Assembly: GCA_964022095.1 (NCBI GenBank)
Contig: CAXHZO010000002.1
Coordinates: 128,001 to 192,000 of the forward strand
Source: an uncultured Arcobacteraceae bacterium
Lineage (GTDB): Bacteria; Campylobacterota; Campylobacteria; Campylobacterales; Arcobacteraceae
Reading direction: 5' to 3'
DNA length: 64,000 bases
Shown here: positions 1 through 64,000 of the stretch, in pieces
How the letters are laid out: each line of letters begins with the position of its first letter
How positions within the stretch are numbered: position 1 is the first letter of the stretch
Made by a program: the position numbers and the translations under genes
The notes under the pieces: generated by a model
Databases searched by the model: none
Told to the model about the DNA's origin: nothing
Seen by the model: only the letters and a program-made list of their open reading frames with translations

Positions 1-154
1 AAATGGTGTAGGTGGAAGAGGGTATGTTTTATCTCCATACCTTGCTTATAATTTAGTTGAAAGTATATATAATAATAAAAAACTAAAAGAAGAAATCACA
101 AGTTATAGACTTTTTAAAAGATGGGCAAAAAGGATTAAAAACAGTGATAATTAA
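1..154 (+). CDS. C-terminal fragment of an FAD-dependent oxidoreductase (DAO/MnmC-C-terminal-like), truncated by the window edge
   Basis: Frame 2 reads NGVGGRGYVLSPYLAYNLV...KNSDN* (stop 152-154), resembling the C-terminal GxGxRG motif of DAO-family enzymes. Confidence 0.6.
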   Translation, partial: NGVGGRGYVLSPYLAYNLVESIYNNKKLKEEITSYRLFKRWAKRIKNSDN

Positions 155-166
155 TTTGGAGTTTAA

Positions 167-739
167 ATGAAAAATATATTAAAGATTGTTTTTTTAGGAG
201 TTTTAGGGTTTGGATTACTTGTTTATCTAACTGCTCCTTCAAATCCAAATAAAACTAAGACTGTTTATTCTGGTAAAACTACACTTGATTCTTTTCCAAG
301 ATTTTTTGATGTAGTTTCAAAAGGTGAATATACAAAATTTCAGGATATATTCAATGGCAAAAAACAATATTTAGTTGTTTTAAATCATGATTGTCTAGCT
401 GTATTTAAAGATTTATATAAATATACAGATAAAGATATTGTTTTAGCTGCAAATATATCAAATACTCCATGGTTAATAAAAAAGCTTGCTGTTGATGGAA
501 AACTAACAGAGTTATATCAAGAGTCAAAACTACCTTTAATTAATGATAGTAAGGGTCTTATCTCTACGATTTTAAATATTGAAGACAATACTCAAAATAG
601 TTATATTGTTTATGAAATTGATGAAAATAAACAGATTAATAAACTATTTACTGGTAAAGTTAAATTAAATGCTCTTCAAGATGGTATAACAAAAGAAGAG
701 ATAAAAAAAGATTTAGATACTTTTTTATCTAAAATATAA
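167..739 (+). CDS. Hypothetical membrane-anchored/exported protein
   Basis: 190-aa ORF, GGAG RBS, hydrophobic N-terminus; no family recognised. Confidence 0.7.
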   Translation: MKNILKIVFLGVLGFGLLVYLTAPSNPNKTKTVYSGKTTLDSFPRFFDVVSKGEYTKFQDIFNGKKQYLVVLNHDCLAVFKDLYKYTDKDIVLAANISNTPWLIKKLAVDGKLTELYQESKLPLINDSKGLISTILNIEDNTQNSYIVYEIDENKQINKLFTGKVKLNALQDGITKEEIKKDLDTFLSKI

Positions 740-749
740 ATGAACTCAA

Positions 750-1028
750 TTAAGAGTTCATTTTTCCTATTGCGCAAGAAACAAAACTCTTAGCTGTTGT
801 TGTGGCTTTTTGAATACCACTTAATTCATCTGTTGTTAAAGGATATCCCAAACTTCTAAGTTTTGTTTTTAAATCTTCTATTTTTTCATCATTTATATCA
901 AGTGTGATTTTTCTAGGATTTACTTCTAAATCCACTTCAACATTGCCAAACTCTTCTTTTAGTGATGATGTTAAAGTATTTGCACATCCTCCACATTTTA
1001 CATTTAATACTTCAAATGTTTGTTTCAT
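750..1028 (-). CDS. Heavy-metal-associated (HMA/CopZ-like) domain protein
   Basis: N-terminal NVKCGGCA (CxxC) metal-binding loop, 92 aa. Confidence 0.85.
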   Translation of the reverse strand: MKQTFEVLNVKCGGCANTLTSSLKEEFGNVEVDLEVNPRKITLDINDEKIEDLKTKLRSLGYPLTTDELSGIQKATTTAKSFVSCAIGKMNS

Positions 1029-1095
1029 GATTTGACCTTTTATTTTTATTATACAGTTTTTTTGTGTAAGAAGTGTTGAGAATTTTAGGCATAAA

Positions 1096-1123
1096 AAAAG
1101 GTAAAGCTAAAGCTTTACCTTTT
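1096..1123 (-). terminator. Intrinsic terminator downstream of icd
   Basis: AAAAGGTAAAGCT-AA-AGCTTTACCTTTT hairpin with T-tract on the minus strand. Confidence 0.8.
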
Positions 1124-1141
1124 AATAATTAGAGGGATTAA

Positions 1142-3355
<2,214 letters not shown>

Positions 3356-3416
3356 TTAAAGATAGGATATAATAGCCATATTTGATTTTAAGCTTAATGA
3401 AAGTGCATAGGTTTTT

Positions 3417-3454
3417 TTATTGTGAAATTTTGTTGTTTCAAAATTTCACAATAA
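3417..3454. terminator. Perfect 16-bp inverted repeat just downstream of mltG (probable terminator or mRNA-stabilising hairpin)
   Basis: TTATTGTGAAATTTTG-ttgttt-CAAAATTTCACAATAA. Confidence 0.55.
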
Positions 3455-3455
3455 A

Positions 3456-4577
3456 TTAGTTGATATTTTTGAAAAGACTTTTAATTGATGTTGGCTTTTG
3501 CTCGCTTACATCGGTTTTCATGATTTTTTTTGCTTCTTTATCAATAGAAGTTTCAACTTTTTTTTGTTTTGTATAACTTTTTGGAACACCTCTATTTGCA
3601 TTTATACTATTTACGTGACTGTTATAGTTTGTAGAAAACTTATGAAGTCCAGTTCTATTATCTCTCACAAAGTATAGGTATTTACTTTTTACAGGGAAGA
3701 TTGCTGCTTTAATGGCATTTAAACTTACAGCACAAACAGGATTTTTTGGAAGACCTGTATATTTGTAAGTATTATAAGAAGTTTTATCCTCATCAATTCT
3801 TTTTGCTGTTACTTTTTGGTGCGAATACTTTCCATAGTTTAACGTTCCATCCATTTGAAGTTTCATTCCACGTCTTAATCTATTGTGAATAACACTTGAA
3901 ACAATTGGCATTTCATCTTCATTTGCAGCTTCTTTTTGTATTACAGATGCTAAACTTAAATAATAGTACCATTTTTTCTTATCATAGTATCCGAAAATCT
4001 TTTTGGAAAACTTTTCATATCTTTTATTTGATTGTGATAATAAATAGAAAATTAAATGATCTTCTTTCATTCCATATGGTAATGAGTATGTGTCTGCTAA
4101 TATATTTCCATCAGCTTTATATGCATATTTATCATAGATTACTTTTAGTTTTTCTTCTGATAAATTAAATTCTTTTGCTAATTGTTTTAAAAATACATAG
4201 GAAGTTTCACCTGGAATTAAAGTGATAGTTTTTAATGCAGCTTTAGATGTTGTAAGCTTATACAAAAAATCCATTTTTGTAAGTTCATTGTCTTCAATGT
4301 TGATCCAACCACTTTGAATGTAACCTAAAAATCTTAAAACTACATTATCAATAATATTCATATCATAACCATTTTTGTTTAGGTAAGATATGGTATCATT
4401 TGTAGTGCCTTTAGGAATAAATAAAACTTTTGTAGAGTTTACTGGCATAGTAATATAAAATAGTATAACAATACTACAAACAAGGATAAACTCCGTAATG
4501 CTAAAGACTACTAAACTTTTATTAGTTTTACTTTTTTTAATCTTAATATCTTCAATTTCACTACTGTTTTCAGGCAT
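3456..4577 (-). CDS. mltG: Endolytic transglycosylase MltG (YceG family)
   Basis: N-terminal TM; LASVIQKEA, VIHNRL..GMKLQMDG, YNTYKYTGLP, YLYFV motifs. Confidence 0.93.
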   Translation of the reverse strand: MPENSSEIEDIKIKKSKTNKSLVVFSITEFILVCSIVILFYITMPVNSTKVLFIPKGTTNDTISYLNKNGYDMNIIDNVVLRFLGYIQSGWINIEDNELTKMDFLYKLTTSKAALKTITLIPGETSYVFLKQLAKEFNLSEEKLKVIYDKYAYKADGNILADTYSLPYGMKEDHLIFYLLSQSNKRYEKFSKKIFGYYDKKKWYYYLSLASVIQKEAANEDEMPIVSSVIHNRLRRGMKLQMDGTLNYGKYSHQKVTAKRIDEDKTSYNTYKYTGLPKNPVCAVSLNAIKAAIFPVKSKYLYFVRDNRTGLHKFSTNYNSHVNSINANRGVPKSYTKQKKVETSIDKEAKKIMKTDVSEQKPTSIKSLFKNIN

Positions 4578-7425
4578 AAAAATAGACTCTTTCTCTTTGG
4601 GTAATTTTTCAGTTTCGCAATTTTATATAAAATTGGATAAAAAGCTTATTGTAGATGTTGAAAAAATAACTTATAAATCAAAAAAGTCACAAGCTGTTAG
4701 CTCCTTTGAGGATATAAAAAAAGATATTGAACTTTTACCAAAAATATTAAAAATCTTCGAAAGAATCAATGTTGAGCGTTTAGTTATAGATGGAAATGCT
4801 TTTACATTACAATTAAATGAGCACAATGTTTATTTAGATAATAAACTTATAAATATATCTTCTAAAATTGATATTTCATCAAACCAAGTTGTTTTAGATC
4901 TATATTCTTTATACTTAAAAGATATAAATTTACTTCTTTTAGGAAAAGTAAAAATTGATTACTTTAATGAAAAAGTAAACTATTATGGATCTTATAAAAA
5001 AGATGATTTAGCAGGTAATATTAAAGTAGATGCTACAAAAGATTTAATGAATTTTTATTTAGATTCTCAAGCTTTTAAGAGTTTAAAGTTTTTAAAACAA
5101 TATTTCAGATTAGATAATATTGCTGAATCATGGATGTATGATAATGTTCAAGGTGATATAAAATTAAAAGAGTTTTACGGAAGCTTTGATATTAAAAACA
5201 ATAAGATTTTATTTGATAGTTTAAAGGGTAATGCTACTATTGACAATGCAAAAATAAAATTTCATAAAAATGTTAATGCAATTGATACAAAAAGTATAGA
5301 TTTAAATTATGACAAAGATACTTTAACATTTACTTTAAATGAACCAAAATATAAAAACATTCCAATGACTGGAAGTAATGTTGTTATTCGTAATTTAACA
5401 AGTGAAAAAAATGGTGAAGTCGAAATTAATATAAAAGCAAAAGCTAGATTAAATAATGATGTTCATCAAATATTAAAAGCTTATAATATAAATATTCCTT
5501 TAGTTCAAAAATCTGGAACTACAAATGCTAATTTAAAATTAATTTTTCCATATTTAAGTTCAAAAAAAATGACTACAAAAGGTTCTTTTGATGTTAAAAA
5601 TGCCAATGTATTAATAAATAAATTTGAATTTTTCTCAAAAAGTGCAAAGGTACAGCTTGATGGGTCTATAGTAAATATTAAAAAAGCAAGTTTCAAACAT
5701 AAAAAAATGATTGATGCAGTTGTTGATATGAGCTTAGATGTGAAAACATTAAAAGCAAAAGGTAATACTTATATAAACTCTTTTTTCATAGCAAATGAAG
5801 ATGAAATTGTAAATGTAAAAAAATTTAGAACACCAATATCTTTTGATTTTAATGAAAAAGTAGAAATAGATTTAGATAAATTAAAAACAAATGTTTTAAT
5901 AAATGATTTAATTTATGTAGATATAAAAGATTTATCTATTTTATATCCGTATTCAAAGCTGTTAAAAGATAATTCTTTAAAAGCAGGAAATTTAAAGTTA
6001 AATATAAAAGATGAAAACAATATATCTTTTAAAGGTAATGTTTCTGGTTTAAACTATCCAATATCAAAAAACTCTAAAAATATTACAAGTTTAAGTTTAA
6101 ACGGTACTATAAAAAATAGTGGTTTTTTAATTAATTCAACAGATGGTTTAATAAAATTAGAAAAACAAAACGACAAAACTATGAATATATCCTTAAAAGA
6201 TATTGACATAAATTTAAAAGACCAATCTTCATCAAATAATCAAGTCTTCCCAAAAATAGATGTTAGTTTAAATAACTCAAAATTAATACTGCCAGATGAT
6301 ACGTATAATTTATATAAGGCAAAAGCAAAAATCAATCCAAATATAATCTACTTTGATGCGACAGTTATAGATCTTGATATCCCTTTACAAAAAAATGCAA
6401 AGAAAGTAAGTTCTTTAGATGTAAAAGGAAACTATACGAAAAAGAAAACAGAACTTTATACATACAATAATGATATTAATTTGATTATACAAAATGATGA
6501 TATTTCTATTGATTTAAATGGCTATGATATATTATACAATAGTGAAGATAGTAGCGATGAAGATAGTAAAAAAGATTTTAACTTAACAGCTAAAAATTCA
6601 ACAATTATTATGAATGATAAATATAAGTTTTTATCTGATGCTTTAGAGATAAGATTAAGAGAAAATACAAAATTTTTACACCTAAATTATAAAGATAGTG
6701 ACATTACATTTAAAGAATCAAAAGATAAAGTTATTGATATTTTTGCAAGTGATATTAAAAGTGAATTTATCAATGCAATTTTTAATAAAAAGATTCTAGA
6801 TGGTGGTAAGTTTATGTTCTTAGCTAAAGGAACAATAGATAATCTTGAAGGAAAAATAATTATTGAAAACAGTAAGGTTGAAGATTTAGCTATTTTAAAC
6901 AACCTTTTACTATTTATTCACACAAGTCCTGCATTAATAAACCCATTTTTAGCTATTCCATCTGTTGTTGGAATGGCTACAAATGGTGGCTTTGATTTAA
7001 ATGGTTATAAAATCACAAATGGAAATATAAATTTTAACTATAGTAAAAGTAAAGAAAGTCTAAAAATAAAAAAACTAGTAACAGTAGGAAACGGTATTGA
7101 TTTTGATGGTTCAGGAGATATAAATTTAAAAGATATGTCTTTAGATTCAAAGATAAAACTAATTTTCTTAAAAGATTACTCTAATATTGTTGGGTCTATT
7201 CCTATTTTAAATTATGTTGTTTTGGGTGATGATAATAGAGTGGAAACAGAAGTTGATGTTTTTGGAGCATTAAATAACCCTAAAATTACTACAAACTTAA
7301 CTAAAGATACATTTAGCGTACCTTTAAATATCGCTAAAAGAGTATTACAAAGTCCTGCAAGATTATTAGAGTTTTTAAAAGGAAAAGAAGAGAATACAAA
7401 GCCAATAAATAAGCCTAAAGAATAG
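4498..7425 (+). CDS. AsmA-like/YhdP-family (DUF3971) envelope protein
   Basis: 975 aa, N-terminal signal anchor, beta-rich body, AsmA-like C-terminus (GSIPILNYVVLG...VFGALNNPKI). Confidence 0.8.
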   Translation: MLKTTKLLLVLLFLILISSISLLFSGIKIDSFSLGNFSVSQFYIKLDKKLIVDVEKITYKSKKSQAVSSFEDIKKDIELLPKILKIFERINVERLVIDGNAFTLQLNEHNVYLDNKLINISSKIDISSNQVVLDLYSLYLKDINLLLLGKVKIDYFNEKVNYYGSYKKDDLAGNIKVDATKDLMNFYLDSQAFKSLKFLKQYFRLDNIAESWMYDNVQGDIKLKEFYGSFDIKNNKILFDSLKGNATIDNAKIKFHKNVNAIDTKSIDLNYDKDTLTFTLNEPKYKNIPMTGSNVVIRNLTSEKNGEVEINIKAKARLNNDVHQILKAYNINIPLVQKSGTTNANLKLIFPYLSSKKMTTKGSFDVKNANVLINKFEFFSKSAKVQLDGSIVNIKKASFKHKKMIDAVVDMSLDVKTLKAKGNTYINSFFIANEDEIVNVKKFRTPISFDFNEKVEIDLDKLKTNVLINDLIYVDIKDLSILYPYSKLLKDNSLKAGNLKLNIKDENNISFKGNVSGLNYPISKNSKNITSLSLNGTIKNSGFLINSTDGLIKLEKQNDKTMNISLKDIDINLKDQSSSNNQVFPKIDVSLNNSKLILPDDTYNLYKAKAKINPNIIYFDATVIDLDIPLQKNAKKVSSLDVKGNYTKKKTELYTYNNDINLIIQNDDISIDLNGYDILYNSEDSSDEDSKKDFNLTAKNSTIIMNDKYKFLSDALEIRLRENTKFLHLNYKDSDITFKESKDKVIDIFASDIKSEFINAIFNKKILDGGKFMFLAKGTIDNLEGKIIIENSKVEDLAILNNLLLFIHTSPALINPFLAIPSVVGMATNGGFDLNGYKITNGNINFNYSKSKESLKIKKLVTVGNGIDFDGSGDINLKDMSLDSKIKLIFLKDYSNIVGSIPILNYVVLGDDNRVETEVDVFGALNNPKITTNLTKDTFSVPLNIAKRVLQSPARLLEFLKGKEENTKPINKPKE

Positions 7426-7437
7426 GGCTTATTTATT
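7404..7437. terminator. Bidirectional terminator between convergent genes
   Basis: AATAAATAAGCC...GGCTTATTTATT inverted repeat. Confidence 0.65.
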
Positions 7438-8638
7438 CATTTCTTAATACATCAATAACATCAATTTTTGTAGCTTTCTTAGCTGGATAGTATGACGATA
7501 AGATTACAATTACTACTGCTCCAACTACAATTGAAATAAAATCACTCATTGCTAAGTCAAGTGGAAGTTTAGCAGTACCATAAACATCAGCTGGTAAAGA
7601 AACAATATCAAATGTATCTAAAAGCCAATATCCAAAAAATCCTAATGCAATACCTGTTAAAATACCAGAAAAACCAATAATAGTTCCAACTCGTAAGAAT
7701 ATTGTTTTAATCTCTTTTGTTGTTGCACCCATAGATAAAAGTAGGGCGATTTCTTTTCTTCTACTCATAACAGTCATTAAAAGTGATGAAATGATGTTAA
7801 GTGATGCTACTAAAATAATTAGCATTAAAACTATAAATAAGGCAGTTTTTTCCATTTTCATAGCTGCAAAGAAGTTTCCATTTTGTTGCCACCAACCAAC
7901 AACTCCAGCTCCATCATCTTTTAATGTAGCTCTTACTTTTTCAATATCACTAAATGCATCATTTGAGAAAACATGAATTCCATCATAAGTTCCCTTAGGT
8001 TTTTTAAGTAAAGTTTGTAAAGCTTCAATTGAAGTATACATATATGCTTTATCATAAGCATTTAATCCAGAAGTAAAAGAGTTTTTATATGTAAATCTTT
8101 TCATCTTAGGCATCATAGAAAAACCAGTAGGGTTTAATTCTGTAAAATATAAAGTTGCTTTAACACCACTATTTAAATATAGTTTATCAGAGATTCCTAC
8201 CCCTGTAATCATGTCATATTTATTTAGAGTTTGATTTTCTATTGCTTTTGCATATATAGAATTTATTTGAGCTTCTTTTTGAGGAATTACACCAAAAATC
8301 ATTCCTCCACTCATGGCATCACCACTTTGTACAATCGCTTGTGATGAAATAAAAGGTGAAAACTTTAAATCTTTATATTCATTTTGAAGTTTTGCCAAAA
8401 GCTCTTCATTTAATGAGTCTTTAAATTTTGGATAAATAGTTAAAGGGTAGTTCATAGTAAAAAGTTTCTTCTCAAACTCTTTTGCAGTACCATTCATAAT
8501 TGCCATTGATAAAATAAGAACCATAACACCAATACTTACCCCTAAAAATGCTAAGATAGCACTAATAGAGATAAAAGGGTTCTTTTTATCAAACTTAAGA
8601 TATTTTTTTACAATGAAGTTTACTAACTTTTTATTCAA
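7433..8638 (-). CDS. Lipoprotein-releasing ABC transporter permease (LolC/E family)
   Basis: GVSIGVMVLILSMAIMNG, ASLNIISSL, RRKEIALL, YYPAKKA motifs; TTG start; near lolA. Confidence 0.88.
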   Translation of the reverse strand: MNKKLVNFIVKKYLKFDKKNPFISISAILAFLGVSIGVMVLILSMAIMNGTAKEFEKKLFTMNYPLTIYPKFKDSLNEELLAKLQNEYKDLKFSPFISSQAIVQSGDAMSGGMIFGVIPQKEAQINSIYAKAIENQTLNKYDMITGVGISDKLYLNSGVKATLYFTELNPTGFSMMPKMKRFTYKNSFTSGLNAYDKAYMYTSIEALQTLLKKPKGTYDGIHVFSNDAFSDIEKVRATLKDDGAGVVGWWQQNGNFFAAMKMEKTALFIVLMLIILVASLNIISSLLMTVMSRRKEIALLLSMGATTKEIKTIFLRVGTIIGFSGILTGIALGFFGYWLLDTFDIVSLPADVYGTAKLPLDLAMSDFISIVVGAVVIVILSSYYPAKKATKIDVIDVLRNE

Positions 8639-8639
8639 A

Positions 8640-11258
8640 TTAGTTTCCTGATGCTAAACCTCTTTTAGGTCCACTTTTTCCACAACATTGTTTGAATTTT
8701 TTTCCACTTCCACAAGGACAAGGATCATTTCTAGCAATTTTTTTATCACTAGAAGCAACTTCTGCTTGAGCTACATTTGTAGTTACATTTTCAGTTGAGC
8801 TTTCCATCTCTTCTTTCATCTTTTCTAATGCTTCTTGCTCTTTTTTTGCATCCTCTTGACTTTGAAGTTGAATAGTAAATAGTACTTTGATAATCTCATG
8901 TTTAATGTTATTGATAAACTCAATAAACATATTATAAGACTCTTTTTTATACTCAACTAATGGATCTTTTTGGTTATAACCTCTAAGTCCAATACCTGCT
9001 TTTAATGTATCCATTGCATATAAGTGATCTCTCCATGCTTTATCTAAAATTTGTAAGTATAAAATTCTTTCAATTTCACTTTTTTGCTCACTTGCAGCAA
9101 CAGACATTTTCTGTACATACACTTCTTTTATTATGTTGATCAGTTTTTCTTCTAATTCTTCATAAGATTCACTTTGGATATCTTCTTGTGTTACAACTAA
9201 GTGTAACTCTTCTTGTAGTTTTAATTTAACAAATTCATAGTTGAAATCTTCACTTGGCATACCTTCAATTATCTCTGCATTTGCTAAAAGATTTGCAACA
9301 TAATCAGCTCTATTTTCATCAAGTTTTTCATCAATTGCATAATCAGGTTTTAAAAGGTTATTTCTAAAGTTGTATACAACTTTTCTTTGTTCATTTGCAA
9401 CATCATCATATTCAAGTAAGTGTTTTCTTGATTCAAAATGCATTGTTTCAACTTTTTTCTGTGCATTTTCAACGGCTCTTGTAACCATTTTTGATTCAAT
9501 ATGCTCACCTTCTTCAATACCAAGTCTTTCCATTATGCCTTTGATTTTATCACTACCAAAAATTCTAAGCAGGTTATCTTCTAAAGATAAATAAAATTGA
9601 GATACACCAACATCACCTTGTCTTCCGGCACGTCCTCTTAACTGATTATCAATTCTTCTTGATTCATGTCTTTCAGTTCCTATAATTGCTAAACCACCAA
9701 GATCTAAAATTTCTTGTGTTAATTTAATATCAACACCACGTCCAGCCATATTTGTAGCAATTGTTACTGCACCTTTTTGACCAGCATCTTGAATAATTTT
9801 ACCTTCTTTTTCATGTTGTTTTGCATTTAAAACTGTGTGAGGTATTTTCTTTTCACTTAATATTTTATGTAAAGCTTCAGATTTTTCAATTGATGCAGTA
9901 CCAACAAGAACTGGTTGTCCTTTTTCATGTAACTCTTTGATTTTGTCACAAACTGCATTGAACTTTTCTCTTTCACTTTTGAAAATCAAGTCATTTTTAT
10001 CATCTCTTCTTACAGGAACATTTGTTGGTATAGATACAACATCTAAGTTATAAATTTCTGCAAACTCAGTTGCTTCAGTTTGAGCAGTACCAGTCATACC
10101 TGCAAGTTTGTCATACATTCTAAAATAGTTTTGGAAAGTAATATCTGCTAATGTTTGTGATTCATCTTGGATTGCAACACCTTCTTTTGCTTCTAATGCT
10201 TGGTGTAAACCTTCACTAAATCTTCTTCCTTCACTTAATCTTCCTGTAAATTCATCAACAATGATGATCTCATTGTCTTTTACTACATAATCAACATCTT
10301 TTTCAAAAACATTATTTGCTTTTAGTGCTTGATCAAGAGAGTGAGAAAGCATTGCATTTTCTATTGAGTATAGATTATCTACACCAAATAATTTTTCTGC
10401 ATTTTCATGGCCTTGTTCAGTTAAAACTACAGATTTGTTTTTTTCATCAACATAATAATCACCAGTAGTAGTTGGCTTTTGATCTGCTTTTTTAGGTTCA
10501 ATTAATTCACCTTTTTCAAGTTGAACAGCAATTTGATGTGCTGCTACATAATTTGAATTTTTGTGGTTTGTTGGTCCTGAAATAATAAGTGGAGTTCTAG
10601 CTTCATCAATTAAAATCGAGTCAACTTCATCAACGATAACAAAACTATGATCTCTTTGAACTTTTTCTTCAATATCATAGTTCATATTATCTCTTAGATA
10701 ATCAAACCCAAACTCATTGTTTGTTCCATATGTTATATCAGATGCATATTGAGCTCTTCTTTGCTCATCATCTTTTAAATTTCCAACAATAGCACCCACA
10801 CTGTATCCTAAGAAATTATATAGAGGTTTTAATTCTTCTGCATCCCTTGAAGCTAAGTAGTCATTTACTGTAACTACATGAACACCTTTTCCTGATAAGG
10901 CATTTAACGAAACTGCTAATGATCCAACTAAAGTTTTACCTTCACCTGTTTTCATTTCAGCAATTCTTCCTTCATGTAAAACCATCGCACCAACTAATTG
11001 AACATCATATGGTCTCATATTTAAAGCTCTTTTACTAGCTTCTCTTGTGATTGCAAATGACTCATCTAAAACTTCATCTAATGATTTTTCTTCATTTTGT
11101 ACAAGTTGTTTTAATTTATTAAACTCATTTTGTAGTTCTTCATCTGATAAATTCTCATACTTACTCTCAAGCAAATTGATTGCTTGAGCTCTTTTTATAT
11201 ATTTTTTTACTTCTCTATCATTTTTCGTACCAAAAATCTTTGAAAAAACATTTAACAT
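8640..11258 (-). CDS. secA: Preprotein translocase subunit SecA
   Basis: [37 protein letters not shown]-terminal [17 protein letters not shown]. Confidence 0.99.
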
Positions 11259-11314
11259 AAAATAATTTCCTTTTCGTTATAATCGTTAGATTATATAAAA
11301 AAAAAGGTTAAAGA

Positions 11315-11842
11315 ATGTTTTATAAATTAGTGTTTGTATTTATTCTATCAATAAGTGCTGTAAATGCCGTAGAAAACATAAAAGATTTAAAAAGCTTTAA
11401 AGCAAATTTCTCACAAACAATTAAATCAACAAATGGAAATAAAATTAACTATGAAGGTGAAGTTTATATCAAAGATGATGGAAAAATATTATGGAAATAT
11501 AAAACTCCAATAATAAAAAATGTTTATATTTTAAAAGATTATGCAATTGTAGATGAACCAGAATTAGAACAAGCAATTTTCACTCAGTTACAAAATGAAA
11601 TTAATGTAATTAAACTTTTAAATAATTCAAAAAAAATAAATGAAACATCTTATGTTTCAAAAATAGATGATATAGATTATTTAATAGAATTTAAAAAAAG
11701 TAAAATAAATACTATTTCTTATAAAGATAAGCTAGACAATAATGTTGTAATAAGTTTTAACAATACAGTCGAAAATAGTGATATTAATGAGCAATTATTT
11801 AAATTTACTGCGCCTGATTATTATGACATAATCCGAAAATAA
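11315..11842 (+). CDS. lolA: Outer-membrane lipoprotein chaperone LolA
   Basis: Signal peptide; FKANFSQT, WKYKTP, DEPELEQA, FKFTAP motifs. Confidence 0.85.
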   Translation: MFYKLVFVFILSISAVNAVENIKDLKSFKANFSQTIKSTNGNKINYEGEVYIKDDGKILWKYKTPIIKNVYILKDYAIVDEPELEQAIFTQLQNEINVIKLLNNSKKINETSYVSKIDDIDYLIEFKKSKINTISYKDKLDNNVVISFNNTVENSDINEQLFKFTAPDYYDIIRK

Positions 11843-11867
11843 ATAAACTTTCGCTAAAATTCTGCCT

Positions 11868-12186
11868 TGGTAAACCTGACAATAGCTTGTTAATTCAAGA
11901 GGAAAGTCCGGGCTGCAGTGAAGTAGAGTTCCATCTAAAGGATGGCTAGGGCAACCTAAGGGATAGTGCAACAGAAAGTAGACAGCCAATTTATTGGTGA
12001 TGGTGAAACGGAGAGGTAAGAGCTCCCCAGACTTTTGAGTAATCTTAAGTGCTTTGTAAACCCAACTCGCAGCAAGAAGACCTGGTATAGAACTTCACAT
12101 TTTTGGTCTTTGCAAGATTAGCTAAGTAATTTGCTAACTAGATAAATTATTGTCTTAAAAACAGAACGCGGCTTATGGGTTTACCA
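11868..12186 (+). ncRNA. rnpB: RNase P RNA (bacterial type A)
   Basis: GAGGAAAGTCCGGGCT, AGTGCAACAGAAAG, GGTGAAACG and ACAGAACGCGGCTTA conserved segments; terminal helix TGGTAAACC/GGTTTACCA; -10 TAAAAT at 11855-11860. Confidence 0.96.
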
Positions 12187-12344
12187 ATTTAACTCTTTTT
12201 TTTAAATATCCAAAATATATCTTAATATTATTTAATTTTTCCATTTATACTTTTTATTATTTATTTTATACTTTATATTATTATATTTTAGTTATATGAG
12301 AATTTTATCAACATTATTCCTCAAAATTTTGTGATTTTATGATT

Positions 12345-12379
12345 ATTGAGTCATTTCTGAGACATTTTTATAATATAAT
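12345..12379 (+). promoter_or_regulatory. Tandem-repeat operator plus -10 element, copy 1
   Basis: ATTGAGTCATTTCTGAGACATTTTTATAATATAAT; 34/35 identical to the reverse complement of 19968-20002. Confidence 0.75.
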
Positions 12380-12463
12380 TATTAAATATAAAGATATGCT
12401 ATAGTATAACACACTAAAATATTATTAGTATTGATACTTAATAAAACATATAAAGGAGAGGTT

Positions 12464-12853
12464 ATGGAATCACAACAAGAGTTAATTTTAGACAAAAACT
12501 CTTTTCTTTTATCAGAAACTGATGAAAAGGGAATTATTCAATATGCCAATGATGAATTTTGTGAATATGCAGAGTATAAACTTGATGAATTGGTAGGCAA
12601 ACCACATAGTTTAGTAAGACATCCAGATATGCCAGCAGCTGCATTTAAAGACCTATGGGATACGGTTCAAAGTGGTAAGCCATGGAAAGGTTTTGTTAAA
12701 AATAGAACGAAAAACGATAAGTTTTATTGGGTTTTTGCAACGGTATTTCCTTTTATTTCTTGTGATGGTAGTAAAGGTTATATTTCTTGTAGAAGAATGG
12801 CTTCAAGAGAAGAAGTAATAAAATACGATGCTTTATATAAAACTATGAAGTAA
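12464..12853 (+). CDS. Stand-alone PAS-domain protein (Aer/CetB-like)
   Basis: [40 protein letters not shown] at 12464 preceded by AAGGAG (track start 12431 is probably too long). Confidence 0.9.
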
Positions 12854-12863
12854 AGGAATTAAA

Positions 12864-15095
12864 ATGTTATATTTAAAAAGATTATCAATCAAAAACAAAA
12901 TTAAGCTTTTAAGTTTTATACCTTTGGGTGCATTATTAATTTTGGGTATTTTATATTCATCATATTTATACAATAAAAAATCAGCTCTTGAAAATGTAAA
13001 AGAGTTAATTTTAGTTGATGCAAAAATTTCACTATTGTTGCATGAAACACAAAAAGAAAGAGGAGCGAGTGCAGGTTACTTAGGAAGTAAGGGTGAAAAG
13101 TTTAAAGATATATTAGAAAATCAAAGAAATTTAACTAACACAAAACTAGAAGATTTAAAAACATATTTGGTTTCTATTGATAAATCACTTTTAATTTATG
13201 GTTTAGATGAAAAAATGGATTATGTTTTAAATGAATTTGCTAGATTAAATTCACTTAGAAGTTCAGTTGATGATTTAAGTATTCCAGCATCAAAAGCAAT
13301 TGGATATTATACAAATATTAATAAAAACTTATTAGAATTTATTGCAATTACATCGAAAAATGCATATGATGAGCATGTAATTGCTAATTTAACCGGATAT
13401 TACAACTTCTTAATGTCAAAAGAAAGAGCAGGTATTGAAAGAGCAGTTGGTGCAAATACTTTTGCTAAAGAAACATTTGGTAAAGGTATGTATCAAAAGT
13501 TTTTGATTTTAGTTAATCAGCAAGAAGTATATTTAAATGACTTTTATATATATGGCTCAGAATATGCAGCACATGTAAAAGAAAAACTTGATAATCCAAT
13601 AGTATTAGAAGTTCAAAAAATGAGAGATTTATTATTTGCACATGGTGCAAATAATGAAGTTGATCTTAATGTAGATGCAACAACATGGTTTAACTCTATT
13701 ACTAAAAAAATCAATGTTTTAAAAGAAATTGATGATTATTTATCAAATAGTATTTTGACTGAAATTGATGAAGAGATAGCAAAAGAAACAAGTATTGTTT
13801 CTACAATAGTAGTTATTTTATTAGTTTCATTATTTGTGATTATTTATTTACTAAATTTATTTATTGGAAGTATAAATAGAGGTATCAATAAAATTTCAAA
13901 AGGTATTGAGCAGTTTATGGCTTATTTGAATAAAGATATAAATGAAATCAATCATATTGAGCTTAATACAAAAGGTGAATTAGGAGATCTAGCAAAACTT
14001 GTAAATAAAAACATTGATAGAATTAATGGAGATTTAGAAAAAGATTTATTAACGGTTGGTGAAGCTACGATTACTCTTGATAAAGTAGAGAAGGGTTATT
14101 ACTCTTGTAGAGTTAACTCAACTCCTGCTAATTCTCAAGTATATATCTTAGCTAAGACTATCAATAGAATGTTAGATAATCAACAAAAAGTTATAAATAG
14201 TATTTTACAAACTTTAAAAGAGTACACAGATTATAATTTTATGAATACTATTAGAATAGATGATATTCATGGTGAATCTAAACAAATGATTGAAGGAATT
14301 AATGCCTTAGGTGATGCAATTACTTCAATGTTAAAAGAGAATAAAAACAATGGTCAAACACTACAAAAAGGCTCTTTAGAACTTCTTGAAAATGTTGACA
14401 AATTAAATACAGCATCAAATGATGCAGCAGCAAGATTAGAAGAAACAGCAGCAGCTGTTGATGAAATTTCTAGTAATGTAGCATCAAATACAGAAAATAT
14501 ATCTAAAATGGCAAGCTATGCAAATGAACTTAATAAAGCTGCAAATGATGGTCAAAACTTAGCGAACCAAACAGTAACATCTATGGAAGATATTAATACT
14601 CAAGTAACAGCAATTAATGAAGCTATTACAGTAATTGATCAAATTGCATTCCAAACAAATATCTTATCATTAAACGCTGCAGTTGAAGCAGCAACTGCTG
14701 GTGAAGCTGGAAAAGGTTTTGCAGTTGTTGCTCAAGAAGTTAGAAATTTAGCCTCAAGAAGTGCAGAGGCTGCAAATGAGATTAAATCATTAGTTGAAAA
14801 TGCTAATGAGAAGTCTAGCCTAGGTAAGGGTATTGCAGGGCAAATGATTGAAGGTTATAATAAATTAAATGAAAATATCAGTAGTACATTATCATTAATT
14901 GATGAAGTTGAAAATGCTTCAAAAGAGCAAAGAACAGGTATTAGTCAAATAAGTGATGCTATTAATTCATTAGATAAACAAACACAAATAAATGCAAATA
15001 TTGCAAATGGAACAAATGATATTGCACATAATACATCTAAATTAGCTGAAACAGTTGTTAGTTCAGTTGATAATGCCCAATTCAAAGGGAAGTAA
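12864..15095 (+). CDS. Methyl-accepting chemotaxis protein with NIT (nitrate/nitrite-sensing) periplasmic domain
   Basis: [15 protein letters not shown] and [12 protein letters not shown] motifs, two TMs, MCP hairpin [30 protein letters not shown]. Confidence 0.92.
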
Positions 15096-15103
15096 AAGAG
15101 TTT

Positions 15104-16144
15104 TTAACTCTTTCTTCTCTCATTTCTTTTTGCTAAATTAGACATCATAATTCCAATCCATTTTGTTTCACTATTTGAATCAAATGCTATTTTTAAAGTC
15201 ATTGTAATTGGCACTGCTAAGAACATACCAACAATTCCTAAAATCCAACCCCATAAAATTAATGAGAAAAATATTACAAGAGGTGATAATCCTAACTCTT
15301 TCCCCATAAGTTTAGGCTCTAATATATTACTAATAGAGATATTTATAACTACATAAAGAACAGTTACATATGCAGTTGTATTGATATCTGAATTCATTAG
15401 TGATAGAAGTATTGCAGGAACTGCTGCTATTATTGAACCAACAACTGGAACAAAATTAAAAAGTGCTGCAATAACTCCCCATAAAATTGGGTAATCAACA
15501 TTAAAGTACATAAGGTTTACTGTAATAATAAAGCCTGTTAAAAAACTTGTAAATGTTTTAACTAAAAAGTATTTTTGAATATTTTTAGAAAATAGATTTA
15601 CATGTTGAAGTTTTTGGGCATTGCTTTGAAGTATTATTTTTAGTTTTGTTTCAATTGATTTTGCTTCTGCAAGTATAAATGCAACCCCAATAATTACTAA
15701 TACAAATTTTGATAAAAATGTACCAATACTTCCAATTATATTAGTAGTAAAACCTACAAAAGAACCAAAATTTAGTGCTTGTATTATTTTATCTCTATCT
15801 ACTTCATATCCAGTTTGTTCAATATATACAATACCATTTACAATTAGGTCATTTATTTTTGTTTCATAATTTGGTAGATTCTCTATAAAATCTTTTAGTG
15901 ATATATTTATTACATATGCCAAAAGTAAACTTATTATTATCAAAATTGATAAAGATATGATATATGCAAAAAACATAGGAATTTTTTTCTTTCTTAAAAA
16001 ATTAAGAAGTGAAGATAAAATTGAAGCAATAAATATTGCCAAAAATAGTATAACTAATATTTCACTAGCAACTTTTAATCCAGCAATAATAACAACTGAT
16101 GTTGCTAGAAAAAAGAAGTACCTTGTTAAATTTGAACTACTCAA
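15104..16144 (-). CDS. AI-2E family transporter
   Basis: Polytopic; NFVPVVGS, NILEPKLMG..LGLSPL, GMFLAVP motifs. Confidence 0.9.
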   Translation of the reverse strand: MSSSNLTRYFFFLATSVVIIAGLKVASEILVILFLAIFIASILSSLLNFLRKKKIPMFFAYIISLSILIIISLLLAYVINISLKDFIENLPNYETKINDLIVNGIVYIEQTGYEVDRDKIIQALNFGSFVGFTTNIIGSIGTFLSKFVLVIIGVAFILAEAKSIETKLKIILQSNAQKLQHVNLFSKNIQKYFLVKTFTSFLTGFIITVNLMYFNVDYPILWGVIAALFNFVPVVGSIIAAVPAILLSLMNSDINTTAYVTVLYVVINISISNILEPKLMGKELGLSPLVIFFSLILWGWILGIVGMFLAVPITMTLKIAFDSNSETKWIGIMMSNLAKRNERRKS

Positions 16145-16160
16145 GTTAAAAATCCTTTTT

Positions 16161-17933
16161 TTAAATTAATTGTTTTTTTACAAACTCTAAATAGTGTCCC
16201 TCTTGATCTTCAAGCTCTTCATGGGTTCCACTTTGTACGAGTTTACCATCATTTAGTACATATATTGTATTTGCATTTTTTACAGTACTTAGACGATGTG
16301 CTATTGTGATTACTGTTTTATCTTTTAAGAACTCCTGTAAATCAATAAATAGCTTTGCTTCAGTATGAACATCAAGGGCAGATGTAGATTCATCGAAGAT
16401 TACAACTTTTGGATTGTTAATTATCATTCTTGCAATTGATAATCTTTGTCTTTGTCCACCACTTAATCTAATACCATGTTTACCTACAATTGTATCTAAA
16501 CCTTCGCTCATTTTTAATACAGCATCTTCTAATTGAGCTACTTTTAGTGCTTGAAAAATCTCTTCATCACCAATATCAGGTTTTCCCATTGTTATGTTAA
16601 ATCTAAGTGTATTATTAAATAGTATTGGCATTTGTAAAACTAAAAATATATTATTTCTAATTGAGTGTTTATTTAGTTTATCAATACTTGTATTATTATA
16701 AATAATATCACCACCGTTTTTTTCATAAAAACCTGAAATCAATTGTGCAAGAGTGGTTTTACCGCTACCACTAGCGCCAATTAGAGCAACTTTATCTTTT
16801 GCTTTAATTTCTAAACTTATATCATCTATAATATTTTTATCTTTATTATATGCAAAAGTTAAGTTTTGAATTTTTATTGTTAATTCATCATTTATATTTG
16901 GTATTTCTTGTGTTGAGTTTTTTTCTTTTTTTAGATCTAGTATTTTATTGATTCTCTCAATTGCAGCATTTGCACTAGCCCATGAATACTGAATAGTAAG
17001 AATATCTTGAACAGGAGACATAATAAACCAAATATACCCAAACATTGCAAACATCATACCGATTGTTAAATCACTATAAGCCACTAAAATAAGTCCTGTA
17101 GCTCTAAAGATTTCAAAAGTTATAAGAAATATTGTAAATGAAAATCTTTCATAAGCTACACTTTTATAATTGTATTCATTTGATGTTGTTTTTATTATAT
17201 TAGCTTTTTGTTTTGATTCATTAAAAAAATATTGCTCTTTATTACTTGCTTTTATTTGACCAAATAGTTCTAGTGTTTCACTTATATTATTTTGAAAACT
17301 TTCAATTGCATTGTTTTCTTGTTTTTTTAATACACCAGTTTTTTTAGAGATTTTTTTTGATAAAATCATGATAATTGGTTGAATAAATAGAATCATAAAA
17401 CCCAAAATTGGATCAATTGCTATTATCACAATTGCTACAAAAATCAGTGTTAAAACAGAAGAAACAAATTTACTTGCAACAGATACAATAAAGTTATCTA
17501 AAGTGTTAACATCAGTTATTAAATTTGCAGCAATTGAACCTGAACCAAGGCCTTCATACTCATTCATGCTAACTTTTTCTAAATGATTTAATAGATTTAA
17601 TCTAATTTGATAGGTAACATATTTTGATATTTTAGTGAAAATTTTTGTAATAACAACGCCAATTGCAAAATATAAAACTCTTAGAAAAACTACAACGAAT
17701 GTTACTATGGCTATATAGTAAAAAGCACTTCCCGAACTAAAGAACTCATTTATATTATTTACAAAAAAACCTGGCTTGTTTAATAGTACTTCATCAACTA
17801 ACATTGGCAAAAGTAAAGGAATAGGAACACTTATAAGTATTGCAATTATTGTTATGATTTGACCCCAAATAAGGGTCTTTTTATTGTGAAGTAATAATTT
17901 GAATATGTATTTTAGAGAAATTTTATTTTCCAT
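16161..17933 (-). CDS. ABC exporter, fused permease/ATP-binding protein
   Basis: N-terminal TMD; GASGSGKT, LSGGQRQR, IFDESTSALD. Confidence 0.92.
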   Translation of the reverse strand: MENKISLKYIFKLLLHNKKTLIWGQIITIIAILISVPIPLLLPMLVDEVLLNKPGFFVNNINEFFSSGSAFYYIAIVTFVVVFLRVLYFAIGVVITKIFTKISKYVTYQIRLNLLNHLEKVSMNEYEGLGSGSIAANLITDVNTLDNFIVSVASKFVSSVLTLIFVAIVIIAIDPILGFMILFIQPIIMILSKKISKKTGVLKKQENNAIESFQNNISETLELFGQIKASNKEQYFFNESKQKANIIKTTSNEYNYKSVAYERFSFTIFLITFEIFRATGLILVAYSDLTIGMMFAMFGYIWFIMSPVQDILTIQYSWASANAAIERINKILDLKKEKNSTQEIPNINDELTIKIQNLTFAYNKDKNIIDDISLEIKAKDKVALIGASGSGKTTLAQLISGFYEKNGGDIIYNNTSIDKLNKHSIRNNIFLVLQMPILFNNTLRFNITMGKPDIGDEEIFQALKVAQLEDAVLKMSEGLDTIVGKHGIRLSGGQRQRLSIARMIINNPKVVIFDESTSALDVHTEAKLFIDLQEFLKDKTVITIAHRLSTVKNANTIYVLNDGKLVQSGTHEELEDQEGHYLEFVKKQLI

Positions 17934-18012
17934 AATCTTCTTTTATTTTTTTACTTACTTTTTACTATAAAATTTGTAAATAAGATATTAAATTAAAAAA
18001 AGATTTTAAAAA

Positions 18013-18663
18013 TTATAAGAAATCAGCTCTATAACCAACTCCTGAGACATTTTTTATTAGCTCTTTATATACTTTTTTTCTAAGCTCCTTAACAACTGAT
18101 CTTAATGCATCTTGACTCATTGGATCTTCCCAAACTGCTTCTTGAATTTCATCATAACTTAAAGATTTGTTAGGGTTTTTAATTAGAAGATTTAAAAATA
18201 GTTTTTCTTTATTTGATAGAGATACTATTTCACCTTTTTTTAGTAAAGTTTTATTATATAAATCATAAACAAAACCATTTTTTAGTTTTATAATATTTGA
18301 TCTATTAGAATCAAATTGTTTTATACAGTCTTTAATTACACTTAAAAAAGCCTCTTTTGATTTGTAGTCATTTATAAATTTAATATGTTCTAATTCAATA
18401 CTTTCTTTTATATACTCTTTTTTTAATTCATCTAAAATGGCAACGACTTGTACATTTTCATTTACTTGTCTTATTTTTTTTAGTGACTCATAATTATATT
18501 TAGTGATTAATAAATTGATCTTTTTTGTACCAATTAAACTTAATAACTCTTCTTCGTTATTAAATTTTGATAAGTTCGGTGTGTTAGAAATTAGATAGTC
18601 ATTTATTTCATTATTTAATATGTCAGTATGGTATCCAACATTAACAAATTTTAGTTCTCTCAT
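18013..18663 (-). CDS. Atypical OmpR-family regulator (degenerate receiver + winged helix)
   Basis: C-terminal LSNKEKLFL..LRSVVKELRKK..GVGY wHTH; receiver lacks acidic pocket residues. Confidence 0.82.
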   Translation of the reverse strand: MRELKFVNVGYHTDILNNEINDYLISNTPNLSKFNNEEELLSLIGTKKINLLITKYNYESLKKIRQVNENVQVVAILDELKKEYIKESIELEHIKFINDYKSKEAFLSVIKDCIKQFDSNRSNIIKLKNGFVYDLYNKTLLKKGEIVSLSNKEKLFLNLLIKNPNKSLSYDEIQEAVWEDPMSQDALRSVVKELRKKVYKELIKNVSGVGYRADFL

Positions 18664-18819
18664 ATGTTCCTCAAAAGTTTTTATTTATTGTATTTTATCA
18701 ATTAAATGTGATAAAAAAGTGAAATGAATAAGTATTTATAACATATGTAGCTTAAAAGATAATTTAAAAGGTTTTTAAATAATTGATAATAACAGTAGTG
18801 TATAGAAAAATAAAATTAA

Positions 18820-19119
18820 TTATTTTTCTATAGAAGAGTACATTTTTTCACAAACTTCGATTTTCATTCCATCGTGCCATGAACAGTTTAGTCCACATTT
18901 AAATATTGCAGAATTTTTAAGGTTTTGGTTATTTATTTGTTCGATTGAAGCTTCTTTACACTCTTTTAAAGTTTTGAAAGTTATAGGACTTTTTACACTT
19001 CTTTTTGTATTTTCTTTGTCAGGATAAATATAAGCAGTCCATTGGGCTTCTTTTTCTTCTCCAAAACATCCACTTAAAATTAGTGTTGTAGCTGTAAGCA
19101 GTAATAAGTTTTTTAACAT
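18820..19119 (-). CDS. Hypothetical lipoprotein
   Basis: Lipobox LSGC; four further Cys. Confidence 0.75.
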   Translation of the reverse strand: MLKNLLLLTATTLILSGCFGEEKEAQWTAYIYPDKENTKRSVKSPITFKTLKECKEASIEQINNQNLKNSAIFKCGLNCSWHDGMKIEVCEKMYSSIEK

Positions 19120-19168
19120 TCTCTCTCTTTTTTTATTTAGATTTTAATTAAAAAAAGATTAATAAGTG

Positions 19169-19936
19169 TTAAACTGATATATTTTGTAAAGTCTGTTTAA
19201 TAAGGTTAAAGTTTCTAAGCTCCTCTTTTAATTTTAAATTCTCCAAATATAGATCAATTGCTTTGTTTAATTGTTCACTTACTTTGCCAGTAGATGCTGC
19301 TTTATTTATAGTGTCTGGTTTATACCCTAATTCAAATGCTAGTACTTTGTATGTTAGGTTTAAATCTTTACATACATTTTTAATTAAGTTTGGATTTAAT
19401 TCTTCAAATAAAGTATTTGTTTCAATACCAAAAGAGTCTGCAACATCTTGAATTATATTTTTTTTCTCTAATAGAATTTTTCTATACTGGTATTGTTTGT
19501 CTTTTGGATCAAAAAGTTTTAAGTTCTCTTTTTGAATACCTATAAATAGATTTTTACCATTACATCCAATTAATTCATCAAATGCAACTACAAGTAATGG
19601 TTCATCTAAATGTTTAAATGTTTCAATAAACATAAATGAATTAATATAGTTAGTTTTTGTTCTAGATTCTTTGTACTCTTCAAAAGTAAACTCTATTAGT
19701 TCTTCTTTAAAGTTTAATTGTAGATTATCTTTTACTTGGTGAGATTTAATTACTATATGAAAGTGAAGAGGGTTATCTCTGTTATTTGAAAAAATATTAA
19801 TAATATCTTCTTTTTGTATTTCGTTTTTCTTTAGTTGCTCTACTAATTCTTCAACATAATTAGTATCTTTATGGTTATTGTGTTTATCTCTAACTAAATA
19901 GGGGATTTTATTAAATAGTTTCCCAACTTGCGTCAT
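19169..19936 (-). CDS. Hypothetical protein with C-terminal Cro/XRE-like helix-turn-helix
   Basis: C-terminal NLIKNVCKDLNLTYKVLAFELGYKPDTINKAAS; N-terminal region unrecognised. Confidence 0.65.
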   Translation of the reverse strand: MTQVGKLFNKIPYLVRDKHNNHKDTNYVEELVEQLKKNEIQKEDIINIFSNNRDNPLHFHIVIKSHQVKDNLQLNFKEELIEFTFEEYKESRTKTNYINSFMFIETFKHLDEPLLVVAFDELIGCNGKNLFIGIQKENLKLFDPKDKQYQYRKILLEKKNIIQDVADSFGIETNTLFEELNPNLIKNVCKDLNLTYKVLAFELGYKPDTINKAASTGKVSEQLNKAIDLYLENLKLKEELRNFNLIKQTLQNISV

Positions 19937-19967
19937 AATTAATTCCTAGTATTTTATAAATTGGAAT

Positions 19968-20002
19968 ATTATATTATACAAATGTCTCAGAAATGACTCA
20001 AT
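19968..20002 (-). promoter_or_regulatory. Tandem-repeat operator plus -10 element, copy 2
   Basis: Minus strand ATTGAGTCATTTCTGAGACATTTGTATAATATAAT, upstream of the HTH gene. Confidence 0.75.
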
Positions 20003-20115
20003 TTTGATTTTTCAGAAAAGAATTTGAAATTTTCTTTAAATTTTAATAAGATTGATTTACAATTATTATACATTTACTATGCTATAATAGTACAAATTTT
20101 AGAAAAAGTGAAAAA

Positions 20116-20334
20116 ATGAAAAAAATAGTAATTTCAGTAATATTTATCTTTACTTCACTACTGGCAAAAGTTGATTATAGTGAAATGAGTACTCAAGAGC
20201 TTATCGCAATTATGGGCTATGTAAAGAGTGAAAATAAAAATGAATTTAAAAAAGAATTAAATGCAAGAGTTCCTTTGATGAATACAAAAGAGCAAGAAAT
20301 GTATAAAAAAAATAAAAAGAAATTAGAAAAATAA
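20116..20334 (+). CDS. Small exported DUF1104-like protein
   Basis: Signal peptide followed by DYSEMSTQELIAIMGYV. Confidence 0.7.
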   Translation: MKKIVISVIFIFTSLLAKVDYSEMSTQELIAIMGYVKSENKNEFKKELNARVPLMNTKEQEMYKKNKKKLEK

Positions 20335-21005
20335 TGAAAACAAAACTTTTACTATTAGAGGATGATTTAACACTTAGTGAAACTGTTGTTGAGTATTTTG
20401 AAGAGCAGGGTTTTGCTATAGATTATGTATACGATGGAGAAGATGCTTTATCTTCAATTTATGAAAAAAATTATGATTTATTGCTACTAGACGTAAATGT
20501 ACCAAATAAAAATGGATTTGAAGTTTTAAAAGAGATTAGAAAAGAAAAAAACACTACACCCGCAATTTTTATAACATCTCTTAACTCTATGGAGTCACTA
20601 GAAGAGGGTTTCCAAAGTGGCTGTGATGATTATATTAGAAAGCCTTTTGAGTTAAAAGAGCTTTTAATTAGAGTTCAAACGATTTTAAAAAGAGAATTTT
20701 CAAACACTAAAGAAGAGATAATATCTTTTGGGGATGGATTAGTATTTAATCTAATTTCTGGAGAATTAAAAAAAGATGATGTAGAAATAAAATTAAATCT
20801 AAAAGAGTTAAAACTTTTAAAACTATTTTTACAACATCAAAATGAGCTATTATCCCATGATAAAATCTACGATTTTGTTTGGGATTATGATGAAGAGTAT
20901 AGTGATAACTCTTTAAGAACTTATATAAAAAACCTAAGAAAAATTGTAGGGAAAGAGAAAATTGTTAGTCTTAAAAAACTTGGATATAGATTTAACCAAG
21001 AGTGA
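20334..21005 (+). CDS. OmpR-family response regulator
   Basis: LLLEDD, LLLDVNVP, DDYIRKPF, C-terminal wHTH. Confidence 0.95.
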   Translation: MKTKLLLLEDDLTLSETVVEYFEEQGFAIDYVYDGEDALSSIYEKNYDLLLLDVNVPNKNGFEVLKEIRKEKNTTPAIFITSLNSMESLEEGFQSGCDDYIRKPFELKELLIRVQTILKREFSNTKEEIISFGDGLVFNLISGELKKDDVEIKLNLKELKLLKLFLQHQNELLSHDKIYDFVWDYDEEYSDNSLRTYIKNLRKIVGKEKIVSLKKLGYRFNQE

Positions 21006-22149
21006 GGCTAGAACACTTTTAGGTTTTGGTCTTATTTATTCATTATTAGTATTAATTATTATTGGAAGTTTTGCTTTTTTGTATTACACTTTTCAAAAAG
21101 ATTTAATGCTTCAACATAAAAGAGAAGTTCTTCAAGAACACTCAAATGATTTTGTATCAAGATTAAAAGACTTACATATTAACTTTGACAAATATAAATT
21201 TTATCCAAGACACAATGACTATCAATCAGCTATATATGATAGTGAACACAAAGAGATATTTTCACTATTAAAATCAAAAGATATTAATTTAAGTAAAGGT
21301 ATTTATTTAAGTGATGATTATATTCATTTTATAAAAGAACCAGAATCTTACTATCTTGGTAGTAAATATGTGATTATTGAGATTAAAGATGATAAGTTAT
21401 GGCTTACAAAAGTTAATAATGAAATTATACTAATCTCTATTATCGCTTTTATTATTATGATGACAATTGGATATTTTTTAGCAAATTTATTTTTAAGACC
21501 AATGAAAGATGCTCTTAATTTACTTGATAGGTTTATCAAAGATACAACACATGAATTAAATACTCCAATTTCTGCAATTATTACAAATATTGAGATGATT
21601 GATAAACATAGTTTAGATGAAAAGCTTTATAAAAAAATCAATAGAATAGAAATTGGTGCAAAAACAGTTTCAAATATATATGAAGATTTAACTTTTATTA
21701 CTTTAAACAATAAAATCATATCTCAAAATAAACAATTAGACTTAACAAGAATTGTAAAACAAAGAGTAGAGTATTTTAAATCATTAGCTTTAATGAAGAA
21801 AATTATATTTGATATTAATATAGATGAAGACATAACTCTTTTTTGTGATGAAAAGAAGATTTCAAAACTAATAGATAATCTTTTATCAAATGCAATTAAA
21901 TATAATAAAATAGCAGGGAATATAAGTGTTGTTTTAAAAAGTGGCTTTTTAAGTATAGAAGATACAGGAAAAGGTATTAGTGAAGATAATCTTGATGATT
22001 TATTTGAAAGATATGCAAGGTTTGATAAAAGTGTTGGAGGTTTTGGAATAGGTTTAAATATTGTTTCACTTATTGCAAAAGAGTATAATTTAGATATAAA
22101 TGTTTCATCACAATTAAATATTGGAACGAAAGTAGAGATAAGATGGTAA
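20962..22149 (+). CDS. Sensor histidine kinase (start may be the TTG at 20980)
   Basis: Two TMs; DTTHELNTP H-box, NLLSNAIKY, DTGKG, GGFGIGL. Confidence 0.93.
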   Translation: MLVLKNLDIDLTKSEARTLLGFGLIYSLLVLIIIGSFAFLYYTFQKDLMLQHKREVLQEHSNDFVSRLKDLHINFDKYKFYPRHNDYQSAIYDSEHKEIFSLLKSKDINLSKGIYLSDDYIHFIKEPESYYLGSKYVIIEIKDDKLWLTKVNNEIILISIIAFIIMMTIGYFLANLFLRPMKDALNLLDRFIKDTTHELNTPISAIITNIEMIDKHSLDEKLYKKINRIEIGAKTVSNIYEDLTFITLNNKIISQNKQLDLTRIVKQRVEYFKSLALMKKIIFDINIDEDITLFCDEKKISKLIDNLLSNAIKYNKIAGNISVVLKSGFLSIEDTGKGISEDNLDDLFERYARFDKSVGGFGIGLNIVSLIAKEYNLDINVSSQLNIGTKVEIRW

Positions 22150-22475
22150 GAGTTTTCTTTTGTATTTTATTAATAATTAATATTGCTTACACAAAAGATG
22201 TATTTGAATCAAACTGTGTTAAATGTCATAATAAACTGCCTGTAAGTATTGATAAGTATTTTTATAGATATCTATTAAAATACAGTGGTGAAAATGCTCT
22301 AAAAGAGTCTATGTATGAATACTTGAAAAAACCATCTAAAGAAAAAACAATAATGCCAGAAGCTTTTATAAACAGATTTGGTGTAAAGAAAAAAAGTAAA
22401 CTAAAAGATGAGCAGTTAAAAAAAGCTATTGATATATATTGGGAAAAATATAAAGTATTTGGAAAGTTAAAATAA
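22143..22475 (+). CDS. Small monoheme c-type cytochrome-like protein
   Basis: Signal peptide, CVKCH heme-attachment motif, candidate distal Met (TIMP). Confidence 0.75.
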   Translation: MVRVFFCILLIINIAYTKDVFESNCVKCHNKLPVSIDKYFYRYLLKYSGENALKESMYEYLKKPSKEKTIMPEAFINRFGVKKKSKLKDEQLKKAIDIYWEKYKVFGKLK

Positions 22476-22498
22476 ACCCAAGTTTTAAACTTGAGTTT
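22474..22498. terminator. Bidirectional terminator
   Basis: AAACCCAAGTTT-T-AAACTTGAGTTT imperfect hairpin between convergent genes. Confidence 0.55.
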
Positions 22499-23327
22499 AT
22501 GATAGTAATCTTGTAACTGTGTCTTGGTTTATATTTGTACCTTGAGCTTGTGCAAATGCTCCAATTTGACTTAGTATGTTTTGTTTAGAGAAGTTTGCAG
22601 ATTCAGCTGCATAATCTGTATTAAATACAGAAGCTGCTTGAAGTGTACTTGCTTCTTGTGTTAATAATGTTGAATTAGAACTTTGTAATTGATTTGAAGT
22701 AGAACCTATCTCACCTCTATAATCATTAATAGTATTAAGTGCATTATCAATATCTTCTAAAAATGCTCTAGCATCAGCACTAGTAAAACTTCCAACATCT
22801 TGATTTGCTAAATCAGTTAATCCTAAACCTTCAGTATTTGATTGAATTCCTGATTGTTCGATTAAATCTCCACCATCAATTCCCGATTGGTATTGTAAAT
22901 CTGAACTAGCTGATGTATCATCACTACTTGCTTGAAGTAGATTTTGACCATTATAGTTTGTTTGTGATGCAATATCATCAAGTGCTTTTAGTTGCCCTTG
23001 AATATCTTTTAATATAGCTTCTCTACCTTCACTACTTGTTGTATCCGTTGAAGCTTGTAATAGTTTTTCTTTAACTCCATCTAAAATTTCAGATTGAGCA
23101 TTTACTGCACCATCTGCTATTTGAGTTGCAGCAATTGCTGAGTTTGTATTTTCTATAGCTTGTGAATATCCATTGCTTTGTGTTTTTAAATTATCAAGTA
23201 TAGATAGACTTGCAGCATCATCACTCGCTTGATTTACTTCTATACCAGTTGCAATTCTATTTAATGCTTGGTTAGCATTTAAATATATGTCATTTGATAT
23301 ATTGGGGTTATTACCATTTATTTGCAT
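22497..23327 (-). CDS. Short flagellin-like protein (276 aa)
   Basis: RIATG..VNQASDDAA, QTNYNGQNLL, RGEIGSTSNQL, DYAAESANFSKQNIL; ATG at 23327 with AAGGAG RBS. Confidence 0.88.
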   Translation of the reverse strand: MQINGNNPNISNDIYLNANQALNRIATGIEVNQASDDAASLSILDNLKTQSNGYSQAIENTNSAIAATQIADGAVNAQSEILDGVKEKLLQASTDTTSSEGREAILKDIQGQLKALDDIASQTNYNGQNLLQASSDDTSASSDLQYQSGIDGGDLIEQSGIQSNTEGLGLTDLANQDVGSFTSADARAFLEDIDNALNTINDYRGEIGSTSNQLQSSNSTLLTQEASTLQAASVFNTDYAAESANFSKQNILSQIGAFAQAQGTNINQDTVTRLLS

Positions 23328-23506
23328 GATAGACTCCTTATTAAACACATTATATTCCTTGTAAAATTAAATTATTATTAAACGTGAATAAGAAAGCATA
23401 TTATTAAATAAAGCCTTATTGATGGGGTTCAAGATATTCATGAAATTATTATTTGAAGTGTTTTAATTTTCCTTTGATATAATATCCATTATATAAAGAT
23501 GAGAAT

Positions 23507-23830
23507 ATGGATATTAAAGAACAATTACAAGAAATTATTACCTTAGTTGAAAACACACAGTTTGTAAAAGCCCATGATGAACTTGAAGAGTTATGGAGAG
23601 AGTATAAAAATGATGAAACTACTAGAGAAGAATCATTTATACTAAAAGCATTTACAAATGCAGTTGTTGTATTTGAACTAGTAAAGATGAATAGAAGTGA
23701 ACATAGTAAGAATGTATGGAATACATATAAGAAGTATGAGTACTTAATAGATGAATTAGATAGTATAAACAAAGAAGAATATATAAAACTAAAAAAGTTA
23801 GTATACAAATATAAAGAAGAGTATAAATAA
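23507..23830 (+). CDS. DUF309-like protein
   Basis: FVKAHDELEELW matches the F.aHevLE..W pattern. Confidence 0.65.
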   Translation: MDIKEQLQEIITLVENTQFVKAHDELEELWREYKNDETTREESFILKAFTNAVVVFELVKMNRSEHSKNVWNTYKKYEYLIDELDSINKEEYIKLKKLVYKYKEEYK

Positions 23831-24346
23831 GTGATAATATTAGATTTTGAGACAAACAGTGGAAATATAGGTGATGTTTTAGAAGTAGCAGCTGTAAAGT
23901 GTGATACTAATTTTAATGTACTTGATAAGTTTCATAGATACTACTTATCTAGACATCCAATTAATTATTACTCATATGCAGTACATAGACTAACACCAGA
24001 ATTAATATTAGATTATAGAAAAGACAAAGAGTATGTAACATACTTCACAGAAGATGAAGAGTTCGAGCAGTTTTGTTCTGGAGCTAAAACATTAGTAGCT
24101 CATAATATAAACTTCGAATTACGACATATAAATAATCGTGTAAGATTTCAAAATCATATATGTACTATGAAAGAGAATAGAACTACAGTAAATGTATATG
24201 GAAAAAATGGAAAATTAAAAAATCCAAAGTTAGATGAAACATGTGCATATTATGGAATAGATTTTGAAGCTGACAAGTATCACAGTGCTACATATGATGT
24301 AACTAAAACCTATGAAATACTAAAAAGAATGAATATAAAATTATAA
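23831..24346 (+). CDS. DEDDh 3'-5' exonuclease (DnaQ/RNase T family)
   Basis: LDFET, VAHNINFE, HSATYD motifs; GTG start. Confidence 0.9.
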   Translation: MIILDFETNSGNIGDVLEVAAVKCDTNFNVLDKFHRYYLSRHPINYYSYAVHRLTPELILDYRKDKEYVTYFTEDEEFEQFCSGAKTLVAHNINFELRHINNRVRFQNHICTMKENRTTVNVYGKNGKLKNPKLDETCAYYGIDFEADKYHSATYDVTKTYEILKRMNIKL

Positions 24347-24349
24347 ATT

Positions 24350-24401
24350 CCTATAAACTGCTAGAATTTACCTACAAGATAAAGTTATTTTGTCATAAAA
24401 T
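24350..24401 (+). promoter_or_regulatory. Putative LytTR-type operator and promoter of the photolyase operon
   Basis: CCTATAAACTG-N10-CCTAC (21-bp periodic repeat) and TAAAAT at 24396; same layout at 31328-31377. Confidence 0.65.
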
Positions 24402-24418
24402 AAAAGAAAAAAGGGTTT

Positions 24419-25378
24419 ATGATGAAAATAGGAGTATCTTCGTGTCTAATAGGAAATAAAGTTAGATATGATGGAATGAATGCAAACGATAAATTTATAG
24501 CAAACATACTGTCAAAGTATTTTGAACTAATCCCTTATTGTCCAGAAACAACTATATGGGGAAGTCCACGAGAAGCTATAAGACTTGTGGAGAATGAACA
24601 GGGAGAGGTAAAAGTAGTAACATCTACTAAAAATCCAGTTGAAGTAACAAAACAACTTCAAGACATTTCTTCTACAACTGCACAAGAAGCAGGGGAAGAT
24701 GAACTATGTGGATTTATACTAAAATCAGCATCTCCAACTTGTGGATTAGAAAGAGTTAAAGTATACAAACCTTTAAATGCTCCAAGTGAGAAAAAAGGGG
24801 TAGGGCTATTTGCAGCTGAACTTAAAAAAAGATATCCATACTTACCAATGGAAGAAGAGGGAAGACTAAATGACCCTTGGCTTAGAGAAAATTTCTTAAT
24901 GCAAACATTTGCTTATGCAGACTTACATGAGTTTTTAAAAACAAATCCAAGTTTTAATGACCTAGTAGTATTTCATACCTCATATAAATACCTAATATAT
25001 GCAAAAGCAGAGAGTGCATATAAAACACTTGGTCATATAGTAGCAAACCATGAAAAAAAAGAACTAGAAGAGGTATTAAAAGAGTATAAAGAAGAGTTCT
25101 TAAAGGCTATTAATTTAAAAGGAAGTGTTAAAAAGACATATAATGTACTACTACATATATATGGATACTTCAAAAGAGATATTACAAGTGATGAAAAAGA
25201 GCATGTACTTTCAACACTAGAAGAGTATAAAGAAAAAATCATACCACTAATTGCAGTTATGAAGATAATCAACCTTTATGCAAAAAGATTTGATGTACAG
25301 TATCTAAAAGTTCAAAAATTCTTAAATCCATATCCAAAAGAATTGGCATTAAGAAGTGATGTGAGAGCGTACAAGTAA
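24419..25378 (+). CDS. DUF523 (TudS-like desulfidase) + DUF1722 fusion, YbgA/RudS family
   Basis: GVSSCLIG..VRYDG, CPE, KSASPTCG, EEEGRL..LRENF, FHTSYKY, NVLLHIYGYFK, FLNPYP. Confidence 0.9.
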   Translation: MMKIGVSSCLIGNKVRYDGMNANDKFIANILSKYFELIPYCPETTIWGSPREAIRLVENEQGEVKVVTSTKNPVEVTKQLQDISSTTAQEAGEDELCGFILKSASPTCGLERVKVYKPLNAPSEKKGVGLFAAELKKRYPYLPMEEEGRLNDPWLRENFLMQTFAYADLHEFLKTNPSFNDLVVFHTSYKYLIYAKAESAYKTLGHIVANHEKKELEEVLKEYKEEFLKAINLKGSVKKTYNVLLHIYGYFKRDITSDEKEHVLSTLEEYKEKIIPLIAVMKIINLYAKRFDVQYLKVQKFLNPYPKELALRSDVRAYK

Positions 25379-25379
25379 C

Positions 25380-26735
25380 ATGAAACAAATACTTTGGTTT
25401 AGAAGAGACTTACGAATAAGCGATAGTGAGATATTAACAAATGCTAAGGATGAAGTATTGCCTATATTTATCTTTGATAAGGATATCTTAGGAAAGCTAG
25501 ATATTGATGATAAGAGGGTGACTTTTATATACCAAAGTGTTTTAAAGCTAAAAGAGGATTTAAAATCTATTGGGCTTGATTTAGCAATATTTTATTCAAC
25601 TCCTGTTGAGGTGTTTAGAAGCTTACAAAAAGAGGGTTTCGATGAGGTATTATCTAGTATTGATTATGAACAATACTCTATAAGAAGAGATAATCAAATA
25701 GAGCAAATAGTAACAATGAGAAGATTTTTAGACTCATTTATTCTAAAACCAAACACACATACAAAGAAAGATAAAACTCCCTATAAAGTATTTACACCAT
25801 TTTACAAAGCATTAAATTATATATGGGAGAGTGAATCTTTAGATGAGTTTGAAACTCCAAAAAACCTGAAGAAAATAGAGTTTAACTATGATGTAATTCC
25901 AAGTTTAGAAGAAATGGGCTTTGAAAAACAAGAACTCCCAGAATTTTTAACTAAAAGTGCAGATGAGTTGATAGATGATTTTTCACAAAAAATATCTGAA
26001 TATCAAGAATCTAGAGACTTTTTTTATAAAGATGGAACATCAAATATGGGAGTTCACTTGCGTTTTGGGCTTATTAGTCCAAGACAAGTTTTTAATAAAA
26101 TCAAAACTTTAAGAGCTCCTCAAGGTCAAAAAGATTTTTATATAAGAGAGCTTTTTTGGAGAGAATTTTACAACTATATTTTATTTCATTTTCCAAAAAG
26201 TGAAACTCAAAACTTCAATGGCATAGAAGTAAAGTGGAGAAATGATAAAGAAGAGTTCAAAGCTTGGTGTGAAGGAAACACAGGTGTTCCTATAATAGAT
26301 GCTTCAATGAGACATTTTAATGCAACAGGAACTATGCATAACCGTCTAAGAATGATAGTTGCTTCATACTTAACCAAAAACTTGCTAATTGATTGGAAGT
26401 GGGGAGAGAAGTATTTTGCTTCTAAGTTACTTGATTATGAAGCAAGTTCAAATATAGGTTCTTGGCAATGGGGAGCTAGTACAGGTGCTGATTCAGTGCC
26501 TTATTTTAGAGTTTTTAACCCATATTTACAATCTGCAAAATTTGATAAAGAAGCTAAATTTATAAAATCAGTCATACCTGAACTTGAACATATAGAACCA
26601 AAACTTATTCATACTGAAGGTGGGGTTCAAAGCAATTTATTTGTGGATTATCCTCAAACTTTAGTTTCTATTTCTTTTTCAAGGGATAGAGTTATAAGTG
26701 AGTTTAAAAGAGCAAATATAGAGAGTAAGAGATGA
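25380..26735 (+). CDS. phrB: Deoxyribodipyrimidine photolyase
   Basis: WFRRDLR, HLRFGLISPR, ELFWREF, TGVPIIDASMR, MHNRLRMI, GSWQW, RVFNP. Confidence 0.95.
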   Translation: MKQILWFRRDLRISDSEILTNAKDEVLPIFIFDKDILGKLDIDDKRVTFIYQSVLKLKEDLKSIGLDLAIFYSTPVEVFRSLQKEGFDEVLSSIDYEQYSIRRDNQIEQIVTMRRFLDSFILKPNTHTKKDKTPYKVFTPFYKALNYIWESESLDEFETPKNLKKIEFNYDVIPSLEEMGFEKQELPEFLTKSADELIDDFSQKISEYQESRDFFYKDGTSNMGVHLRFGLISPRQVFNKIKTLRAPQGQKDFYIRELFWREFYNYILFHFPKSETQNFNGIEVKWRNDKEEFKAWCEGNTGVPIIDASMRHFNATGTMHNRLRMIVASYLTKNLLIDWKWGEKYFASKLLDYEASSNIGSWQWGASTGADSVPYFRVFNPYLQSAKFDKEAKFIKSVIPELEHIEPKLIHTEGGVQSNLFVDYPQTLVSISFSRDRVISEFKRANIESKR

Positions 26736-28147
26736 GAAATGTAGACATAGCAGTAGTTGGAAGTGGAATAGGTGGAAGCTTAATATCTGCCTTAAATAGT
26801 CACAAAGATATATTACTATTTGAAAAAGATCATAATCTTGGTGGATGTGCAAGTACATTTAAAAGATTTGGCCATAGATTCAATACTGGTGCTACTACGT
26901 TTGTAGGATATGAAGATAATCATATTATAAAAAATATGTTTGATAAGATAGGATTAAAACCAGATATTGTTCAAAGTGATATCGCAATAAGAAATATACA
27001 AGGAAATAAAAAAGTAGATAGAATTCAAAACTTTGAATCATTTTTAACACAAGTAAATGAAAACTATTACCACCCAAACAACAGAGTTTTTTGGAAAACA
27101 ATCAAAGATATAGATGAAAGGTTTTGGAAGCTTAGATTTGTGTATTTTTCAAAGTACTCTTTGAAGTCATTTTTTAAATCATCACTTTTTATAGCTGAAC
27201 TTTTAAAAGAGTTTAAAACAGATTTATTAGTAAGTGCAGAGGGCTTTATAAACTCAACTTTGCCAAATATTTCAAAAGAGTATAAGGCTTTTATAAATTC
27301 ACAACTACTAATAACTCTACAAACTACATCAAAAAATGCAACACTTTTATCTATGAGTTTAGGACTTGCGTATCCTTTTCATAAAGTATTTTATGCAAAT
27401 GGTGGAATGGGAAATTTAATAAAAGATATACTAAAAGATGTAGAAGTAAAGAAAAATGAAGAGATAATCTCCATTGAAAAAACATCAAAGCAATATCACA
27501 TAATAACAAGTAAATCAGAATATATGGCAAATAAAGTCATACTAAACTCAACTATCTTTGATAGCGGAAGACTGTTTTTAAATGATGATATAAAATCATA
27601 CTTCAATCAGTTTAGATTTGGTGATCAAAGTGCTTTTGTAGTGTATATGAAACTAAATATTAAACCTGAGCTTATACATCACTATCAGTTTGTTTTAAAA
27701 GATACTATTCCAAACTGTATTTCTAACTCGTTTTTTGTATCATTTAGTGATGTAGCTGATGATAAACTATCAAAAGATGGACTGAGTATTACTATCTCAA
27801 CTCATTCAAAAGCAATATACTGGGAAGGTCTTTCAAAACAACAGTACGATGCTAAAAAACAAGAGACTCAAGAATATATTGTAAAAGAGTTTTTAAAACA
27901 GTTTGATACTATCAAAGCAGAAAATATCAAAGAGTGTTTTAGTGCTACTTCAAAGACTTTTTACAGATATATAAGCCGTGCAAACTGTGGTGGAAAACCA
28001 ATAAATATTAAAAGTGCACTTAGCTTACCTAGCTGTAACACACCCTTTAAAGGTCTTTATAATGTAGGAGATACAGTATTCGCAGGTCAAGGCTGGCCTG
28101 GTGTTGCTCTTGGAGTTGAGATATTAAATAAAGAGATTAATTCATAG
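26732..28147 (+). CDS. FAD-dependent oxidoreductase, phytoene desaturase/CrtD-like family
   Basis: VVGSGIGG, EK..LGGCASTF, FNTGATTFVG, C-terminal GLYNVGDTVFAGQGWPGV. Confidence 0.8.
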   Translation: MRNVDIAVVGSGIGGSLISALNSHKDILLFEKDHNLGGCASTFKRFGHRFNTGATTFVGYEDNHIIKNMFDKIGLKPDIVQSDIAIRNIQGNKKVDRIQNFESFLTQVNENYYHPNNRVFWKTIKDIDERFWKLRFVYFSKYSLKSFFKSSLFIAELLKEFKTDLLVSAEGFINSTLPNISKEYKAFINSQLLITLQTTSKNATLLSMSLGLAYPFHKVFYANGGMGNLIKDILKDVEVKKNEEIISIEKTSKQYHIITSKSEYMANKVILNSTIFDSGRLFLNDDIKSYFNQFRFGDQSAFVVYMKLNIKPELIHHYQFVLKDTIPNCISNSFFVSFSDVADDKLSKDGLSITISTHSKAIYWEGLSKQQYDAKKQETQEYIVKEFLKQFDTIKAENIKECFSATSKTFYRYISRANCGGKPINIKSALSLPSCNTPFKGLYNVGDTVFAGQGWPGVALGVEILNKEINS

Positions 28148-28185
28148 AGATGAAGTTAAGACAAACCACAACATATAACTACATA

Positions 28186-28851
28186 TCAATTAAAATCTAG
28201 AGTTAATATCAAACGCTTTTCATTGGCTAACACTACAGGTGAACGGTGAACTAAGCCCATATTTTCATTACCCTCCCAAAGGGTACCTTTGAGCAATGCA
28301 ACATCGCCACAATTTAATTGTTGGATATCATTTTCACCTTGGTAAAGACCAGATTCACTATCAGATAAGCCGTTACTACCCCATCCAAGTTTTGTGTAAT
28401 CAGCCACCTCATGAGGAAGCCATTGTGTAGCAATACCTTGATAGGTTGTCACAAGACGGCAAGGCACGCTATCTACATGAAATTTAGGGCACATCGTTCG
28501 ATCTAAAACTTTCAAGCGAATGCCTGCTTGTTTAAGTTCAAATAAGTAACAAAACATATCCACAAGTTCAGCAATATCTTCGCTCACTTCAGTCATATTA
28601 TTATCAAAAGATTCGCTAAGACGGGAAAGCGCATTTTGTGGTGTTAAAATCATTTCTTTTTGAAATGCAGGATTCAATGCTAAAAATTCTTTTACCGAAT
28701 ATTGCATAGTAGAAGGTATCTTACGCTGCCAAATGGCTATATTGATTTCTGATTGGTAGATATCACTAAAAATTGTTGGCTGTTTATCCTGTGCCATATG
28801 TCCATAGAATTTAGGCATTTCATTTAGCATCATTTTCCTTTTCACGCTCAT
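28186..28851 (-). CDS. DUF1826 family protein
   Basis: NIAIWQR, MCPKFHVD, RLVTTY.G.ATQW, GDVALLKG, GLVHRSP, RLILTLD. Confidence 0.85.
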   Translation of the reverse strand: MSVKRKMMLNEMPKFYGHMAQDKQPTIFSDIYQSEINIAIWQRKIPSTMQYSVKEFLALNPAFQKEMILTPQNALSRLSESFDNNMTEVSEDIAELVDMFCYLFELKQAGIRLKVLDRTMCPKFHVDSVPCRLVTTYQGIATQWLPHEVADYTKLGWGSNGLSDSESGLYQGENDIQQLNCGDVALLKGTLWEGNENMGLVHRSPVVLANEKRLILTLDFN

Positions 28852-28871
28852 TAAAATATAATAAACAAATT

Positions 28872-28936
28872 AATGCAACTTTGTCGCATTTTATTAGGAA
28901 TTATAATATAAAATATTTAAATGCAACTTAGTTGCA
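28872..28936. promoter_or_regulatory. Two TGCAAC-N3-GTTGCA-type palindromes (candidate Zur-like metal operator)
   Basis: AATGCAACTTTGTCGCATT (28872-28890) and TGCAACTTAGTTGCA (28922-28936) upstream of DUF1826. Confidence 0.6.
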
Positions 28937-29065
28937 GCATATTAAAAAAATCAAAAGAGTAGATTATGGCAGATGGAAAATGTAAAATTTAAGAATATAA
29001 ACAAAGATGGTGATCATTATGACTATGATAATTTATATTTAGAATTTAAATTATCAAAAGTCTAC

Positions 29066-29467
29066 TCAATTTAGCTTATTTACTTCTCTTTTCTCTCTTA
29101 TCCAAGATTTAATACCCTTTTGAAGGTGATATACATTTTTAAAGCCTAGTTGTTTTGATAAAAAGTTACCAACAGTTCCGGTTCTATTTCCCGATCTACA
29201 AACTAATACAAAAGTTTGATTTTTGTCTTTTACTACAGTTGAGAACTCTTTTAGCCAACTTTTAACATCGTATTGACCTTTTTCATTAAAAAACATTATC
29301 TTATTACTTGTAGGAATAGTTCCTAGTTCTTTCCACTCTGGTGGAGTTCTTATATCTATCACTGTGATATTTTTATCAATCATTTCTTGTAGTTGTGTTG
29401 GATTAATTCCTTTGAAATCTGCAAATGCAAAAATTGCTGTTAATAGTATAAAAAATAGTTTTTTCAT
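29066..29467 (-). CDS. Exported rhodanese-like domain protein
   Basis: Signal peptide; VIDIRTPPEW, VCRSGNRT, HLQKGIKSW. Confidence 0.9.
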   Translation of the reverse strand: MKKLFFILLTAIFAFADFKGINPTQLQEMIDKNITVIDIRTPPEWKELGTIPTSNKIMFFNEKGQYDVKSWLKEFSTVVKDKNQTFVLVCRSGNRTGTVGNFLSKQLGFKNVYHLQKGIKSWIREKREVNKLN

Positions 29468-29626
29468 TGTTCACCTTTTTTGTCAAGTTTGTAATATTAC
29501 ACCAAAAAAGTTTAAAGATTTTAATTGAAATAAAATATTTATATCACAAATCGTCAAATAACTTATATTAAATATTTTAAAATTATAGTAAAATAATCAG
29601 ATATAATAAAATCAAAAAGGAACTAA

Positions 29627-30625
29627 ATGCACAGTGTAGAACTAAAAATCACAATAAAAGACTGGCTTTATATAATAACCATTGGTGCTTTATTTGGGTT
29701 TTTTATTTCATTGTTTTTTTATTTTCTAAATGAAAATCTAAGAGAATTTTCAACTATAATTTTTAGTACTAGTACAGCAGTTATTATTTCTCTCTTTGCA
29801 TCATTTTTAATATCAATTTCAAACAATCTTATACTACCAAAAGTGAACAAAAGATTTTGGTATATCGTTAGTTTTATTTTTTCATTTAGTTCTGGTTTTT
29901 TTGGTTCGGTGTTTAGTTTTGTGATTTTTTCTTATACAGATTTTAGAATCGTACACTATATAAATGATTATTGGTTCTACATAAGTGTTACTATAGGGTT
30001 CCTAACTTTTTTAGTTGGATTAATTTTACATCAGTTTATTTCTATGAAGTATAAAAACGAATCAATAAAAACTGAGATTTTAGAAACAAGATTAAGAGCA
30101 TTAGAAAACGAACTAAATCCTCACTTTTTATTCAACGCTTTAAATTCAGTTAGTGAGTTAGTATATGTGGACCAAAAGAAAGCAGAATCTGCAATCTTAC
30201 ATATCTCAAAGTTTTTGAGAAACGCTATAAATAAAGAGAGCCTAATACCTTTAGAAACAGAACTTTCAATGGTTCAAACATATGTAAATATTGAAAATAT
30301 AAGATTTACGCAAAGAGTTGTATTATCAGTTGAAGTTGTAGAAGAGATGAAAAAAAGAGAAATACCAAAATTCTCAATTCAACTATTAGTAGAAAATGCC
30401 ATCAAACATGGTTTCATAAATGAAAAACTACATATAGACATCAAAGTTTATAAAGATATAATAATCGTACAAAATGACGGAAAAATATCACAAGACTTGA
30501 AGTTTGGTACAGGATTATCAAATCTTAAAAAAAGACTAGAAATTCAAAATGTAGGAAAACTTTCATATCTAAGTGAAGATAATAAAATGAAATTTATAAT
30601 TAAGTTAAATAAAGGAAACAAATGA
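29627..30625 (+). CDS. LytS/YehU-type sensor histidine kinase
   Basis: About 4 TMs; LNPHFLFNALN, IQLLVENAIKHG, GTGLSNL. Confidence 0.92.
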   Translation: MHSVELKITIKDWLYIITIGALFGFFISLFFYFLNENLREFSTIIFSTSTAVIISLFASFLISISNNLILPKVNKRFWYIVSFIFSFSSGFFGSVFSFVIFSYTDFRIVHYINDYWFYISVTIGFLTFLVGLILHQFISMKYKNESIKTEILETRLRALENELNPHFLFNALNSVSELVYVDQKKAESAILHISKFLRNAINKESLIPLETELSMVQTYVNIENIRFTQRVVLSVEVVEEMKKREIPKFSIQLLVENAIKHGFINEKLHIDIKVYKDIIIVQNDGKISQDLKFGTGLSNLKKRLEIQNVGKLSYLSEDNKMKFIIKLNKGNK

Positions 30626-31332
30626 AAGTATTAATAGTAGACGATGAGTCTTTAGCAATAAGCAGACTTACAAGACTTCTAAATGAAATAGGAATAAACG
30701 ATATCACATCTTTTGAAGATCCTTTATTAGCACTAAAAGATATTACAAAAAATAAATACGACGCAGTATTTTTAGATATATCAATGCCAAATATGACAGG
30801 ATTAGAACTTGCTGATAGTATTATTCAGTTTGAGCCGAAGACTTTTATAGTGTTTCAAACAGCTTATGAAGAGTATGCTTTAGAGGCTTTTAAAAAAGGT
30901 GGATTAGGTTATTTAGTAAAACCTTTTGAGTTAGATGACTTAAAAGCAGTTATTGAAAAAATAAAAACTTTTCAAGATAGTGCTGAAGTTGAGACTAAAA
31001 AGATTTTAGGGAAAAGAGGAGATAAACTATATTTAATCGATTTAGATGATATTTTTTATATAAAAGCAGACCTTGATGAAGTTATTATCAAAATTAAAGA
31101 TGCAGATGCATATGTAAGAAGAAAAATAGGAGACTTAGAGACTTTATTACAAAACAAAAATTTCTTTAGAGTTCATAGATCATACATAGTAAATGTAGAT
31201 AAAATCAAATCAATGAAAAGTATTGAGCAATCAAAACTTCAAATCTCTTTTGATGGAATTAGTGAAATAGTAACTAGTTCAAAAGATGGAGCAAAAGAGT
31301 TTAGAGAGTATCTAGATAGAAGAAGTTTATAA
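30622..31332 (+). CDS. LytTR-family response regulator
   Basis: IVDDE, FLDISMP, YLVKP; LytTR motif FFRVHRSYIVN. Confidence 0.95.
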   Translation: MKVLIVDDESLAISRLTRLLNEIGINDITSFEDPLLALKDITKNKYDAVFLDISMPNMTGLELADSIIQFEPKTFIVFQTAYEEYALEAFKKGGLGYLVKPFELDDLKAVIEKIKTFQDSAEVETKKILGKRGDKLYLIDLDDIFYIKADLDEVIIKIKDADAYVRRKIGDLETLLQNKNFFRVHRSYIVNVDKIKSMKSIEQSKLQISFDGISEIVTSSKDGAKEFREYLDRRSL

Positions 31333-31377
31333 ACTGACAAAATAATCCTACTAAAAAGCCATCTTTTCTCGTAAAAT
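31328..31377 (+). promoter_or_regulatory. Putative LytTR-type operator and promoter of SRPBCC-hemH
   Basis: TATAAACTG-N10-CCTAC-N20-TAAAAT, spacing identical to 24352-24401. Confidence 0.65.
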
Positions 31378-31413
31378 TCTTCTAGTATAAAATATTTCGT
31401 ACGAGGAGAAGAT

Positions 31414-31863
31414 GTGCAGACATTTATCAAAAGTTCATATATTAAGTGTGACATACAAACCCTTTTTGATTTTCACTTAGACACAAATAACTTGAAACAC
31501 ATCACTCCAAGCGATACCAAAGTAGAGCTACTAACTAAAGATTACGTACCTAAGCAGTCAAAAATTTTAGATATAAAAAGTACGAAGTATTTTATACCAA
31601 TGTTATGGAAAGTAAAAATAGAAACATTAGATGAACCTAACCTTTTAGTTGACATCGCATTAAAGTCCCCTTTTAAATATTGGGAACACAAACATATATT
31701 TATTCAGCACAAAGATAGATGTGAACTAAAAGATGTGATAACTTATGAATTACCTTTTGGAATAATTGGAAAGTTTTTTGATTTTATTATAAAAAGAGAT
31801 TTACAAAACATGTTTGATTTTAGACATAAAGCTACAAAAGAAATATTAGAGAAAAAGGACTAA
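31414..31863 (+). CDS. SRPBCC family protein
   Basis: FDFH...NL..ITP, PFKYWEHKH.F, D.ITYELPFG, MFDFRH; GTG start with AGGAG RBS. Confidence 0.85.
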   Translation: MQTFIKSSYIKCDIQTLFDFHLDTNNLKHITPSDTKVELLTKDYVPKQSKILDIKSTKYFIPMLWKVKIETLDEPNLLVDIALKSPFKYWEHKHIFIQHKDRCELKDVITYELPFGIIGKFFDFIIKRDLQNMFDFRHKATKEILEKKD

Positions 31864-31864
31864 A

Positions 31865-32803
31865 TTGAAAAGAGCAATTATACTTATGAATATGGGTGGA
31901 CCAAATAACCTTGATGAAGTTAGAGTTTTTTTACATAATATGTTTAATGACAAGTATATTATTGGTGCACCACAACCAATAAGAGCAATGATTGCTAAAT
32001 TTATAATTTTTAAAAGAATAGATGAAGCTCAAGGTAATTATAAATTATTAGGTGGAATGTCTCCAATCGTTGGCCATACCAAAAGATTAGTAAGAAGACT
32101 TGCAAGAGTTGTTGATGCTGATGTTTTCCACGAAATGAGATATACACCACCATTTGCTGCTACAGTTTTAGAAAAAGTAAAAGATTATGATGAAATATAC
32201 GCTATTCCTATGTATCCACACTATTCAAGTACAACTACAAAATCTTCTTATGAAGATTTATTAAAAAATGCAAAGAAACTAGGAATAGACACTAATAAAT
32301 TTAAAACTATCGATAAATATTATGATAATACACTATACAACAAAGCGATAGTTGAAAGAATAAAAGAAGCACTCAAAGGTGAAGACTCAAAAGAGTTTGA
32401 GCTTGTGTTTTCGGCACATGGTTTAACACAAAGAACAATTGATAAAGGCGATCCTTATCAAAAGCATATTTTAGCAAATGTAGAGTTTGCAAAAAAAGAG
32501 CTAGCAGAACAAGGAATTGCTTTTAAAAAGATTCATGTTGCATACCAATCAAGACTAGGGCCATTAGAGTGGTTGAGACCATATATGGAAGATAAATTAA
32601 AAGAGATAAAATCAAAAGTAATTATCTATCCTATATCATTTACAGTTGATAATTCAGAGACAGAATTTGAGCTAGATATTGAGTATAAAGAAGTAGCAGA
32701 TGAATTAGGAATAAAAGATTATAGAGTTGCAAAAACTCCTAATCATCATCCAAGTTTTTTAGCAGCCTTAAAAGGTATCTATGAGGACATGAAAGCCTCA
32801 TAA
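31865..32803 (+). CDS. hemH: Ferrochelatase
   Basis: LMNMGGP, MRYTPP, PMYPHYSSTT, FSAHGL, YQSRLGPLEWL.P, DNSETEFELD. Confidence 0.96.
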   Translation: MKRAIILMNMGGPNNLDEVRVFLHNMFNDKYIIGAPQPIRAMIAKFIIFKRIDEAQGNYKLLGGMSPIVGHTKRLVRRLARVVDADVFHEMRYTPPFAATVLEKVKDYDEIYAIPMYPHYSSTTTKSSYEDLLKNAKKLGIDTNKFKTIDKYYDNTLYNKAIVERIKEALKGEDSKEFELVFSAHGLTQRTIDKGDPYQKHILANVEFAKKELAEQGIAFKKIHVAYQSRLGPLEWLRPYMEDKLKEIKSKVIIYPISFTVDNSETEFELDIEYKEVADELGIKDYRVAKTPNHHPSFLAALKGIYEDMKAS

Positions 32804-33382
32804 ATCAAGATATATATCAACATCATTGATAGTATCTATATCAATTGATTGTTTCTTACTTAATACAACATTTGTGCAAGGATTATTTTTAAGAATCTTC
32901 TTTGCACCTTTGTCTTTATTTAATTTTATTAATTCATTATAATAGTTTTTAGGAAAAATAGCAGGAACGCTTGATTCACTTATATGTTCATATTTTGAAG
33001 CAATTATAGTTTTATTATCTATATTATCTTTTAATTGTTTTATATGCTCTTGTGTTATAAAAGGTTGATCACAAAGTAAGATTAAAGTATTTTCATACTC
33101 AATAGTATGCTTTATTCCAAAAGATATAGATGAACCTATTCCTTTTTCATAATTTTTATTGAACAAGATAGTTACATTAAAGTGTTTTATCTCTTTTTCA
33201 CAAGTTTCTCTCTTATGTCCAAGTACTACAAAAACATCCTTTGAAACACTCAGGGCTTTTTTTATAGAAGTTTCTAAAAATGTCTCACCATCTATTTTTA
33301 AAAGTTGCTTTGTAATACTTCCAAGACGTGAAGACTTACCCGCTGCTAGTATAATTACTGCTAGTTTTTTAGATTTTGCCAT
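32798..33382 (-). CDS. Molybdenum cofactor cytidylyltransferase (MocA-like nucleotidyltransferase)
   Basis: ILAAGKSSRLG, LCDQP, DKGAK, DIDT; likely start MAKSKK at 33382; within Mo-hydroxylase cluster. Confidence 0.85.
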   Translation of the reverse strand: MAKSKKLAVIILAAGKSSRLGSITKQLLKIDGETFLETSIKKALSVSKDVFVVLGHKRETCEKEIKHFNVTILFNKNYEKGIGSSISFGIKHTIEYENTLILLCDQPFITQEHIKQLKDNIDNKTIIASKYEHISESSVPAIFPKNYYNELIKLNKDKGAKKILKNNPCTNVVLSKKQSIDIDTINDVDIYLDL

Positions 33383-34151
33383 TTTTTTTAGCCTCAATTT
33401 GTGCACAAATTGAAAGAGCAATTGATTGTGGAGTATGACTTCCTATATTTATACCAACTGGTGCAAAAAATCTATCATCATTTTCTAAATCAAATTGTTG
33501 CTTTTTTCTTTGCATATTTTTTTTATTTCCCATTAATCCAATATAGTTCATATCAGTTTTTAGTAAAGCTTGTAAATATGTATCATCAGTTTTGGGACTA
33601 TGACTTAAAATAACAGAAGACTCATAAGAGCTTAAGTCCATAGTTAAAATGTCTTCTAGGTTCTTAAGTTCTATTGTTTCATCAGCTTGTGATACAAACT
33701 CTTTTTTTATATTAATATCAATCACAGTTGTTTTCCATCCCATTATATTAGCAATTGATATCAAAGCAGTTACATGAGCACCACTTCCAAAAATAAGTAA
33801 AGAGTAGGGTGCTATTATATACTTGTTGATATTTTCATAATTATTTTTATAAAAGTATGGTTCTGTTTGATATTTACTACTACCATGTCCTGAAGATTCA
33901 TCTTGTGCAATTGATTCGAAATATTGAATTGTTTTTGATTCTAAGGCAAGTTTCGAAGACTCTTTTATTTTATTTTGTAAGAAATTACTTCCTAAAACAC
34001 CTGTAAACTCTCCTTTAGAGTTTACAAGCATAATATTTCCAGATTTTGTAAAAGTTGATCCAACAGTTTCAACAACAGTTGTAACAACTACATCTAGTTT
34101 TTCTCTTTTTGAGTTTTCTAAAAACTTTTGAAATTGTTTATTTCTAAACAT
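33369..34151 (-). CDS. XdhC/CoxI-family molybdoenzyme maturation factor
   Basis: TVVETVGST, IFGSG, YIGLMG, APVGINIGSHTPQSIALSI. Confidence 0.9.
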   Translation of the reverse strand: MFRNKQFQKFLENSKREKLDVVVTTVVETVGSTFTKSGNIMLVNSKGEFTGVLGSNFLQNKIKESSKLALESKTIQYFESIAQDESSGHGSSKYQTEPYFYKNNYENINKYIIAPYSLLIFGSGAHVTALISIANIMGWKTTVIDINIKKEFVSQADETIELKNLEDILTMDLSSYESSVILSHSPKTDDTYLQALLKTDMNYIGLMGNKKNMQRKKQQFDLENDDRFFAPVGINIGSHTPQSIALSICAQIEAKKNGKI

Positions 34152-34154
34152 TTA

Positions 34155-36296
34155 TTATCCTAGTTTAATAGGAAACTTTGTATATCTTTTCCCTGTTGCA
34201 TCGTGAAGTGCATTCATTATTGCTGCAAACATTGGAGGAACACCAACTTCACCTATACCACCTACTTTTTCACTAGAATTGATAATCTCAACATTGATAC
34301 TTTCAGGAGCATCTGTTATTCTATTTACTTTATAGTCATAGAAGTTGTTTTGATTTACTGCACCGTTTGTAAGTGTGATTTCACTATATTTTGTATACCC
34401 AATAGTAAAATTAACTGCACTTTCGATTTGATTTTCTACATTTAATGGGTTAAATGCATATCCACAATCAACAGCTGACCAAACGTGTTGTACTTTGTAG
34501 TCATTGTCTTCAACTTTTACTTTTACAACCATTGCAACTATACTTCCAAAAGACTCTGCAATAGCTACACCATAACCACTATTTTTTTCTCTTTTATACC
34601 AGTTAGATTGTTTTGCTACATTTTTAAGAAGATTTACAAATCTTGGGTTTTCTAAGTTTTTTATTCTAAAATCAAGTGGATCCATATCAACAGAATACGC
34701 AGCTTGATCAATGATATTTTCAACAATCGGAGCAGAAGTTGTGTGTCCAACAGATCTTAGCCAGTCAACTGTTACTGGGCTTTGAGGACAAAATGATTTA
34801 ATATCATGACTTGCTACAGTATATGGATGGTTATCTAAACCTTCTCTTTGAAGTGCATCAATTCCATCTTTAAACATAAAGGCTTCAAAAGGTGTACCTT
34901 GAGTTAAAGATTGGTTTACAAGATTTGATTTAAGTGCTGTAATTTTACCTTCTTTATCAACTGCAATTTTTGCACTACTAATTGTAAGTGGTCTAAAACT
35001 TCCACCTTTTACATCATCTTCTCTTGTCCATAACATCATTACTGGCCATGGCTCATCTTTAGCTGTATAAGCTGCATCAACTATGAAATCAGAGTTTGGA
35101 GTTGATCTTCTACCAAAACTACCACCTAAATAGTTTGTATAGTACTCAATATTTTCAGGATTTACTCCTAAAATCTTCGCACAAGTACCTCTATATAAAG
35201 TTTGTAATTGACCACCAACAGACATATAAGCTTTATCACCTTTATGGTGAATTGTACAGTTTAATGGCTCCATAGCAGCATGTGCTAAGAATGGAAAGTA
35301 ATAATCAGCTTCTTCAATTTTATATGCATTATCAAATGCTTTTTTTGTATCACCATCACTTCTCATGACTTTCATATCTTTTTCGTAGTGAGCTTTATAC
35401 TCTTTTTCTAAATCAGCATCACTGATTTTTGCGAACTCACCTAAATCCCAATCAACTTTTACTTTTTCTATAGCTTGTTTTGCTTGGTACCATCTATCTG
35501 AAAAGATTGCAATTTTATTGTTTGGTAGTTGTTTGATTTTTATAATACCTGGCATCTTTTTAGCTTCTGTGTCATCATAGCTTTTTATTTTTGCACCAAA
35601 TACTTTTGGATGAATAATCGCAGCATATTTCATATCAGGAAGTCTAACATCAATACCAAAAATACCTTTACCAGTTAATTTTTCATTTACTTCGATTGGA
35701 TGTCTTTTCATTGGCTTACCAATTAGTGTGTATTCACTCGATTTCTTTAGTTTAACATCACTTGGAAGTTCCATTTTTTTTATATCTTCAATTAAACTAC
35801 CATACGATAGTTTCTCTTTTGTTCTTTTGTTTATTACAAATGAGTCTTTTGTTTCAATATCATATAATCTTACTTGCCATTTTTTAGCTGCTGCTTGTTT
35901 AAGCATTAATCTTAATGTTGCACCAACTTTTCTAACTCTTTGTTGTTGAGTCTTAATACTCATAGAACCGCCAGTTAACATCATAGGCATTCCAGGGATA
36001 TTATATACAGCTTTTACAGGAGCTGGTTCAAAAATGATTTCATCCCATGCTGCATCTAATTCATCAGCTATACACATAGCCATAGTTGAATATGTACCTT
36101 GTCCCATTTCTACTTGACCAAGTATAAATGTAATAGTGTTATCTTTATCAATTTTGATAAATGCATTTGGTTCTATAACTTCTGGTTTCTTTTCAACTTT
36201 TGCGGCCATTCCTTTTATAGGGATATTAAAACCAATAACAAAAGCTGAACCTAATAGCGTACTATTTTTTATAAATTCTCTTCTATTTGAATTCAT
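34155..36296 (-). CDS. Xanthine dehydrogenase-family molybdopterin subunit (IorB/aldehyde oxidoreductase-like), Tat-exported
   Basis: SNRREFIK twin-arginine signal; EMGQG, TGGS, AHAAMEP, GGSFGRR, GGIGEVGVPP. Confidence 0.92.
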   Translation of the reverse strand: MNSNRREFIKNSTLLGSAFVIGFNIPIKGMAAKVEKKPEVIEPNAFIKIDKDNTITFILGQVEMGQGTYSTMAMCIADELDAAWDEIIFEPAPVKAVYNIPGMPMMLTGGSMSIKTQQQRVRKVGATLRLMLKQAAAKKWQVRLYDIETKDSFVINKRTKEKLSYGSLIEDIKKMELPSDVKLKKSSEYTLIGKPMKRHPIEVNEKLTGKGIFGIDVRLPDMKYAAIIHPKVFGAKIKSYDDTEAKKMPGIIKIKQLPNNKIAIFSDRWYQAKQAIEKVKVDWDLGEFAKISDADLEKEYKAHYEKDMKVMRSDGDTKKAFDNAYKIEEADYYFPFLAHAAMEPLNCTIHHKGDKAYMSVGGQLQTLYRGTCAKILGVNPENIEYYTNYLGGSFGRRSTPNSDFIVDAAYTAKDEPWPVMMLWTREDDVKGGSFRPLTISSAKIAVDKEGKITALKSNLVNQSLTQGTPFEAFMFKDGIDALQREGLDNHPYTVASHDIKSFCPQSPVTVDWLRSVGHTTSAPIVENIIDQAAYSVDMDPLDFRIKNLENPRFVNLLKNVAKQSNWYKREKNSGYGVAIAESFGSIVAMVVKVKVEDNDYKVQHVWSAVDCGYAFNPLNVENQIESAVNFTIGYTKYSEITLTNGAVNQNNFYDYKVNRITDAPESINVEIINSSEKVGGIGEVGVPPMFAAIMNALHDATGKRYTKFPIKLG

Positions 36297-36299
36297 TTT

Positions 36300-36752
36300 T
36301 TACCCCTTTGCCACAGCAGTTACAGCTGTTAAGATTTTGTTATAAGTTCCACATCTACAAACATTTCCATCCATTGAAGATAATATCTCATCTTTTGATG
36401 GATTACTGTTTGATTTTAATAAACTAGTTGCATTCATGATTTGTCCAGGTTGACAGTAGCCACACTGAGCTACATCATGCGTTTTCCATTGAGTTCTTAA
36501 GGCATTGATCTCTTTATCTTTGTCATTTTCTATTGTAATGATATTTTTTTTGTAAGCTTGACTAATAGGAGTTGAACAACTTCTAATAGCTTTATCATCT
36601 AGTAACACAGTACATGCACCACACATACCAACCCCACATCCAAACTTAGTTCCAGTCATATCTAGATAATCTCTAAGTACCCATAAAATTGGTGTATCTT
36701 CTGGAATATCTTTTAATTCATACTTTTTATCATTTATATTTATATATTGCAT
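36300..36752 (-). CDS. (2Fe-2S)-binding small subunit (IorA-like)
   Basis: GTKFGCGVGMCGACTV, QCGYCQPG, CRCGTY. Confidence 0.95.
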   Translation of the reverse strand: MQYININDKKYELKDIPEDTPILWVLRDYLDMTGTKFGCGVGMCGACTVLLDDKAIRSCSTPISQAYKKNIITIENDKDKEINALRTQWKTHDVAQCGYCQPGQIMNATSLLKSNSNPSKDEILSSMDGNVCRCGTYNKILTAVTAVAKG

Positions 36753-36884
36753 GGTTTTTCCTTTTTAATGAAAATCATTTCCATTATTAGTATATATAAA
36801 TTAAAGATATATGTATAGAACAATATCCTAAAATGATTGCCTATTTCTATAAATTTTTGATATAATCAATTTTTAGGAGTTAAA

Positions 36885-37778
36885 ATGAATAAACATTTAT
36901 TACCTGTAAATCTAATATCTTACATAGAAAACTTTTGTAAAGAAGATGGGCTTCATGATACAAAAATTCCATCGCTAAAGTTTTATACAACCACTGAAAA
37001 ATCAGAGTTCCAAAGCATAATTTATGAACCATCAATTTGTATTGCACTTCAAGGTGAAAAGGCTGTTGGTTTTGGTGATGATATGTATAGTTACAACTCT
37101 TCAAAGTATTTATTAACTTGTACAAATGTACCAGCAGACATAAAAATCAAAACAGCATCAAAGCAGACTCCTTATGTATCTTTAGTATTAAGTTTTTCTT
37201 TAGAGGAAATTTATGAAGTTATTAAAGATGCAAATGAAATATTGTCAAAAAGTATAAAAAAAATCCAAAATCCCTTACGTTTTAATAAGTTAGATAATAC
37301 TCTTTTAGAACCAGTTTATAGACTAGTACAAATTTTAGATAAACCACAAAAAATGATTGATTTTATGTATCCTTTAATTAAAAAAGAGATTATCTATATT
37401 TTACTTCAAAATGATAAGGATTTTTTGAAAAATTATGTAATGGAAGGTACATTAACGAATCATATAGTAAAAGCTATTAGTGAAATAAAAAACAATTTTA
37501 ATAACTCTATAAATATGGCAAATTTAGCAAAAGATATTGGTATAAGTGAAGCATCACTTTATCAAAACTTTAAAAAAGTTACTTCAATGAGTCCTTTGCA
37601 GTATCAAAAGAAAATAAGATTAGAAGAAGCTAAGCAGATGCTTTTAAGCAAAAATATCGAAGCTAGTGAAGTTGCATTTTCTGTGGGGTATGAAAGTCCA
37701 TCTCAGTTTAGTAGAGAGTATTCACGAATGTATGGAATGTCTCCAAAAGCTCATAGTGAGTATTTAAGACAGGTATAA
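36885..37778 (+). CDS. AraC-family regulator with AraC_N (YqhC-like) domain
   Basis: YEPSICIALQGEK; SPLQYQKKIRL..A; VGYESPSQFSREYSRMYG. Confidence 0.92.
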   Translation: MNKHLLPVNLISYIENFCKEDGLHDTKIPSLKFYTTTEKSEFQSIIYEPSICIALQGEKAVGFGDDMYSYNSSKYLLTCTNVPADIKIKTASKQTPYVSLVLSFSLEEIYEVIKDANEILSKSIKKIQNPLRFNKLDNTLLEPVYRLVQILDKPQKMIDFMYPLIKKEIIYILLQNDKDFLKNYVMEGTLTNHIVKAISEIKNNFNNSINMANLAKDIGISEASLYQNFKKVTSMSPLQYQKKIRLEEAKQMLLSKNIEASEVAFSVGYESPSQFSREYSRMYGMSPKAHSEYLRQV

Positions 37779-37805
37779 AAAATAGAAGTTTAACTTCTAT
37801 TTTTT
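37777..37805. terminator. Bidirectional terminator
   Basis: AAAAAATAGAAGTT-T-AACTTCTATTTTTT. Confidence 0.75.
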
Positions 37806-39075
37806 ATCTTCTGAAGCTTCTACCTTCATCTCTTTTAGTAGTTTTCTTTTTTTTAGGTCCTCTTTTAGCTACTTTTTCTCTATTTCCAGCTTTTTTTTCA
37901 CTAAGTTTTTTCTGTTTGTATTTGATTAGTCTTGGTTTTTTTTCTGTTGGTTCAAAATCTTCGAAAGTCTCTCTTCCTAAATCTAAAATTAACTCTTTTT
38001 CAATATCTTTCATCATTCTATAATCTTTTACACTAAGAAGTGTAACAGCAGTTCCTGGATTTCCAGCACGTCCAGTTCTTCCAATTCTATGAGTATAATC
38101 AGCAATTGTTTCTGGAAGTTCAAAGTTTACTACAAGTGGAAGCATTTCTATATCAATACCTCGAGCTGCAATATCAGTTGCAACAAGTACTCTGATTTCT
38201 CCTTCTTTAAACTTTCTTAATGCCTTGGCTCTTGCAGATTGTCTTACATCACCATGAATACAAGCAGCTGATAATCCGTCAAGTTCAAAATGTCTAACAA
38301 GTGCATCTGCTATTTTTTTAGTATTAACAAATACTAAAACTTGTTGATAATTTTCAGAACCAATTAAGTATGAAAGTAGGGGAGCCTTATCATTTGGATC
38401 AACTTCAATAACTTTTTGTTCAATAATATCAACACTACTTCTTTGGTTTACTACTTCAACTACTGCTGGATCTGTTAAGAACTCTTTTGCTAATTTCTTA
38501 ACATTTTGATTTAGTGTTGCAGAGAACATCATAATTTGTCTATTAGGACCAACATTTGGTAAAATGGCTTCTAAGTCTTCTAAAAAGCCCATTGCTAAGA
38601 TTGTATCAACTTCATCGATAACTACATGAGTAATACTTGATAAATCTATAGTATTGTTTCTTAAATGCTCCATTAATCTACCAGTTGTAGCAACAACAAT
38701 ATCCAAGCCATTTGCAATTTTTTTTTCTTGGTCTTTTAGTGAAACTCCACCAAAAATTGTAGTACTTTTAATATTTATATGTTTACTAAAATCTTCTGTT
38801 GCAGTTGCTATTTGTTTTGCAAGTTCTCTTGTTGGTGTAATAACTAAGGCTCTTAATACTGGAATCTCTGTTCTTGTTTCCACAAGATTATTTAATATAG
38901 GTAATAAAAAAGCTGCTGTTTTACCAGAACCACTTTGTGCAGTTCCTAGTATATCTTTACCTTTCATTGCGATTGGTATAGCTTTTGTTTGAATTTCTGT
39001 TGGTTTATCATAACCTAATTCTTCAATAGCTTTTATAATATTTATATCTAATTTATTTTCATTAAAAGTTTTGAT
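37804..39075 (-). CDS. DEAD-box RNA helicase (RhlE-like), extended to a putative ATC start
   Basis: AQSGSGKT, PTRELA, DEVD, SAT, HRIGRTGR; the Q-motif (GYDKPTEIQ) lies in frame upstream of the track start 38967. Confidence 0.9.
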   Translation of the reverse strand: MKTFNENKLDINIIKAIEELGYDKPTEIQTKAIPIAMKGKDILGTAQSGSGKTAAFLLPILNNLVETRTEIPVLRALVITPTRELAKQIATATEDFSKHINIKSTTIFGGVSLKDQEKKIANGLDIVVATTGRLMEHLRNNTIDLSSITHVVIDEVDTILAMGFLEDLEAILPNVGPNRQIMMFSATLNQNVKKLAKEFLTDPAVVEVVNQRSSVDIIEQKVIEVDPNDKAPLLSYLIGSENYQQVLVFVNTKKIADALVRHFELDGLSAACIHGDVRQSARAKALRKFKEGEIRVLVATDIAARGIDIEMLPLVVNFELPETIADYTHRIGRTGRAGNPGTAVTLLSVKDYRMMKDIEKELILDLGRETFEDFEPTEKKPRLIKYKQKKLSEKKAGNREKVAKRGPKKKKTTKRDEGRSFRR

Positions 39076-39151
39076 GAAATATTCCTTTTGTCATCTAAAT
39101 TTTTTTCGTATAATAGCGAAAATTAAGAAAAAAAGAAAATAGAAAAAGATT

Positions 39152-42100
39152 TTACTTTTTTAATATAATTTTTAAGCATGCACCTCTTAGTTTTTTATCA
39201 TCAATTGTAAACTCTTCATTATGAACTGATAGGTCAAATTTATGTTTTTCTCTTAATATTTTATCTGCCATTGATAATCCAAGGCCAGTACCTATTGATT
39301 GGTGTTTTGTTGTAAAATAAGGATCAAAGATTTTATTAATGATTTTTTCATCTATTCCTCCTGCTGAGTCTAAAATTGATAACTCAAGAGAATTACTATT
39401 TATTTGAATAGTTTTAATTAAAATATATCTATTTGATTCTGAAATTGCATTTGATTTTAAAAATCCAATTGAATTATTTAAAATATTAATTAATGATTGT
39501 TGTAATTCATTTTTATTTCCATTTATTTGCATATCATCTTTGATCTGAGAAATTACATTTATATAGTTGTTTTTAATAGATGAATCAATTATACTAAGTG
39601 TTTCTTTTATAATATTACTAACAAAAACTAATTTAAACTCTTCATCTTTTTTGATAAAGTTTCTGAAATCATCAATTGTTTTTGAAAGATAAAAAGTTTG
39701 TTCTATTATTTTATCTGTAGCTTCTTTTATGCTTTCTTCATCTTTGTCTTTATCTAATTCTATTGATAGTTTTATTCCACTTGCAATAGTACTAATTACA
39801 CTTAGTGGTTGTCTCCATTGGTGTGCAATATTTCCTATCATTTCACCCATTGATGCAAGTCTTGATTGATTTTCTAGTATTTTCATTGAAGTAATGTCTT
39901 TTATAATAAGTAAGAATTTTTCTTGATTTGGCATTAATGTTATACTCATATCTATAGAAATTCTTCTATTATTAGCAACAATTGATTCTTTTTGAAAATT
40001 TTGGATATTTCCTTTTTTGATTGCCTTTTGGATAAGAAACTTCATCTTCTCTTTTAACTCAGGTACTGTTAAATCTAAACTCGATTTTTTTATTAACTCA
40101 TCTTTTGAAAAACCAGTAATATTTAAATATGCATCATTAAATTCTAAGAAATTTGTATCTAAATCTGTTATTGCAATACCATCACTACTAAATTTAAATA
40201 TAGATTCAAACTCTGTTTTTTGTGCAAGTATTAGTTTTTGTGTATTCTCTTTTTCTGTTATATCAATACCTATTGTTGCTAAATAATCCATTTGGCCATT
40301 TTCTTTTTTAACAAGCAAGTTTGACCACTCAAATACTCTTTCTTCTCCAGTTTTAGAAATCCAACTATTTTTGAAGAATTTAACAATATTGCCTTTTTTT
40401 GCTTCTTGAATAATCTCAATGCATTTTTCTTTTTTATCTTCAGGTAAAAACTTTTTCCAAAAATATGGCTTACTTGCAATTTCTTTTTGAGTGTATCCAC
40501 TAAAATCTTGTGCATATTTATTTACTTTAAACATGACCCCATCACTATTTATTACAGCAATAATTGCATTTGAGTTATCTATGATTGTTGATGTGAAGTC
40601 TCTTTGTTTAATAATTTCATTTTCTAATTCTTTTTCTTTTGTAATATCTTTTATTATAGAAAATAAAATATTCCCTTTTTCTGTTTCAATTGGAGAAGAT
40701 TGTACTTCAACAGTTTTTATACTTCCATCTTTTAGTTTATGAGGAAAATAAAAAGTATTTTCACTGTAGTTTTTAGCTTTATTTATACTTTCTTTAATTT
40801 TATCTTTTGATTGGGTATTTATTTGATTGATATTCATACTTATGAATTCATCATAACTATAACCATAAAAATTACTCGCACTTAAGTTTGCATTAATTAT
40901 ATTCCCATTTCTAGGATCAATTAAAAGCATTATAGAGTTATGTGTTTTAAACATATTTTCAAATTGATTTTTTACAAGCTTAATATCCTCTAGAAGTTTT
41001 CTTTGTTTTGTTATTTCAGTGTGAATACCAATCATTCTTAATGGTTGGTTGTTTTCATCTTTTTTTACAACAATGCCTCTATCTAAAATCCATTTGTAAG
41101 TATTATCTTTACATAAGATTTGATGCTCACTTTCATAATAAGGAGTTAAACCTTTTTGATGATCTATTATTTTTCTAGTTACTTCATCTATTTGTGTAGG
41201 ATTAACTCTTTTTTTCCATTCTTCTAAAGTATTTCCAATTTCATACTCTTCAAATCCAAGCATATTTTTCCATTGTTTAGAAAAATAGACTTCATTTGTT
41301 TCTATATCCCAATCCCAAAGTCCATCGCCTGTTCCATCAACAGCGAATTTCCATCTAAATTCACTATCTTCTAGCTTTTTGTGATATTTTTTTAGCAAGT
41401 ATTGTCGATAAATTAAAAAACATATAATTATTAAAAATACTGAAAGTATTATATAGTTTGTTGTATTGTCGATTTTTTTTGATTCTTTTGAGTAAATCCA
41501 TTTGTTAATTATATTTTCTTTTGTTGTTGTATCAATATTTTTAATTAGTTTATTTAAAATAGGAATAATCTCTTTTGATTGTGAATTTACCATAATTTGT
41601 AAATCAAAAGCAATTTGCTTGTCATTATTAATTTTAATACCAATGTTTTGATTTTGGTTTATATGATAAAATAAAACGGGTTTAATATCACTTACTCCAA
41701 ATACTTTACCTTTTGATAATAAGGCTAATGCTTCTTGTGTATTTTTAACAGGAATAAGTTTTATATTTGGATAGTACTGTTTTAATAATTTATAGGCTGT
41801 GAAGTCTTTTCCCACAGCAACCATTTCACCTGCAAGGTCATTAAAGTTATTGATTTTTTTATTAGTTGCAATTGATAATGGAAAAGTAGCATATGGAGTC
41901 GAAAAAGTGGCATATTCTTCCCTATCTTTTGTAGAAGATGTTGAAATGATTACACCTTGTGCATCATTTTTTACTTTTTGTAGTGAATCTGAAAATCTTT
42001 CAACTTTTATAAATTTGTATTTTAAGTTAGAATAGTTTGATATTTCTTTAATAATATCAATTGCAAGACCTTGTGCAATTTTGCCATTACTAACTGTAAA

Positions 42101-42250
42101 AGGCTCCCAGTTATTGTAGTATATATTTAAAGGAGTATTTTTTAAATATCTGTTCTCTTCTTCTGATAAAATTGCATTAAATGAATCACCATAAATCTTT
42201 GTATGTGATGTTGCAAAAATAATTACTAATATACAAAATATGTATTTCAT
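39152..42250 (-). CDS. Multi-PAS sensor histidine kinase with periplasmic solute-binding domain
   Basis: SBP-type N-terminus, TM, several PAS domains (DGLWDWD...), IAHQWRQPL, PYFTTK, GTGLGL. Confidence 0.92.
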   Translation of the reverse strand: MKYIFCILVIIFATSHTKIYGDSFNAILSEEENRYLKNTPLNIYYNNWEPFTVSNGKIAQGLAIDIIKEISNYSNLKYKFIKVERFSDSLQKVKNDAQGVIISTSSTKDREEYATFSTPYATFPLSIATNKKINNFNDLAGEMVAVGKDFTAYKLLKQYYPNIKLIPVKNTQEALALLSKGKVFGVSDIKPVLFYHINQNQNIGIKINNDKQIAFDLQIMVNSQSKEIIPILNKLIKNIDTTTKENIINKWIYSKESKKIDNTTNYIILSVFLIIICFLIYRQYLLKKYHKKLEDSEFRWKFAVDGTGDGLWDWDIETNEVYFSKQWKNMLGFEEYEIGNTLEEWKKRVNPTQIDEVTRKIIDHQKGLTPYYESEHQILCKDNTYKWILDRGIVVKKDENNQPLRMIGIHTEITKQRKLLEDIKLVKNQFENMFKTHNSIMLLIDPRNGNIINANLSASNFYGYSYDEFISMNINQINTQSKDKIKESINKAKNYSENTFYFPHKLKDGSIKTVEVQSSPIETEKGNILFSIIKDITKEKELENEIIKQRDFTSTIIDNSNAIIAVINSDGVMFKVNKYAQDFSGYTQKEIASKPYFWKKFLPEDKKEKCIEIIQEAKKGNIVKFFKNSWISKTGEERVFEWSNLLVKKENGQMDYLATIGIDITEKENTQKLILAQKTEFESIFKFSSDGIAITDLDTNFLEFNDAYLNITGFSKDELIKKSSLDLTVPELKEKMKFLIQKAIKKGNIQNFQKESIVANNRRISIDMSITLMPNQEKFLLIIKDITSMKILENQSRLASMGEMIGNIAHQWRQPLSVISTIASGIKLSIELDKDKDEESIKEATDKIIEQTFYLSKTIDDFRNFIKKDEEFKLVFVSNIIKETLSIIDSSIKNNYINVISQIKDDMQINGNKNELQQSLINILNNSIGFLKSNAISESNRYILIKTIQINSNSLELSILDSAGGIDEKIINKIFDPYFTTKHQSIGTGLGLSMADKILREKHKFDLSVHNEEFTIDDKKLRGACLKIILKK

Positions 42251-42333
42251 TTAATCAGCCCTAAAATATGATAATTAATTATAACAATATAATATTAAAT
42301 CATTATATAATTAGGCTGACTATTAGATGTTTA

Positions 42334-42726
42334 CTAGTTTTTACTAGTTTCTTCTGTGATCAAGGAGATATTGAAGAGTTGATTTTTCTGAATTGCATCT
42401 AATATTTTAACAACTTTTTCATATTTTACATCTTTATCAATTCTAAAAATAATATTTCTTGTTTTATCTTCTATTTCAATTAGCTTTTCATGAAGTTCAT
42501 CCAGTGTTAATTCTTTACCATAAATTGCAAGTTTATCAATACTCAATTCGATTATTATCTCTTTTTGTTTTAATTCAATCTCTTTTGCACTTGAAGTTGG
42601 AAGATTCAGCACAAGAGCTAATTCATCTTTTTTAAATACAGAAGATACAATAAAGAAAATTAATAAAATAAAAACAACATCAACAAGTGGTGTGATATCT
42701 GGTGTTAATATTTCTCTTTTTTTCAT
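42334..42726 (-). CDS. exbD: Biopolymer transport protein ExbD
   Basis: ITPLVDVVFILLIFFIV motif. Confidence 0.92.
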   Translation of the reverse strand: MKKREILTPDITPLVDVVFILLIFFIVSSVFKKDELALVLNLPTSSAKEIELKQKEIIIELSIDKLAIYGKELTLDELHEKLIEIEDKTRNIIFRIDKDVKYEKVVKILDAIQKNQLFNISLITEETSKN

Positions 42727-43232
42727 AGGTTTTTTAACACCTCTTTTTGAAGTTTTAATTCCAAACTATCTAAAACACCAGTAATATAGTTATATCCTAT
42801 ATAGTGAGGAATAGCAACTATTAGACCTGCAACTGTTGTTATAAGTGCAATAGAAATACCATTTGAAAAAATACTTGGATCTCCAAGTCCACTTTTTGTA
42901 ATAGAATCAAATGAGTTTAAAACCCCAACAACTGTACCTAATAAACCAATCAGTGGTGCAATTGAGGCAATGATTTTGATAGTGTTTAATCCCAATTCTA
43001 ATTTTTTTACTTTTCTACTAATAATATTTTCTAAAGATTCTTTTTTTAAATCAATGTTATTGTTTTTAACAAATGCCACAATTTCATCTATATTTTTTTG
43101 ACTTTTAACTTTTGAAAAAGAAAGAACAACTATTTTCCAAAACATAATTGTAAAACCTATAATATTCAAGAATATTAGTATATAAACTATTATTCCACCT
43201 CTATTAATATAATTTAATAAATCAATTTCCAT
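42723..43232 (-). CDS. exbB: MotA/TolQ/ExbB proton channel protein
   Basis: APLIGLLGTVVG, GISIALITTVAGLIVAIP. Confidence 0.92.
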   Translation of the reverse strand: MEIDLLNYINRGGIIVYILIFLNIIGFTIMFWKIVVLSFSKVKSQKNIDEIVAFVKNNNIDLKKESLENIISRKVKKLELGLNTIKIIASIAPLIGLLGTVVGVLNSFDSITKSGLGDPSIFSNGISIALITTVAGLIVAIPHYIGYNYITGVLDSLELKLQKEVLKNL

Positions 43233-43237
43233 TTAAT

Positions 43238-43975
43238 TTAACTCCTTACTATTTTATATACCACTGGCACAGTTATTTCCCAGCTAGTTTTATTTAATTC
43301 TTTAGGAATTGGATCAAATTTTCCAATTCTTGACATGATTTTTATTGCAGCTTTATTTAATCTTTTATATTTGCTATTTTTTTTGATACTTATATTTGTA
43401 ATTTCACCATTTTTGTTGATTGTAAAATTTAAGTAGACTTTTCCCATTTGATTAAGTCTTTTTGCTGCTTTTGGGTACTTTTTATTTTTTTCTATTAATC
43501 TTTTCAGTTTTAATAGGTACTCATTTTTAACAGCTTTTAAAACCTTAGGATTGATTTTCTCACTTTTTTGTGCTTTTTGAGAAAGCTCTTGTGGAATTTG
43601 TTTTTTTTCAAAAACTTTTTTAGGTTCAGGCTTTTTTAGAACTTTTTTAACAGGTTTTTTAACTTTTTTCTTTTTGACAATCTTTTTTTTCTTAACTTTT
43701 TTCTTAACTTCTTTAACAATATTTTTACTTTTTGTTTTTGGAAGTTTCTTTTTTATAATAGGTTTTTTCTCAACAACTACTTTTTCAACTTTTTTAGGTT
43801 TTGGCTTAACTTCTTGTTTTTTGATTACTACTTTATTTAGTTTTATAGCAACACTACTAGTTGGTTTTGGTGCAACAATTGTTTTAGGTTTTTCAACTTT
43901 AAGCTGAGCAAATAGATATACATGAACTGATACTATTAAAATTAATATTAATAAAAAACTTTTTTTTCTTTCCAT
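43238..43975 (-). CDS. tonB: Energy transducer TonB
   Basis: TM with SVH, Lys/Pro-rich linker, C-terminal YP..A..GKV.LNFTI. Confidence 0.88.
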   Translation of the reverse strand: MERKKSFLLILILIVSVHVYLFAQLKVEKPKTIVAPKPTSSVAIKLNKVVIKKQEVKPKPKKVEKVVVEKKPIIKKKLPKTKSKNIVKEVKKKVKKKKIVKKKKVKKPVKKVLKKPEPKKVFEKKQIPQELSQKAQKSEKINPKVLKAVKNEYLLKLKRLIEKNKKYPKAAKRLNQMGKVYLNFTINKNGEITNISIKKNSKYKRLNKAAIKIMSRIGKFDPIPKELNKTSWEITVPVVYKIVRS

Positions 43976-43996
43976 TTGGGAATCTTAATATAATAT

Positions 43997-44011
43997 TGAT
44001 AATAATTATCT
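43997..44011. promoter_or_regulatory. Fur-type box upstream of tonB-exbBD
   Basis: TGATAAT-A-ATTATCT, near-perfect 7-1-7. Confidence 0.75.
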
Positions 44012-44090
44012 TAATTAATAAAATATTAATGAGTTTGTTAAAGATTTGTTAAAAAAGTTTAACTATTATTTCAAAAAAAAAGGAGTTTTC

Positions 44091-45284
44091 TTGAAGAGAA
44101 TAATAATTCTTCCTTTTTTGTGTAGTTCACTATTTTCTAATGAGCTAGAACTATTACAAAAAGATAAACAGGAAATAAGAACTTTAGAAAAACAAATAAT
44201 AGAAGAAAAATATAAATCTTCAAAAGATGAATGGATTGGAGGAATTGATTTAAGTTCTACTATAAATAGAAGCCACTCTTTTTCTAGTGAAAATGATAAT
44301 TTATCAAAAAGTATTTCAATTGGTTTTTCTCAAAACATATATCAATCTGGTGGAATAGAGTTTTCAATTCAAAATGCTAAAGATACATATAATCAAGATT
44401 TAATTGCATGGGAAAATGAAAATATTGCAATTCTTCAAACAATATATGAAACTTTGTTAAATATGAAAAAAGTAAAGATAGAGATAACTCAAAGTGATTA
44501 TAATTTAAAAAATAAACACATAGAGTTGATTTTAAAGAAAATACAATATGAAGCTGGGAAAGTGGATATTGTAGAACTAAATAATGCAATTATGTCTAAA
44601 AACACTCAATTTAAAAATACAATTTCTTTAAAAAACTCTTTAAAAGATTTAGAGCATGAGTTATCTAAATATACATCATTAAGATATGATGAAATAGAGA
44701 TTTTAGATTTTAAACATATAGATAAAGAGGAGTTTATTAGAAATAGTTTAGATTTAAAGTATGAAAAATCAAAAATCGATGTTTTAAATACTACATATAA
44801 AGAATTAAAAAGCTCTTACGGCCCTCAAGTTAGTATTTCAACTAACGCATCATATTCAAATAATGATGATTTGATAAATAATACAAATGATGATAGTTCA
44901 TCTGGTAGTATATCTTTAAAGCTATCAATGCCTATTTTTGATATTACAAAAGATACAAAAATTGAGAAATCAAAACTTGAAGTGCTTAAACAAAAAGTAT
45001 CTTTAAAAGATACAAAAAATGAGCTTGATTACACTTATGAACAAATCATAAATCAAATTGATACCTATGAACAATATAGAAAAACTATTAGTGAAAATTT
45101 AGAGTTATATGATGACTTAATTTCTGTTAATGCAACATCAAATAGTGCAGGAATGACTTCTGATTATGATTTAGAAATATTAAAAAACACTAAGCAAATC
45201 AATGAATTTGATTTAAAAATCAATGATATAAATATCAAACTACAATACTCAAAACTATATTTTATGACAAAGGCTAAAAGTTAA
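44091..45284 (+). CDS. TolC-family outer membrane efflux protein
   Basis: TTG start at 44091 after AGGAG; helical repeats, LSMPIFD motif; heads the MacAB-like operon. Confidence 0.82.
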   Translation: MKRIIILPFLCSSLFSNELELLQKDKQEIRTLEKQIIEEKYKSSKDEWIGGIDLSSTINRSHSFSSENDNLSKSISIGFSQNIYQSGGIEFSIQNAKDTYNQDLIAWENENIAILQTIYETLLNMKKVKIEITQSDYNLKNKHIELILKKIQYEAGKVDIVELNNAIMSKNTQFKNTISLKNSLKDLEHELSKYTSLRYDEIEILDFKHIDKEEFIRNSLDLKYEKSKIDVLNTTYKELKSSYGPQVSISTNASYSNNDDLINNTNDDSSSGSISLKLSMPIFDITKDTKIEKSKLEVLKQKVSLKDTKNELDYTYEQIINQIDTYEQYRKTISENLELYDDLISVNATSNSAGMTSDYDLEILKNTKQINEFDLKINDINIKLQYSKLYFMTKAKS

Positions 45285-46552
45285 TGGAAACAAATTTACA
45301 AAGTGAATTAGAAAATTATTCAAGCAATAAATCTTCAAAAAAATATATATGGATTTTTTTAATTTTATTAATTGTATTTGGAGCTGTTTATTATTACTAT
45401 TCTTTTATTTATAAACAAAATCAATCCAATAAAATCACATATAATACAAAAAAAGTTACAAATGGAGATGTAATAGTTAGTGTAACAGCAACTGGAAATT
45501 TAGAACCAACTAACAGTGTTGATATTGGTATTGAAGTATCAGGGACATTAAAAGAGATTTATGTTGATTATAATGATGAAGTAAAAGTAGGGCAGGTTTT
45601 AGCAAAGCTTGATACAACAAAATTACAATCTCAAGTTGATAGTTCTAAAGCTTCACTAACTATTGCAAAAGCTAACCAAAAAGAGAGTTTAGTAAATGTT
45701 AAAAGTAAAAAATTAGAGTATAACAGAATCAATAAAATGTATAAACAATCTGGTGGAAAATATCCATCAAAAAATGAAGTTGATGATGCAAGGTTTTCAT
45801 ATGAGAGTGCTCAAGCTAGCTATGAGAGTGCTCAAGCAAAAGTTATGCAAGCACAATATAATCTAAAAACAGATGAAGAAAATTTAGAAAAAGCAGTTGT
45901 AAAATCTTCTATAAATGGAATAGTTTTAGATAGAGCTGTAGAAGTTGGGCAAACGGTTGCTGCAACTAACTCTACACCAGTACTTTTTACTGTTGCTAAA
46001 GATTTATCAAAGATGGAATTAATAGTAAATATTGATGAAGCAGATGTTGCTAATATTAAAAAAGATTTGGATGTTGAATTTACAGTTGATGCATATCCAA
46101 ATGAAAAATTTAAAGGAAAAATCAAACAAGTAAGATTTAATCCAATTGAATCAAGTGGTGTAATTACATATGAAACAGTTGTTTTATTAAATAATGATAA
46201 ATTACTTTTAAGACCTGGTATGACTGCAACTGCTCAAATTTTCACTAAGCAATTAAGAGATCAAGTATTAGTTCCTAATTCTGCTTTTAGATTTAAACCA
46301 AAAAATAATGAAGCAAAAAACAAAAGTATGAAGGATGTAATGTCAGGACCTAAATTCCCAAGAAGAACAAGTAATTCAAAAGAGATTAATAAATCAAGTG
46401 ATATGAAAACTATATATGTTTTAGAAGATGCAACTCCTAAAAAAATTAGCGTAAAAGTTATTGATTCTGATGGTAAATTTACAGCAATAAAAACTGACAA
46501 ACTTAATTTAGATGATGAAGTTATTGTTTCACAAAGTAGTATAAATGAGTAG
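45284..46552 (+). CDS. Efflux periplasmic adaptor subunit (MacA-like)
   Basis: ATGNLEP, EVSG, VKVGQVLAKLD, VEVGQTVAA, IDEADV, LRPGMTA. Confidence 0.92.
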   Translation: METNLQSELENYSSNKSSKKYIWIFLILLIVFGAVYYYYSFIYKQNQSNKITYNTKKVTNGDVIVSVTATGNLEPTNSVDIGIEVSGTLKEIYVDYNDEVKVGQVLAKLDTTKLQSQVDSSKASLTIAKANQKESLVNVKSKKLEYNRINKMYKQSGGKYPSKNEVDDARFSYESAQASYESAQAKVMQAQYNLKTDEENLEKAVVKSSINGIVLDRAVEVGQTVAATNSTPVLFTVAKDLSKMELIVNIDEADVANIKKDLDVEFTVDAYPNEKFKGKIKQVRFNPIESSGVITYETVVLLNNDKLLLRPGMTATAQIFTKQLRDQVLVPNSAFRFKPKNNEAKNKSMKDVMSGPKFPRRTSNSKEINKSSDMKTIYVLEDATPKKISVKVIDSDGKFTAIKTDKLNLDDEVIVSQSSINE

Positions 46553-47249
46553 TGATAAAACAATAATTGAATTTAAGAATATTGTTAAAACTTATGGTAA
46601 GGGTGAAGCTAAAACTTATGCTTTAAATGGTGTAAATCTCTCTATAAAACAGGGTGAGTTTGTAGCTATTATGGGTGCAAGTGGTAGTGGTAAATCTACT
46701 TCTATGAATATGATAGGCTGTTTAGATAATCCTACTAGTGGAGAGTATTTATTTAATGATATCCATGTGGAAAAATTAAATAGAAATCAAATGGCATTGA
46801 TTAGAAGAAATTATATTGGTTTTGTGTTTCAAAGTTTTAATCTGTTAGGACGTACAAGTGCTTTAGAAAATGTAGAGTTACCACTAGTTTATAGAAAAAT
46901 CCCAGCTAAACAAAGAAAAGTTTTAGCCTATGAAGCATTAAAGAAAGTGGGATTAGAAAGTGTTATAAATAATGCACCTTCTCAATTATCAGGAGGTCAG
47001 CAACAACGGGTTGCAATTGCAAGAGCAATTGTAACAAACCCTTTGATTTTACTTGCTGATGAACCAACTGGAAATCTTGATAGTATTAAAAGTGTTGAAA
47101 TTATGAATCTATTAAAAAAATTAAATGAGGAATCTGGTATTACAATCATAATGGTAACGCACGAAGAAGAAATGGCAGAGTATGCAAGTAGAACAATCTA
47201 TTTTAGAGATGGTCATATAGATGATAGTTTAAAAAAAGGATATAAGTAA
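46545..47249 (+). CDS. ABC transporter ATP-binding protein (MacB/LolD-like)
   Basis: [33 protein letters not shown]. Confidence 0.95.
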
Positions 47250-48460
47250 TGCTTAGTAATGCTTTTTTAATAGCTATAAAAGAGATAAGAAGAAATATTT
47301 TAAGGTCAATCCTAACAATTCTTGGAATTGTAATTGGAGTAGCTTCTGTTATTGGAATGGTTATGATTGGAGATGGAACAACTGCAAATGTAACAGAGGG
47401 TATTAAAAAACTTGGAACGAATATGTTAACTCTTCGTGTTGGGCAAGAAAGAAGAGGACCTCCAAGAAGTGATAACACTGCTAGATATTTCGATGAAGCA
47501 GATATGGAGGCTTTAAAATATGAAATACAAAATGTATCAGGAGTTTCTGCTGAAGATGATACAAATATTAATGTAATTTATGGAAATAAAAGTTATGCAA
47601 GTGAAGTTGTTGGAGCAAATAATGACTTTTTTCAAGTTAAAAATTGGGAGTTAGATAAGGGACGATTATTTGAAGATTCTGAGTTAAATGCAGGAAAATC
47701 AGTTTGTATTTTAGGAACTACTGTTATAAAACAGATTTTTGAAGGAACTAATCCTATTGGTGAAAAAATAAGACTAAAAAGTTTCTCTTGTACTGTTATT
47801 GGAACTTTAAAATCAAAAGGCGCAGCAGCTTTTGGTAGAGACCAAGATGATATTATCGTTGCACCACTTGGAATGTATCAAAGAAAAGTAAAAGGGAATA
47901 AAAATATTAGAACAATTATTTTATCTATAAATAATAGTAAAAATATTGAAAAAGCAAAAAAAGACATAACAGCATTAATGAGAGAAAGAAGAAATATAGG
48001 AATAGATGAAGATGATAACTTCCATATTAGAGATATGCAAGATTTACTTTCGACTATGACTTCAACTACTGAGACTTTAACATACCTTTTAGGTTCTATT
48101 GCAGCTATTTCACTTTTAGTTGGTGGAATTGGAATTATGAATATTATGCTAGTTTCAGTGACAGAAAGGACAAGAGAGATTGGTACAAGACTTGCAATTG
48201 GAGCTATGGAGAGTGAAGTGTTATTGCAGTTTTTAGTTGAAGCTGTTGTTTTATCAACTTTAGGAGGATTAATTGGAATTGCTTTAGGTTTAGGTATTGG
48301 TTTTGGGGCAGTTTCTATGATGCAATTACCTTTTATTATAAATCATGAGATTATAATGATTGCTTTTATATTTTCAACATTGATTGGTGTAATATTTGGA
48401 TATTTTCCTGCGAGAAAAGCTGCAAGACTTAATCCTATTGATGCATTAAGATATGAATAA
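47249..48460 (+). CDS. MacB-like ABC permease
   Basis: [53 protein letters not shown]. Confidence 0.95.
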
Positions 48461-48463
48461 AGA

Positions 48464-48491
48464 ATAAAGAGATTTATAAAAATCTCTTTAT
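48464..48491. terminator. Bidirectional terminator
   Basis: TAAAGAGATTT...AAATCTCTTTA hairpin between convergent genes. Confidence 0.65.
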
Positions 48492-48898
48492 TAAAAGCTA
48501 TAAATATATTGAGACAAGAAAACTACTAAAAGTAATAGTGAGAAAAATACATAGTGAAATATTGTTTTAAATCTTTTATTAGCTTCTAATTTATCAAATA
48601 ATAGTGGAACAAAATAAAAACCAATAACTAAAATTAATCCTAATAAAATTTTTAAATGCAATATTTGGGAAGAGTTATTCTCATATAAAAAGAATAATAA
48701 ACTTCCCGAAATAATTAAAATTAAATTATTGATTTTAATTATATTTCTAGCCTGACTTCCCATAGCTTGTTGGATTTTTATACCTTCTTCTTTGGGGAAA
48801 AAGGAGATTATTTTTAGAATTACAAAAGTTCTAAAAAATACTGTTCCCACAAATAAAATGATAGTTACTAAGTGAATAAATTTTATAAATTCATACAT
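48491..48898 (-). CDS. Small 4-TM membrane protein (CopD-like)
   Basis: Four hydrophobic segments with His residues (FIHLV, LHLKI, FHY); family assignment tentative. Confidence 0.6.
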   Translation of the reverse strand: MYEFIKFIHLVTIILFVGTVFFRTFVILKIISFFPKEEGIKIQQAMGSQARNIIKINNLILIISGSLLFFLYENNSSQILHLKILLGLILVIGFYFVPLLFDKLEANKRFKTIFHYVFFSLLLLVVFLSQYIYSF

Positions 48899-48907
48899 AA
48901 GACTGTC

Positions 48908-50962
48908 TTAAAAATTTATTCTTAAACCAGCAAAATAATATGTCCCCACATTAATTCCAAGTTCTTCTTCAACTTCTTTATCAAAAATATTATCAACTCC
49001 TCCATAAATAGAAGTTAATTTATTTATATTATAGTTTAATCTTAAATCAACAAATGTATAGGCATCAGTTTTTGTTGTATTTGCACTATTGCTAAATTGC
49101 TCACCTATGTATCTTACAGATAAGTTTGATTTTAAATTTTCAAGAATTTTATAATCAAGTCCTAAAGATGCTGATAAATCAGGTGTGTAAGTTAATTCTT
49201 TATTAGAAGTTTTATCTTTAGTATCTAAATATGTAAGATTGAAATTAGCTCCTAAATTATCATTTAACTCATAATCAAGGCTTAATTCAGCACCATTTAT
49301 TTCTACTTTTTCTAAGTTTTCAGAAGTATAATATTTTGTATTCCCGTTTCCATAAGATACTAATTCAATTTTATCTTTTATATTTGTATGAAATAATACA
49401 AGTTCTGAATTTAACTTATTAAATCTATTATTTAAAGCTATTTCAAATGTTTGTGATTCTTCTGGTTTTAAATCATAAGCAGTTGTTTTAAAAGTATTAA
49501 TTACTTCTGAACCATATCTTTTCCCATCTTTATATACAGGAGAAACTACATAAAGCTCAGCTATATCAGGTGATCTATATCCTTGAGCATAATTCACTCT
49601 AAGACTTGTATTTTCAGTTAGTTTTTGAACAGCACCCACTTGCAGTGTGATTTTATTTTCAGCATTTGAGATATTGTCATATCTTATTCCAATTGTTGCA
49701 TTTAAAGTATCATTAAAAGTTATCTCATCTTGTAAAAATGCAGATTTATAAGACACTTCTTTTGTGATAAATTCACTAGAACTTACATCTGGATTTATTG
49801 CACTTGAATCTCTTGTCTCTTTTCTATAATCAATTCCAGCTGTTAAGATATTTGAATTATTTAAAAAATATGTAGTATTTGATTCAATATTATCAATTGT
49901 TACATTTGCACTAAACTTTTTATTAATTGGACCTGTGAAATTTATAGGAGTTGTTTCATTTCTTTTTTTATAATATGATTTATAAAGTTTTAAAGAGGTA
50001 GTTAAATCATCATTTACAAGATATTTTAAATCTGTTGAAACATCTACTCTACTATTATTATCTTCTGAGTTAACAAGTGTATTTTTTATTAAACCTCCAC
50101 CTGAATATTGAGCAGCTCCAAGATAAATTCCTTTTGCCTCTTCTTTAAAATAGTTTAAATCCAGACCTAACGTTAGATTATCATTTAAATCTTTTTCTAG
50201 TCTTGTCCCAAAACTTTTTACATTTGAATCATTTACATAAGTTAACTCACTGTTTCCTGTAATTCCATGTTGTGGATTTGTACTTAAAATAGCACCAGTT
50301 TGTGGATTAGTAGCTACTTGAGTATAATTTTTGTTTAAACTATAAGATGAATTATCTATAAATGAACCAAATATTTTATATCTGAAATTTTCTACATTTC
50401 CAATAGTTGTTAAATTTATATTTTTCTTTTTTGCTTTCCCTTTACTATTTGAACCATATTTGATATCTAAAGTTGTATTTGGTTTATCAACTTTTTTTGT
50501 AATAATATTTATAACTCCACCAATAGCATCTGAACCATAAAGAGTTGACATAGAACCTTTAACTATTTCAATTCTTTCAATCATAGAAGCTGGGATTCTA
50601 TCCATTTCATATGGGTTTTCAGTCTCTGCTGATAATCTTTTCCCATCAAGTAAAATTAGTGTTCCATTTCCTCCAACACCTCTTATTGAAATAGAAGCTT
50701 TTGAAGCAGAACTTGGATGAGGAAATCTTGCATATTGAGCATTTATAGAAGGTGTCTTTTCAAAAACATCTTTTAAAGTTGTTGCTGCAATTTTTTCGAT
50801 ATCTTCACTTGTAATAACAATAATAGAAGCAGATACTCCATCTATATTTTTTTCAGTTTTTGTAGCAGTAGTTACCAAAACTTCATCTAGGCTTGTATTA
50901 CTTAGAGCATTTGTTGATAAAATAAATGCAGTAACACTTGATAATAAAACAATTTTTTTCAT
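48908..50962 (-). CDS. TonB-dependent receptor
   Basis: TonB box DEVLVTT, IERIEIVKG..STLYGSDAIGGVINIITKK, C-terminal Phe. Confidence 0.95.
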   Translation of the reverse strand: MKKIVLLSSVTAFILSTNALSNTSLDEVLVTTATKTEKNIDGVSASIIVITSEDIEKIAATTLKDVFEKTPSINAQYARFPHPSSASKASISIRGVGGNGTLILLDGKRLSAETENPYEMDRIPASMIERIEIVKGSMSTLYGSDAIGGVINIITKKVDKPNTTLDIKYGSNSKGKAKKKNINLTTIGNVENFRYKIFGSFIDNSSYSLNKNYTQVATNPQTGAILSTNPQHGITGNSELTYVNDSNVKSFGTRLEKDLNDNLTLGLDLNYFKEEAKGIYLGAAQYSGGGLIKNTLVNSEDNNSRVDVSTDLKYLVNDDLTTSLKLYKSYYKKRNETTPINFTGPINKKFSANVTIDNIESNTTYFLNNSNILTAGIDYRKETRDSSAINPDVSSSEFITKEVSYKSAFLQDEITFNDTLNATIGIRYDNISNAENKITLQVGAVQKLTENTSLRVNYAQGYRSPDIAELYVVSPVYKDGKRYGSEVINTFKTTAYDLKPEESQTFEIALNNRFNKLNSELVLFHTNIKDKIELVSYGNGNTKYYTSENLEKVEINGAELSLDYELNDNLGANFNLTYLDTKDKTSNKELTYTPDLSASLGLDYKILENLKSNLSVRYIGEQFSNSANTTKTDAYTFVDLRLNYNINKLTSIYGGVDNIFDKEVEEELGINVGTYYFAGLRINF

Positions 50963-50974
50963 ATTTTTTTCCTT

Positions 50975-51952
50975 TTAATTTGATTTATAATATAGTTCTT
51001 TGTTGGGTAATTTACCACCAATTAGTTTTGCATCGCTATTTTGTAAAATAGAAAAGAAAAATTCTAATTCTTCCATCGCTTCATTTGCTTTTATACTTTC
51101 AAAAGTTACATGTTCAATCGAATCAGCAAGTCCTTGTTCTTCTAACATAGGAAGAGTTTTTACAACTAAATTTGCAGCCTCTTTGGGGTTTTGTTTATAC
51201 CAAGAAAGAGATTTTTCATATTCACTTAAAAATCTATTTATTAGTTCTTCTTTTCCTTTTGTATCTCCTAAAAATGCAAGTCCAGCTTGTGGAATTTTTG
51301 CTTTTGTTTGAAATAGTTCTCCCCACTCTTTTTGTAAATCCACGCTTCTATACAAATCCGGAGCTACAAGTTTTATAGGAAAAGAGTCCGTTTTTCTCAA
51401 TGCAATTGAAATAGCAGGTTCTGCTAAAAGTGCATGGTCAACTCTTCTTAAAATCAACATTTGCATAGCATCAACTGGACTTGCTACATATTGGATTTTA
51501 AAATCTTTTTTAGAGTCAAGACCGCTTTTTTTTGATAATTCTTGAAAAACAATATCAGGCATGTCAGCTCTAAAAGGAATTACAATCTCTTTATCTTTAA
51601 AATCTTTTAGAGTTTTTAAATTTGGGTCTCGACTAATCATTCCTAAAATTCCCCAAACTGAAACATTTAGAAGTTTTAAATCAACATCTTTATTGTGTAA
51701 ATTTGCTGCAACATTTGTAGGAACAGCCATAAAATCAATATCACCTCTTAAAATCAAAGCTCTTAATTCATCTGGATTTTTCCATAATCTAAACTCTATT
51801 TTTTTTCCTAAATCTTTTAGTGCATCAGTTTCAATCATGTGCATAATTGGATGTGATACGGTTGCAAAAGGTCCAGCAACAACTATTTTATTTTCATCTT
51901 TTGCAAAAAGTGAAAGCAAAAAAACAAAACAAATTAAAAATATATTTTTCAA
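50975..51952 (-). CDS. ABC transporter substrate-binding protein (NitT/TauT type)
   Basis: Signal peptide; PTNVAANL, ALLAEP, IGGKLP; TTG start with AAGGAG RBS. Confidence 0.85.
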   Translation of the reverse strand: MKNIFLICFVFLLSLFAKDENKIVVAGPFATVSHPIMHMIETDALKDLGKKIEFRLWKNPDELRALILRGDIDFMAVPTNVAANLHNKDVDLKLLNVSVWGILGMISRDPNLKTLKDFKDKEIVIPFRADMPDIVFQELSKKSGLDSKKDFKIQYVASPVDAMQMLILRRVDHALLAEPAISIALRKTDSFPIKLVAPDLYRSVDLQKEWGELFQTKAKIPQAGLAFLGDTKGKEELINRFLSEYEKSLSWYKQNPKEAANLVVKTLPMLEEQGLADSIEHVTFESIKANEAMEELEFFFSILQNSDAKLIGGKLPNKELYYKSN

Positions 51953-51970
51953 AATAATCTCCTTTTTTAA

Positions 51971-53206
51971 TTAACCTTTTATTCCATCAGCTCTAGGACT
52001 TAGTAAAAATGGAATAAAAATTTTCATATAAATAACAAACGGAATAGTCCAGAAAATCGAAGAAATTATGTAAGCTTGGATTGTATATTCCTCATAAAAT
52101 GGAATAAAACTTCTAATAAAAGTTGCAAGAATTATCAACAAAACACCAAAATTTAACCAAATATTTGTAAATATTTTTCTTCCTGTGTGAATTGTTGAGA
52201 TGATAATCATCACGATATAAAAAACTAAACCATAAGTTCCTGTTGTTAAAAAATGTCTAAAATGATTTTGTGCTTTTATCTCTTCATTTAGATAATCAAA
52301 TCCTAAAAACCCATAACCTATTGCTGTCATAAGTAAAATACTCATCAAATAAATAATAAAAGGTTTAAATAAAATATTGTTATCTTTTAGAATAAAATCA
52401 TTTAGTATTCCCAAAATTGAAGCCATACAAGCAAGAGCTAAATAGCCTAAAACAGAGTTATTGGGAAATAAAAACTCAATAGCTGTATAAAGTATTACAC
52501 AAAAAATAGCTAAATTGTATCTAGGAGGTCTTGAATAAAATGTTTCATCAATGTTCTCTTGCTCCAAAAGCTCATTTATAGCTTCCATATTTATTCTCCG
52601 AAGTGCTAATAAAATCAAAACAATAAATGCTCCAAGAGATAAAATCAAAATTGAATAAGAGCTAATAGTTATGATATTTGCAACACTTAGAAAAAACATT
52701 GTTTGTATAATCAAAATTGCAAGTAAAGTAAAAGCTAATGAAATATGTCTTTTGTTTACATCTGCAAAAACAGGTTTTATGATTAGTGAAATAATCCAAA
52801 TAGTTAAAGAGATGTTCAAAATAGCAACTAAAAAAACACCTAAATAATCCATAAACCAAAAACTAACTCTTCCTAAAAGCCATAAAGCTACAATGTATAA
52901 AAGTTTTTTCCCTACAATAGGAACACTTCCAGGGAACATTTCAGGAATACCTGTAAGAAAAAAAGCGATGATTCCTGCAAGTCCAATTCCAAAAATCATC
53001 TCGTACATATGCCAATTTAAAGGATTTTCGATAAAACTAAGATTTATAAATCCACTAAAACTAAGAGACCATAAAATTATAGAAACTATAATATATGGAG
53101 CAAGTAGTAGTAAAATTGGTCTAAATCCATAAGCTAAATATGTAGGAATTTCTCCTTTTGGATAATAAGCATAATGTTTTGAAGCATATTGTTTTTCATT
53201 TTCCAT
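51971..53206 (-). CDS. nnrS: NnrS family protein
   Basis: GFRP, WHMYEMIFG, FFLT..P, WLLGR, H.RH, HTGR, terminal PRADG. Confidence 0.88.
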   Translation of the reverse strand: MENEKQYASKHYAYYPKGEIPTYLAYGFRPILLLLAPYIIVSIILWSLSFSGFINLSFIENPLNWHMYEMIFGIGLAGIIAFFLTGIPEMFPGSVPIVGKKLLYIVALWLLGRVSFWFMDYLGVFLVAILNISLTIWIISLIIKPVFADVNKRHISLAFTLLAILIIQTMFFLSVANIITISSYSILILSLGAFIVLILLALRRINMEAINELLEQENIDETFYSRPPRYNLAIFCVILYTAIEFLFPNNSVLGYLALACMASILGILNDFILKDNNILFKPFIIYLMSILLMTAIGYGFLGFDYLNEEIKAQNHFRHFLTTGTYGLVFYIVMIIISTIHTGRKIFTNIWLNFGVLLIILATFIRSFIPFYEEYTIQAYIISSIFWTIPFVIYMKIFIPFLLSPRADGIKG

Positions 53207-53946
53207 TATTTAAATCCTAATTCAAAAGTATTGATGATATATTCATCACTTAAAAGTTTTGCAGTTTGCTCGTAAACAAAAGCATCATCTCTATTTTTTC
53301 TTGGCATTTCTATCTTAAAGCTTTTTACTATATGCCCAACAGGTTCAGCTTTTAAAACTAAAATTTCATCACTTAATCTAATGGCCTCCATCAAATCATG
53401 AGTTATAAATAAAATACTTAATTTATTTGTTTCAATCTCATCTATTAATAAATTTTGAAGTTCCTTTTTAAGTCCAATATCAAGAGCTGAAAAAGGTTCA
53501 TCCAAAAATAAAATAGAAGGATTTAAAACCAATGCTCTTGCAAAAGAGACTCTTTGTTTCATTCCTCCACTTAAATCTTTTGGAAATTTCTCAAAATCAT
53601 CCTCTTCTAAACCAAATTTTAAAGCTATTTTTTTTGCTAAATCATCTGCTTTATCTCTTTTCATATTTTGAGCTTTTAATCCTAGGGCAATATTGTCAAT
53701 CACATTTTTCCAAGGAAGAAGTCTTGCTTCTTGAAAAGCAAAAGATGAACTTTTAAAACTATTTCTTATTTTTCCTTCTTCAAGTGTCAAAAGTTTTGCA
53801 CAAAGATGAAGTAAAGTAGTCTTTCCTCCGCCACTTGGTCCTACTATTGATACAACTTTTCCTTTTTCAAGAGTAAAATTTATATCTTTTAAAATCTCTT
53901 TAAAGCCAAAAGAAAAAGAGACATTTTCTACGCTTAATCGTTCCAT
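53206..53946 (-). CDS. ABC transporter ATP-binding protein (NitT/TauT type)
   Basis: GPSGGGKT, RLLPW, LSGGMKQR, LDEPFSALD; second Met (53946) has GGAGG RBS, track start 53964. Confidence 0.92.
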   Translation of the reverse strand: MERLSVENVSFSFGFKEILKDINFTLEKGKVVSIVGPSGGGKTTLLHLCAKLLTLEEGKIRNSFKSSSFAFQEARLLPWKNVIDNIALGLKAQNMKRDKADDLAKKIALKFGLEEDDFEKFPKDLSGGMKQRVSFARALVLNPSILFLDEPFSALDIGLKKELQNLLIDEIETNKLSILFITHDLMEAIRLSDEILVLKAEPVGHIVKSFKIEMPRKNRDDAFVYEQTAKLLSDEYIINTFELGFK

Positions 53947-53951
53947 AGTTT

Positions 53952-54734
53952 TTAATCCCTCCATGCTTCAACCTCTCTTTTTATAGGTTCTAAAATTAGA
54001 TATTCAATCAAAAGTAAACTTCCTATCATTATTAAAACCAAAGCTAAAGCTGTTGGAGTATCAAGTTGACTTCTTGCGATTGCTAAAGCTGAACCAATTC
54101 CATCATTTGCAGATAATAACTCAGCCATTACGACAATTTTCCAAGCCATTCCTAAAGCACTAATTGATGCTGGAAAAATGTAAGACAAAATATGAGGAAA
54201 ATATAAATCAAGCATTTTCATTTTAAATGGAAGATTAAAACTATCAGCCATCTGTTTTAAATCACCTTCCAATGTTCTAGTTCCTTGTAAGGCTCCTACA
54301 AAAATTATAGGAAAAGAAGCCACAACAACTGTAAAGATTACAGTTATATCACTCATTCCAAACCAAATCATGGCTAAAACAATCCATGCAATTGGAGGCA
54401 TTCCAACTAAAATAGTTACTATTGGTCTACTCATCATAGAAGCTGTAACAAAAAGTCCAGCAATTAAACCAAGAAATAAACCAAAAATAAAAGATATTGA
54501 AAAACCAAAAAAAGCTCTTTTGATTGTAATAACAATATCATTTTGAACACTTTGTGTATTTAAAATTGAAAATAAAGTGCTTATTGTCTCTTTTGGACTT
54601 GGTAAAACCAAATTTCCATAAAGTTGATTTCCAAAATCCCAAAGAGCTAAAAATAAAAAAATTGAAGCAATTGAACCCCAACCACTCCATAAATAGGATG
54701 GAAAATCTTTTATAATTTTTAATAAAAATTTCAT
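53952..54734 (-). CDS. ABC transporter permease (NitT/TauT type)
   Basis: LPSP, PPIAWI, AWKIVVMAELL...GIG; ATG at 54734 with AAGG RBS. Confidence 0.9.
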   Translation of the reverse strand: MKFLLKIIKDFPSYLWSGWGSIASIFLFLALWDFGNQLYGNLVLPSPKETISTLFSILNTQSVQNDIVITIKRAFFGFSISFIFGLFLGLIAGLFVTASMMSRPIVTILVGMPPIAWIVLAMIWFGMSDITVIFTVVVASFPIIFVGALQGTRTLEGDLKQMADSFNLPFKMKMLDLYFPHILSYIFPASISALGMAWKIVVMAELLSANDGIGSALAIARSQLDTPTALALVLIMIGSLLLIEYLILEPIKREVEAWRD

Positions 54735-54775
54735 AAGTACCTTATCTTGCATAATTTTCGCCATTTTAATGAAAA

Positions 54776-54790
54776 TGATAGTAATTATCA
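54776..54790. promoter_or_regulatory. Fur-type box in the nnrS-ABC operon promoter
   Basis: TGATAGT-A-ATTATCA. Confidence 0.72.
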
Positions 54791-54804
54791 ATGACTTAAG
54801 TCAA
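54791..54804. promoter_or_regulatory. Crp/Fnr-family binding site
   Basis: ATGAC-TTAA-GTCAA (minus strand TTGAC-N4-GTCAT), same geometry as the FNR TTGAT-N4-ATCAA site; next to a Crp/Fnr gene. Confidence 0.7.
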
Positions 54805-54838
54805 CAATTCTTAAGAGAGTTTAAGTTAGAATCTTTTT

Positions 54839-55471
54839 ATGTATAACGAAATATTAAAAAAAATAGAATTTTTCAATTTATTAAGTCAAGAAGAAATTGA
54901 GTTAATAAATAATTCATGTGAAATAGTTACATTAAATAAAAATAATATACTTTTTTATGAGGGTGAAATAGCCAAATCTTTTTATATTTTACTTCAAGGA
55001 AATCTTAAGTTATATAAAACTACGGGAATTGGAGATGAGATAATTATTCATAATTTTACTCAACCTACTATGTTAGCCGAAATGGCAACATTTCAAAATT
55101 CAGCTTTCCCTGCAACTGCTATAAGTGTAAGTAAAATAACAAAAGTAGCAATTTTGGAAAAAGAGGTTTTTATTTCACTTTTACAAAAAAATGGAAATCT
55201 ATCTTTTCATATAATTGGTTCATTAATAAAAAAGATGAAATCTTTAGAACAAACTATTCATAGAAATCTAGTTTATGATTCTACTCAAAAAGTGTGTTCT
55301 CTTTTAAAAGAGAAGCCTGAAATATTAGCTGAACAAAAACATATAGAACTGGCAATGCAATTAAATATGGCTCCAGCAACACTTTCAAGAACTATTAAAA
55401 AACTTAAAGATAAAGGGTATTTAAATAAAGATAATATTGTTGTGGATAATTCATTTTATAATATACTGTGA
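54839..55471 (+). CDS. Crp/Fnr-family transcriptional regulator (NssR/DNR-like)
   Basis: LFYEGE, LKLYK, AEMA..FPATA, HTH LNMAPATLSR; no FNR Cys cluster. Confidence 0.9.
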   Translation: MYNEILKKIEFFNLLSQEEIELINNSCEIVTLNKNNILFYEGEIAKSFYILLQGNLKLYKTTGIGDEIIIHNFTQPTMLAEMATFQNSAFPATAISVSKITKVAILEKEVFISLLQKNGNLSFHIIGSLIKKMKSLEQTIHRNLVYDSTQKVCSLLKEKPEILAEQKHIELAMQLNMAPATLSRTIKKLKDKGYLNKDNIVVDNSFYNIL

Positions 55472-55477
55472 AAAACA

Positions 55478-55506
55478 AATAATAGAACTATATTAGTTCT
55501 ATTATT
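55478..55506. terminator. Bidirectional terminator
   Basis: AATAATAGAACTA-TAT-TAGTTCTATTATT. Confidence 0.65.
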
Positions 55507-56005
55507 TAGATAAATTTGAGAATTTATCTATTAGATATTTGATTTTTAAATCAAAGGCAAGTGAAAAAGCACTATTCCCTAAAAAATCTTCATGATTGAT
55601 ATTTACACCATTATCAACTAAATAGTTGATACTATTTAGTTTATTATATAAAACTGCATAAATAAGTGCAGTTGAATTTTTATCATCTGTTTCATCTAAG
55701 TTTACACCATAGTTTTTAAGAGATTTTATGATTTTTATATCATCTTTATAAACAGCATACTTTAATGCAGTTAAGTTATTTGTAACTTTGCAATCAATTT
55801 TTAACTCTAATAGCTTTTCAACAGCTTTAGTATTTGATGCATTAATTGCCCAAAATAAAGCATTTCTTCCTTTTTTATCTCTGTAATTAATATCTAATTG
55901 ATTTTCTTGTATTAAATTAATTAATTTGTCCCAGTGTTGTGATGCAACTAGGTTCAAAAATAGTTTTTCTTTTATTTCATTATTTATTATTGGATTGCTT
56001 GACAT
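55502..56005 (-). CDS. Ankyrin repeat protein (paralog 2)
   Basis: GRNALFWA, TALKYAV, TALIYAV, GNSAF repeats. Confidence 0.9.
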   Translation of the reverse strand: MSSNPIINNEIKEKLFLNLVASQHWDKLINLIQENQLDINYRDKKGRNALFWAINASNTKAVEKLLELKIDCKVTNNLTALKYAVYKDDIKIIKSLKNYGVNLDETDDKNSTALIYAVLYNKLNSINYLVDNGVNINHEDFLGNSAFSLAFDLKIKYLIDKFSNLSK

Positions 56006-56507
56006 TTTTGTCCTTACTATTAAATTTATTTATTAAATAATCAATTTTTAAGTCATTGGCTAAGTTAAAGGCACTATTTCCTAAGAAGTTTTCATGATAG
56101 ATATCTACTCCATTTTTAAATAAATAATCAATACTATGTGTTTTATTATAAAGTACAGCATATATTATTGCAGTTGTGTTTATTTCATCTGTTTCATCTA
56201 AGGCAAAACCATTATTTTTTAAACACTTTATTACTTTAATATTATCTCTATAAACTGCATAGTTTAGGGCAGTTAAATTTGGAGTCACATTTTTATTTAT
56301 TCCTAGTTTTAGTAGTTTTTCTATTACTTTTATATTAGATTGATGAATTGCCCAATAAAGTGCATTTCTATCTTTATTATCCCTATAATTAATATTTAAT
56401 TGTTGTTCCTCAATTAGTTCTATTAATGTATTCCATTTTTGGTTCTCTACTAATGAAAAAAAGAGTTTTTTCATTATATTATTTTGAAGTAAGTGATTAT
56501 TCGACAT
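55980..56507 (-). CDS. Ankyrin repeat protein (paralog 1)
   Basis: RNALYWA, TALNYAV, TAIIYAV, GNSAF repeats. Confidence 0.9.
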   Translation of the reverse strand: MSNNHLLQNNIMKKLFFSLVENQKWNTLIELIEEQQLNINYRDNKDRNALYWAIHQSNIKVIEKLLKLGINKNVTPNLTALNYAVYRDNIKVIKCLKNNGFALDETDEINTTAIIYAVLYNKTHSIDYLFKNGVDIYHENFLGNSAFNLANDLKIDYLINKFNSKDKNVKQSNNK

Positions 56508-56524
56508 TAGCTACCTTTTAATAT

Positions 56525-56539
56525 TGATAATTGTTATCA
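56525..56539. promoter_or_regulatory. Fur-type box between the ankyrin pair and the PepSY gene
   Basis: TGATAAT-T-GTTATCA, identical to 60997-61011. Confidence 0.78.
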
Positions 56540-56658
56540 TAAAGTAATTAAGCTTATAAATAGTTTAAATAAGATATTAATAACCATTATTACTATTGTT
56601 AATAAATGGTTAAAGTAATTAAGATAAAATTCTCAAAAAATAAAAGGAGCATAATTAA

Positions 56659-57804
56659 ATGCATAAGAAAATATGGTTTAAGGTTCATTGGTTTTTAGGA
56701 ATAACAGCTGGAATAATACTACTTGTTGTAGGAACAACAGGAGCTATACTATCCTTTGAAAAAGAGATACTAAAAGCTATAAATAAAGATAGTTATATTG
56801 TTCAAGTTCCTGATTATTCAAAACTAACTACACCTGAATTATTAACAAAATTTAAAGAAAAGTTTCCTAAGTCAAAAATAAATGGAATAACTTTTTTCAA
56901 TAATCAAGACTCTTCTGTAATAATAAATGTAGCAGGAAAAGGTTCTGGAAAAGCTGCCAGAAGAGGAGTAAACTATTTTGTTAACCCTTATGATGCAACT
57001 ATTCTACCAAATTTAGTGGGTAAAGATTTTTTTCGTTTTGTTCTTAGATTACATAGATGGCTTGCTTTGCCAGGTGATGCTAGAGAAATTGGTAAGCAAA
57101 CAGTCGCAATCTCTACAATTTCACTTATCGTTTTAATTATAAGTGCAATAATAATCTATTGGGGAAGAATAAAACATGCTTTCTTTAAAAGTTTTACTTT
57201 TAAATTTAAGCATAAAGGAAGAGCTTTTTTATCAACTATGCATAGTGCTGTTGGTATGTGGGTTATTCCATTATATTTATTAGCCTCATTGACAGGTTTA
57301 TATTGGTCATATGATTGGTATAGAACAGGTCTGTATGTAATATCTGGAGTTGAAAAGCCAGTAAGAGGTAAAAGAGGTGAAAAACCATCTAATGAAAATA
57401 AAATTACTTTAACGCAAGATGATATGTTTGCGCAACATGATATTGCTATTAATACATTTAAAAATGTTGTAGGAACAAATTATTCTAAAGCATCTTTAAG
57501 ATTCCCAAGTTTTGGAACAGTTTATGACTTTCACTATTATGATTACAAACCAGCACATTTTAGAGCTGTAAATGATTTAGAGATTGATATAAAGACAGGT
57601 AATATTGTAAAACATGAAAAGTATGAAGATAAGCCATTAAATGAGAAGTTAATGAAAAGTATATTGCCTTTACATACAGGTGAATACTTTGGTGTTATTG
57701 GTCAAACACTTATGTTTATAGCAGCAGCTTTAATGTCATTATTTACAATAACAGGTTTCATGTTATATATAAATAGAAAAAATAAGAAAAAGAAGAGAGT
57801 TTAA
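56659..57804 (+). CDS. PepSY-associated TM helix domain protein (iron-regulated membrane protein)
   Basis: HWFLG, LHRWL, MHSAVG, LTGLYWSY, LHTGEYFG. Confidence 0.9.
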   Translation: MHKKIWFKVHWFLGITAGIILLVVGTTGAILSFEKEILKAINKDSYIVQVPDYSKLTTPELLTKFKEKFPKSKINGITFFNNQDSSVIINVAGKGSGKAARRGVNYFVNPYDATILPNLVGKDFFRFVLRLHRWLALPGDAREIGKQTVAISTISLIVLIISAIIIYWGRIKHAFFKSFTFKFKHKGRAFLSTMHSAVGMWVIPLYLLASLTGLYWSYDWYRTGLYVISGVEKPVRGKRGEKPSNENKITLTQDDMFAQHDIAINTFKNVVGTNYSKASLRFPSFGTVYDFHYYDYKPAHFRAVNDLEIDIKTGNIVKHEKYEDKPLNEKLMKSILPLHTGEYFGVIGQTLMFIAAALMSLFTITGFMLYINRKNKKKKRV

Positions 57805-57822
57805 CTCTTTTCTTTTATATAG

Positions 57823-57837
57823 TGATACTAATTATCA
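57823..57837. promoter_or_regulatory. Fur-type box upstream of a two-component system
   Basis: TGATACT-A-ATTATCA. Confidence 0.7.
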
Positions 57838-57902
57838 ATTTTAATAAATATTAAGTTTTTTACTGTTACAATTTCAACTATATTTAAGAAATAGTAGTAT
57901 TT

Positions 57903-58589
57903 ATGTTAAAAGAACAGTATAAAAATATAAAAATATTGTATGTAGAAGATGAACTACAAATAAGAGAAAATGCAGTATCTTATTTAAGAAGATTATTTAA
58001 TATTGTATATGAAGCAAAAGATGCTTTTGAAGCAATGAATATAATAAAAGAAAAAACTCCTCATATTGTAATTACAGATATAAAAATGCCTAAATTAAGT
58101 GGCTTAGATATGATTAGAAAAATTAGAGAGTATGATAAAAAAACAGAATTCATAGTTTTAACGGCTTTTTCTGATACTAAGTATTTAATGGATGCAATTG
58201 ATTTAAGATTAGTTAAGTATCTAACAAAACCAATTAGGCATGAAACCTTTTACCCTTTAATTTTAAATTGTGTTAAAAATATAGTAGAAGATAAATCAAA
58301 TAAAAAATATATTAGTGAAATATGTTATTTTGATATGATAAATGATGTTATTGATAACAACTCAGAATTAATTAACTTAACAAATTATGAAATAAAATTT
58401 TTTAAATTATTGTGTAAAAACTCTAATAGAGCAGTATCTTATGAAGAAATTCAAAATGCCGTTTGGAATGATGAGTATATGAGTGAAAATGCAATTAGAT
58501 TATTAGTTAGGGATTTAAGAAAAAAACTTCCTATAAATTGTATTAAAAATCATTCAAAAATTGGTTATCAAATAAAACTTTATTCATGA
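57903..58589 (+). CDS. OmpR-family response regulator
   Basis: LYVEDE, ITDIKMP, YLTKP, wHTH. Confidence 0.93.
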   Translation: MLKEQYKNIKILYVEDELQIRENAVSYLRRLFNIVYEAKDAFEAMNIIKEKTPHIVITDIKMPKLSGLDMIRKIREYDKKTEFIVLTAFSDTKYLMDAIDLRLVKYLTKPIRHETFYPLILNCVKNIVEDKSNKKYISEICYFDMINDVIDNNSELINLTNYEIKFFKLLCKNSNRAVSYEEIQNAVWNDEYMSENAIRLLVRDLRKKLPINCIKNHSKIGYQIKLYS

Positions 58590-60301
58590 GATATCTTTTT
58601 TTTATATTTTTATATTTTTCATCCTTAGATGCTTCTTCTTTATTTCATAAAGCTATTGAAAGTTATCATATTTCAGAAGATTTTAAAAATTATAAGTCTT
58701 TAAATATAGATGAATATAGAGTAAAAAAATTAAAACAATTTTCAATAAAAATAAAACTAAATAAAGACTTTTTATCAAAGAAAAACTATTATATGTATGT
58801 TGTATCAGACTTTGATAGTCTAATCAACACAAATGCCGTATATACTAAACATAATCATTTAATGATTATAAATTTAAAACAAAATAGCGATGTATTATAT
58901 TTTGATTATAAATATGATTCTTCTAAAAGAGGAGAGTTCAGATGTGATATTATAAATGAATTTGAATATAAATTTTTACTGCCTTATGAAGGAATACTAT
59001 ATGGAATTGCATATGGAATAATATTTTGTGCATTTTTATACTATATTATCATTTATTTCTCAACTTTAATTAAAGCTTTTTTATATTATTCAATAATGCA
59101 ATTTTTTGTATTACTATCATTAATAGGTTTTGTTTATTTTAGCTTTTTATCTTACCCAAATCAAAACTATTTATATGCGCAAGCTTGGGTGGATATTTTT
59201 GAGACTTTAGGATTATTATTTACTTTATTTTTTGTTAAAGAGATACTAAAAACAAAAACTATTATGCCAAAAATTAATATTTTTTTGAATTTTTTTATCT
59301 TTTTAAATTTAGCAGACATCTTAGCTATCTCAATATTTAAGTACTCTATTTTATATGAATATATGCCATTTTATTTTGGATTTTTCTTACCAATGATAGC
59401 AGGAATAATTGCTGTTATTAAAGGAAATAAATATGCAATTATTTATACATTAGGTTGGGGATTTTTATGTATTGTAGTCTATTTATTGCAAAAATTATAC
59501 TTTAATATTAGTGGAATATATATTATTCATTTAGCAGCATCATTTGAGTCTTTAATATTTAGTTTTGCACTTGGTTTAATGTTAAAAGATTTAGTTAATA
59601 AACAAAATGAAAAAGAAAAACTACTTATACATAAAAGTAAATTAGTCTCAATGGGAGAAATGATAAATAATATAGCTCATCAGTGGCGACAACCACTTAC
59701 TCATCTTAGTTTTATTAATATGAATTTAGAATTAGAATCTCAAGATGATAATTTTGATAAAAGCTATTTATTAAAAAAAATAAAAGAGTCAAATGAACAA
59801 ATTGAATTTATGTCATCTACTATTGATAGTTTTAGGAATTTTTATAAACCTCAAAAAGAAAAAGAGTTTTTTTGGATTTCAAATTCAGTAAATAATGTTA
59901 TATCTATGATGAAACCCTTATTAGAGTTACATAAAATTGATATAGAGTTAAATATTATTAATAATAAACAAATCAAAGCTTATGAAAATGAGTATGCACA
60001 AGTTGTTCTAAATCTAATCACAAATGCAAAAGATGCACTAATTATTAGAAAGATAAAAAATCCTAAAATTATTATTGATATTGACTTTAAAAATAGAAAA
60101 ACACTAACTTCTGTAAGTGATAATGCAAAAGGTATAGATTTAAAGATTATAGATAAAATATTTGAACCATATTTTTCAACAAAAGATAATGGTAGTGGAA
60201 TAGGTCTTTATATGTGTAGATTGATTTTAAAATCTCATTTTAAAGGAGATTTAATTGTTGAAAATAAAAAAGATGGTGCGTCGTTTACTATTGAAGTATA
60301 G
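58586..60301 (+). CDS. Sensor histidine kinase with 7TM-DISM-like membrane domain
   Basis: About 7 TMs (YGIAYGII...FESLIFSFAL); IAHQWRQPL, NAKDA, GSGIGL. Confidence 0.9.
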   Translation: MRYLFFIFLYFSSLDASSLFHKAIESYHISEDFKNYKSLNIDEYRVKKLKQFSIKIKLNKDFLSKKNYYMYVVSDFDSLINTNAVYTKHNHLMIINLKQNSDVLYFDYKYDSSKRGEFRCDIINEFEYKFLLPYEGILYGIAYGIIFCAFLYYIIIYFSTLIKAFLYYSIMQFFVLLSLIGFVYFSFLSYPNQNYLYAQAWVDIFETLGLLFTLFFVKEILKTKTIMPKINIFLNFFIFLNLADILAISIFKYSILYEYMPFYFGFFLPMIAGIIAVIKGNKYAIIYTLGWGFLCIVVYLLQKLYFNISGIYIIHLAASFESLIFSFALGLMLKDLVNKQNEKEKLLIHKSKLVSMGEMINNIAHQWRQPLTHLSFINMNLELESQDDNFDKSYLLKKIKESNEQIEFMSSTIDSFRNFYKPQKEKEFFWISNSVNNVISMMKPLLELHKIDIELNIINNKQIKAYENEYAQVVLNLITNAKDALIIRKIKNPKIIIDIDFKNRKTLTSVSDNAKGIDLKIIDKIFEPYFSTKDNGSGIGLYMCRLILKSHFKGDLIVENKKDGASFTIEV

Positions 60302-60851
60302 GAATTTTATCTATAATTTTTTTTAGATTATATTCGTTTTTTTTATATCTAATAATTGACTCTTTTAAATGTATATAAATCTTTTCTTGATTTATACCTC
60401 TAAATTTTTTTAGTCTACTTACTACAAATTCATTTAGATTACTTTTTTGCTTATAAAAGTTAATAATATTTAATTTATTAGATTCCTCATTATAAGTTAA
60501 CTTTATGCAATTAGCCCTTTTATGATTAAATAAAGAGTCTAATATTTGTTTATCTATTTTATACTTTAAATCATTTTCAAAAATTATTATATTTTCAAAC
60601 TCGATATAAAAAATTAAAAAATTAGAAATTTGGAAATATTTTAAGTAAAACTCTTTTTTTCTTGATTTTAGATATAAAAGATGATTTGTTTTATCAAACT
60701 CATTTAACAAATAGTATCTGATCTTTTGATAATAGTTATTGACCATATAACGGCTTAAATTGTGTCTTTTTGCACTTTTTGAAACAGTTAAGTCTTCAAT
60801 GAAACTATTTAAAATATTTATATGTAAATGACTGCTTTTTTTATCTCTCAT
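60288..60851 (-). CDS. Hypothetical protein with IS1595-transposase-like N- and C-termini
   Basis: F..DLT.SK.A...NLSR..VNNYY.KIR and RLKKFRGI......HLKE...RY; no DDE core or IRs seen. Confidence 0.6.
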   Translation of the reverse strand: MRDKKSSHLHINILNSFIEDLTVSKSAKRHNLSRYMVNNYYQKIRYYLLNEFDKTNHLLYLKSRKKEFYLKYFQISNFLIFYIEFENIIIFENDLKYKIDKQILDSLFNHKRANCIKLTYNEESNKLNIINFYKQKSNLNEFVVSRLKKFRGINQEKIYIHLKESIIRYKKNEYNLKKIIDKIPILQ

Positions 60852-60996
60852 CTTTTTATTTTAACTAAAAAAAATGTGGTAAAAATGTGCTTAAGTTCAT
60901 AAAGTATATTAAATTATTTTTATTAAACATGTTGGAATTAAACTTAAGATTATCATAAGTTTAATTCAGAAATAATTCCAAAAATAAATATAATTA

Positions 60997-61011
60997 TGAT
61001 AATTGTTATCA
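60997..61011. promoter_or_regulatory. Fur-type box upstream of siderophore receptor
   Basis: TGATAAT-T-GTTATCA. Confidence 0.8.
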
Positions 61012-61031
61012 TTAAAAAAGGAATTCAAAAT

Positions 61032-63137
61032 ATGCAAGTTAAAAAAAGATTTAAATTATCTTTATGTTTGATTTTAGCTTTAAGTGCAAATCTTCAAGCA
61101 AGCTCAACTATCTTAGATGAAGTTTCAATTGAAGAAAAAGTAGAAAATAATAATACAGAAAATACAGGATTATATACTGTAAAAGAGATGAAATCAGCTA
61201 CAAAACTAAACCTATCTATTAGAGATACGCCACAGTCTGTTACTGTATTAAGTACACAAAAACTTCAAGACTTAGGAGTAGACTCTTACCAAGAAATGTT
61301 ATCAAAAATCACAGGTGTTACACTAAATAGATGGGATGAAAGAGTAAATGCAAGTGCAAGAGGATTTGATATTGACTATTATAAAATTGATGGTTTACCT
61401 ACTTATTCTACATGGAACGAAAGAGATTTAGACTTATCAGTATATGATAGGGTTGAAGTTGTTAGGGGTGCAAATGGTTTGACAACAGGTTATGGAAATC
61501 CTGCTGTAAGTATTAATTTAGTTAGAAAAAGAGCTAATAGTAAAGAACTAAAAGGTAGTGTAAGTTTAGAAGGTGGTTCTTGGAATCATTATGGTGTTTT
61601 AGCAGATGTGGGTTCTTCTTTAAACGAATCAGGAAGTATTAGAGGAAGAGTTGTTTTAAAACATGAAAATAGTGATTCATTTATGGATGGATATGAAAAA
61701 GAAAATAATCTATTTTATGGTGTGATTGATTCAGATTTAACAGATACAACATCTTTATCTACAGGGTTTTCTTATCAAAAATTAAACAGAAATGGAATTA
61801 GATGGGGTGGTTTGCCTGCTTTTGATTCAAATGGAAATAGGATTGATTTTGAAAGATCTAGAACAGCATCTGAAGATTGGACTTATTGGGATAGTGAAGT
61901 TAAATCAGTTTTTGTTGATTTAAAACAAAATTTATTTGATAATTCTGTATTAAATATTGGATACTCTTATGATGAAATAAATGCTAATAGTGCATTATTA
62001 TATTTTTCTGGTGATGTTAATACGAGTGATGGTAGTGGTATTAATTATATGGATTGGCAAGCTGTACAACAAAGAAAACAACACAATTTTGATGCTAGTT
62101 TAAATGTTCCTTACGAAATAGGAGGCTTATTTCAAGAGTTTTTAGTTGGTATTTCTTATAATCTAGATAAACAAACAAAATATAATGGAAGGTATCCAAA
62201 TGGATACTATTCAACTTTAACAAATTTTTATGATTATGATTTATCTTTACCTGAAGCCTCTTCAAGTGATACCTTGTATATTGTAAAACCAAATGAAATA
62301 GAACAAAAAGCTATATATTTAGCAAATAGATTTTCTCTTAGTGAAAATCTGAAGTTAATAGCTGGACTTAGATTATCTTCATGGGAATATTCAAGTACAG
62401 ATACTACAAAAGAAACTAGAAAATTTTCAAATGAAATTACACCTTACACAGGAGTAGTTTATGATTTAGATAAAAATCACTCTTTATATGCAAGTTACAC
62501 TAGCATTTTTAAACCCCAAGATAAAAAGAATTCAAGTGGGGAGTATTTAGACCCAATAGTTGGAAACAATTATGAAATTGGTGCAAAGGGTGAATATTTT
62601 GATGGTTTATTAACAACATCACTGTCATTATTTCAAGTAAAACAAGACAAAGTAGCAACTGATGACCCAAGTGGTGTATTTGTTCCTGGAACGACAACTG
62701 TAGCTAGTATTGAAGCAAATGGAGTTGAAAGTAAAGGTTTTGAAGTAGATGTTACTGGAAAAGTTTCAGATAATTTAACACTAGATTTAAGTGTTGCAAA
62801 TTTTGAAGCAAAAGAATCCAATGGAAATAAGTACAATACAAAAGCCTCAAGAACAACTGCAAATTTATTCGCAAAATATGAAATCCACAATATAAGTTTT
62901 GGTGGAGGACTAAACTATAAAAGTAAATTTTATACAGGCACAGGTTCCTCAAAAATCACACAAGATGCATATACTATAGCAAATGCTATGGCCTCATATA
63001 AATTAAATAAAAATCTAAAATTTCAAATTAATGTAAATAATATTTTTGATAAAAAATATTATGAAGGTATAGGTTCTAATAGTATGGTTTATGGTGAACC
63101 TAGAAACTTTAAAGCTTCATTGAAGTACACATTTTAA
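61032..63137 (+). CDS. TonB-dependent siderophore receptor (FhuE/FpvA-like)
   Basis: ATKLNLSIRDTPQSVTV, YDRVEVVRGANGL, NNIFDKKYY, YGEPRNF..KYTF; ATG 61032 with AAGGA RBS. Confidence 0.93.
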   Translation: MQVKKRFKLSLCLILALSANLQASSTILDEVSIEEKVENNNTENTGLYTVKEMKSATKLNLSIRDTPQSVTVLSTQKLQDLGVDSYQEMLSKITGVTLNRWDERVNASARGFDIDYYKIDGLPTYSTWNERDLDLSVYDRVEVVRGANGLTTGYGNPAVSINLVRKRANSKELKGSVSLEGGSWNHYGVLADVGSSLNESGSIRGRVVLKHENSDSFMDGYEKENNLFYGVIDSDLTDTTSLSTGFSYQKLNRNGIRWGGLPAFDSNGNRIDFERSRTASEDWTYWDSEVKSVFVDLKQNLFDNSVLNIGYSYDEINANSALLYFSGDVNTSDGSGINYMDWQAVQQRKQHNFDASLNVPYEIGGLFQEFLVGISYNLDKQTKYNGRYPNGYYSTLTNFYDYDLSLPEASSSDTLYIVKPNEIEQKAIYLANRFSLSENLKLIAGLRLSSWEYSSTDTTKETRKFSNEITPYTGVVYDLDKNHSLYASYTSIFKPQDKKNSSGEYLDPIVGNNYEIGAKGEYFDGLLTTSLSLFQVKQDKVATDDPSGVFVPGTTTVASIEANGVESKGFEVDVTGKVSDNLTLDLSVANFEAKESNGNKYNTKASRTTANLFAKYEIHNISFGGGLNYKSKFYTGTGSSKITQDAYTIANAMASYKLNKNLKFQINVNNIFDKKYYEGIGSNSMVYGEPRNFKASLKYTF

Positions 63138-63177
63138 AATATAAAGAGATATATTCTCTTTATATTATAGGAAAATT

Positions 63178-63483
63178 ATGAAAAATTTAATCAATTATTT
63201 ATCAAAACCAGAAACTACTGGTAAAAAAATAGGTCTTTTTAGAATTATATGTGCAATTTTTGGTGGTTTAATTTCAGCATATTTAATTATGACACTCTTT
63301 GTATTTTTAATACCTGGAAGTGTGGGAGAATCTATTGTTGTACCTTTATTATTTAATACATTATTATGGGCTGTTTTAGCTTTTTGGATTAGTTTATCTA
63401 GCTCAAAAATCATAGCTTTATTAAGAGCATTTATTCCCTGTTTTATTTGTATTTTTATTTTAACTTTTTTATATTTAGGATAG
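63178..63483 (+). CDS. Small 3-TM hypothetical protein of iron-uptake loci
   Basis: AIFGG motif, hydrophobic, lies between receptor and PepSY gene. Confidence 0.7.
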   Translation: MKNLINYLSKPETTGKKIGLFRIICAIFGGLISAYLIMTLFVFLIPGSVGESIVVPLLFNTLLWAVLAFWISLSSSKIIALLRAFIPCFICIFILTFLYLG

Positions 63484-63486
63484 TTT

Positions 63487-64000
63487 ATGAATGATTTAAC
63501 CAAAAAAGAAGAACAAAAGTTATTTAAACAAAGACTTCAAAGAGTTCATGTAGCTGTAGGTATTAGCTTTTCTTATTTTATGTATATTGCTGTTTTCTTC
63601 GGTATTTTTGCAATATTGTTACCTTATATTCAAGTGTGGGAAAAACCATCAAGACATTTTCAAACAGCTGATGTAACAAAAATTGATTATGGTGCTATGA
63701 TTGACCCTGTTTTAAAAGACCCCACTTATCCTACTGTAAATGGAGTAACTATAGTCTTACCAGGTTATATGGAAGATCCAGCATTAAAGATAAAAGCAGA
63801 ATTTACCAAAGATAGGATATTTAATCCAAATACTTTAGAAGAAGTAAAAAATGAAGACAAAGCCTCTCAATTAGCATTTTTTTTAAATTCTATGCACTAT
63901 GGAAGGCCTTTCAAAACTTTTGGATATATTTTATTTGGATTAACAGCAGTTGCTGTAATGTTTTTAGTTATAGGTGGAGTGATTTTAACTTTAAAAATTA
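63487..64000 (+). CDS. PepSY-associated TM helix domain protein (partial, runs off the window)
   Basis: MNDLTKK...RLQRVHVAVGI...WEKP...SMHYG open to the window end; not in the ORF track. Confidence 0.8.
   Translation, partial: MNDLTKKEEQKLFKQRLQRVHVAVGISFSYFMYIAVFFGIFAILLPYIQVWEKPSRHFQTADVTKIDYGAMIDPVLKDPTYPTVNGVTIVLPGYMEDPALKIKAEFTKDRIFNPNTLEEVKNEDKASQLAFFLNSMHYGRPFKTFGYILFGLTAVAVMFLVIGGVILTLKI

Follow-up and report, generated by a model that had tools for sequence, protein, structure and literature searches.

Two-component systems of the LytS/LytTR type, such as BtsS/BtsR, YpdA/YpdB, LytS/LytR and AgrC/AgrA, combine a PF06580 kinase core with a response regulator consisting of a receiver and a LytTR domain, and their targets at transporter, holin or quorum loci lie directly beside the system genes. 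LitR/CarH-type regulators are one-component proteins of the MerR family, some of which are B12-dependent, and ChrR belongs to a sigma/anti-sigma system. In the Escherichia coli ybgA-phr operon, a DUF523/DUF1722 gene directly precedes the photolyase gene, and we know of neither a linked two-component system nor a similar operator there. LytTR operators are described as repeats of 9–11 nt separated by spacers of 11–13 nt, with no common consensus sequence (PMC4847170). In the blue-light response of Vibrio cholerae (MerR/LitR/CarH, ChrR), light-damage genes including photolyases are reported to be induced as a set, an example from non-photosynthetic bacteria (PMC5241685).

The locus analysed here lies in a window of 64,000 nt from an uncultured Arcobacteraceae bacterium. 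It encodes the same kinase core and regulator type, likewise with the targets directly beside the system genes, but unlike those of the LytS/LytTR systems these targets are photo-damage genes, with a DUF523/DUF1722 gene directly 5' of the photolyase gene as in E. coli. The original prediction, which was made from the bare sequence of this window, had called the genes correctly, and Pfam agrees for all seven that it named (Table 1). NCBIfam photolyase models match the photolyase gene below their cut-offs, and the CrtD-like protein (471 aa) scores 126 bits against TIGR02733 (desat_CrtD; cut-off 549.7). The model of the latter (pLDDT 91.2) has its best PDB fold match in 4rep, a gamma-carotenoid desaturase (TM 0.77, E 2e-25).

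Table 1 Features of the window, with the two motif-bearing promoters designated P1 and P2.
Feature	Coordinates	Strand	Evidence or remark
P1 distal repeat unit TATAAACTGCTA	24352..24363	+	profile columns 2–13
P1 proximal repeat unit TACAAGATAAAG	24373..24384	+	at -35 hexamer position
P1 predicted -10 element TAAAAT	24396..24401	+	profile columns 46–51
DUF523 (2-thiouracil desulfurase-like) + DUF1722 gene, YbgA-like	24419..25378	+	Pfam
Class I CPD photolyase-like gene	25380..26735	+	Pfam DNA_photolyase + FAD_binding_7
CrtD-like FAD oxidoreductase (AmOx)	26732..28147	+	Pfam NAD_binding_8/Amino_oxidase
Insert: DUF1826 (28186–28851) + rhodanese (29066–29467)	28186..29467	-	Pfam
Histidine kinase, PF06580 + ATPase domain	29627..30625	+	Pfam; PF06580 E 4.5e-22
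Response regulator, receiver + LytTR DNA-binding domain	30622..31332	+	Pfam; PF00072 8.9e-25, PF04397 5.2e-22
P2 distal repeat unit TATAAACTGACA	31328..31339	+	overlaps stop codon of regulator gene
P2 proximal repeat unit TACTAAAAAGCC	31349..31360	+	at -35 position
P2 predicted -10 element TAAAAT	31372..31377	+	
SRPBCC (Polyketide_cyc) gene, GTG start	31414..31863	+	Pfam
Ferrochelatase hemH	31865..32803	+	Pfam; TIGR00109 254.7 bits, above cut-off 124.6

The 50-nt layout TATAAACTG-N10-CCTAC-N20-TAAAAT, which the original prediction had reported for two promoters, occurs exactly twice in the 64-kb window, as exact copies on the + strand at 24352–24401 and 31328–31377. Its half-sites do repeat at 21 bp as claimed, with TATAAA at 24352 and 31328 followed by TACAAG and TACTAA at 24373 and 31349, respectively. 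An ungapped comparison shows TTTTnTCnTAAAAT common to both promoters directly 5' of the -10 element, and the likeness between P1 and P2 ends at the motif borders. With up to two mismatches, the 14-base core has three matches in the window, namely both exact sites and an intragenic two-mismatch one at 34955, against a mean of 0.49 in shuffled sequences. When up to three mismatches are allowed across all 20 bases of the layout, the two promoter sites are the only matches, against 0.04 expected, and two were reached in 0 of 100 shuffles. This comparison is post hoc, as the two sites themselves supplied the pattern.

The two sites differ in strength. P1 scores a weak 15.6 bits against the family profile described below; its distal unit differs at columns 11–12 from the ...ACA of the family consensus, and its proximal unit stands 21 bp 3' of the distal one and 17 nt ahead of the -10 element. 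P2 scores 33.9 bits and still reaches 31.4 bits when regulator-downstream sequence is left out of the profile training. The regulator stop codon (TAA, 31330–31332) falls within the P2 distal unit, a feature absent from the original prediction. A second -10-like sequence, TATAAAAT, is present at 31386–31393 and is retained in two related loci (L001 and L002), whose SRPBCC orthologues share the same start position. On the minus strand, the distal units contain TCAGTTTAT (9/9) and GCAGTTTAT (8/9), matching the 9-mer [TA][AC][CA]GTTN[AG][TG], which had been quoted as the LytTR consensus and which we take to be of the AgrA type; the proximal units do not match it. The matches are real but carry little weight, and the 9-mer is not diagnostic because LytTR regulators are described as having site architecture, not sequence, in common (PMC4847170).

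To compare relatives, 35 loci (533,990 bp) were retrieved using the response regulator as query, so that adjacency of motif and regulator is partly by construction. The degenerate family motif opens with TAtaAAcTnACA; TACaAAaaanC follows at a distance of 21 bp, and TAnAAT after another 17 nt. The main profile was trained on the regions upstream of DUF523 and downstream of the regulator; at a cut-off of at least 18 bits, it gave 51 matches in the 35 loci, 21 of them outside the training regions, whereas 10 Markov-simulated sets gave 0–1 each. Similarly, a profile from 16 DUF523-upstream regions alone gave 40 matches of at least 16 bits (23 outside training) versus 0–4 in simulated sequence. A downstream gene was called for 50 of the 51 main-profile matches, and 49 of these 50 start 58–88 nt before a same-strand start codon. 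TAnAAT stands at a constant spacing, in columns 46–51 across 49 unique sites, and the repeat units occupy columns 2–13 and 23–34. Self-similarity of the profile peaks at offset 21, with offset 13 second, so that the exact repeat unit is assigned provisionally.

In the majority of the Arcobacteraceae, Sulfurovum and Sulfurospirillum loci, the motif is conserved at orthologous promoters, both ahead of DUF523/phr operons and behind the regulator gene; in 13 loci the DUF523 gene is the first gene after it. The refuting outcome named in the original prediction, a motif lost from orthologous promoters, was thus not observed. As had been predicted, it precedes phr, cfa and hemH-like genes: hemH in nine loci (L003, L004, L006, L008–L011, L013 and L014) and, in L015, a lipocalin-amine oxidase-DUF1365-CMAS(cfa)-DUF3833 operon (UfaD/UfaO/cfa-like). 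In L011 and L013 it precedes DPRP, a (6-4)-photolyase-like gene. The promoters with the motif outside the training regions include those of hemH, thiD, the (6-4)-photolyase-like gene, the UfaD/UfaO/cfa-like operon and the Thermodesulfovibrio kinase-regulator operon. In Thermodesulfovibrio (L027–L030), which belongs to another phylum and whose regulator is just 44–47% identical, the motif AGAATTAACTTACAAAAAAAGCCTACAAAAAGAC (18.1–27.0 bits) heads a methyltransferase-CrtD-like-kinase-regulator operon; motif and kinase-regulator pair are co-inherited across phyla. Three Thermodesulfobacteriota loci (L031–L033) have no motif of at least 11 bits at promoter positions.

In 25 of the 35 loci, including those of Thiovulum, Thermodesulfovibrio, Caldimicrobium and Thermodesulfobacterium, the CrtD-like gene lies immediately 5' of the kinase gene, with the regulator gene adjoining; three loci (L010, L022 and L031) lack the CrtD-like gene although both kinase and regulator are present. 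The two-component genes lie inside the photolyase operon in most relatives, and DUF523-phr-CrtD-like-kinase-regulator forms one contiguous same-strand cluster in 12 loci. Together with the Thermodesulfovibrio motif, this 12-locus operon lends comparative support to the earlier proposal of a photo-stress regulon tied to the pair. In the distant phyla, photolyase, UvdE, SDR-DUF2867 and EAL genes recur as neighbours. The carriers include anaerobic thermophiles, whose light exposure is uncertain. In the window, the order is interrupted by the DUF1826-rhodanese insert, which was found between AmOx and kinase in none of the 25 loci having both and whose DUF1826 gene has a GC content of 0.36–0.41 versus 0.27 for the window. 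Gene order indicates that the insert split the ancestral photolyase operon in this genome, leaving the kinase-regulator pair without a motif of at least 14 bits in its own 5' region; autoregulation would therefore have been lost here.

The kinase has four transmembrane segments by hydropathy (about 12–35, 41–71, 80–102 and 115–140), and Pfam finds no other sensor domain and no photoreceptor domain, in agreement with the membrane kinase originally proposed. The pair is of the LytS/LytTR type as stated, but the kinase is not LytS proper: Pfam detects neither 5TM-LYT (PF07694) nor GAF, and the four-helix sensor forms a small family of its own. This sensor part is rare (51 representatives at E ≤ 1e-3 among 1.84 billion; near-full-length matches of 272–350 aa), and the transmembrane region is conserved to the same degree as the catalytic part. 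His166, Asn257, Gly285 and Gly296 are invariant in 31 sequences, the kinase matches the histidine kinase 6swj in the PDB (E 1.8e-12), and Asp52 of the regulator sits in an FLDISMP motif, so that the catalytic residues are retained in both proteins. The regulator scores 120.5 bits against NCBIfam BtsR (cut-off 246) and 104.9 bits against LytR (cut-off 375), well below both equivalog cut-offs, so that orthology to either is not supported.

With the sigmaE-ChrR (ECF11) regulon of Rhodobacter sphaeroides, the gene set shares the photolyase, SDR and lipocalin families (PMC7380195, PMC6852236). The L015 operon parallels the UfaD/UfaO cluster RSP1091-1087, in which an amine-oxidase-like desaturase is combined with DUF1365 and cfa-like genes (PMC7380195); the L015 amine oxidase (417 aa) is UfaD-like and differs from the CrtD-like protein beside the kinase. 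In both systems, the regulator genes belong to their own regulon, and a lipid-modifying enzyme tied to signalling has been proposed in review for furan fatty acids (PMC7380195 and PMC6852236, cited together). Unlike sigmaE-ChrR, the present system has no ECF sigma/anti-sigma pair, keeps a TAnAAT -10 element and uses a phosphorelay. Pfam detects neither sigma or anti-sigma factors nor a MerR/B12 regulator among the 61 ORFs of the window, and the gene clusters common to at least three loci contain none either; the only other regulator in these clusters is an OmpR-type pair (4 loci). ECF11-type control is not supported, given this absence of sigma/anti-sigma domains and the TAnAAT -10, nor is LitR/CarH light control, given the absence of a MerR-family B12-binding regulator from the window and the conserved clusters.

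The twin sites are probably operators of a conserved photo-protection regulon, bound and activated by the LytTR regulator of the window, with light stress as the signal. The operator would consist of two directly repeated units of about 11 nt spaced at a 21-bp period, TAtaAAcTnACA followed by TACaAAaaanC, whose promoter-proximal unit takes the -35 position 17 nt from the TAnAAT -10. The most likely binder is this regulator as a phosphorylated dimer, which would switch on promoters with a good -10 and no -35; the 21-bp period fits the LytTR site architecture of two repeats next to the promoter (PMC4847170) and counts in its favour. The partner kinase may sense through its conserved four-helix membrane domain, to which the membrane-domain sensing described for BtsS can be likened (PMC10653868). 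In the window, the regulon would comprise photolyase, the YbgA-like gene, the CrtD-like flavoprotein, ferrochelatase and the SRPBCC protein. Relatives would add the (6-4)-photolyase-like gene, a radical-SAM repair pair, the UfaD/UfaO/cfa-like lipid operon, lipocalin, a YfcH-type reductase, UbiB kinase, an EAL protein and thiamine/B6 salvage genes. Since kinase and regulator lie within the regulon in most genomes, positive autoregulation is suggested.

The nature of the signal is judged from regulon content, which suggests damage by UV/blue light and photo-oxidation; as the kinase has no photoreceptor domain, it is from this content that light is deduced, and the cue would probably be membrane lipid or porphyrin-derived. 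It is possible, with less probability, that the pair runs the regulon in response to something other than light, such as general oxidative stress, stress on membrane lipids, an imbalance of haem or porphyrin, or a metabolite produced by the CrtD-like enzyme. Besides the missing photoreceptor domain, hemH, UbiB and the genes for thiamine and B6 have no specific tie to light, anaerobic thermophiles are among the carriers, and the LytS-type BtsS is described as sensing a small molecule via its membrane domain (PMC10653868). However, phr, DPRP, a second photolyase family and UvdE are the most constant companions, distant phyla included, and the gene set mirrors singlet-oxygen and blue-light regulons (PMC6852236, PMC5241685).

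The position of the proximal unit over the -35 region is equally compatible with repression, in which the regulator would occlude this region until the signal relieves it. Little -35 information is said to suffice at the promoters of Campylobacterota, which also speaks for such a repressor. We nevertheless regard this as unlikely: TACaAA is a poor -35 (3/6 to TTGACA), as in activator-dependent promoters, an operon that carries its own kinase and regulator is consistent with positive feedback, and AgrA and YpdB are described as activating from repeats upstream of the promoter (PMC4227749, PMC4847170). The arrangement differs from that of AgrA, whose promoter-proximal repeat is centred near -60 (PMC4227749). 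Slightly less probable still is an unlinked regulator or alternative sigma factor that reads the motif, with the pair as just another regulon member. The proximal unit exactly at -35 with its 17-nt spacer resembles a sigma-specific -35 element, the search itself placed the regulator near the motif in part, and the window pair has no motif; but neither the window nor the clusters common to at least three loci offer a sigma, anti-sigma or MerR/B12 regulator, the -10 is ordinary, the second conserved unit 21 bp upstream suits a dimeric factor, and the factor would have to be shared with Thermodesulfovibrio too. Chance likeness or a recent local duplication without regulatory meaning deserves hardly any credence, for although A/T-rich words recur in a 27% GC genome and the pattern was defined post hoc, the shuffles, the loss of similarity outside the motif and both profile scans, with the motif kept not only at orthologous promoters but also at further ones across many genera, contradict it.

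Returning to activation by the LytTR regulator, a broader reading can be put forward tentatively and is itself rather doubtful: an undescribed kinase-LytTR-CrtD-like family may be the master switch of UV/blue-light and singlet-oxygen protection in non-phototrophic Campylobacterota, Nitrospirota and Thermodesulfobacteriota, sensing a photo-oxidised lipid or a flavoprotein-made olefin in the membrane. No description of such a kinase-LytTR photo-protection system was found in the literature searched. If this reading is correct, light damage would be sensed without a chromophore domain, by a rare and highly conserved four-helix membrane domain, and in thermophiles a 404-aa methyltransferase would join the flavoprotein in making the cue. 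The system would then be a phosphorelay counterpart of the furan-fatty-acid second-messenger idea for sigmaE-ChrR.

Two promoters in the window, P1 before the DUF523-phr (photolyase) operon and P2 before SRPBCC-hemH, share the layout TATAAACTG-N10-CCTAC-N20-TAAAAT exactly as the original prediction had described, and Pfam agrees with its gene calls throughout 24350..32803. The P2 site overlaps the stop codon of the regulator gene, and the two promoter regions are unrelated beyond the motif, save for TTTTnTCn directly 5' of the -10. In the window, which has a GC content of 27%, the 14-base core with up to two mismatches gave one extra match, which is intragenic (34955), and the full layout with up to three mismatches gave just two matches versus 0.04 expected, with none of 100 shuffles giving two. 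This shuffle test was post hoc, and the weight therefore rests on conservation of the motif in relatives. Scanning 24000-33000 for generic sigma-70 promoters and terminators was not informative (51 promoter-like sites versus 49.3 expected), and no sigma/anti-sigma or MerR-type regulator was detected among the other 45 window ORFs scanned. In the SRPBCC-hemH promoter, a second -10-like element, TATAAAAT at 31386-31393, lies 8 nt past the first -10; because the orthologous promoters of loci L001 and L002 keep it too, it may provide a second start site.

Candidate operator sites and Pfam-assigned genes in the window
Feature	Position	Strand	Source
RNase_T exonuclease	23831-24346		Pfam
P1 site	24352-24401	+	layout match
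DUF523+DUF1722	24419-25378		Pfam
Photolyase	25380-26735		Pfam
NAD_binding_8/Amino_oxidase protein (CrtD-like)	26732-28147		Pfam
DUF1826	28186-28851	minus	Pfam
Rhodanese	29066-29467	minus	Pfam
PF06580 histidine kinase	29627-30625		Pfam
Receiver+LytTR regulator	30622-31332		Pfam
P2 site	31328-31377	+	layout match
SRPBCC	31414-31863		Pfam
Ferrochelatase	31865-32803		Pfam

A genome scan with the regulator as query and 10-kb flanks yielded 152 candidate stretches, of which 35 were confirmed as loci (L001-L035) from Arcobacteraceae, Sulfurovum, Sulfurospirillum, Thiovulum, Thermodesulfovibrio (Nitrospirota) and three Thermodesulfobacteriota genera. The closest is 72% identical, and the window's own species is therefore not among them. 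Searches by tblastn with the window's proteins showed that DUF523, phr, the CrtD-like gene, kinase and regulator form a single same-strand cluster in 12 loci (L001, L002, L004, L006, L008, L009, L014-L016, L018-L020). Four variants keep the same frame, beginning with hemH-phr (L003) or hemH-CrtD-like (L005), or lacking the CrtD-like gene (L010) or phr (L011, L013). The CrtD-like gene lies directly 5' of the kinase in 25 of the 35 loci; seven of these come from Thiovulum, an unclassified Campylobacterota MAG and the distant phyla. Of the remaining ten, four are truncated at contig ends (L007, L017, L023, L025), three are without the CrtD-like gene (L010, L022, L031), two have an unrelated arrangement (L034, L035) and one, from a Thermodesulfovibrio MAG (L029), has the gene in pieces at 8181-9013 (ORFs of 170 aa and 85 aa), either a pseudogene or an assembly error. 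The spread of the system across phyla suggests a mobile module.

Since the CrtD-like gene adjoins the kinase in relatives, the window stands apart: here the two genes are separated by a DUF1826-rhodanese segment of 1.5 kb on the minus strand (28186-29467), which was found between them in none of the 25 relatives having both. The GC content of the DUF1826 part (0.36-0.41, versus 0.27 for the window) suggests from base composition a recent insertion into an ancestral operon. The window's kinase-regulator pair is now without the motif and presumably uses its own promoter within 29468-29626 instead. In the 5' region of DUF1826 (28858-28944) a 39-nt unit occurs twice, at a distance of 48 bp and with 72% identity, and each copy contains the near-palindrome ATGCAAC-N4-GTYGCA; these copies are possibly the operator of an unrelated regulator.

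Neither the exact pattern of the original prediction nor a slightly relaxed regular expression matched any promoter in the 35 loci, and a profile was therefore needed. The regions 5' of DUF523 and 3' of the regulator contain a degenerate version of the motif; a 34-column profile was fitted by EM to 16 DUF523-upstream and 22 regulator-downstream regions. At a threshold of at least 18 bits it gave 51 matches in the 533,990 bp of the loci (both strands), compared with 0, 1, 0, 0, 1, 0, 0, 0, 0 and 0 in ten Markov-simulated sets. Twenty-one of the 51 lay outside the training regions. Two of these are in L015, and the others precede hemH (L003, L004, L006, L008, L009, L010, L011, L013, L014), thiD (L007, L012), an NMT1/THI5 gene (L007), a pair of a small ORF and a UbiB kinase gene (L005), a DPRP photolyase-like-radical SAM-DUF4130 operon (L011, L013) or the methyltransferase-CrtD-like-kinase-regulator operon of Thermodesulfovibrio (L027-L030). 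A stricter control profile, trained on the 16 DUF523-upstream regions alone, gave 40 matches of at least 16 bits (simulated sets, 0-4). Of these, 23 fall outside the regions used for training, among them sites 3' of the regulator, promoters of hemH and thiD, and L028-L030; the control profile scores P2 at 31.4 bits. The main profile found only three matches of at least 14 bits in the window, P2 (33.9 bits), P1 (15.6 bits) and a 15.0-bit match at 4452-4485, directly before a YhdP-like gene at 4498, which is probably due to chance.

Weaker matches at promoter positions (11-16.5 bits) precede hemH and a DUF2805-pdxH-SRPBCC-radical SAM operon in L005; in L026 and L012 they precede the CrtD-like gene. 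No motif of at least 11 bits was found at promoter positions in the Thermodesulfobacteriota loci L031-L033. In L033 (Thermodesulfobacterium), a CTGACAAAAACAGGAACCAAAGAAC stretch at about 6180-6215, before the methyltransferase gene, with the look-alike CTGACA...AACCAAAG, lies below the profile threshold and resembles a diverged operator. The DUF523 promoters of L001 and L002 (about 5194-5230) score only about 11 bits with the main profile because their units seem to be one base closer (AAACGTACAT-N6-CTACAAACA); the second profile, in another register, gives 17.7-19.0 bits. We regard it as almost certain that the motif is a functional cis-element.

A downstream gene was called for 50 of the 51 matches, the regulator-downstream site of L016 running off its contig. 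The site starts 58-88 nt 5' of a same-strand start codon in 49 of these 50 and at 155 nt in the exception. A profile of 49 unique sites resolves a distal unit (T2 A3 T4 a A6 A7 C8 T9 n A11 C12 A13), a proximal unit (T23 A24 C25 a A27 A28 a a a n C33) and a -10 (TAnAAT, columns 46-51). The proximal TACaAA occupies the exact place of the -35 hexamer, with a 17-nt spacer and a 3/6 match to TTGACA. Profile self-similarity is highest at offset 21, in keeping with the 21-bp repeat first proposed, and next highest at 13, so that the unit boundaries are tentative. As described in excerpts of PMC4847170, the hallmark of LytTR regulator sites is two 9-11-nt repeats, 11-13 nt apart, with no common sequence. 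The candidate operator is placed tighter to the promoter than that of AgrA, whose promoter-proximal repeat is centred near -60 (excerpts of PMC4227749). An ECF-type reading of the motif (AAC ... 12 nt ... CTAC) was rejected because of its spacing, compared with the ECF consensus, and the TAnAAT -10.

A tally of the genes in same-strand runs headed by the motif, in which nested runs count twice, comprises DUF523/DUF1722, phr, the CrtD-like protein, kinase, regulator, hemH, SRPBCC, a YfcH-type epimerase+DUF1731, an EAL protein, lipocalin, a UbiB-type kinase, thiD, thiE, NMT1, DPRP, radical SAM TIGR03916 and TIGR03915, DUF2805 and a 404-aa methyltransferase. In distant phyla the neighbours are again a photolyase family, UvdE, SDR-DUF2867 and EAL. 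This content parallels that of the sigmaE-ChrR singlet-oxygen regulon and of the Vibrio cholerae blue-light response, as described in PMC6852236 and PMC5241685, respectively. On the minus strand of L015 (10741-17584), the two motif copies stand in front of SDR-SnoaL-MFS and lipocalin-amine oxidase (417 aa)-DUF1365-CMAS-DUF3833. This UfaD/UfaO/cfa-like cluster is of the kind under sigmaE-ChrR control in Rhodobacter, having the same gene set as the RSP1091-1087 operon, in which the first two genes encode UfaD and UfaO, the furan-fatty-acid enzymes (excerpts of PMC7380195).

Thiamine genes (HMP-P kinase thiD, TMP synthase thiE and THI5-like NMT1) lie behind the motif in L003, L005, L007, L012 and L021, and pdxH (pyridoxamine-phosphate oxidase) lies behind a weaker, 16.5-bit copy in L005; in L020 pdxH is in the same cluster, yet no site was found before it. 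Together, these genes suggest that the response includes replacing photolabile cofactors. The EAL (c-di-GMP phosphodiesterase-like) protein, of ~356 aa with a 110-aa N-terminus without assignment, is encoded 3' of the regulator or within the cluster in two phyla (L010-L014, L020, L032, L033) and is split over two ORFs in L033.

The kinase has four hydrophobic segments with short loops (residues 12-140), followed by PF06580 and an ATPase domain in which H166, N257, G285 and G296 are invariant. Its membrane part is conserved as much as the catalytic part, with N66, W78, G90 and G124 invariant. A search with this part only, against 1.84 billion representatives, matched 51 proteins at E<=1e-3, with 27 at 1e-10 and 4 at 1e-30; the near-full-length matches are 272-350 aa with the domain N-terminal, and the others are shorter fragments. 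From these matches, the membrane domain is predicted to be a rare sensor with a fixed architecture. The regulator combines a canonical receiver with a LytTR domain; it scores far below the cut-offs of the BtsR and LytR models, and its matches in a sequence search of the PDB cover the receiver only.

A sequence search of the PDB with the CrtD-like flavoprotein gave no match at E<=0.001. The top structural match of its predicted model (pLDDT 91.2) is the gamma-carotenoid desaturase 4rep (TM 0.77), and CrtD and carotenoid-isomerase models match below cut-offs; on these grounds it is a probable desaturase or isomerase acting on a lipophilic substrate. Its identity as UfaD is unsupported, the UfaD/UfaO-like pair being a separate operon in L015. 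As a weak negative, PF01593/PF13450 occurred in none of the best 120 of 1062 matches (E<=0.001; 5391 candidates) in a search among longer kinase homologues, revealing no CrtD-like-kinase fusion.

A conserved bipartite candidate operator thus stands at a fixed promoter position before this gene set and is co-inherited across phyla with one kinase-regulator pair, encoded in the same operon. We propose that the membrane domain of the kinase receives the cue and that the LytTR regulator binds both units as a dimer and activates promoters with a weak -35, in most genomes boosting its own synthesis. The genes in the regulon point to UV/blue-light or photo-oxidative stress as the condition sensed. 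The near-constant CrtD-like neighbour, together with the proposal that furan fatty acids are a second messenger for ChrR (excerpts of PMC6852236), leads us to speculate that the signal may be lipid-derived. We consider this explanation as a whole fairly likely.

No paper tying LytTR/LytS systems to photolyase, singlet-oxygen or ferrochelatase regulons was found in the full-text literature available without subscription. Few regulator types are, to our knowledge, known for light-damage sensing in non-photosynthetic bacteria: the ECF sigma/anti-sigma ChrR, MerR/B12 LitR-CarH and LOV/BLUF proteins. What appears to be new here is the sensor domain of a LytTR two-component system, the regulon type being already known from other regulator classes. 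The finding contributes a candidate phosphorelay, whose predicted sensor lies in the membrane only, and a defined candidate operator; the predicted regulon spans DNA photorepair, haem completion, lipid modification and cofactor salvage. It also yields a rule for annotating about 50 kinase clusters and their uncharacterised neighbours DUF523/DUF1722, SRPBCC, YfcH and DUF2805, and gives a direct handle on which molecule signals singlet-oxygen/photo-oxidative stress in the membrane.
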